Part shown: positions 1-51,238 of the stretch, piece after piece
How the letters are laid out: each line of letters opens with the position of its first letter
How positions within the stretch are numbered: the stretch's first letter is position 1
Source: Nemertoderma westbladi
Taxonomy: Eukaryota; Animalia; Xenacoelomorpha
Reading direction: 5' to 3'
DNA length: 51,238 bases
Assembly: GCA_032718475.1 (NCBI GenBank)
Contig: JAUCBJ010002312.1
Span: forward strand, 1 to 51,238
Notes under the pieces: generated by a model
What the model saw: only the letters and a program-made list of their open reading frames with translations
Told to the model about the DNA's origin: nothing
The model's database searches: none
Translations under genes and position numbers: made by a program

Positions 1-201
1 AACTAATGATATTAAGTAAAACTTACTAGTTAATGATATTAGGTAAAACTTACTCTACTAGTGAGATTATGTAAAACTTACACAACTAATGATATTAAGT
101 AAAACTTACTAGTTAATGATATTAGGTAAAACTTACTCTACTAGTGAGATTATGTAAAACTTACACAACTAATGATATTAAGTAAAACTTAACTATTAAT
201 G

Positions 202-316
202 CTGTTAATTATATATATAGTTACATTTGTGCTGTGTAGTTAGTTTCGTATTTGTAGTAGTATGGGTCATTAGTGCCCGAACCATGAAAGCTAAATAAAT
301 TAAAAAAAAAAAAAAA
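202..316 (+). mobile_element. ~115-bp poly(A)-tailed retroposon 3' fragment in the satellite (copy 1 of 8)
   Basis: Non-satellite sequence ending CTAAATAAAT plus an A-run, flanked by direct repeat TTAATG (TSD-like). Confidence 0.7.
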
Positions 317-2420
317 TTAATGATATTAAGTAAAACTTACCTTACTAGTTAGATTATGTAAAACTTACACTACTAATTATATTAAGTAAAACTTAACTAT
401 TAATGATATTAAGTAAAACTTACCTTACTAGTGAGATTATGTAAAACTTACACTACTAGTGAGATTATGTAAAACTTACACTACTAGTGAGATTATGTAA
501 AACTTACACTACTAATGATATTAAGTAAAACTTACACTACTAGTGAGATTATGTAAAACTTACACAACTAATGATATTAAGTAAAACTTAACTATTAATG
601 ATATTAAGTAAAACTTAACTATTAATGATATTAAGTAAAACTTACCTTACTAGTGAGATTATGTAAAACTTACACAACTAATGATATTAAGTAAAACTTA
701 ACTATTAATGATATTAAGTAAAACTTAACTATTAATGATATTAAGTAAAACTTAACTATTAATGATATTAAGTAAAACTTACCTTACTAGTGAGATTATG
801 TAAAACTTACTCTACTAGTGAGATTATGTAAAACTTACACTACTAATGATATTAAGTAAAACTTAACTATTAATGATATTAAGTAAAACTTACCTTACTA
901 ATGATATTAAGTAAAACTTAACTATTAATGATATTAAGTAAAACTTACCTTACTAGTGAGATTATGTAAAACTTACACTACTAATGATATTAAGTAAAAC
1001 TTAACTATTAATGATATTAAGTAAAACTTACCTTACTAGTGAGATTATGTAAAACTTACACAACTAATGATATTAAGTAAAACTTACACTACTATTGAGA
1101 TTATGTAAAACTTACACTACTAATGATATTATGTAAAACTTACACTACTAATGATATTAAGTAAAACTTAAACTACTAGTGAGATTATGTAAAACTTACA
1201 CTACTATTGAGATTATGTAAAACTTACACTACTAGTGAGATTATGTAAAACTTACACTACTATTGAGATTATGTAAAACTTACACTACTAGTGAGATTAA
1301 GTAAAACTTACACTACTAATGATATTAAGTAAAACTTACCTTACTAGTGAGATTATGTAAAACTTACACTTCTAATGATATTAAGTAAAACTTACACTAC
1401 TATTGAGATTATGTAAAACTTACACTACTAATGATATTATGTAAAACTTACACTACTAATGATATTAAGTAAAACTTACACTACTAGTGAGATTATGTAA
1501 AACTTACACTACTAATGATATTAAGTAAAACTTACCTTACTAGTGAGATTATGTAAAACTTACACTTCTAATGATATTAAGTAAAACTTACACTACTATT
1601 GAGATTATGTAAAACTTACACTACTAATGATATTATGTAAAACTTACACTACTAATGATATTAAGTAAAACTTACACTACTAGTGAGATTATGTAAAACT
1701 TACACTTCTAATGATATTAAGTAAAATTTACACTACTAGTGAGATTATGTAAAACTTACATTACTAATGATATTAAGTAAAACTGACACTACTAATGAAT
1801 GATATTAAGTAAAACTTACACTACTAATGATATTAAGTAAAACTTACACTACTAGTGAAATTATGTAAAACTTACACTACTAATGATATTAAGTAAAACT
1901 TACACTACTAGTGAGATTATGTAAAACTTACACTACTAGTGAGATTATGTAAAACTTACATTACTAATGATATTATTAAGTAAAACTGACACTACTAATG
2001 AATGATATTAAGTAAAACTTACACTACTAATGATATTAAGTACAACTTACACTACTAATGATATTAAGTAAAACTTACACTACTAATGATATTAAGTAAA
2101 ACTTACACTACTAGTGAGATTATGTAAAACATACACTACTAATGATATTAAGTAAAACTTACACTACTATTAAGTAAAACTTACAATACTATTAAGTAAA
2201 ACGTACACTACTATTAAGTAAAACTTAAACTACTAGTGAGAATATGTAAAACTTACACTACTATTAAGTAAAACTTACACTACTATTAAGTAAAAATTAC
2301 ATTACTAATGATATTAAGTAAAACTTACTAGTTAATGATATTAGGTAAAACTTACTCTACTAGTGAGATTATGTAAAACTTACACAACTAATGATATTAA
2401 GTAAAACTTAACTATTAATG

Positions 2421-2539
2421 CTGTTAATTATATATATAGTTACAATTGTGCTGTGTAGTTAGTTTCGTATTTGTAGTAGTATGGGTCATTAGTGCCCGAA
2501 CCATAAAAGCTAAATAAATAAAAAAAAAATAAAAAAAAA
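2421..2539 (+). mobile_element. Poly(A) retroposon fragment, copy 2 (variant B)
   Basis: Same insert with ACAATT and CCATAAAAG variants; same flanking context. Confidence 0.7.
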
Positions 2540-4439
2540 TTAATGATATTAAGTAAAACTTACCTTACTAGTTAGATTATGTAAAACTTGCACTACTAGT
2601 GAGATTAAGTAAAACTTAACTATTAATGATATTAAGTAAAACTTACCTTACTAGTGAGATTATGTAAAACTTACACAACTAATGATATTAAGTAAAACTT
2701 AACTATTAATGATATTAAGTAAAACTTACCTTACTAGTGAGATTATGTAAAACTTACACTACTAATGATATTAAGTAAAACTTAACTATTAATGATATTA
2801 AGTAAAACTTACCTTACTAGTGAGATTATGTAAAACTTACACTACTAATGATATTAAGTAAACTTACTCTACTATTGAGATTATGTAAAACTTACACTAC
2901 TAATGATATTAAGTAAAACTTACCTTACTAGTGAGATTATGTAAAACTTACACTTCTAATGATATTAAGTAAAACTTACACTACTATTGAGATTATGTAA
3001 AACTTACACTACTAATGATATTATGTAAAACTTACACTACTAATGATATTAAGTAAAACTTACACTACTAGTGAGATTATGTAAAACTTACACTACTAAT
3101 GATATTAAGTAAAACTTACCTTACTAGTGAGATTATGTAAAACTTACACTTCTAATGATATTAAGTAAAACTTACACTACTATTGAGATTATGTAAAACT
3201 TACACTACTAATGATATTATGTAAAACTTACACTACTAATGATATTAAGTAAAACTTACACTACTAGTGAGATTATGTAAAACTTACACTTCTAATGATA
3301 TTAAGTAAAACTTACACTACTAGTGAGATTATGTAAAACTTACATTACTAATGATATTAAGTAAAACTGACACTACTAATGAATGATATTAAGTAAAACT
3401 TACACTACTAATGATATTAAGTAAAACTTACACTACTAGTGAAATTATGTAAAACTTACACTACTAATGATATTAAGTAAAACTTACACTACTAGTGAGA
3501 TTATGTAAAACTTACATTACTAATGATATTATTAAGTAAAACTGACACTACTAATGAATGATATTAAGTAAAACTTACACTACTAATGAATGATATTAAG
3601 TAAAACTTACACTACTAATGATATTAAGTACAACTTACACTACTAATGATATTAAGTAAAACTTACACTACTAATGATATTAAGTAAAACTTACACTACT
3701 AGTGAGATTATGTAAAACTTACACTACTAATGATATTAAGTAAAACTTACACTACTAGTGAGATTATGTAAAACTTACACTACTAATGATATTAAGTAAA
3801 ACTTACACTACTAGTGAAATTATGTAAAACTTACACTACTAATGATATTAAGTAAAACTTACACTACTAGTGAGATTATGTAAAACTTACATTACTAATG
3901 ATATTATTAAGTAAAACTGACACTACTAATGAATGATATTAAGTAAAACTTACACTACTAATGAATGATATTAAGTAAAACTTACACTACTAATGATATT
4001 AAGTACAACTTACACTACTAATGATATTAAGTAAAACTTACACTACTAATGATATTAAGTAAAACTTACACTACTAGTGAGATTATGTAAAACTTACACT
4101 ACTAATGATATTAAGTAAAACTTACACTACTAGTGAGATTATGTAAAACTTACACTACTAATGATATTAAGTAAAACTTACACTACTATTAAGTAAAACT
4201 TACAATACTATTAAGTAAAACGTACACTACTATTAAGTAAAACTTAAACTACTAGTGAGAATATGTAAAACTTACACTACTATTAAGTACAACTTACACT
4301 ACTATTAAGTAAAAATTACATTACTAATGATATTAAGTAAAACTTACTAGTTAATGATATTAGGTAAAACTTACTCTACTAGTGAGATTATGTAAAACTT
4401 ACACAACTAATGATATTAAGTAAAACTTAACTATTAATG

Positions 4440-4554
4440 CTGTTAATTATATATATAGTTACATTTGTGCTGTGTAGTTAGTTTCGTATTTGTAGTAGTA
4501 TGGGTCATTAGTGCCCGAACCATGAAAGCTAAATAAATAAAAAAAAAAAAAAAA
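4440..4554 (+). mobile_element. Poly(A) retroposon fragment, copy 3
   Basis: Same insert and flanks as copy 1. Confidence 0.7.
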
Positions 4555-6652
4555 TTAATGATATTAAGTAAAACTTACCTTACTAGTTAGATTATGTAAA
4601 ACTTACACTACTAATTATATTAAGTAAAACTTAACTATTAATGATATTAAGTAAAACTTACCTTACTAGTGAGATTATGTAAAACTTACACTACTAGTGA
4701 GATTATGTAAAACTTACACTACTAGTGAGATTATGTAAAACTTACACTACTAATGATATTAAGTAAAACTTACACTACTAGTGAGATTATGTAAAACTTA
4801 CACAACTAATGATATTAAGTAAAACTTAACTATTAATGATATTAAGTAAAACTTAACTATTAATGATATTAAGTAAAACTTACCTTACTAGTGAGATTAT
4901 GTAAAACTTACACAACTAATGATATTAAGTAAAACTTAACTATTAATGATATTAAGTAAAACTTAACTATTAATGATATTAAGTAAAACTTAACTATTAA
5001 TGATATTAAGTAAAACTTACCTTACTAGTGAGATTATGTAAAACTTACTCTACTAGTGAGATTATGTAAAACTTACACTACTAATGATATTAAGTAAAAC
5101 TTAACTATTAATGATATTAAGTAAAACTTACCTTACTAATGATATTAAGTAAAACTTAACTATTAATGATATTAAGTAAAACTTACCTTACTAGTGAGAT
5201 TATGTAAAACTTACACTACTAATGATATTAAGTAAAACTTAACTATTAATGATATTAAGTAAAACTTACCTTACTAGTGAGATTATGTAAAACTTACACA
5301 ACTAATGATATTAAGTAAAACTTACACTACTATTGAGATTATGTAAAACTTACACTACTAATGATATTATGTAAAACTTACACTACTAATGATATTAAGT
5401 AAAACTTAAACTACTAGTGAGATTATGTAAAACTTACACTACTATTGAGATTATGTAAAACTTACACTACTAGTGAGATTATGTAAAACTTACACTACTA
5501 TTGAGATTATGTAAAACTTACACTACTAGTGAGATTAAGTAAAACTTACACTACTAATGATATTAAGTAAAACTTACCTTACTAGTGAGATTATGTAAAA
5601 CTTACACTTCTAATGATATTAAGTAAAACTTACACTACTATTGAGATTATGTAAAACTTACACTACTAATGATATTATGTAAAACTTACACTACTAATGA
5701 TATTAAGTAAAACTTACACTACTAGTGAGATTATGTAAAACTTACACTACTAATGATATTAAGTAAAACTTACCTTACTAGTGAGATTATGTAAAACTTA
5801 CACTTCTAATGATATTAAGTAAAACTTACACTACTATTGAGATTATGTAAAACTTACACTACTAATGATATTATGTAAAACTTACACTACTAATGATATT
5901 AAGTAAAACTTACACTACTAGTGAGATTATGTAAAACTTACACTTCTAATGATATTAAGTAAAATTTACACTACTAGTGAGATTATGTAAAACTTACATT
6001 ACTAATGATATTAAGTAAAACTGACACTACTAATGAATGATATTAAGTAAAACTTACACTACTAATGATATTAAGTAAAACTTACACTACTAGTGAAATT
6101 ATGTAAAACTTACACTACTAATGATATTAAGTAAAACTTACACTACTAGTGAGATTATGTAAAACTTACATTACTAATGATATTATTAAGTAAAACTGAC
6201 ACTACTAATGAATGATATTAAGTAAAACTTACACTACTAATGATATTAAGTACAACTTACACTACTAATGATATTAAGTAAAACTTACACTACTAATGAT
6301 ATTAAGTAAAACTTACACTACTAGTGAGATTATGTAAAACATACACTACTAATGATATTAAGTAAAACTTACACTACTATTAAGTAAAACTTACAATACT
6401 ATTAAGTAAAACGTACACTACTATTAAGTAAAACTTAAACTACTAGTGAGAATATGTAAAACTTACACTACTATTAAGTAAAACTTACACTACTATTAAG
6501 TAAAACTTACACTACTATTAAGTAAAAATTACATTACTAATGATATTAAGTAAAACTTACTAGTTAATGATATTAGGTAAAACTTACTCTACTAGTGAGA
6601 TTATGTAAAACTTACACAACTAATGATATTAAGTAAAACTTAACTATTAATG

Positions 6653-6772
6653 CTGTTAATTATATATATAGTTACATTTGTGCTGTGTAGTTAGTTTCGT
6701 ATTTGTAGTAGTATGGGTCATTAGTGCCCGAACCATGAAAGCTAAATAAATTAAAAAAAAAAAAAAAAAAAA
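6653..6772 (+). mobile_element. Poly(A) retroposon fragment, copy 4
   Basis: Same insert and flanks, longer A-run. Confidence 0.7.
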
Positions 6773-9700
6773 TTAATGATATTAAGTAAAACTTACCTTA
6801 CTAGTTAGATTATGTAAAACTTACACTACTAATGATATTAAGTAAAACTTAACTATTAATGATATTAAGTAAAACTTACTTTACTAGTGAGATTATGTAA
6901 AACTTACACAACTAATGATATTAAGTAAAACTTAACTATTAATGATATTAAGTAAAACTTACCTTACTAGTGAGATTATGTAAAACTTACACAACTAATG
7001 ATATTAAGTAAAACTTAACTATTAATGATATTAAGTAAAACTTAACTATTAATGATATTAAGTAAAACTTAACTATTAATGATATTAAGTAAAACTTACC
7101 TTACTAGTGAGATTATGTAAAACTTACTCTACTAGTGAGATTATGTAAAACTTACACTACTAATGATATTAAGTAAAACTTAACTATTAATGATATTAAG
7201 TAAAACTTACCTTACTAATGATATTAAGTAAAACTTAACTATTAATGATATTAAGTAAAACTTACCTTACTAGTGAGATTATGTAAAACTTACACTACTA
7301 ATGATATTAAGTAAAACTTAAACTACTAGTGAGATTATGTAAAACTTACACTACTATTGAGATTATGTAAAACTTACACTACTAGTGAGATTATGTAAAA
7401 CTTACACTACTATTGAGATTATGTAAAACTTACACTACTAGTGAGATTAAGTAAAACTTACACTACTAATGATATTAAGTAAAACTTACACTACTAGTGA
7501 GATTATGTAAAACTTGCACTACTAATGATATTAAGTAAAACTTACACTACTAGTGAGATTATGTAAAACTTACACTACTATTGAGATTATGTAAAACTTA
7601 CACTACTAATTATATTAAGTAAAACTTACACTACTAATGATATTAAGTAAAACTTAAACTACTAGTGAGATTATGTAAAACTTACACTACTAATGAGATT
7701 ATGTAAAACTTACACTACTAGTGAGATTATGTAAAACTTACACTACTATTGAGATTATGTAAAACTTACACTACTAGTGAGATTAAGTAAAACTTACACT
7801 ACTAATGATATTAAGTAAAACTTACACTACTAGTGAGATTATGTAAAACTTGCACTACTAATGATATTAAGTAAAACTTACACTACTAATGATATTAAGT
7901 AAAACTTAAACTACTAGTGAGATTATGTAAAACTTACACTACTAGTGAGATTATGTAAAACTTACACTACTAATTATATTAAGTAAAACTTACACTACTA
8001 ATGATATTAAGTAAAACTTAAACTACTAGTGAGATTATGTAAAACTTACACTACTAGTGAGATTATGTAAAACTTGCACTACTAATGATATTAAATAAAA
8101 CTTACCTTACTAGTGAGATTATGTAAAACTTACACTACTATTGAGATTATGTAAAACTTACACTACTAGTGAGATTAAGTAAAACTTAAACTACTATTGA
8201 GATTATGTAAAACTTACACTACTAGTGAGATTATGTAAAACTTACACTACTAATGATATTAAGTAAAACTTAAACTACTAGTGAGATTATGTAAAACTTG
8301 CACTACTAATGATATTAAATAAAACTTACCTTACTAGTGAGATTATGTAAAACTTACACTACTATTGAGATTATGTAAAACTTACACTACTAGTGAGATT
8401 AAGTAAAACTTACACTACTAATTATATTAAGTAAAACTTACACTACTAATGATATTAAGTAAAACTTAAACTACTAGTGAGATTATGTAAAACTTACACT
8501 ACTAGTGAGATTATGTAAAACTTACACTACTAATTATATTAAGTAAAACTTAAACTACTAGTGAGATTATGTAAAACTTACACTACTAGTGAGATTATGT
8601 AAAACTTACACTACTAATGATATTAAGTACAACTTACACTACTAGTGAGATTATGTAAAACTTACACTACTAGTGAGATTATGTAAAACTTACACTACTA
8701 GTGAGATTATGTAAAACTTGCACTACTAATGATATTAAATAAAACTTACCTTACTAGTGAGATTTTGTAAAACTTACACTACTATTGAGATTATGTAAAA
8801 CTTACACTACTAGTGAGATTAAGTAAAACTTACACTACTAATTATATTAAGTAAAACTTACACTACTAATGATATTAAGTAAAACTTAAACTACTAGTGA
8901 GATTATGTAAAACTTACACTACTAGTGAGATTATGTAAAACTTACACTACTAATTATATTAAGTAAAACTTACACTACTAATGATATTAAGTAAAACTTA
9001 AACTACTAGTGAGATTATGTAAAACTTACACTACTAGTGAGATTATGTAAAACTTGCACTACTAATGATATTAAATAAAACTTACCTTACTAGTGAGATT
9101 ATGTAAAACTTACACTACTATTGAGATTATGTAAAACTTACACTACTATTGAGATTATGTAAAACTTACACTACTAATTATATTAAGTAAAACTTACACT
9201 ACTAATGATATTAAGTAAAACTTAAACTACTAGTGAGATTATGTAAAACTTACACTACTAGTGAGATTATGTAAAACTTGCACTACTAATGATATTAAAT
9301 AAAACTTACCTTACTAGTGAGATTATGTAAAACTTACACTACTATTGAGATTATGTAAAACTTACACTACTAGTGAGATTAAGTAAAACTTACACTACTA
9401 ATGATATTAAGTAAAACTTACACTACTAGTGAGATTATGTAAAACTTGCACTACTAATGATATTAAGTAAAACTTACACTACTAATGATATTAAGTAAAA
9501 CTTAAACTACTAGTGAGATTATGTAAAACTTACACTACTAGTGAGATTATGTAAAACTTGCACTACTAATGATATTAAATAAAACTTACCTTACTAGTGA
9601 GATTATGTAAAACTTACACTACTATTGAGATTATGTAAAACTTACACTACTATTGAGATTATGTAAAACTTACACTACTAGTGAGATTAAGTAAAACTTA

Positions 9701-11242
9701 CACTACTAATGATATTAAGTAAAACTTACACTACTAGTGAGATTATGTAAAACTTGCACTACTAATGATATTAAGTAAAACTTACACTACTAGTGAAATT
9801 ATGTAAAACTTACACTACTAATTATATTAAGTAAAACTTACACTACTAATGATATTAAGTAAAACTTAAACTACTAGTGAGATTATGTAAAACTTACACT
9901 ACTAGTGAGATTATGTAAAACTTGCACTACTAATGATATTAAATAAAACTTACCTTACTAGTGAGATTATGTAAAACTTACACTACTATTGAGATTATGT
10001 AAAACTTACACTACTAGTGAGATTAAGTAAAACTTACACTACTAATGATATTAAGTAAAACTTACACTACTAGTGAAATTATGTAAAACTTACACTACTA
10101 ATGATATTAAGTAAAACTTACACTACTAGTGAGATTATGTAAAACTTACATTACTAATGATATTATTAAGTAAAACTGACACTACTAATGAATGATATTA
10201 AGTAAAACTTACACTACTAATGATATTAAGTACAACTTACACTACTAATGATATTAAGTAAAACTTACACTACTAATGATATTAAGTAAAACTTACACTA
10301 CTAGTGAGATTATGTAAAACATACACTACTAATGATATTAAGTAAAACTTACACTGCTAGTGAGATTATGTAAAACTTACACGACTAATGATATTAAGTA
10401 AAACTTACACTACTATTAAGTAAAACTTACAATACTATTAAGTAAAACGTACACTACTATTAAGTAAAACTTAAACTACTAGTGAGAATATGTAAAACTT
10501 ACACTACTATTAAGTAAAACTTACACTACTATTAAGTAAAAATTACATTACTAATGATATTAAGTAAAACTTACTAGTTAATGATATTAGGTAAAACTTA
10601 CTCTACTAGTGAGATTATGTAAAACATACACTACTAATGATATTAAGTAAAACTTACACTACTATTAAGTAAAACTTACACTACTAGTGAGATTATGTAA
10701 AACTTACACTTCTAATGATATTAAGTAAAACTTACACTACTATTAAGTAAAACTTACAATACTATTAAGTAAAACGTACACTACTATTAAGTAAAACTTA
10801 AACTACTAGTGAGAATATGTAAAACTTACACTACTATTAAGTAAAACTTACACTACTATTAAGTAAAAATTACATTACTAATGATATTAAGTAAAACTTA
10901 CTAGTTAATGATATTAGGTAAAACTTACTCTACTAGTGAGATTATGTAAAACATACACTACTAATGATATTAAGTAAAACTTACACTACTATTAAGTAAA
11001 ACTTACAATACTATTAAGTAAAACGTACACTACTATTAAGTAAAACTTAAACTACTAGTGAGAATATGTAAAACTTACACTACTATTAAGTAAAACTTAC
11101 ACTACTATTAAGTAAAAATTACATTACTAATGATATTAAGTAAAACTTACTAGTTAATGATATTAGGTAAAACTTACTCTACTAGTGAGATTATGTAAAA
11201 CTTACACAACTAATGATATTAAGTAAAACTTAACTATTAATG

Positions 11243-11362
11243 CTGTTAATTATATATATAGTTACATTTGTGCTGTGTAGTTAGTTTCGTATTTGTAGTA
11301 GTATGGGTCATTAGTGCCCGAACCATGAAAGCTAAATAAATAAAAAAAAAAAAAAAAAAAAA
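11243..11362 (+). mobile_element. Poly(A) retroposon fragment, copy 5
   Basis: Same insert and flanks. Confidence 0.7.
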
Positions 11363-12815
11363 TTAATGATATTAAGTAAAACTTACCTTACTAGTTAGAT
11401 TATGTAAAACTTACACAACTAATGATATTAAGTAAAACTTACACTACTAGTGAGATTATGTAAAACTTACACAACTAATGATATTAAGTAAAACTTAACT
11501 ATTAATGATATTAAGTAAAACTTACCTTACTAGTGAGATTATGTAAAACTTACACAACTAATGATATTAAGTAAAACTTAACTATTAATGATATTAAGTA
11601 AAACTTAACTATTAATGATATTAAGTAAAACTTACACTACTAGTGAGATTATGTAAAACTTACACAACTAATGATATTAAGTAAAACTTAACTATTAATG
11701 ATATTAAGTAAAACTTACTTTACTAGTGAGATTATGTAAAACTTACACAACTAATGATATTAAGTAAAACTTAACTATTAATGATATTAAGTAAAACTTA
11801 CCTTACTAGTGAGATTATGTAAAACTTACACAACTAATGATATTAAGTAAAACTTAACTATTAATGATATTAAGTAAAACTTAACTATTAATGATATTAA
11901 GTAAAACTTAACTATTAATGATATTAAGTAAAACTTACCTTACTAGTGAGATTATGTAAAACTTACACTACTAGTGAGATTATGTAAAACTTGCACTACT
12001 AATGATATTAAATAAAACTTACCTTACTAGTGAGATTATGTAAAACTTACACTACTATTGAGATTATGTAAAACTTACACTACTAGTGAGATTAAGTAAA
12101 ACTTACACTACTAATGATATTAAGTAAAACTTACACTACTAGTGAAATTATGTAAAACTTACACTACTAATGATATTAAGTAAAACTTACACTACTAGTG
12201 AGATTATGTAAAACTTACATTACTAATGATATTATTAAGTAAAACTGACACTACTAATGAATGATATTAAGTAAAACTTACACTACTAATGATATTAAGT
12301 ACAACTTACACTACTAATGATATTAAGTAAAACTTACACTACTAATGATATTAAGTAAAACTTACACTACTAGTGAGATTATGTAAAACATACACTACTA
12401 ATGATATTAAGTAAAACTTACACTACTAGTGAGATTATGTAAAACTTACACTACTAATGATATTAAGTAAAACTTACACTACTATTAAGTAAAACTTACA
12501 ATACTATTAAGTAAAACGTACACTACTATTAAGTAAAACTTAAACTACTAGTGAGAATATGTAAAACTTACACTACTATTAAGTAAAACTTACACTACTA
12601 TTAAGTAAAAATTACATTACTAATGATATTAAGTAAAACTTACTAGTTAATGATATTAGGTAAAACTTACTCTACTAGTGAGATTATGTAAAACATACAC
12701 TACTAATGATATTAAGTAAAACTTACACTACTATTAAGTAAAACTTACACTACTAGTGAGATTATGTAAAACTTACACTTCTAATGATATTAAGTAAAAC
12801 TTACACTACTATTAA

Positions 12816-13760
12816 CCCTTTCGGTACCATGGCACATACGTCTGTTCCATGGGTATTGCGCCATGACACACACGTCTGTTCCATGACATTTATTTGATTT
12901 CTAAGAAGGGAAAATGTTGCTGGACTATTAAGTACATGCTTCCATATGTTAGCGACGCATTTCAGCTTGTATCTACTGTAAATTAACTACCGGTAGGCCT
13001 ACTGCAGACCTGCTTACAGACTGCCAGACTTTAGCAATAACAGAATAAGGCAGTACTGCAGTAAGGTAGGCCTAAACTGACTAAACAGCCTAAACAAAAA
13101 AGCCTAAACAGACTGACCGACAGACAGTCTGGATAGGGTCAAAAGTGAAAACTGACAGCGGAAATGAAATCCTTGACCAGGAAAACCCCCATAGAGCGAA
13201 TTTTAATTAGCTAATGTGATTCCTTATATTTTTGACGGACAGACAGACTGACAGACAGACCGACAGCCAGTCTGGATAGGGTCAAAAGTGAAAACTGACA
13301 GCGGAAATGAAATCCTTGACCAGGAAAACCCCCATAGAGAGAATCTTAATTAGCTAATGTGATTCCTTATATTTTCGACGGACAGACTGACAGACAGACA
13401 GACAGACCAACAGACCGACAGACAGTCTGCATAGGGTCCAAAGTGAAAACTGACAGCGGAAATGAAATCCTTGACCAGGAAAACCCCCATAGTGAGAATT
13501 TTAATTAGCTAATGTGATTCCTTATACTTTTGACGGACAGACAGACCGACAGACAGTCTGGATACGGTCAAAAGTGAAAACTGACAGCGGAAATGAAATC
13601 CTTGACAGGGAAAACCCCCATAGCGAGAATCTTAGTAGATTTTATTCTATCTAAAGTCTTGACAGACAAACTGACAGAAATACTGACAGACTTCAGAAAT
13701 TCATGAATTAGAGTTGGGCACTTGGGGGTTTGAATAATTTCCAGTTAGGTACCGAAAGGG
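12816..13760. mobile_element. Non-autonomous piggyBac-type DNA transposon (MITE), 945 bp
   Basis: Perfect 13-bp TIR CCCTTTCGGTACC / GGTACCGAAAGGG; TTAA duplicated at 12812-12815 and 13761-13764; no ORF in the supplied track. Confidence 0.9.
13105..13640. repeat. Four ~130-155 bp internal tandem repeats separated by (GACA/GACC)n microsatellite, inside the piggyBac-type MITE
   Basis: Near-identical GTCTGGATAGGGTCAAAAGTGAAAACTGACAGCGG... motif at ~13127, 13270, 13425 and 13556. Confidence 0.9.
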
Positions 13761-14294
13761 TTAAGTAAAACTTACACTATTATTAAGTAAAACTTAAACT
13801 ACTAGTGAGAATATGTAAAACTTACACTACTATTAAGTAAAACTTACACTACTATTAAGTAAAAATTACATTACTAATGATATTAAGTAAAACTTACTAG
13901 TTAATGATATTAGGTAAAACTTACTCTACTAGTGAGATTATGTAAAACATACACTACTAATGATATTAAGTAAAACTTACACTACTATTAAGTAAAACTT
14001 ACACTACTAGTGAGATTATGTAAAACTTACACTACTAATGATATTAAGTAAAACTTACACTACTATTAAGTAAAACGTACACTACTATTAAGTAAAACTT
14101 AAACTACTAGTGAGAATATGTAAAACTTACACTACTATTAAGTAAAACTTACACTACTATTAAGTAAAAATTACATTACTAATGATATTAAGTAAAACTT
14201 ACTAGTTAATGATATTAGGTAAAACTTACTCTACTAGTGAGATTATGTAAAACTTACACAACTAATGATATTAAGTAAAACTTAACTATTAATG

Positions 14295-14416
14295 CTGTTA
14301 ATTATATATATAGTTACATTTGTGCTGTGTAGTTAGTTTCGTATTTGTAGTAGTATGGGTCATTAGTGCCCGAACCATGAAAGCTAAATAAATAAAAAAA
14401 AAAAAAAAAAAAAAAA
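14295..14416 (+). mobile_element. Poly(A) retroposon fragment, copy 6
   Basis: Same insert and flanks. Confidence 0.7.
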
Positions 14417-17400
14417 TTAATGATATTAAGTAAAACTTACCTTACTAGTTAGATTATGTAAAACTTACACTACTAATGATATTAAGTAAAACTTAACTAT
14501 TAATGATATTAAGTAAAACTTACTTTACTAGTGAGATTATGTAAAACTTACACAACTAATGATATTAAGTAAAACTTAACTATTAATGATATTAAGTAAA
14601 ACTTACCTTACTAGTGAGATTATGTAAAACTTACACAACTAATGATATTAAGTAAAACTTAACTATTAATGATATTAAGTAAAACTTAACTATTAATGAT
14701 ATTAAGTAAAACTTAACTATTAATGATATTAAGTAAAACTTACCTTACTAATGATATTAAGTAAAACTTAACTATTAATGATATTAAGTAAAACTTACCT
14801 TACTAGTGAGATTATGTAAAACTTACACTACTAATGATATTAAGTAAAACTTAACTATTAATGATATTAAGTAAAACTTACCTTACTAGTGAGATTATGT
14901 AAAACTTACACTACTAATGATATTAAGTAAAACTTAAACTACTAGTGAGATTATGTAAAACTTACACTACTATTGAGATTATGTAAAACTTACACTACTA
15001 GTGAGATTATGTAAAACTTACACTACTATTGAGATTATGTAAAACTTACACTACTAGTGAGATTAAGTAAAACTTACACTACTAATGATATTAAGTAAAA
15101 CTTACACTACTAGTGAGATTATGTAAAACTTGCACTACTAATGATATTAAGTAAAACTTACACTACTAGTGAGATTATGTAAAACTTACACTACTATTGA
15201 GATTATGTAAAACTTACACTACTAATTATATTAAGTAAAACTTACACTACTAATGATATTAAGTAAAACTTAAACTACTAGTGAGATTATGTAAAACTTA
15301 CACTACTATTGAGATTATGTAAAACTTACACTACTAGTGAGATTATGTAAAACTTACACTACTATTGAGATTATGTAAAACTTACGCGACTAGTGAGATT
15401 AAGTAAAACTTACACTACTAATGATATTAAGTAAAACTTACACTACTAGTGAGATTATGTAAAACTTGCACTACTAATGATATTAAGTAAAACTTACACT
15501 ACTAATGATATTAAGTAAAACTTAAACTACTAGTGAGATTATGTAAAACTTACACTACTAGTGAGATTATGTAAAACTTACACTACTAATTATATTAAGT
15601 AAAACTTACACTACTAATGATATTAAGTAAAACTTAAACTACTAGTGAGATTATGTAAAACTTACACTACTAGTGAGATTATGTAAAACTTGCACTACTA
15701 ATGATATTAAATAAAACTTACCTTACTAGTGAGATTATGTAAAACTTACACTACTATTGAGATTATGTAAAACTTACACTACTAGTGAGATTAAGTAAAA
15801 CTTAAACTACTAGTGAGATTATGTAAAACTTACACTACGAGTGAGATTATGTAAAACTTACACTACTAATTATATTAAGTAAAACTTACACTACTAATGA
15901 TATTAAGTAAAACTTAAACTACTAGTGAGATTATGTAAAACTTGCACTACTAATGATATTAAATAAAACTTACCTTACTAGTGAGATTATGTAAAACTTA
16001 CACTACTATTGAGATTATGTAAAACTTACACTACTAGTGAGATTAAGTAAAACTTACACTACTAATTATATTAAGTAAAACTTACACTACTAATGATATT
16101 AAGTAAAACTTAAACTACTAGTGAGATTATGTAAAACTTACACTACTAGTGAGATTATGTAAAACTTACACTACTAATTATATTAAGTAAAACTTAAACT
16201 ACTAGTGAGATTATGTAAAACTTACACTACTAGTGAGATTATGTAAAACTTACACTACTAATGATATTAAGTACAACTTACACTACTAGTGAGATTATGT
16301 AAAACTTACACTACTAATTATATTAAGTAAAACTTACACTACTAATGATATTAAGTAAAACTTAAACTACTAGTGAGATTATGTAAAACTTACACTACTA
16401 GTGAGATTATGTAAAACTTACACTACTAGTGAGATTATGTAAAACTTGCACTACTAATGATATTAAATAAAACTTACCTTACTAGTGAGATTTTGTAAAA
16501 CTTACACTACTATTGAGATTATGTAAAACTTACACTACTAGTGAGATTAAGTAAAACTTACACTACTAATTATATTAAGTAAAACTTACACTACTAATGA
16601 TATTAAGTAAAACTTAAACTACTAGTGAGATTATGTAAAACTTACACTACTAGTGAGATTATGTAAAACTTACACTACTAATTATATTAAGTAAAACTTA
16701 CACTACTAATGATATTAAGTAAAACTTAAACTACTAGTGAGATTATGTAAAACTTACACTACTAGTGAGATTATGTAAAACTTGCACTACTAATGATATT
16801 AAATAAAACTTACCTTACTAGTGAGATTATGTAAAACTTACACTACTATTGAGATTATGTAAAACTTACACTACTAGTGAGATTAAGTAAAACTTACACT
16901 ACTAATGATATTAAGTAAAACTTACACTACTAGTGAGATTATGTAAAACTTGCACTACTAATGATATTAAGTAAAACTTACACTACTAATGATATTAAGT
17001 AAAACTTAAACTACTAGTGAGATTATGTAAAACTTACACTACTAGTGAGATTATGTAAAACTTGCACTACTAATGATATTAAATAAAACTTACCTTACTA
17101 GTGAGATTATGTAAAACTTACACTACTATTGAGATTATGTAAAACTTACACTACTATTGAGATTATGTAAAACTTACACTACTAGTGAGATTAAGTAAAA
17201 CTTACACTACTAATGATATTAAGTAAAACTTACACTACTAGTGAGATTATGTAAAACTTGCACTACTAATGATATTAAGTAAAACTTACACTACTAGTGA
17301 AATTATGTAAAACTTACACTACTAATTATATTAAGTAAAACTTACACTACTAATGATATTAAGTAAAACTTAAACTACTAGTGAGATTATGTAAAACTTA

Positions 17401-20400
17401 CACTACTAGTGAGATTATGTAAAACTTGCACTACTAATGATATTAAATAAAACTTACCTTACTAGTGAGATTATGTAAAACTTACACTACTATTGAGATT
17501 ATGTAAAACTTACACTACTAGTGAGATTAAGTAAAACTTACACTACTAATGATATTAAGTAAAACTTACACTACTAGTGAGATTATGTAAAACTTGCACT
17601 ACTAATGATATTAAGTAAAACTTACACTACTAATGATATTAAGTAAAACTTAAACTACTAGTGAGATTATGTAAAACTTACACTACTAGTGAGATTATGT
17701 AAAACTTGCACTACTAATGATATTAAATAAAACTTACCTTACTAGTGAGATTATGTAAAACTTACACTACTATTGAGATTATGTAAAACTTACACTACTA
17801 TTGAGATTATGTAAAACTTACACTACTAGTGAGATTAAGTAAAACTTACACTACTAATGATATTAAGTAAAACTTACACTACTAGTGAGATTATGTAAAA
17901 CTTGCACTACTAATGATATTAAGTAAAACTTACACTACTAGTGAAATTATGTAAAACTTACACTACTAATGATATTAAGTAAAACTTACACTACTAATGA
18001 TATTAAGTAAAACTTAAACTACTAGTGAGATTATGTAAAACTTACACTACTAGTGAGATTATGTAAAACTTGCACTACTAATGATATTAAATAAAACTTA
18101 CCTTACTAGTGAGATTATGTAAAACTTACACTACTAGTGAGATTATGTAAAACTTGCACTACTAATAATATTAAATAAAACTTACCTTACTAGTGAGATT
18201 ATGTAAAACTTACACTACTCTACTATTGAGATTATGTAAAACTTACACTACTAGTGAGATTAAGTAAAACTTACACTTCTAATGATATTAAGTAAAACTA
18301 ACACAACTAATGATATTAAGTAAAACTTAACTATTAATGATATTAAGTAAAACTTACCTTACTAGTGAGATTATGTAAAACTTACACTACTATTGAGATT
18401 ATGTAAAACTTACACTACTAGTGAGATTATGTAAAACTTACACTACTAGTGAGATTATGTAAAACTTACACTACTAATGATATTAAATAAAACTTACTCT
18501 ACTAGTGAGATTATGTAAAACTTACACTACTAATGATATTAAGTACAACTTACACTACTAGTGAGATTATGTAAAACTTACACTACTAATGATATTAAAT
18601 AAAACTTAAACTACTAGTGAGATTATGTAAAACTTACTCTACTAGTGAGATTATGTAAAACTTACTCTACTAGTGAGATTATGTAAAACTTACACTACTA
18701 ATGATATTAAGTAAAACTTACACTACTAGTGAGATTATGTAAAACTTGCACTACTAATGATATTAAGTAAAACTTACACTACTAGTGAGATTATGTAAAA
18801 CTTACACTTCTAATGATATTAAGTAAAACTTACACTACCAATGATATTAGTAAAACTTACACTACTAATGATATTAAGTAAAACTTACACTACTAATGAA
18901 TGATATTAAGTAAAACTTACACTACTAATGATATTAAGTAAAACTTACACAACTAATGATATTAAGTAAAACTTACACTACTAATGATATTAAGTAAAAC
19001 TTACACTACTAGTGAGATTATGTAAAACTTACACTTCTAATGATATTAAGTAAAACTTACACTACCAATGATATTAGTAAAACTTACACTACTAATGATA
19101 TTAAGTAAAACTTACACTACTAATGAATGATATTAAGTAAAACTTACACTACTAATGATATTAAGTAAAACTTACACAACTAATGATATTAAGTAAAACT
19201 TACACTACTAATGATATTAAGTAAAACTTACACTACTAATGAATGATATTAAGTACAACTTACACTACTAACGATATTAAGTAAAACTTACACTACTAGT
19301 GAGATTATGTAAAACTTACACTACTAATGATATTAAGTAAAACTTACACTACTAGTGAGATTAAGTAAAACTTACACTTCTAATGATATTAAGTAAAACT
19401 TACACTACCAATGATATTAGTAAAACTTACACTACTAATGATATTAAGTAAAACGTACACTACTAATGAATGATATTAAGTAAAACTTACACTACTAATG
19501 ATATTAAGTAAAACTTACACAACTAATGATATTAAGTAAAACTTACACTACTAATGATATTAAGTAAAACTTACACTACTAATGAATGATATTAAGTAAA
19601 ACTTACACTACTAACGATATTAAGTAAAACTTACACTACTAGTGAGATTATGTAAAACTTACACTACTAATGATATTAAGTAAAACTTACACTACTAGTG
19701 AGATTATGTAAAACTTACACTTCTAATGATATTAAGTAAAACTTACACTACTAGTGAGATTATGTAAAACTTACACTTCTAATGATATTAAGTAAAATTT
19801 ACACTACTAGTGAGATTATGTAAAACTTACACTACTAATTATATTAAGTAAAACTTAACTATTAATGATATTAAGTAAAACTTACCTTACTAGTGAGATT
19901 ATGTAAAACTTACACTACTAGTGAGATTATGTAAAACTTACACTACTAGTGAGATTATGTAAAACTTACACTACTAATGATATTAAGTAAAACTTACACT
20001 ACTAGTGAGATTATGTAAAACTTACACAACTAATGATATTAAGTAAAACTTAACTATTAATGATATTAAGTAAAACTTAACTATTAATGATATTAAGTAA
20101 AACTTACCTTACTAGTGAGATTATGTAAAACTTACACAACTAATGATATTAAGTAAAACTTAACTATTAATGATATTAAGTAAAACTTAACTATTAATGA
20201 TATTAAGTAAAACTTAACTATTAATGATATTAAGTAAAACTTACCTTACTAGTGAGATTATGTAAAACTTACTCTACTAGTGAGATTATGTAAAACTTAC
20301 ACTACTAATGATATTAAGTAAAACTTAACTATTAATGATATTAAGTAAAACTTACCTTACTAATGATATTAAGTAAAACTTAACTATTAATGATATTAAG

Positions 20401-21831
20401 TAAAACTTACCTTACTAGTGAGATTATGTAAAACTTACACTACTAATGATATTAAGTAAAACTTAACTATTAATGATATTAAGTAAAACTTACCTTACTA
20501 GTGAGATTATGTAAAACTTACACAACTAATGATATTAAGTAAAACTTACACTACTATTGAGATTATGTAAAACTTACACTACTAATGATATTATGTAAAA
20601 CTTACACTACTAATGATATTAAGTAAAACTTAAACTACTAGTGAGATTATGTAAAACTTACACTACTATTGAGATTATGTAAAACTTACACTACTAGTGA
20701 GATTATGTAAAACTTACACTACTATTGAGATTATGTAAAACTTACACTACTAGTGAGATTAAGTAAAACTTACACTACTAATGATATTAAGTAAAACTTA
20801 CCTTACTAGTGAGATTATGTAAAACTTACACTTCTAATGATATTAAGTAAAACTTACACTACTATTGAGATTATGTAAAACTTACACTACTAATGATATT
20901 ATGTAAAACTTACACTACTAATGATATTAAGTAAAACTTACACTACTAGTGAGATTATGTAAAACTTACACTACTAATGATATTAAGTAAAACTTACCTT
21001 ACTAGTGAGATTATGTAAAACTTACACTTCTAATGATATTAAGTAAAACTTACACTACTATTGAGATTATGTAAAACTTACACTACTAATGATATTATGT
21101 AAAACTTACACTACTAATGATATTAAGTAAAACTTACACTACTAGTGAGATTATGTAAAACTTACACTTCTAATGATATTAAGTAAAATTTACACTACTA
21201 GTGAGATTATGTAAAACTTACATTACTAATGATATTAAGTAAAACTGACACTACTAATGAATGATATTAAGTAAAACTTACACTACTAATGATATTAAGT
21301 AAAACTTACACTACTAGTGAAATTATGTAAAACTTACACTACTAATGATATTAAGTAAAACTTACACTACTAGTGAGATTATGTAAAACTTACACTACTA
21401 GTGAGATTATGTAAAACTTACATTACTAATGACACTACTAATGATATTAAGTACAACTTACACTACTAATGATATTAAGTAAAACTTACACTACTAATGA
21501 TATTAAGTAAAACTTACACTACTAGTGAGATTATGTAAAACATACACTACTAATGATATTAAGTAAAACTTACACTACTATTAAGTAAAACTTACAATAC
21601 TATTAAGTAAAACGTACACTACTATTAAGTAAAACTTAAACTACTAGTGAGAATATGTAAAACTTACACTACTATTAAGTAAAACTTACACTACTATTAA
21701 GTAAAAATTACATTACTAATGATATTAAGTAAAACTTACTAGTTAATGATATTAGGTAAAACTTACTCTACTAGTGAGATTATGTAAAACTTACACAACT
21801 AATGATATTAAGTAAAACTTAACTATTAATG

Positions 21832-21951
21832 CTGTTAATTATATATATAGTTACAATTGTGCTGTGTAGTTAGTTTCGTATTTGTAGTAGTATGGGTCAT
21901 TAGTGCCCGAACCATAAAAGCTAAATAAATAAAAAAAAAAAAAAAAAAAAA
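21832..21951 (+). mobile_element. Poly(A) retroposon fragment, copy 7 (variant B)
   Basis: Shares the two diagnostic variants with copy 2. Confidence 0.7.
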
Positions 21952-23594
21952 TTAATGATATTAAGTAAAACTTACCTTACTAGTTAGATTATGTAAAACT
22001 TGCACTACTAGTGAGATTAAGTAAAACTTAACTATTAATGATATTAAGTAAAACTTACCTTACTAGTGAGATTATGTAAAACTTACACAACTAATGATAT
22101 TAAGTAAAACTTAACTATTAATGATATTAAGTAAAACTTACCTTACTAGTGAGATTATGTAAAACTTACACTACTAATGATATTAAGTAAAACTTAACTA
22201 TTAATGATATTAAGTAAAACTTACCTTACTAGTGAGATTATGTAAAACTTACACTACTAATGATATTAAGTAAACTTACTCTACTATTGAGATTATGTAA
22301 AACTTACACTACTAATGATATTAAGTAAAACTTACCTTACTAGTGAGATTATGTAAAACTTACACTTCTAATGATATTAAGTAAAACTTACACTACTATT
22401 GAGATTATGTAAAACTTACACTACTAATGATATTATGTAAAACTTACACTACTAATGATATTAAGTAAAACTTACACTACTAGTGAGATTATGTAAAACT
22501 TACACTACTAATGATATTAAGTAAAACTTACCTTACTAGTGAGATTATGTAAAACTTACACTTCTAATGATATTAAGTAAAACTTACACTACTATTGAGA
22601 TTATGTAAAACTTACACTACTAATGATATTATGTAAAACTTACACTACTAATGATATTAAGTAAAACTTACACTACTAGTGAGATTATGTAAAACTTACA
22701 CTTCTAATGATATTAAGTAAAACTTACACTACTAGTGAGATTATGTAAAACTTACATTACTAATGATATTAAGTAAAACTGACACTACTAATGAATGATA
22801 TTAAGTAAAACTTACACTACTAATGATATTAAGTAAAACTTACACTACTAGTGAAATTATGTAAAACTTACACTACTAATGATATTAAGTAAAACTTACA
22901 CTACTAGTGAGATTATGTAAAACTTACATTACTAATGATATTATTAAGTAAAACTGACACTACTAATGAATGATATTAAGTAAAACTTACACTACTAATG
23001 AATGATATTAAGTAAAACTTACACTACTAATGATATTAAGTACAACTTACACTACTAATGATATTAAGTAAAACTTACACTACTAATGATATTAAGTAAA
23101 ACTTACACTACTAGTGAGATTATGTAAAACTTACACTACTAATGATATTAAGTAAAACTTACACTACTAGTGAGATTATGTAAAACTTACACTACTAATG
23201 ATATTAAGTAAAACTTACACTACTAGTGAGATTATGTAAAACTTACACTACTAATGATATTAAGTAAAACTTACACTACTAGTGAGATTATGTAAAACTT
23301 ACACTACTAATGATATTAAGTAAAACTTACACTACTATTAAGTAAAACTTAAACTACTAGTGAGAATATGTAAAACTTACACTACTATTAAGTAAAACTT
23401 AAACTACTAGTGAGAATATGTAAAACTTACACTACTATTAAGTACAACTTACACTACTATTAAGTAAAAATTACATTACTAATGATATTAAGTAAAACTT
23501 ACTAGTTAATGATATTAGGTAAAACTTACTCTACTAGTAAGATTATGTAAAACTTACACAACTAATGATATTAAGTAAAACTTAACTATTAATG

Positions 23595-23709
23595 CTGTTA
23601 ATTATATATATAGTTACATTTGTGCTGTGTAGTTAGTTTCGTATTTGTAGTAGTATGGGTCATTAGTGCCCGAACCATGAAAGCTAAATAAATAAAAAAA
23701 AAAAAAAAA
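23595..23709 (+). mobile_element. Poly(A) retroposon fragment, copy 8
   Basis: Same insert and flanks. Confidence 0.7.
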
Positions 23710-24620
23710 TTAATGATATTAAGTAAAACTTACCTTACTAGTTAGATTATGTAAAACTTACACTACTAATTATATTAAGTAAAACTTAACTATTAATGAT
23801 ATTAAGTAAAACTTACCTTACTAGTGAGATTATGTAAAACTTACACTACTAGTGAGATTATGTAAAACTTACACTACTAGTGAGATTATGTAAAACTTAC
23901 ACTACTAATGATATTAAGTAAAACTTACACTACTAGTGAGATTATGTAAAACTTACACAACTAATGATATTAAGTAAAACTTAACTATTAATGATATTAA
24001 GTAAAACTTAACTATTAATGATATTAAGTAAAACTTACCTTACTAGTGAGATTATGTAAAACTTACACAACTAATGATATTAAGTAAAACTTAACTATTA
24101 ATGATATTAAGTAAAACTTAACTATTAATGATATTAAGTAAAACTTAACTATTAATGATATTAAGTAAAACTTACCTTACTAGTGAGATTATGTAAAACT
24201 TACTCTACTAGTGAGATTATGTAAAACTTACACTACTAATGATATTAAGTAAAACTTAACTATTAATGATATTAAGTAAAACTTACCTTACTAATGATAT
24301 TAAGTAAAACTTAACTATTAATGATATTAAGTAAAACTTACCTTACTAGTGAGATTATGTAAAACTTACACTACTAATGATATTAAGTAAAACTTAACTA
24401 TTAATGATATTAAGTAAAACTTACCTTACTAGTGAGATTATGTAAAACTTACACAACTAATGATATTAAGTAAAACTTACACTACTATTGAGATTATGTA
24501 AAACTTACACTACTAATGATATTATGTAAAACTTACACTACTAATGATATTAAGTAAAACTTACCTTACTAGTGAGATTATGTAAAACTTACACTTCTAA
24601 TGATATTAAGTAAAACTTAC

Positions 24621-24814
24621 ACTACTAGTGAGATTAAGAACAACCAGCTGTTTTCCCCGTATCTGAATCTGTAGTTTATCGTTACCGCCCATGTTTAGGA
24701 GATCATGAATAGTTTCGTTGTAAACTTCCATTAGGGAGGCTTTCAACGTGTACTTCATCTTTTCTCGATCGTTACAAACGCCAAACAACTCCTTAATAGC
24801 GCGAATGTTGACGC
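24621..24814 (-). CDS. Kinesin exon (motor: GVNIRAIKELF...MEVYNETIHDLL...VLNLTSS)
   Basis: ttaaag acceptor, gtaagt donor, 194 bp, phases 1/0. Confidence 0.93.
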
Positions 24815-27800
24815 CTTTAAAGAAAAACAAACCAGAATATAAATTAAAAATAATAGTCTTAATATAATTGGCAGTGGTACGCATAATGTTTATGAAGAGT
24901 GCGCTACGGAACTGTTTATATCCAACCTGGATTGTCGGTCGGGCCCATCATCGTATAGGTTTTTCCGCTTCCTGTCTGCCCGTATGCTATTATACATACG
25001 TTATACCCATCGACTGATGAGGTAATAATTGGCAGGGTGTCGGCGAATACTTCCTCTTGAGTGGCCGATGGTGAGTAGGTTTTATCAAACTGGAACGAAA
25101 TCTTCTTACCCTAAAATAAAATACAATAGTGTAAATTTCTGAATCCAATAATAAACATATAAATATAGTATTAGTAGGTATTATCTGGGTATTGTATTGC
25201 GCATAAGTAGTAGGTTTGAAATAAGTTCAATAAACGACCTTACCTGAGGGTTCGTAGTAACTATATCTTCGTTATTTGGGAATTTCAGACAGTTTTCTGT
25301 TTTATCGGGACGACATCTGTTTAAAAAAAATATATATCGAAATGTGGTAAGATTTTTCTACTTTATAATAATTTGCGACTATATTATTTATCAAGATAAT
25401 TATTGTAGAATAATAACTTAAAATATTTACCGACAGAATACCCGAATATTGCCTCTGATCTCTTGCAACTGGTTGTAGAGTATCGTTCTCTGCAACTTCT
25501 CTTTCCTATAAAGAGCACGAACTTCCTTAACTTCCTCAGCAACCGATTTATCAGCTCGTTTCAGATCATTAATTCGACTTACTAGTTCAACTATCAACGT
25601 CTTTAATCCACCGAGTTCATTAGTCACCTGAGATAAAAAATTAATTAAAAAATGATGTTTATTTTTATTAAATAGAAATATAACAACGCAATGTAGTAAT
25701 AATGCGTTTGCGTTATAGGCACAGTGGTGAATAAACAGATAAGAGTGACAGGACGAATGTATGTACTCCACTTTTCCCAATAATGTTGCGATACTGCAGT
25801 AACACTGGAGTAAACAATGGAGCCTAGAATATTTGCCACCCATTTAAGCTCAATAAAAACTAATGTTTATTATACCGTTGCATCACCAAGACGCTGTCTG
25901 AAGATTGTTACGAATTATAAAATGATTTTATGATTTATTGAGACTCTTCCGATTGTTCTAAAACAGCCAGTCCACAAAAGTGTCGGTTGTTTACAAGCGA
26001 GAATACCTTCCTTAGAATAATCCATAAATGTTACCCATTTGGTCTAGTGGCGGTGACACTCTGAGTTCGAGTCCTGAAAGGAGCAGCACTTTTAGACAGA
26101 GTGATAAAGAATGTTGTAGTCTAACTCCACCCAGGAGCAACTAACAGTAGCCTAACTACCGCGGAACAACACTTTTAGACAGAGTGATTGAGAATGTTGT
26201 AGCCTAATTCCACCGCGGAACAACACTTTTAGACAGATTGATTGAGAATGTTGTAGTCTAACTCCACCCAGGAACATCACTTTTAGACAGAGTGATTGAG
26301 AATGTTGTAGTCTAACTCCACCCAGGAGCAGGCAGCACTTATAGACAGAGTGATTGAGAATGTTACTCCACCCATGAACAGCACTTTTAGACAGAGTGAT
26401 TGAGAATGTTGTAGCCGAACTCCACCAGGAGCAGCACTTTTAGACAGAGTGATTGAGAATGTTGTAGCCTAACTCCACCCAGGAGCAGCACTTTTAGACA
26501 GAGTGATTGAGAATGTTGTAGCCTAACTCCACCCAGGAGCAGCACTTTTAGACAGAGTGATTGAGAATGTTGTAGCCTAACTCCACCTAGGAGCAGCACT
26601 TTTAGACAAAGTGATTGAGAATGTTGTAGTCTAACTCCACCCAGGAGCAGCACTTTTAGACAGAGTGATTGAGAATGTTGTAGCCTAACTCCACCCAGGA
26701 GCAGCACTTTTGGACAGAGTGATTGAGAATGTTGGAGCCTAACTCCACCCAGGAGCAGCACTTTTAGACAGAGTGATTGGGAATGTTGTAGCCTAACTCC
26801 ACCCAGGAGCAGCACTTTTAGACAGAGTGATTGAGAATGTTGTAGCCTAACTCCACCCAGGAACAGCACTTTTAGACAGAGTGATTGAGAATGTTGTAGC
26901 CTAACTCCACCCAGGAACAGCACTTTTAGACAGAGTGATTGAGAATGTTGTAGCCTAACTCCACCCAGGAGCAGCACTTTTAGACAGAGTGATTGAGAAT
27001 GTTGTAGCCTAACTCCACCCAGGTGCAGCACTTTTAGACAGCGTAATTGAGAATGTTGTAGTCTAACTCCACCCAGGAGCAGCACTTTTAGACAGAGTGA
27101 TTGAGAATGTTGTAGCCTAACTCCACCCAGGAACAACACTTTTAGACAGAGTGATTGAGAATGTTGTAGCCTAACTAGACTGGTAGATAGATGATTGACT
27201 GAAATACTATCCTGTTCATGAGTAATCAATAATATTGCGGATTTCACTAAGCTGTACGCAACGAAATTTTTATCAATAATATTGATATTATTATTGATAT
27301 GGACCGAAGTTAGAGGCCGTTGATTGCATCTAAAAACATCTGCTTGAACCTCCGTCTACAGAGGAAAGCTGAGTATAATAAGCATGTAGAGTTGCCATCA
27401 TTGTCGGAATAAATTTTATTATACATATTTATAAAAACGCGATTGACTTCAGATAAACATATAAAATCTTTGTCAATAACAAATCTGTGACACCCTGATA
27501 AATAATTAATAACCGGGAAATTTTTGTCTGTGTTACACTGTAGGAAAAACACAATTAAAATTTTGATAGAATGTCAGTGGTTGTATAAAACACCAACACC
27601 CGTCATATTTCTTAGTGTATATAATTATGTTATTATTCAAATAAGTGTCATCATCATCAACCAAGGTAAACATAAACAGTCTAATATCTGCACCAAAACA
27701 CACCCCTTTAACTAAGTAATACAGTAGGTCTATACTAAAAATATATAGGCCTGATAAGTTTCACTGGTGTATCAGATAAATACAGTACTACCTAAATGGT

Positions 27801-30800
27801 CAGTTTTTATTGGCAGTGATTTTTTATATCCTTTTATTTGACCTTTTTTGTCCGCCTTTTTTACGAATTGTGCATAATGACTTTTGTTGTCCCTTGAACG
27901 ACTTTTTATGTATGTATTTCTTCAAACTGTTAGACTGCTGGATTTCTCGGCTGTCAGACAGTTGATTTCAACATGCCTAGGCCTATGCCAAAACATTCAA
28001 AATTTGTTGATTACTGGACTGTCGGACAGTTGATTTCACTATGCCTGTGCCAAAACACGCAAAATTTGTTGATTTCTTGACTGTCAGACAATTTAATTTA
28101 CAGTAATTGTGGAAAAACATTTAAAATACCATGATTTATAGACTATGAGATAGATTTCCATATGTGCCTGTGGTAAAAGACGTTTGTGGTTGTTGTCGAT
28201 AATCGATTACCATATTATGAAGTAGCAAAACACTTATTTTATAGCCCAAAACAATTACCAATTGATGGAAAGGAGCCGGTTAGAGAGGCCGGATTTTCTA
28301 ACCAAAACAATAAACAGTCACTTTACCAAATGAAGGAAAAGAGCAGGTTACAGAGGCGGGCCTTTCTAACCAAAACAATAAACGGTCACTTTACCAAATC
28401 AGGGAAAGGAGCCGGATACAGAGGCGGGATTTTCTAACCAAAACAATAAACGATCATTTAACTAATTGATGGGAAAGGAGCGGGTTACAGAGGCAGGATT
28501 TTCTAACCAAAACAATAAACAGTCACTTTACCAAATCAAGGAAAGGAGCAGGTTACAGAGGCGGGCTTTCTAACCAAAACAATAAACAGTCACTTTACCA
28601 AATCAGGGAAAGGAGCAGGTTACAGATACGGAAATTTTTAACCAAAACAATAAACGATACCACTTTACCAATTTAGGAAAAGGAGCACATTATCGAGCGG
28701 CATTATTTTACATTATGTACAGTTGTATAAATCCTTTATTTGGACAATTTCTTTGATTTTTAGCTAAAACCGGCCCAATATTTTCGATATCAGTGTGTTT
28801 CAAATGGGGAATAAGTAGATTTTTCGAACACATTGTATGTGGACTGATCTGTTAGCTTAGAACTACATTAGGCCTATAGATTTAGAGGTACCACTACAGC
28901 TACCCATAACATTACATACACCTACACCTACCACTACAGCTACAGCTACAGCTTCCCTTAACATTACAGTAGTCATGATCCATTTTAAATGCATTATCCA
29001 GATATGTATCACTTATCTAAAATTTATTAATTATTTAAAAGGTAGCGCGGTAAGCCGGTACAGTACTAAAATTTTGAAATAAGTTTATTAATTACCATCA
29101 TTCTTTCATTTACAACTGTTTAGGCTACATATCAGAGTACCGGTATCAGTATCTATTGTACAGTAGCGGAGTAGTATAATGCTATATAATTCTTTCTAAG
29201 GCATAGGCTTTATACCTACATACATTACAGCAATACTGCAAAATACTACTCTATATACTAATAGGTGGCCTACCTGTACTGATAGCCTAAGAGAACAGCA
29301 GTAGAGAAACCGGTAGCACGGAATCTAACGGTAGATGTCTGGCGGACATAAAAAGTCAAAAAAAGGACATTATGAGTGATTTAAACGGACAAGAAAAATT
29401 ATTGCAGTTTTTATGTTAAAAAATATTGTAATCCAAAAGATTTTCTATCTATATATAAAGTAAACTTAAAAAAAATAATAAGGCATATTTAGACTGTCTT
29501 TTTAATACATTATGGTTACTTGGTGCTAATCAACACTTAATATTAATAATAACTAACTATATACTTCATTGTTCATAAAATAGCACTTAATAGCGTTACG
29601 GCACGAGAGCGAGGGAAATAAATAACACGAGGGCCGTAAAAGCTTTAAGGTGTAAATAATGAAAAATGGCGAATCTTAATTTATTTATTTGTGGGGAATT
29701 ATTTGTAACTATGCACTTAAACTTTCTAGAACAACCTTATAACAGGAAAGTTTGACATGTTAATTATAAACACTGTCGTCTCGTACCAAATTAGAGGAGT
29801 GGATAAAGCGTTGGGTTATAAAGGTAGGGGCCGTTGGTTCGATTCTTACCAATTCCATTTTTGTAAGTATTTAGAAAGTTATAGTGTGTGTATTAGAATG
29901 ACATATCATCATGTAATTATTAGAACGATGCGGTGCCATTCTGTATATCATACTCCGGGACATAGGCCCGTTTCCGCGCTGCTTTTTTGATCTATATTTC
30001 AAGTTTTTTTTAGTTAAAACAATTTCTAGAAATTCATTGCTTAAACTGAGAATATAGGAATGTTAAAACCTAAAATTATATAGAATAAAGCTAAAAAAGG
30101 CTACTAAAAAGCTTGAAAAAAGCTAAAAAAAAAAGCAGAGCGGAAACGGACCTATACTGAAAAATAATGTCGCACTGCGATATAAAGTTGGAAATAATGT
30201 CGCACTGCGATATAAAGTTGGAAATAATGTCGCACTGCGATATAAAGTTGGAAATAATGTCGCACTGCGATATAAAGTTGGAAATAATGTCGCACTGCGA
30301 TATAAAATTGGAAATAATGTCGCATTGAGATATAAGGTTGGAAATAATGTCGCATTGCGATATAAAGTTGGAAATAATGTCGCACTGCGATATAAAGTTG
30401 GAAATAATGTCGCACTGCGATATAAAGTTGGAAATAATGTCGCACTGCGATATAAAGTTGGAAATAATGTCGCACTGCGATATAAAGTTGGAAATAATGT
30501 CGCACTGCGATATAAAATTGGAAATAATGTCGCACTGCGATATAAAATTGGAAATAATGTCGCATTGAGATATAAGGTTGGAAATAATGTCGCATTGCGA
30601 TATAAAATTGGAAATAATGTCGCATTGCGATATAAAGTTGGAAATAATGTCGCATTGCGATATAAAGTTGGAAATAATGTCGCACTGCTATATAAAGTTG
30701 GAAAATATGTCGCCCTGGCGATTGGATAGTGCGAAATTAATTCCATACAATTAAATTATTAATAATAACGACCATTGTTTATGCAGATCACATTACTTAA

Positions 30801-33800
30801 TGTTAGCGGATCCAATTCGCTGCACCACCCAGCGGAAAATGGGGAAAGGTATGATTTACGAATCATAATTGGATATGCGATATTACCAATATAATATCGC
30901 ATACCGAAGACACCAGGGCAATATGGATTGCAGGCTAGAGAGAGAGATGCCAGCACATTAGCCTATCTCAGGAGGAAGCTAGCATAGGGCCAGGGAAAAT
31001 GGGTTTGGCCAGAGAATAGATCAACCAATGATGGGGCGGTTTACCATTAATTATCGTGCATTCATTGGTAGGCCAATCCTAGGTAGGAATGTGTATCCCA
31101 TGTAATATATATAACCGTTACTCTGTTAATTGTGCTTCAGTTGGCTATGTAGAGTGTAGAAGTCAAACGGTTTTCAACCGTCGCCATTACTGCTATTATT
31201 GTGCTGTATTACTGATGTTCATATATCTGGCATTACTGATAATCGGGACTCAGATATTAACTCAAGTTTATTTTATCGGCCTTTCAGCCCCAAGCCTTCA
31301 GCCATTACCACGCGGCGACGCGTATGAACCACGACACAAAATCCGGTCGGGATCCTCGCTAACTCGGATCCCGTCACACTTAATATTATTATATTATCTT
31401 GTTACATTAAACAATTTATAAAATTTAATAGGCTTAATAAATACAATGCTCACTGCAGTGAGGTAATAGTAATTAACGAACCTGTTCCTTTAATTGAAGA
31501 TGCTGCTTGTCGACTATCTTCACATTGGCATCGATAGCCTTGACAAGTTCTTTGGCTTTGTTATCGAATACTGGCCCTTCCGGGATAGCAACAGGGACTA
31601 CAACCGCCTTTTCTATTAATGTAATCAATATCATTGTAGAGTGTTCTAGTATTTGTGCCCCTTTCAGCGATCACTACTGGTAATTAGGTTGAGAGGTCGT
31701 TCTATTAGATACATGCTCATTAGGTCATTAGGTCTGGTAATTAGGTTGAGAGGTCGTTCTATTAGATACATGCTCATTAGGTCATTAGGTCTGGTAAATA
31801 GGTTGAGAGGTCGTTCTATTAGATACATGCTCATTAGGTCATTAGGTCTGGTAATTAGGTTGAGAGGTCGTTCTATTAGATACATGCTCATTAGGTCATT
31901 AGGTCTGGTAATTAGGTTGAGAGGTCGTTCTATAAGATACATGCTCATTAGGTCATTAGGTCTGGTAATTAGGTTGAGAGGTCGTCCTATTAGATACATG
32001 CTCATTAGGTCATTAGGTCTGGTAATTAGGTTGAGAGGTCGTTTTATTAGATACATGCTCATTAGGTCAATAGGTCTGGTAATTAGGTTGAGAGGTCGTT
32101 TTATTAGATACATGCTCATTAGGTCAATAGGTCTGGTAATTAGGTTGAGAGGTCGTTCTATTAGATACATGCTCATTAGGTCATTAGGTCTGGTAATTAG
32201 GTTGAGAGGTCGTTCTATTTGATACATGCTCATTAGGTCATTAGGTCTGGCAATTAGGTTGAGAGGTCGTTCTATTAGATACATGCTCATTAGGTCATTA
32301 GGTCTGGTAATTAGGATGAGAGGTCGTTCTATTAGTTACATGCTCATTAGCTCTGGCAATTAGGTTGAGAGGTCGTTCTATTAGATACATGCTCATTAGG
32401 TCATTAGGTCTGGTAATTAGGTTGAGAGGTCGTCCTATTAGATACATGCTCATTAGGTCATTAGGTCTGGCAATTAGGTTGAGAGGTCGTTCTATTAGAT
32501 ACATGCTCATTAGGTCATTAGGTCTGGTAATTAGGTTGAGAGGTCGTTCTATTAGATACATGCTCATTAGGTCATTAGGTCTGGTAATTATGTTGAGAGG
32601 TCGTTCTATTAGATACATGCTCATTAGGTCTGGTAATTAGGTTGAGAGGTCGTCCTTTTAGATACATGCTCATTAGGTCATTAGGTCTGGTAATTAGGTT
32701 GAGAGGTCGTTTTATTAGATACATGCTCATTAGGTCAATAGGTCTGGTAATTAGGTTGAGAGGTCGTTTTATTAGATACATGCTCATTAGGTCAATAGGT
32801 CTGGTAATTAGGTTGAGAGGTCGTTCTATTAGATACATGCTCATTAGGTCATTAGGTCTGGTAATTAGGTTGAGAGGTCGTTTTATTAGATACATGCTCA
32901 TTAGGTCAATAGGTCTGGTAATTAGGTTGAGAGGACGTTCTATTAGATACATGCTCATTAGGTCATTAGGTCTGGTAATTAGGTTGAGAGGTAGTTCTAT
33001 TAGATACATGCTCATTAGGTCTGGTAATTAGGTTGAGAGGTCGTTTTATTAGATACATGCTCATTAGATCATTAGGTCTGGTAATTAGGTTGAGAGGTCG
33101 TTTTATTAGATACATGCTCATTGGGTCACTAGGTCTGGTAATTAGGTTGAGAGGTCGTTCTATTAGATACATGCTCATTAGGTCATTAGGTCTGGTAATT
33201 AGGTTGAGATGTCGTTCTATTAGATACATGCTCATTAGGTCATTAGGTCTGGTAATTAGGTTGAGAGGTCGTTCTATTAGATACATGCTCATTAGGTCAT
33301 TAGGTCTGGTAATTAGGTTGAGAGGTCGTTCTATTAGATACATGCTCATTAGGTCTGGTAATTAGGTTGAGAGGTCGTTTTATTAGATACATGCTCATTA
33401 GGTCATTAGGTCTGGTAATTAGGTTGAGAGGTCGTTCTATTAGATACATGCTCATTAGGTCATTAGGTCTGGTAATTAGGTTGAGAGGTCGTTCTATTAG
33501 ATACATGCTCATTAGGTCATTAGGTCTGGTAATTAGGTTGAGAGGTCGTTTTATTAAATACATGGTCATTAGGTCATTAGGTCTGGAAAATAGGTTGAGA
33601 GGTCGTTTTATTAGATACATGATCATTAGGTCATTAGGTCTGGTAATTAGGTTGAGAGGTCGTTTTATTAGATACATGGTCAATAGGACATTAGGTCATT
33701 AGCCTTTTAGACACACATTTATACTTTCAAAGTTTCTAGTGACGTTCAAATAACCCTTGATTAGAATTTGACAATGGAATTTATTGTCCTATAATTTTGT

Positions 33801-36800
33801 TATTGATAATATGAGCTGCATCGTTTCTATTTCTCCTGAAGGGCTATATGTGGTATATTATTTTGGCGAAAACAACACAATTACAACATTAAATTAGAGC
33901 AAGTCGTTAGACTTGATTACTGTAAGAAAAAAAGCTACTGACTACTGACCTAGAGCAAAAACGGCGCTAACGATTTTCATGACATTTTGCATGAACCATG
34001 AAAATATATTTCATGGGTACTTGTGAAATCGCGGTTTAAAGTGAAACATCTCAACTTGTTTTATTTCGAAAAATAGCTCCAAAACACAGCTGGCACTCAT
34101 GAAAATTGTAAGGAAGGGCCAACTAACAAAGTACTTTCTGTGCCAAGTATTATCACTCTACTCTACAACCCAGACACTATTACAGTCTCAGCTGAATAAC
34201 TCTTCCCAATGCATCCTATGGGGAAATCGACAAGGTTATACTCACTCTGCTATGTTAATTAATTTGCAAGCTAAATGACTGTTAGTTACACAATGTGTTG
34301 GCTACTATTGATTGCACTGTGCTCTCATCTAATTATTGTTTTATTTAGAAATCTTTGTGCCAACATTAATACTGTGGAGGCTGTATGCTTATAAGGCTCA
34401 ATGTTTATTCAGCCTCATAATGATTCTCCATAAGGCTAACATTATTGTTTGAAATATAAAAATCTGTTATAATAATAATATACATCATGTCCCGTAATAT
34501 AGTGTCATTTTCTGATGACACGGACCCCCCCCCCCCCCCCCCCCAGATTTTTCTACAAATCTTTATCATATTGCTTGAGCTTTGAAACACAACTAGTTCA
34601 ACTCACCGTGGTTGACGTGACGCCATAAAGCCGGAATTTTCGATTTTGCCTTTAAATTTTTTTTAAGAGTTTTAAAAATGTGTCTTTTGCGAAATCGCAC
34701 CCTCCGTATCGTGGACATTCTTCACATTAGTCGTATTTTTTTCATATCATTAAAAGGCTTGCCTTGCAAGGATTCCAAATATGTAACAATATCTCAATTT
34801 CGTTGAGAAACAGCTGATATATAGGCGTTCAAAGATTGCTAGAATTATCGTTCGCTGGACAGCTGGAGGCCATTTATTCTATTTATTTCTATAAAATTAT
34901 AAATATTCTTCTTAAAAACTACTATATAAAATTATATATCTGAGATATGGTGTATCTAAGTTGTTTCTCAACGAAATTCAGATATTGTTACATATTTGGA
35001 ATCTTTGCAACGCAAGCTTTTTAATGATATGAAAAAAATACGACTAATGTGAAGAATGTCCACGATACGGAGGGTGCGATTTCGCAAAAGACACTTTTTT
35101 AAAACTCTTATAAAAAAAATTTAAAGGCAAAATCGAAAATTCCGGCTTCATGGTAACAACCACGGTGAGTTGAACTAGTTGTTACAGCTTTTATAATTCG
35201 TTAGATGATTACAACATAATAATTATAGTTTGAAGTTGTCTAGAAAATTTCTCGTACACACCACCGGGACTACCCTCACACTAATTTATTATCAGACAGT
35301 TATAAATAACATTTATTTACCTTTTATGTTCATTAGGGATTTCTCGCGACTTAGACTCGCTCGTCTATCGGCCGCGGCCTTCTGTTTCGTTGTTTTTGTT
35401 TCAACCGCCAAACTACTAAGTTTATTATTCGATTCTTTCAGCTGTAAAATAGGAAACAAGTTAAACGGACTGTTTGTTTATGTAAAAAGACGCCAAACTA
35501 AATTTCATTTGAAGTCTTTAAGAAGTGCCTGTAAAGGGTTTCGTCTGTCAATCATTTAATTGTATAATATTTTATTCTACATGATGGGATGGGTGTTGGG
35601 CAATACCTAGTTTAATTAATACCTGCAGAGGAGGTAGATAATAGGGAAAGTCGACCGGTGGTAGACCTGTTAGAGTTAGGTAGAAAGGGTAGGTAGACAA
35701 TTCGTACATAGACATGGGTGGTAGATATGAGGGAAAGTCGACCGGTGGTAGACCTGTTAGAGTTAGGTAGAAAGGGTAGGTAGACAATTCGTACATAGAC
35801 ATGGGTGGTAGATATGAGGGAAAGTCGACCGGTGGTAGACCTGTTAGAGTTAGGTAGAAAGGGTAGGTAGACAATTCGTACATAGACATGGGTGGTAGAT
35901 ATGAGGGAAAGTCGACCGGTGGTAGACCTGTTAGAGTTAGGTAGAAAGGGTAGGTAGACAATTCGTACATAGACATGGGTGGTAGATATGAGGGAAAGTC
36001 GACCGGTGGTAGACCTGTTAGAGTTAGTTAGAAAGGGTAGGTAGACAATTCGTACATAGACATGGGCGGTAGATATGAGGGAAAGTCGACCGGTGGTAGA
36101 CCTGTTAGACATCATACCTGTTGCTCAGCTGTAGTGTGAAGCTGGATCTCACACTTGGCTGTTGCAACAGAGAGGACCAGTCATGCCGCGGCAAGGCAGA
36201 TTTCGTTGTTCTGCTAGCACGCAGACTAAGTCTTACCTTGGCCACAATAAGGCGGTAATCACTGGAGAAGGGTCGTAGTGTAAATGCATTACAGTCTTGT
36301 ATAGAGCTCCTGTATTTCCTACGAAACAGGATATGGTCTATCTGGGACTTGTGACCACTGGGTCCACTATGAGTCCATAGCTTTCCAGTTCGCTTCTTGA
36401 ACTGGGTTCCAGCCGAAAACAATCCATTTCCAGAAATAAAATCCTGAAGATAGACGGAATTTCGGTTAACACTAATGCTATAGACCCTGGGCGATGTAGG
36501 TGATTGATGCAGACTTGCATTAAAGTCTCCCAGGAATGTTAAGAATGCATGCTGATCCACTCCATCAGTAGCTGCTTGTAGATTCTGGTAGAAATTTTCC
36601 ACCTCCTCTACAGGGGCAACACTAGTTGGAGAGTAGCACACAATCAGAACCACCTTAGGAAACTTCTTAGCCAGTCTTCCAGAACATGAGAAGTGGCAAC
36701 GGATGATGCGGTTAGAGATGTGGTCTATTTTGTCCAATGCTGCATGTACAGTTGGATTCATCAATAGACCAATTCCACCATTGCCACTATCATCTGCTGA

Positions 36801-39800
36801 AGCGAGGGCGAGTCGCCAACCGCCCCCCATGTCCTTAATCAAAACCTCATCAGTCTGTCCAGTTTGCATTCGGTGCTCTTGAACATCCACTGCACTAAGA
36901 GAAAGCTTATCTGCCAAGGCAGTCAGCTCACCTTGTCGCATTGGGGACCCGAGTGTTATGGTGTTTACTGAAGCTAGTCTAGTGACTTGCCTCAGATTCA
37001 CCAATGGCTTTGTTGGGTTGGTCGGGGTGGAACATGAGAGTAGCCTCCAACTCCAGAATCCCTCCCCCCCTCACAATCTGGCCTCCCTGGTGACCCAGGG
37101 TTTGGGCCAGAAAGGTCATCAGGAAAGGGACTCAAAGAATTGTTTGCCGCTCTCTCTCCAGTAGGGGGTGAGACAGGCAGCCGGTCAGGAGATAACTGAC
37201 GCCTGTGAGGCCGATTGTGTCCAGTCATTCCACTGGCCTCTAGTGGCTGGACCTCCGCATTACTAATGTAATCCATAGTGGGGGTTGGGGGGTGCTTTTT
37301 TGCCGAGTCAGCTCTCGGGGCAAATACCACACCCTGGTTTGCCATTCCACAGGGTGGGTGTCGCAGTGGAGTCAGATATGAGGCCCATCACCCATATCTA
37401 CTCTGGCGCACATGACCCACCATTGGCTGTGCAGCTCATCTGCTGGGTCATGCCCTGTACCCCTGCTGCCAGGTGCAGGTCGCAGTGAAGTGCACTCAGA
37501 GTGGACATGAGAACATTCTACTCCTGACCAGCCATTGGTAGATCACCATCTGCCTGGCCAGGCCATATACCCCTGCAGCAAAGTATATGGGTCTTTAATC
37601 CAGGACCAAGGGCGTCCTTATCCCAGAACGAAGGGGGTCCTAGTTACAGGACCAGATTTGCCCTAGTAAGAGGGTCTATGCAGCTACAGGTGGCACCTCC
37701 TTTATGCTGCATGGAGGATGCAAGTTTTCTTGATCAATGACCTAGAATACCTGACCTGACCTGAACAGCTGTAAACAGCTGTTATTTGCGAATATTTTCC
37801 CCTGGCGAGGGATGGATTTTCATTGAGTCAAAAGATTTAAGATTTGTTAATTCAATACTCTTACAGGTTCCATTTAATGAGGTAAGTTCCAATAAAGAAG
37901 TTATTTTATCAACGGAATTATTCCGAGGTTGTAAACTCTTTCTATATAACTGAGCAAGGAGTAGGTTTCGTAATTAAACTAAAACGGGTTGTTCATCTAA
38001 TTGACTCCAGTGAGTAGGAATTACCTCTGTCTTCAAACTGTCTCTCTCCCCCGTCAACGTGTCCTTATCTTTAATTATTTCGCGGTTTTGTCTCTCCAGT
38101 TGGGTTATCTTCTGTTCGAGTTCTGTAATCTTTCGGTTCTTATCTTTTAGAAGATTCTTACCCTTGTCCCCGGAATCGCGACCCATATTCTCCATCAGGA
38201 GTACGTCATCGAATCCTGAGAAATAGACGGAAAATAATGAACATCCTATGTTGTGTGTCTGATGGTTTAGTACTAGAGGGAAGGGGGTTTAAGTACATGT
38301 GGGTCTCAGGTACTAGAAGGTTAAGTGGTTTAGTCGGTACTTGAGACAAGATAACAGAGAGAAGGCACTAACCCCTATCAATAATTATATTATTGCGTTC
38401 AATTCAATTCAAATTCATGTTCAATTCATAAATTAAGTTCAGCAATCCTTTCTTAGTAACATTCAGAACAGCCATCGTATTCGGCAAATAAAGGTGAGAA
38501 TATTAGACTGAGTTGGTTACGATGAGAACCGGCACTAATAATGTTACAATATTGGCAGCAGCTGCTCACATACATTGTACCTTACATGTTTAAAGGGAAT
38601 GGCGGAAAAGAGATTGTTGTAAAGAGGACAACTAATATTCTCTTATGGCAAATATGGCGATTCTAACAACGCAAATTTTGTAGTAAAATAGAAAAATTGG
38701 AAGAAAAAATACCAAGTAATGACTCTCTTTGTTACATACCGATGGCCATAATAGATGTGATAGCGTCATCTGGATCATAGCTGCTTTGACGCAACGCCGC
38801 TACTATATCAATCTGATCCTTCCAATCTGGTAAGGCATCCTGTATGGTTGGGATCAAAGATCGTACGAGATCGGATTCCATCTCCCAGGCAGCGGGAACC
38901 TAGAAATAACTCAATTACTAACTCCCTAAATAAAATAAATTACTAACTCCCTACATAAAATAAATTACTAACTCCCTACATAAAATAAATTACTAACTCC
39001 CTACATAAAATAAATTTCTAACTCCCTACATAAAATAAATTACTAACTCCCTACATAAAATAAATTACTAACTCCCTACATAAAATAAATTACTAACTCC
39101 CTACATAAAATAAATTACTCCCTACATAAAATAAATTACTAACTCCCTACATAAAATAAATTACTAACTCCCTACATAAAATAAATTACTAACTCCCTAC
39201 ATAAAATAAATTACTAACTCCCTACATAAAATAAATTACTCCCTACATAAAATAAATTACTGACTCCGTACAAAACTAAGAGCTTTTTGCCTGGAAAAAT
39301 ATATACTAAATTATCTTTGCACCATTATAAAATGCATTCTGTGTTCGTAGTTTACAGTTCCCGGCGACCATGATGCGAAATTGTCATAGAACAATGACTG
39401 TAATGATGAGTGGCTTTATTTTTAGCACATTATTTTTTAATAATGTTATCAAAAGATAGATAGCCAGCTGGTGAACACCAGCCAACACCAGTGCATGGCC
39501 CTCTCCACCAGCCAACACCAATGCATGACCCTCTCCACCAGTCAACACCAATGCATGGGCCTCTCCACCAGCCAACACCAATGCATGGCCCTCTCCACCA
39601 GCCAACACCAATGCATGGGCCTCTCCACCAGCCAACACCAATGCATGGCCCTCTCCACCAGTCAACACCAGTGCATGGGCCTCTCCACCAGCCAACACCA
39701 GTGCATGGCCCTCTCCACCAGCCAACACCAATGCATGACCCTCTCCACCAGTCAACACCAATGCATGGGCCTCTCCACCAGCCAACACCAATGCATGGCC

Positions 39801-42800
39801 CTCTCCACCAGCCAACACCAATACATGGCCCTCTCCACCAGCCAACACCAATGCATGGCCCTCTCCACCAGCCAACACCAATGCATGGCCCTCTCCACAA
39901 GCCAACACCAATACATGGCCCTCTCGCGTCCACTAGCTAACACCAATGCATTGGCCTCTCGTGTCCTCTCGCGAACACCAAGGCATGGCCCTCTCCACCA
40001 GCCAACACCAATGCATGTGCCTCTCTACCAGCCAACACCAATGCATGGACCTCTCCACCAGCCAACACCAATGCATGGCCCTCTCCACCAGCAAACACCA
40101 ATGCATGGGCCTCTCCACCAGTCAACACCAATGCATGGCCCTCTCGCGTCCTCTCGCCAACACCAATGCATGGCCCTCTCGCGTCCACCAGCCAACACCA
40201 ATGCATGACCCTCTCGCGTCCTCTCGCCAACACCAATGGATGGCCCTCTCGCGTCCACCAGCCAACACCAATGCATGGCCCTCTCGCGTCCTCTCGCCAA
40301 CACCAATACACTGGCCTCTCGCGTCCTCTGGCGAACACCAAGGCATGGCCCTCTCCACCAGCCAACACCAATGCATGTGCCTCTCTACCAGCCAACACCA
40401 ATGCATGGACCTCTCCACCAGCCAACACCAATGCATGGCCCTCTCCACCAGCCAACACCAATGCATGGGCCTCTCCACCAGCCAACACCAATGCATGGCC
40501 CTCTCCACCAGCCAACACCAATGCATTTCCCTCTCCACCAGCCAACACCAATGCATGGCCCTCTCCACCAGCCAACACCAATGCATGACCCTCTCGCGTC
40601 CTCTCGCCAACACCAATGCATGGCCCTCTCGCGTCCACCAGCCAACACCAATGCATGACCCTCTCGCGTCCTCTCGCCAACACCAATGCATGGCCCTCTC
40701 GTGTCCACCAGCCAACACCAATGCATGGCCCTCTCGCGTCCACCAGCCAACACCAATGCATTGGCCTCTCGCGTCCTCTGGCGAACACCAAGGCATGGCC
40801 CTCTCCACCAGCCAACACCAATGCATGTGCCTCTCTACCAGCCAACACCAATGCATGGACCTCTCCACCAGCCAACACCAATGCATGGCCCTCTCCACCA
40901 GCCAACACCAATGCATGGGCCTCTCCACCAGTCAAAACCAATGCATGGCCCTCTCCACCAGCCAACACCAATGCATGGCCCTCTCCACCAGCCAACACCA
41001 ATGCATGGCCCTCTCCACCAGCCAACACCAATGCATGACCCTCTCGCGTCCTCTCGCCAACACCAATGCATGGCCCTCTCGCGTCCACCAGCCAACACCA
41101 ATGCATGGCCCTCTCGCGTCCTCTCGCCAACACCAATGCATGGGCCTCTCGCGTCCACCAGCCAACACCAATGCATGGCCCTCTCGCGTCCACCAGCCAA
41201 CACCAATGCATGGCCCTCTCGCGTCCTCTCGCCAACACCAATGCATGGGCCTCTCGCGTCCTCTCGCCAACACCAATGCATGGCCCTCTCGCGTCCACCA
41301 GCCAACACCAATGCATGGCCCTCTCGCGTCCACCAGCCAACACCAATGCATGGCCCTCTCGCGTCCACCAGCCAACACCAATGCATGGCCCTCTTGCGAC
41401 CACCAGCCAACACCAATGCATGGCCCTCTCGCGTCCACCAGCCAACACCAATGCATGGCCCTCTTGCGACCACCAGTGAATCGCCAAGTGGTGACGATTA
41501 GTGTTTGGGGTTCGAGGAAGGTTTGGGATCCACTTAATAATCTTTGAATAATTTACAATATAATTAATTATACTTAATTGTTTTCATTTAATATTAACTA
41601 GTTATAAATACATAGTATGAATAGTATTTGGTATCTTCTAATGGTTCTGTATACGGTGATAACAATTAAATGTTATGACGACGTATATTTGGTAGAAGTG
41701 ACTGAGACTGAAGAAAGATTAAAATTAATTTTAGAAGATGTTATTGGGAAATGGGAGTTTCAGAGTAAAGACCAGAGCGCAAACCGCGCCTCCTATTTAG
41801 CTGTAAAGGCTTTTCTACAGGATGTAGATCGGCACTATATGTTTTCGGAAGGACGCGTCGATAAAACCGCAAATCATCCGATTCTAACATTCAAACTATT
41901 AGCGAGAATGACCTACGATTGGAACCTGGTGATACCGGGTCACCTTCCCGATATCTTGAGAAGGAAATATAAAGAGGCGATATGTGGAGAAAAGTTCGTC
42001 ACGGAATGGGAAGTGGATGAAGCTGCTGAGAGTTTGTATCGTTTGTTCGATGTTTACCAACTCAATCTAACTGACCTTATAGACGGTAAACTCCCAGGTG
42101 TTCCCCAAACATTCTCCCTCACCGCTCGTGACGTTTTCGCCCTCGGAATAGTTCCGTATCGCGCCCGCAACTTCGCTCACGCTGAAATGTTTCTCGTATC
42201 GGCGGTGGAACTTAGTAGAAATGAAAAAGGAGATAAGTTGATAAATTCGGTTACTTTTAGGAATCAGCATATTTACCCAGCATTGCTTCATTCTGTATAC
42301 AGTCAAGGCGATATGAGTCGAATGCTGCAAGTTAGCAGAGAGATTCTCGCAAGTGGTGGAAATACGAGCAACGATGACGCGGCGGGGATACAAAAGGAAT
42401 GTTTAAGACTTTTAAGTGGCGGCAGAATCGGAACAATGTTAAACCACTCGCTAGTTCCGCACCGCGACGACCCTTATCCAGACACTTTTAATAGGATGCA
42501 GAAACTCTGCCAGTTTGGTTCGATGCAGCCTGTCTATGTACGTCGTTATTTGAGTTGTTATTATAAGACAAACGGAAAACCTAGGTTGATGCTAAAGCCG
42601 GCAAAAATTGAGGTTTTAAAACGCAACCCCCAAATTATTATAATACATGATATTATCAGCGATTCTCAAATAAACAATCTCCTTGAATACGGAATTCCTG
42701 AATTAAAAAAAGCAGATGTTATTGTTGAGAAAAGCAACGTTAATGTTAACACACGAATCAGAACCGGAAAGGTTGGTTGGATTGTTAACAATGAAAATAG

Positions 42801-45800
42801 CGAGCGGTTATTAAAGGAAGTTGACAATCTCATCGGCGATCTTACAGGATACGATATGTTCTACTCCGAATCGTATCAGTTCGTTAGTTACGGTCCTGGA
42901 GGTCATTACTCCACGCATCATGACGCTTTCGTTGGCGACGCCGTTAAAATACATGCCAATGAGAGAATTGGTAACAGAATAGCTACGTTCCTCTGCTACT
43001 TAAACAATGTTGAGGTTGGGGGTAGTACGGTATTTCCCTATATCGATATAGCTGTACGACCACAGAAAGGTTCCGCTGTGTTCTGGCCTAATATGAAGGG
43101 GAACGGAATTGAGTTGGACAAGCGGACAGTCCATGCCGGGTGTCCGGTGGTGTGGGGGAGAAAAGTTCTGATGAATAAATGGATAAGAAGTTGGGGACAA
43201 GCTTTAAGAACTCCATGTACATTGAATGACAATGGATAATTTAAATGAGGCCTCTGCCAAACTCTTTATTTATTGGTGTTTATTGCTGTAATATTTATAT
43301 TTACTGTTAATTGATATTTATAATTATATATCTTGATAAGGCCTTGTTTGTTATGCCCCCTTAAACAATATCATAACTATACTTTTACAATATTAATTAT
43401 GACATTAATTAAGGCCTGGAATTGCGCTCAAAGTTCGACTACTGCGTACATACAGAACTATACTCCCCCACTCCCCCCCCCCCCCCAGATATAAACTGGT
43501 ACCGGTACTCCTTTAACGACAATTAAAAGATGCAATACACTCTAACTTCACATAAACTTTTACCTTTATCCACATCTGCTCGTCCTCCTCGTAGAAGTAC
43601 ATAACATTTCGCTTCTCCTCCACCATGTAGGTAGTTAGAGTTCCTCTGGTTGGATGTTCGAAGGTCCCTTCTCTGTCATCCTCCCCGGTTCCCAGCTGTA
43701 ATCCCGCAGACACGTCGATGTCATCCGTGGTAGCGGCATGGTCTTCCAGTGCTTGGTTACCGCTATCTCTATAGTAACGAAGCACAACAAAATATCAATA
43801 AAACACCTAGAAGAACATAAAGCAGGTTTAACAACACGACAACCTAAGATGCATGTGATACTAATGAGCCCTGTATGAACCACTAGTAAAACCAATCCCC
43901 CTACGGTGCTGTGACAGCAATAAAAGTGGAGGTCACCTATTACATATTCGCGATTCGCCTGCTTTTTCAGGACACCGCCCTAGAGAGTGTTAATTAACTG
44001 ACAGCTAGTATGTTTGCGGAGCTAAATGTGTGGAATTGTTCCCACCAGTAACATCATTGTCAGGCGGCGACATAATATGGCAATCTATAAGGCTGAATAT
44101 ATGAGGAGCCGTTAAAATTACTAGAATCACTATTTCCTGATTGATCTTAAACTGGGTACCTAGCAACGCCATCAACTGGTTTCAAAATGTCATATTGCTG
44201 ATATGGCGACAAGAAATAGTGATTCTAGTAATTTTAATGACTATTTTAAGGGCCTTAAAAATACTAGAGTCACTATTTCAGTACCCCTTAAAACAACTAT
44301 AACTACAACTATAAACACTATTATTAAATTTAAAGGAGTTATCAGGATGCCGTAAACCCTACAGTATTATTCAAACACCGGTCAGCCGGTACTTTACATT
44401 TGTATAGAGCTAACGCTCAGATTTGAATTCGCATTTTCCGGTATTTCGTAATCGCCACTAATTGAATGCCACCCCAAATTAGATGATTTAACACCAAAAT
44501 AAATTATTTTCCACCAAATATATTTTTTTGTAGCACCAATTCACATCCCCAAATATTGAATATCCCTCTCACCAAAAACAATTATTCATCCACCAAAAAC
44601 AATTATTGATTCCCCAAAAACAATTATTCTTCCCCCAAAAACAATTATTCTACCCCCAAAAACAATTATTCTACCCCCAAAAACAATTATTGATTCAAGT
44701 GCAAGGCCTATTGCTGCAGCAGTATAGTATTTATTTTGGGGGATTATGTAATTTATTTTGGGCAAAAATGTATTTGTTTTGGGGGAAAATGTATTTGTTT
44801 TGGGAAAATTTGTAATTATTTTGGGGGTTTTGTCATTTATTTTGGTGCTAATAATTTGTTTTGGGGAGCATTTATTTATTTTGGTATTGAATAATTTGTT
44901 TTGGTGTTGAATCATTTTTTTGGTTTTGAAAATTTTATTTTGGTGTTTGAATAATTTTATTTGGTGTGACTTTATTTTATTTGGTGTTGAATAATTTTTT
45001 TTGGTGAAATTTTCATCAATTTTGGGATGACTTTAATTGGTAGCCTTTCGTAATTAAGATCTAATTACACTCCTCATCTCATTTCGCTGCGAATTTTTAT
45101 TGCTTTTATGGCCCGATGCAGTATTGTGCTATGTGCTAAGTTGAAAAGCATGTATATGTAGGCCCTGTACTACACAGTACAGTAGTATCTCTGTAACTAG
45201 TCCATTTTGTACTGTAGAGTACTGGGGTGGGTTGCTGGACGCGCTATTAGTGGAAAAAAAATTAGTGGTAAAAAATAAAGTCCCTACAGCTACAAGTAGT
45301 CCACTCAATCGAGGAAAAAAAGGGGGGGTTGTCTTACTAAAAGCGCTTTTAGCAGACTAAAGGCGCCTTTAGGTTAAAAGGGTGTCAAGCAACCTTATTA
45401 TGCTAATAGCGTTTTAAAAGTGCTTTTAACTAATAGGGGTTAAGTAGGGCGTCCAGCAACCCACCCCTACAGGAGTTACTGCAGTTAATACAGTTAACAA
45501 ACAACGTGTTTCAAAATGGCGGAGTGTTTGGCGTCAAAATATATAATATTAACATGGAATCATGTATTAGTTGCGGTAGGCATTATAAAAATAAAAGATC
45601 ATTGAATACTCATAATAGTAAATACCATATTCAGGTAATGTAAAGGACAAAGGTGCATACCCATACGTCTAAATGGAGGAGAAAATGTAGAGGTCCACTT
45701 AAATGACTGTACCTAATAATTAATTAAAAACCATGGGGCCATAGGTTATTCAAAATCAATGAAGTGGTTCAAAAGTTATTGAAGCTTAGAAGAGGTGATA

Positions 45801-47176
45801 TTTAGCGCCTCCTAGAGGCGGACCATTTAAATGCACGACGCCAAAATTCTGAAAACTTTCTAAACATTTCATATTCTACTTGTGTACCACGGTTGGTATA
45901 ATTTCATCACAAAGATTCGCTGAGTTTAGTGTATTAGCATTCAAAGATTAGACGGACCGACCGACCAACCGCCTGACAGACTGACAGATAGACGTGAGGT
46001 TGAGAAGGGTACCCGTATTCTAAGCTCGCTAATTTTCGTGGCTTGCCCCACAGTGTTAGTCAATTTAACTGGTGCTTGTCAGTTCTGTCACTGGCCCTGT
46101 GTTACCGGATAGTGCCTTTGGTTGTTTTAAGGGCTTCCAAAATAGTGATTCTAGTATCTTTAAGGCCCTTAAAATAGTTCTTAAAATTACTAGAATCACT
46201 ATTTCCTGTCGCCATATCAGCAATATGGCATTTTTAAACCAGCTGATGGCGTTGCCAGGTACCCAGTTTAAAACCAATCAGGAAATAATGATTCTAGTAA
46301 TTTTAACGGCTCCTGAATATATGTACAGTTATAACTTATGGGTGAGTACTGGTAGTTAACAGCTTGTACTAGTAACCTTGAAATGCATCCCTTTGAGTAC
46401 CACTGGGGAGGGAACGGCCTCCATTCACGATCGTCCCAGGAATTCAAATAGTATCGCTGACCGTTTTGGAAGCAACAAACGAATGTGTCGCCATTGTCTC
46501 CATAGTAGGTCTCAAAGACAATCTGCAACAAAATAGCATTAAAAATATAACGATCACGAATTTTGATAAAAAAAAGTAAAACTAAATTAAGTGCAATTTT
46601 CTTCGGCCCTTTAGGCCAGGGATGACGCACAAAGTCGTAAGACTTATTTCAGTGCGGTCCCCACAGAACTATGCTCCCCAGAGGAAGAGATGCGCCCTGG
46701 CTAGTCCCTTCAAAGCATTTGTGCCCAAGCGAAAACGAATGTGAAGTCAATGCAACCACTACACCATATATGGTAGCACCTTGATTTTCCTACCTTGCAA
46801 CGTTAATGTAAAAATATGCGGGTTATTATTATGTAGATACACATACATACATGTAGACATATTTATTTATACATTATGTAAGATACCCTTATTATCAATT
46901 AAAAATGTACGTGTTATCAGGTACAGGTATCATATGACATTCACGTTCTATGTATTAAGTAAGCTAAAGCGAGCTAAACAAAGGACTAAAGGAAGTGAGC
47001 TAAACTTATGCATGTTGGTCTAACAACCGGCAGTAACAATCTAACCTCTTCAGCCGGTATATGGGAATCCATAGCCGCTTGTTCGGTTGCGTTGGCAGCC
47101 ACTGGGCCACCCCAAATGGATGAACGACGGGGTGCAGCGCCGGTACTCGTACGGGACTGGCGTTCGGGCGATCCAC
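24621..47176 (-). CDS. KIFC3: Kinesin-14 family (C-terminal motor, KIFC3-like) gene, partial; 11 exons in the window
   Basis: Exons 47046-47176, 46377-46522, 43564-43768, 38740-38899, 38025-38215, 35321-35441, 31482-31612, 25431-25627, 25244-25316, 24927-25110 and 24621-24814 all have GT-AG borders and matching phases. The protein has a coiled coil, the kinesin-14 neck (RTILYNQLQEIRGNIRVFCRCRP), the P-loop GQTGSGKT and EVYNETIHDLL. The family call is firm; exact KIFC3 orthology is not established. Confidence 0.9.
24927..25110 (-). CDS. Kinesin exon with P-loop (FQFDKTY...[21 protein letters not shown])
   Basis: ttttag acceptor, gttgga donor, 184 bp, phases 0/1. Confidence 0.96.
25244..25316 (-). 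CDS. Kinesin exon (CRPDKTENCLKFPNNEDIVTTNPQ)
   Basis: acag acceptor, gtaagg donor, 73 bp, phases 2/0. Confidence 0.9.
25431..25627 (-). CDS. Kinesin exon: end of coiled coil and neck (VTNELGG...RGNIRVFCR)
   Basis: tctcag acceptor, gtaaat donor, 197 bp, phases 0/2. Confidence 0.94.
26078..27177. repeat. 54-bp minisatellite, ~20 copies
   Basis: Unit CAGCACTTTTAGACAGAGTGATTGAGAATGTTGTAGCCTAACTCCACCCAGGAG. Confidence 0.95.
27630..29552. mobile_element. Old, diverged element with long inverted ends and internal tandem repeats
   Basis: Colinear inverted similarity blocks, e.g. TCCTTTTATTTGACCTTTTTTGTCCGCC (~27830-27856) vs GGCGGACATAAAAAGTCAAAAAAAGGA (29341-29367), and 27631-27690 vs 29485-29552; ends and TSD not resolved. 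Confidence 0.45.
28240..28687. repeat. ~68-bp tandem repeat, ~6.5 diverged copies
   Basis: TAACCAAAACAATAAAC recurs at about 68-bp spacing (28298-28640). Confidence 0.9.
29785..29850 (+). mobile_element. Degenerate tRNA-related SINE head (Pol III A/B boxes)
   Basis: A-box-like TAGAGGAGTGG (29792) and B-box GGTTCGATTC (29836) at tRNA-like spacing; no complete cloverleaf. Confidence 0.4.
29965..30152. mobile_element. Short MITE (~190 bp)
   Basis: ~24-bp imperfect TIR GGCCCGTTTCCGCGCTGCTTTTTT / AAAAAAGCAGAGCGGAAACGGACC, flanked by TA on both sides. Confidence 0.75.
30161..30715. repeat. 30-bp minisatellite, ~18 copies
   Basis: Unit AAATAATGTCGCACTGCGATATAAAGTTGG. Confidence 0.96.
31482..31612 (-). 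CDS. Kinesin exon (KAVVVPVAIPEGPVFDNKAKELVKAIDANVKIVDKQHLQLKEQ)
   Basis: aatag acceptor, gttcgt donor, 131 bp, phases 1/0; joins in frame to both neighbours. Confidence 0.85.
31677..33702. repeat. 57-bp minisatellite, ~36 copies
   Basis: Unit TAATTAGGTTGAGAGGTCGTTCTATTAGATACATGCTCATTAGGTCATTAGGTCTGG; occasional 8-bp deletion variants. Confidence 0.97.
34589..35182. mobile_element. Palindromic (foldback-like) MITE, ~590 bp
   Basis: ~235-bp near-perfect inverted arms starting ACAACTAGTTCAACTCACCGTGGTTG and ending CAACCACGGTGAGTTGAACTAGTTGT; AT-rich spacer; TSD unclear. Confidence 0.85.
35321..35441 (-). CDS. Kinesin exon (LKESNNKLSS...REKSLMNIK), coiled coil
   Basis: tttacag acceptor, gtaaat donor, 121 bp, phases 0/1. 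Confidence 0.87.
35630..36108. repeat. 87-bp minisatellite, ~5.5 copies, abutting the broken 3' end of the LINE fragment
   Basis: GGAAAGTCGACCGGTGGTAGACCTGTTAGA... recurs every 87 bp. Confidence 0.95.
36105..37004 (-). pseudogene. Apurinic-like (APE) endonuclease ORF of an RTE-like non-LTR retrotransposon, cut off before the reverse transcriptase
   Basis: Motifs VQEHR, GGIG, CYSPT, LGDFNA, QIDHIL and SDY (canonical SDH altered); the ORF ends at the 87-bp array. Confidence 0.88.
36105..37765 (-). mobile_element. 5' part of an RTE-like LINE (GC-richer putative 5' UTR plus endonuclease)
   Basis: GC-richer ~750-bp segment upstream of the EN ORF, starting near (CAGGT)3 at ~37749-37764; no RT domain. 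Confidence 0.7.
38025..38215 (-). CDS. Kinesin exon (FDDVLLMEN...KITELEQKITQLERQNRE...LKTE), coiled coil
   Basis: ttctcag acceptor, gtaatt donor, 191 bp, phases 1/0. Confidence 0.9.
38740..38899 (-). CDS. Kinesin exon (VPAAWEMES...DIVAALRQSSYDPDDAITSIMAI), UBA/CUE-like segment
   Basis: ttctag acceptor, gtatgt donor, 160 bp, phases 0/1. Confidence 0.88.
38913..39275. repeat. 25-bp minisatellite, ~14 copies, ~13 bp from a kinesin acceptor
   Basis: Unit TACTAACTCCCTACATAAAATAAAT. Confidence 0.95.
39474..41477. repeat. GC-rich 30/35-bp minisatellite, ~60 copies
   Basis: Unit CTCTCCACCAGCCAACACCAATGCATGGCC plus 35-bp variants containing GCGTC. Confidence 0.96.
41617..43239 (+). CDS. P4HA: Prolyl 4-hydroxylase alpha subunit (collagen P4H type), intronless, nested antisense in a kinesin intron
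   Basis: 540-aa uninterrupted ORF with N-terminal hydrophobic signal, P4HA N-domain-like motifs (HPILTFKLLARM, AAESLYRLFDVYQL) and a 2OG-Fe(II) domain: YGPGGHYSTHHD, GNRIATFLCYLNNVEVGGSTVFP, HAGCPVVWGRK, NKWI. Confidence 0.95.
   Translation: MNSIWYLLMVLYTVITIKCYDDVYLVEVTETEERLKLILEDVIGKWEFQSKDQSANRASYLAVKAFLQDVDRHYMFSEGRVDKTANHPILTFKLLARMTYDWNLVIPGHLPDILRRKYKEAICGEKFVTEWEVDEAAESLYRLFDVYQLNLTDLIDGKLPGVPQTFSLTARDVFALGIVPYRARNFAHAEMFLVSAVELSRNEKGDKLINSVTFRNQHIYPALLHSVYSQGDMSRMLQVSREILASGGNTSNDDAAGIQKECLRLLSGGRIGTMLNHSLVPHRDDPYPDTFNRMQKLCQFGSMQPVYVRRYLSCYYKTNGKPRLMLKPAKIEVLKRNPQIIIIHDIISDSQINNLLEYGIPELKKADVIVEKSNVNVNTRIRTGKVGWIVNNENSERLLKEVDNLIGDLTGYDMFYSESYQFVSYGPGGHYSTHHDAFVGDAVKIHANERIGNRIATFLCYLNNVEVGGSTVFPYIDIAVRPQKGSAVFWPNMKGNGIELDKRTVHAGCPVVWGRKVLMNKWIRSWGQALRTPCTLNDNG
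43564..43768 (-). CDS. Kinesin exon (DSGNQALEDH...VMYFYEEDEQMWIK)
   Basis: ctatag acceptor, gtaaaa donor, 205 bp, phases 2/0. Confidence 0.85.
44453..45045. mobile_element. Nested foldback/Mutator-like MITE
   Basis: Diverged inverted arms made of CCCCAAAA-rich and TTTTGGGG-rich ~21-bp subrepeats; 9-bp direct repeat TTTCGTAAT at 44444-44452 and 45046-45054. Confidence 0.7.
45224..45467. mobile_element. Nested short MITE (244 bp)
   Basis: Perfect 19-bp TIR GGGGTGGGTTGCTGGACGC / GCGTCCAGCAACCCACCCC; TSD unclear. Confidence 0.8.
45640..46060 (+). mobile_element. Possible Helentron-associated (HINE/DINE-1-like) element remnant
   Basis: (GACG/GACC/GACA)n microsatellite at 45950-45995 followed by a short imperfect stem-loop; boundaries uncertain. 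Confidence 0.35.
46377..46522 (-). CDS. Kinesin exon (IVFETYYGDNG...QRYYLNSWDDREWRPFPPQWYSKGCIS)
   Basis: ttgcag acceptor, gttact donor, 146 bp, phases 0/2. Confidence 0.85.
47046..47176 (-). CDS. Kinesin exon (GSPERQSRTS...DSHIPAEE)
   Basis: tgttag acceptor, gttaga donor, 131 bp, phases 1/0. Confidence 0.8.
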
Positions 47177-47314
47177 CTAACAATATAAACAAAACAATAA
47201 TGGTTACCTTGGAACATCGCATAACATATTCAGAAATCTAAATTAACTTACACTTTAATCAGATCAAGGTTGCAAATGATGCGCTAGCGAGTGGCATAGC
47301 CGCCTTGTCGAAAA

Positions 47315-50052
47315 AAGCTACAAGGCCGCAGCGGCACTAACAAGTAGCTACAAGGCCGCAGCGGCATTAACAAGTAGCTACAAGGCCGCAGCGGCACTAA
47401 CAAGTAGCTACAAGGCCGCAGCGGCACTAACAAGTAGCTACAAGGCCGCAGCGGCATTAACAAGTAGCTACAAGGCCGCAGCGGCATTAACAAGTAGCTA
47501 CAAGGCCGCAGCGGCACTAACAAGTAGCTACAAGGCCGCAGCGGCATTAACAAGTAGCTACAACGCCGCAGCGGCATTAACAAGTAGCTACAAGGCCGCA
47601 GCGGCACTAACAAGTAGCTACAGGGCCGCAGCGGCATTAACAAGTAGCTACAAGGCCGCAGCGGCACTAACAAGTAGCTACAAGGCCGCAGCGGCACTAA
47701 CAAGTAGCTACAAGGCCGCAGCGGCATTAACAAGTAGCTACAAGGCCGCAGCGGCACTAACAAGTAGCTACAAGGCCGCAGCGGCACAAACAAGTAGCTA
47801 CAAGGCCGCAGCGGCACAAACAAGTAGCTACAAGGCCGCAGCGGCACTAACAAGTAGCTACAAGGCCGCAGCGGCACTAACGAGTAGCTACAAGGCCGCA
47901 TCGGCACTAACAAGTAGCTACAAGGCCGCAGCGGCACTAACAAGTAGCTACAAGGCCGCAGCGGCATTAACAAGTAGCTACAAGGCCGCAGCGGCATTAA
48001 CAAGTAGCTACAAGGCCGCAGCGGCACAAACAAGTAGCTACAAGGCCGCAGCGGCACAAACAAGTAGCTACAAGGCCGCAGCGGCACTAACAAGTAGCTA
48101 CAAGGCCGCAGCGGCATTAACAAGTAGCTACAAGGCCGCAGCGGCATTAACAAGTAGCTACAAGGCCGCAGCGGCACTAACAAGTAGCTACAAGGCCGCA
48201 GCGGCACTAACAAGTAGCTACAAGGCCGCAGCGGCATTAACAAGTAGCTACAAGGCCGCAGCGGCATTAACAAGTAGCTACAAGGCCGCAGCGGCACTAA
48301 CAAGTAGCTACAGGGCCGCAGCGGCATTAACAAGTAGCTACAAGGCCGCAGCGGCACTAACAAGTAGCTACAAGGCCGCAGCGGCACTAACAAGTAGCTA
48401 CAAGGCCGCAGCGGCATTAACAAGTAGCTACAAGGCCGCAGCGGCACTAACAAGTAGCTACAAGGCCGCAGCGGCACAAACAAGTAGCTACAAGGCCGCA
48501 GCGGCACAAACAAGTAGCTACAAGGCCGCAGCGGCACTAACAAGTAGCTACAAGGCCGCAGCGGCACTAACAAGTAGCTACAAGGCCGCAGCGGCACTAA
48601 CAAGTAGCTACAAGGCCGCAGCGGCACTAACAAGTAGCTACAAGGCCGCAGCGGCATTAACAAGTAGCTACAAGGCCGCAGCGGCATTAACAAGTAGCTA
48701 CAAGGCCGCAGCGGCACAAACAAGTAGCTACAAGGCCGCAGCGGCACAAACAAGTAGCTACAAGGCCGCAGCGGCACTAACAAGTAGCTACAAGGCCGCA
48801 GCGGCATTAACAAGTAGCTACAAGGCCGCAGCGGCATTAACAAGTAGCTACAAGGCCGCAGCGGCACTAACAAGTAGCTACAAGGCCGCAGCGGCATTAA
48901 CAAGTAGCTACAAGGCCGCAGCGGCATTAACAAGTAGCTACAAGGCCGCAGCGGCATTAACAAGTAGCTACAAGGCCGCAGCGGCATTAACAAGTAGCTA
49001 CAAGGCCGCAGCGGCATTAACAAGTAGCTACAAGGCCGCAGCGGCACTAACAAGTAGCTACAAGGCCGCAGCGGCACTAACAAGTAGCTACAAGGCCGCA
49101 GCGGCATTAACAAGTAGCTACTAGGCCGCAGCGGCACTAACAAGTAGCTACAAGGCCGCAGCGGCACTAACAAGTAGCTACAAGGCCGCAGCGGCACTAA
49201 CAAGTAGCTACAAGGCCGCAGCGGCATTAACAAGTAGCTACAAGGCCGCAGCGGCACTAACAAGTAGCTACAAGGCCGCAGCGGCACTAACAAGTAGCTA
49301 CAAGGCCGCAGCGGCACTAACAAGTAGCTACAAGGCCGCAGCGGCACTAACAAGTAGCTACAAGGCCGCAGCGGCACTAACAAGTAGCTACAAGGCCGCA
49401 GCGGCACAAACAAGTAGCTACAAGGCCGCAGCGGCACTAACAAGTAGCTACAAGGCCGCAGCGGCACTAACAAGTAGCTACAAGGCCGCAGCGGCACTAA
49501 CAAGTAGCTACAAGGCCGCAGCGGCACAAACAAGTAGCTACAAGGCCGCAGCGGCACTAACAAGTAGCTACAAGGCCGCAGCGGCACAAACAAGTAGCTA
49601 CAAGGCCGCAGCGGCACTAACAAGTAGCTACAAAGCCGCAGCGGCACAAACAAGTAGCTACAAGGCCGCAGCGGCACAAACAAGTAGCTACAAGGCCGCA
49701 GCGGCACAAACAAGTAGCTACAAGGCCGCAGCGGCACAAACAAGTAGCTACAAGGCCGCAGCGGCACAAACAAGTAGCTACAAGGCCGCAGCGGCACAAA
49801 CAAGTAGCTACAAGGCCGCAGCGGCACTAACAAGTAGCTACAAGGCCGCAGCGGCACTAACAAGTAGCTACAATGCCGCAGCGGCACTAACAAGTAGCTA
49901 CAAGGCCGCAGCGGCACAAACAAGTAGCTACAAGGCCGCAGCGGCACAAACAAGTAGCTACAAGCCCGCAGCGGCACTAACAAGTAGCTACAAGGCCGCA
50001 GCGGCACTAACAAGTAGCTACAAGGCCGCAGCGGCACTAACAAGTAGCTACA
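47315..50052. repeat. Highly homogeneous 30-bp minisatellite, ~91 copies
   Basis: Unit CAAGTAGCTACAAGGCCGCAGCGGCA(CT/TT/CA)AA. Confidence 0.98.
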
Positions 50053-50205
50053 CGTGCAGCTCTACCGCTAATAACTAAACGCCAAGCGGCATTACAGCTT
50101 GTTGTCACCTATTTATAAATAAGCTACAGTAGCTTATTTATAACTTTTACACCGTTATCGAAACACCTGCAATCCGCTATGTGCTGTTAGGTGAGGCTGC
50201 GGTTA

Positions 50206-51066
50206 TGGGGCGCCGTTTGGGCCAAAAATAAAAAAAACATATTATATTAAAAAGTTATAATGGTATGTTTTTTATCTTGCCGTTTGGGCCAAAAGTTGTA
50301 ATGGTATGTTTTTTTATCTTGCCGTTTGGGCCAAAAATAGCTGAGAGGGAAATTTGAATTATCACTTTCTATATACTGTATTTAGCAATTGCAATTATCA
50401 TCATACCTGTGAGCCTGTCTGCCTATACATGATTGTGGATTGTATTTACACACGGTGTACCGTATCGCTGTAGGAGTGGACTTTAGGCTTACCTCCCGCT
50501 GTATGGCTGTATGGGCCTTGGCCTACCAGTACTCATATACTGTCACTGGGTAATGCTGTAATGCGTTAGGCTGTTAGGTACAAATCAGTATACTTTAGGC
50601 CCTGTAGCATTACACCTTGTGCTTGTGATAGGCCTACATCTTGTGGTCCACAATACTGAGGCATTAATGTCAGAATGTCATTTGTACCTAACAGCCTAAC
50701 GCTACATTACAGCATATACCCAGTGACAGTATATGAGTACTGGTAGGCCAAGGCCCATACAGCCATACAGCGGGAGGTAAGCCTAAAGTCCACTCCTACA
50801 GCGATACGGTACACCGTGTGTAAATACAATCCACAATCATGTATAGGCAGACAGGCTCACAGGTATGATGATAATTGCAATTGCTATAAATACAGTATAT
50901 AGAAAGTGATAATTCAAATTTCCCTCTCAGCTATTTTTGGCCCAAACGGCAAGATAAAAAAACATACCATTACAACTTTTGGCCCAAACGGCAAGATAAA
51001 AAAACATACCATTATAACTTTTTAATATAATATGTTTTTTTTATTTTTGGCCCAAACGGCGCCCCA
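50206..51066. mobile_element. Long palindromic MITE (861 bp) with TA target duplication, Tc1/mariner-type signature
   Basis: ~380-bp near-perfect inverted arms TGGGGCGCCGTTTGGGCC...GGCCCAAACGGCGCCCCA with a ~95-bp spacer; TA at 50204-50205 and 51067-51068. Confidence 0.9.
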
Positions 51067-51140
51067 TATGCGGTCTTCTGGCTTCATCGAATTCAGGGCT
51101 TAAAGAAGATAAAGGCAAATATAAATTTACTAGATCCTAC

Positions 51141-51188
51141 CGTAATGGGTGATGCTGATGGGTGAACTTCGTTTATACCTTCGGTTTC
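51141..51188 (-). CDS. Possible short upstream kinesin exon
   Basis: aaag...gtagga borders, 48 bp, open frame (NRRYKRSSPISITHY) compatible with the phase-1 start of exon 47046-47176; weak acceptor. Confidence 0.25.
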
Positions 51189-51238
51189 CTTTAATATTAA
51201 TTACTGATAAGATAAACTGAAATTTAATTAATTACAAT

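Follow-up and report, generated by a model that had tools for sequence, protein, structure and literature searches.

A probable splice-donor minisatellite of about 820 junction repeats in an intron of a kinesin-14 gene of Nemertoderma westbladi

Minisatellites which repeat a 5' splice site into the following intron have been described in several human genes. Intron 7 of human F7 carries a 37-bp VNTR of 5-9 copies (~300 bp), in which the most upstream donor wins even against better U1 matches (consensus value up to 91%) and the pseudo-sites are usable, as found by mutation (PMC1557585). In the minisatellites of human 6-16 (IFI6) intron 2, CBS intron 13, LMNB2 and PDGF, the donor is repeated 10-25 times in the following intron, and 6-16 and CBS also splice from their two nearest pseudo-sites (PMC1557585). 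In amphioxus, related 'mirage' minisatellites occur in Adh3, TnC, the globins BflGb6 and BflGb9, and PGBD5, and their length instability has been demonstrated (PMC3087553, PMC3902484). As to the origin of tandem repeats, microhomology-mediated tandem duplication copies a segment lying between direct repeats of 4-25 bp; such duplications can expand and are mostly neutral (PMC13167724).

The window analysed here, i.e. the whole stretch of 51,238 nt, begins with a single tandem array of period 28 as called by Tandem Repeats Finder (Table 1), whose figure of 886.6 periods counts inserts too. When the array was parsed, 819 anchored units resulted; the length is exactly 28 nt in 642, and the remainder are 22, 27, 31 or 32 nt long or interrupted. 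A first-pass annotation of the sequence had derived the unit from the host gene's own exon/donor junction, and this is borne out, as is its extent of at least 24.6 kb. Its division into 16 exon and 12 intron nucleotides describes the same circular unit as the 18+10 given here; the array does not start exactly on the exon boundary, as had been stated, but at 24638, 18 nt within the exon. Real-junction copies are rare: 23 units are exact (the real junction included), 109 have one difference and 256 two, the majority being 1-3 positions off. The several hundred GTAAGT donors proposed for the intron amount to 627 on the sense (minus) strand of 1-24638, real donor counted. One 14-mer from the unit is present 282 times, versus 0.01 expected by chance, while the unit core, one mismatch allowed, was absent from 24639-51238 and a search of viral contigs with the unit gave 0 matches.

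Table 1. Features of the array and of the host gene in the window (a slash marks the exon/intron border)
Feature	Position	Strand	Evidence or remark
28-bp exon/donor-junction array	1..24638	-	~820 units; runs past left window edge
Single 953-bp insert	12812..13764	.	terminal inverted repeats, TTAA at both ends, internal 143-bp repeat
Poly(A)-tailed insert	23595..23709	+	TTAATG target duplication
First of 78 AAG/GTAAGT decoys	24559..24567, donor 24564	-	no X4 contig exits here
In-frame TAA, intron codon 5	24606..24608	-	upstream of every decoy donor
Seed unit	24611..24638	-	last 18 exon bases (codons L-N-L-T-S-S) + first 10 intron bases
True 5' splice site AGT/GTAAGT	24615..24620, intron start 24620	-	X4 contig exits here to next exon
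Window part of kinesin-14 gene	24621..46522	-	tblastn
Kinesin motor exon donating the repeat	24621..24814	-	Pfam PF00225, E 1.5e-9; X4 spliced contig cover
P-loop motor exon	24927..25110	-	X4 spliced contig, homologues, Pfam
Short motor exon	25244..25316	-	X4 contig, homologues
Coiled-coil/neck + motor-start exon	25431..25627	-	X4 contig, Pfam, homologues
Further kinesin exons	ends 46377, 43564, 38740 (CUE domain), 38025, 35321, 31482	-	tblastn

By its sequence, the host gene is a kinesin-14 of the KIFC3/klp-3-like type, with a C-terminal motor following a coiled coil and with an N-terminal block and CUE domain as in animal orthologues. Using tblastn with six homologues, N-terminal, CUE and motor exons were placed in order; the best matches reached 57-61% identity, that to Branchiostoma being 60% over 211 aa. 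The array-bearing exon corresponds to positions 103-167 of the 327 of Pfam Kinesin, i.e. it lies inside the motor domain as first annotated. When this exon alone was used as a query, 11 candidate homologues appeared, none at E 0.001, whereas the P-loop exon did find homologues. A metagenome scan returned 80 distant kinesins with 31-58% identity over short stretches, and 0 metagenome contigs matched the beginning of the next exon exactly. Later motor motifs are absent from all six frames of the array, in which no hidden exon was found; the rest of the motor is encoded by exons to the left of the window. Neighbouring introns of the gene are ~110-130 bases long.

In sequence, the unit is the exon/intron junction itself, with its start inside conserved coding sequence. 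Among 97 homologues, the L encoded by the seed is kept in 87 and the T in 79, and the spacing from this L/T stretch to the RSH motif is identical in 96. Evidently, the end of the exon is older than the repeat.

Depth of assembled contigs was compared between four sequencing runs, X1 to X4. In X3, depth divided by single-copy depth was 51.7, 31.4, 8.4 and 17.4, against 53.3, 32.9, 7.1 and 19.0 copies of 31-mers in the window (ratios 0.91-1.19 in all four testable records), contig depth being a poor measure of copy number. The corresponding ratios were 0.62-0.69 in X1 and 0.29-0.55 in X2; these two runs represent one sample, so library bias is no smaller than the difference from X3, and X1, X2 and X3 are possibly the source of the window itself. 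The X3 values argue that the array is real and near its assembled size (~25-30 kb by depth), with no large pool of copies elsewhere: the depth, an indirect short-read measure, equals the window's own counts. The first-pass annotation had cautioned that the array might be an artefact or the 28-mer a family dispersed over many loci, and the X3 depth argues against both. Exact internal matches reach 1631 bp and could reflect mis-joined reads, the window ends within the array, and the internal order of units rests on the assembly; nevertheless, that the array is an artefact, or else a private damaged allele, is hardly credible. The depth agreement extends to a junction with an insert (the 8.4 versus 7.1 record), array contigs occur in three samples, and the sample of X4, in which the gene is spliced correctly, also carries array sequence. 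The earlier suggestion of a damaged allele is unlikely on the latter two grounds.

Apart from the exon, the 53 X3 records examined contained a single long unique flank. In one X3 contig, array units are joined to unique sequence with a TCTCACT one period from the exon's TCTCACT; this candidate far flank is known for 30 letters, and the match could be a worn last unit. These records also bear on the idea that an older satellite family came to lie at the end of the exon by insertion or by expansion into it, the exon match being secondary or coincidental. The small share of exact units (23/819) and the 1-3 differences of most others would suit such an origin. It is, however, extremely unlikely, since the residues specified by the 18 bases in common are conserved among animals and in a choanoflagellate, few copies can lie at other loci given the X3 depth, and a single long unique flank accompanies the exon.

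The array is not pure. It is built of higher-order blocks, and it contains eight copies of a poly(A)-tailed insert (one in Table 1, the others near 200, 2420, 4440, 6650, 11240, 14290 and 21830) and one 953-bp element, whose ends we take to be piggyBac-like. The poly(A)-tailed insert probably represents a retrotransposon 3' end, and its eight copies likely stem from one insertion multiplied via block duplication. One X3 contig bridges the junction between the array and the poly(A)-tailed insert; X1, X2 and X4 lack a contig that links the array to the insert at 23595, gaps from which nothing can be concluded; a poly(A)-to-array end does occur in X2.

Taken together, we consider it probable that the array is a splice-donor minisatellite, some 820 repeats of a junction that likely expanded in place and likely have no function, whose first copy is the one used in the recovered spliced contig. 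The first duplication may have taken place between short direct repeats spaced by 28 bases. The 7-bp match one period apart in the candidate far flank resembles microhomology-mediated duplication, although the work describing it concerns low copy states, unlike the ~820 copies here (PMC13167724). Unequal exchange of growing blocks would then have enlarged the array and multiplied a retro-insert eight times, the DNA-transposon-like element presumably being a late arrival.

Which of the many donors is used was examined in X4. This run is recorded as 'DNA?', and we infer that it is RNA since three GT-AG introns are missing from its contigs. Contig 26 (1245 nt, depth 293) reaches 24620, where the true donor had first been placed, and continues into new sequence translating in frame, so that, at the level of contigs, splicing runs in frame from the first donor to the next exon. 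Depth over 24646-24698 is made up of contig 26 alone, and thus no contig running from the exon into the intron was kept. No X4 contig departs at the decoys 24592 or 24564, assembled contigs being apt to hide rare forms: with one run's contigs as RNA evidence, decoy use that is of a few percent, tissue-specific or removed by nonsense-mediated decay (NMD) would escape. X4 lacks cover on 25653-26100, a gap which proves nothing.

Reading through into the intron yields VSFT and a stop, within five codons as first annotated. Because this TAA precedes even the first decoy, 24592, any use of a decoy gives a premature stop, and the earlier claim that the first donor alone keeps the motor frame is upheld. 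As had also been pointed out, the AAG/GTAAGT decoys, which arose by a two-base change, match the U1 consensus better than the true AGT/GTAAGT donor does (9/11 versus 7/11). Masking of decoys by RNA structure was considered and rejected, since decoys are predicted to be less paired than the true donor: the predicted unpaired probability is 0.04 for the true donor versus a mean of 0.22 for 60 of the decoys, and that of the true donor falls from 0.5 to 0.05-0.2 once at least 30 intron bases have been made. Of the options offered by the first-pass annotation, strict choice of the first donor is the one that fits these data.

The likeness to F7 is close. There too, the first unit is the true donor, identical pseudo-donors follow, and only the most upstream one is used, even if an F7 unit includes 4 exon bases and the present one 18 (PMC1557585). 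Here, going by prediction, decoys stay silent neither through structure nor through weaker sequence, being less paired and in 78 cases better matched to U1. By analogy with the F7 experiments, the choice may be positional, the most upstream donor beside a defined exon being taken while the transcript is made, irrespective of strength or structure; such donor scanning was demonstrated in mammalian cells with 5-9 copies. Rare decoy use would end at the stop in codon 5 and in NMD, at a cost low enough for the array to be tolerated.

An alternative is that the array arose by accident and now dampens expression, through slow intron removal or leaky decoy use followed by nuclear retention or NMD, its length tuning the kinesin. 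The stop ahead of every decoy, the 78 decoys outmatching the true donor, the predicted pairing of that donor after at least 30 intron bases and the use of the nearest pseudo-sites in 6-16 and CBS (PMC1557585) are all compatible with this, and X4 indeed contains array sequence of two unit types at a depth of 3.7-3.8 per copy, ~1.3% of exon depth. Yet the proximal unit type and a type whose nearest copy lies ~520 nt into the array have equal levels per copy, a pattern more in keeping with unspliced RNA or carried-over DNA than with splicing from near decoys; neither a decoy junction nor a read-through contig occurs in X4, and GT has been lost in 147 of the 819 units. Dampening therefore seems to us rather unlikely. 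We are a shade more doubtful still about a bolder version, in which the array at ~820 copies has turned functional by intron delay or regulated leak, its length being a heritable dial on the kinesin-14 motor and the spread of AAG/GTAAGT together with dead TTAAGT units a tug of war.

Long nascent transcripts are protected by U1. An array under selection as a loading platform for U1 snRNP, protecting or speeding transcription of a long intron, could draw on this and on the 627 sense-strand GTAAGT sites. But the intron is long owing to the array itself, variants killing GT have spread more than most other changes, and other introns of the gene hold unrelated, donor-free arrays; such a role is very unlikely. 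Of the 642 full units, 86.6% retain the +1 G and 95.3% the +2 T, while eight exon-derived columns stand at 99.7% or more. Donors in the array thus show no sign of selection: GT losses have spread and exon-derived columns are near fixed. Neutrality permits, without predicting, the 78 units with a gained better U1 match. The U1 platform or NMD control proposed by the first-pass annotation is consequently unsupported, given the lost GTs, the unrelated arrays filling the gene and the lack of decoy junctions among X4 contigs.

In kind, then, a splice-donor array is not new, and only the scale and the layered structure stand out; the novelty implied at first was set too high in view of the human and amphioxus precedents (PMC1557585, PMC3087553, PMC3902484). 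As in the mirages, head-to-tail units span the exon-intron boundary, the outermost unit is the true splice site, the splice signal is present in many but not all units (GT in 672/819), and regular splicing appears undisturbed in the contigs of one run. The array differs from the mirages as there described by its higher-order blocks and mobile-element inserts, and by ~820 copies versus 3-6 in BflGb6 (PMC3087553, PMC3902484). The printed cases consulted, with 5-25 donors, are about 30 times smaller; a title and abstract search, reaching few subscription journals, found none of such size. Pseudo-site use, known from 6-16 and CBS with about 30-fold fewer copies, is not seen here at the contig level. 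Likewise, the giant Y-linked introns of Drosophila kl-3 and kl-5 consist mostly of transcribed tandem repeat, but their simple satellites extend over megabases, do not stem from splice junctions and are served by dedicated RNA-binding proteins (PMC6508621), and the present array is not of megabase size. It is likely a very large but harmless representative of a type of repeat that human and lancelet genes also contain.

The locus is nonetheless a natural stress test of 5' splice site choice: downstream of the true donor lie more than 600 others, yet the recovered transcript uses the first. Junction counts would quantify positional fidelity in an invertebrate. It also displays single-locus growth of an array from a known seed via block duplication and mobile-element insertion.

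Ten other tandem arrays, all unrelated, fill 38% of the remaining window. One candidate, 38913-39279, was considered as a second donor-derived array behind a 30-nt micro-exon and rejected, because a stop interrupts this reading and, in homologues, the exons ending at 43564 and starting at 38899 are joined directly. A random 28-nt seed would contain a donor with a probability of ~1.4%, which corresponds to 0.14 expected cases over the 10 arrays of this gene.

The window from 1 to 24638 consists of a single tandem array with a period of 28, which confirms the giant repeat of at least 24.6 kb described in the first-pass annotation. Parsing of the array yielded 819 anchored units (642 of 28 nt, 81 of 27, 55 of 22 and 27 of 31-32 nt), 14 unit intervals being irregular or interrupted. 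A 14-mer of the unit occurs 282 times, as against 0.01 expected by chance, and the unit core is absent from the remaining 26.6 kb of the window. The unit had been read as a copy of the junction between a kinesin exon and its intron, and this holds; the array does not, as was also claimed, start at the exon boundary. Its edge lies at 24638, 18 bases inside the exon, so that the seed comprises 18 exon and 10 intron bases. Exact copies of the seed number 23, while 109 units differ from it at one position, 256 at two and 211 at three. Several hundred GTAAGT motifs had been announced for the intron, and 627 are found on the minus strand of the array, the true donor included.

The minus strand carries a kinesin-14 gene (KIFC3/klp-3-like), with Pfam Kinesin and Microtub_bd matches over three exons and a CUE domain further upstream. 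Homologues of its P-loop exon, from animals and a choanoflagellate, match at some 70-80%, and tblastn with six homologues gave the correct exon order. Four motor-side exons join into a single open frame of 216 residues, whose top matches (57-61%) are proteins of lancelet, snail, coelacanth and sea urchin; the later motor exons are placed to the left of the window, as had been expected. Among 97 homologues, the leucine encoded by the seed is kept in 87 and the threonine in 79, and the spacing from these residues to the RSH motif is identical in 96. This conservation suggests that the exon end is old coding sequence from which the repeat was derived, and the constant spacing argues that the motor tolerates no insertion at this site.

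Reality of the array and the number of its loci were judged from contig depth in assembled sequencing runs. In run X3, possibly the source of the window, the single-copy contig adjoining the array has a depth of 43.2. Four exact-match repeat records among those listed were compared, contig depth being a rough measure of copy number: relative depths of 51.7, 31.4 and 17.4 stand against window 31-mer counts of 53.3, 32.9 and 19.0, and the junction of the array with a poly(A)-tailed insert gave 8.4 against 7.1 window copies. The size of the array in the X3 sample is therefore close to that in the assembly, perhaps with one block more, and there is no large pool of its sequence at other loci; neither an assembly artefact nor a 28-mer shared by many unrelated loci agrees with these depths. 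Runs X1 and X2 reached 0.62-0.69 (three records) and 0.29-0.55 (two records) of window counts, but both come from one sample, so that library bias is as large as any difference that could point to length polymorphism.

Run X4, recorded only as 'DNA?', was taken as RNA, since three introns bounded by GT and AG are missing from its contigs. Contig 26 of this run, 1245 nt long at a depth of 293, spans the exon up to 24620 and continues into sequence outside the window, keeping the frame through all ten visible codons and aligning by eye without gaps to homologues. No X4 contig departs from the decoy donors at 24592 or 24564, both inside the stretch compared, and depth across 24646-24698 is that of contig 26 alone, hence no read-through contig was retained. 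As contigs lose rare forms, this shows that the first donor, rightly taken for the true one, is used in the major product. Array sequence is present in X4: for each copy in the window, two records that differ in unit type reach depths of 3.68 and 3.80, or 1.3% of exon depth. Such evenness between unit types agrees with RNA left unspliced or with carried-over DNA better than with splicing from nearby decoys.

RNA structure would not explain this choice, because the true donor is predicted to be more paired than the decoys (predicted unpaired 0.04, against a mean of 0.22 for 60 sampled decoys). Folding predictions for nine other donors of the gene range from 0.30 to 0.67, and the true donor is predicted to stay roughly half unpaired until transcription has added some 12 bases of intron. 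Position and timing would account for the choice, the most upstream donor winning; this was the outcome of repeat mutagenesis in F7, even over better U1 matches (PMC1557585).

Does the array serve a function? The annotation had pointed to AAG|GTAAGT variants as better donors and to an early stop in the read-through product. Both points stand: 78 units have gained the stronger donor (9/11 matches to the U1 consensus, 7/11 for the true one), and reading into the intron meets TAA at codon 5, before the first decoy (24592) is reached, so that every decoy product contains a stop. These traits would suit a splicing leak dependent on array length, which we nevertheless regard as unlikely, since GT is lost in 147 of the 819 units (+1 G to T in 117, +2 T to C in 30). 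Of the full units, 86.6% retain the +1 G, a lower share than in the eight exon-derived columns (at least 99.7%), columns +3 to +10 being left out for anchor bias and unit copies not being independent events. The array is most probably neutral; the earlier observation is upheld, its interpretation only in part.

In one of the 53 X3 records compared, array units run into at least 255 unique letters. On the sense strand, 9 of 14 positions past the last donor match the exon end, and a TCTCACT lies exactly one period from that of the exon (expected by chance at a fixed offset with a probability near 8e-5). If this flank is the far end of the array, it may be a short direct repeat which seeded the first duplication, as in microhomology-mediated tandem duplication (PMC13167724), or else a worn last unit; birth in place would fit either reading. 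Later growth probably proceeded by large blocks. Exact matches of up to 1631 bp recur within the array at offsets of 4-19 kb, and the poly(A)-tailed insert, with its 6-bp target duplication, is present in eight copies in repeating context. As it also occurs with different flanks in X1 and X2 contigs, it is likely to be a family dispersed elsewhere in the genome.

The array shares several features with donor minisatellites, known from F7 (5-9 copies), 6-16 (25 pseudo-sites), CBS (15-20), LMNB2 (10-15) and PDGF (16-18; PMC1557585 for all five), and with their invertebrate counterpart, amphioxus 'mirages', which reportedly leave splicing undisturbed (PMC3087553, PMC3902484): a unit spanning an exon-intron boundary, the true donor in the outermost unit, a splice signal kept in many but not all units, and regular splicing at contig level. 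It is an extreme case of this known class: its roughly 820 units compare with no more than 25 in the published cases cited, although the papers' supplements could hold larger mirage counts. Our literature search, whose coverage lay mostly outside subscription journals, found no printed donor array of such size; Drosophila satellite introns, at megabases (PMC6508621), are far larger.

Coordinates of repeats and elements in the window
Feature	Position	Remarks
Poly(A)-tailed insert	23595-23709 (+) and seven further copies	in array
953-bp non-coding element	12812-13764	TTAA-flanked terminal inverted repeats, internal 143-bp repeat; one insertion in array
Nine unrelated tandem arrays	26147-27176, 27986-28127, 28255-28687, 30162-30722, 31677-33697, 35633-36109, 39476-41464, 44572-45006, 47316-50052	introns of kinesin gene, 21-87-bp units
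25-bp array, about 15 units	38913-39279	ends 13 bases ahead of acceptor 38899
LINE-like fragment	36108-37070	intronic; 321-codon open frame, weak endonuclease/exonuclease/phosphatase match (E 3.6e-5)
Long inverted pair	50210-50530 and 50700-51070	42-bp internal repeats; mirrored tblastn matches, repeat rows
Apparent inverted repeat, about 250 bp per arm	34580-35170	intron after exon ending 35321; by eye

The host gene is prone to tandem arrays, as ten others with unrelated units of 21-87 bp fill 38% of 24639-51238. A 28-nt seed drawn at random from this region would have about a 1.4% chance of including a donor (0.14 expected over the gene's ten arrays), hence donor-holding arrays should be common genome-wide. 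Every unit of the 25-bp array has an acceptor-like T-rich run ending in TAG|G, loosely resembling the real acceptor region, and this array is a possible acceptor-side counterpart of the donor array. The 87-bp array grows straight from the end of the LINE-like fragment. The long inverted pair resembles a foldback or MITE-type element.
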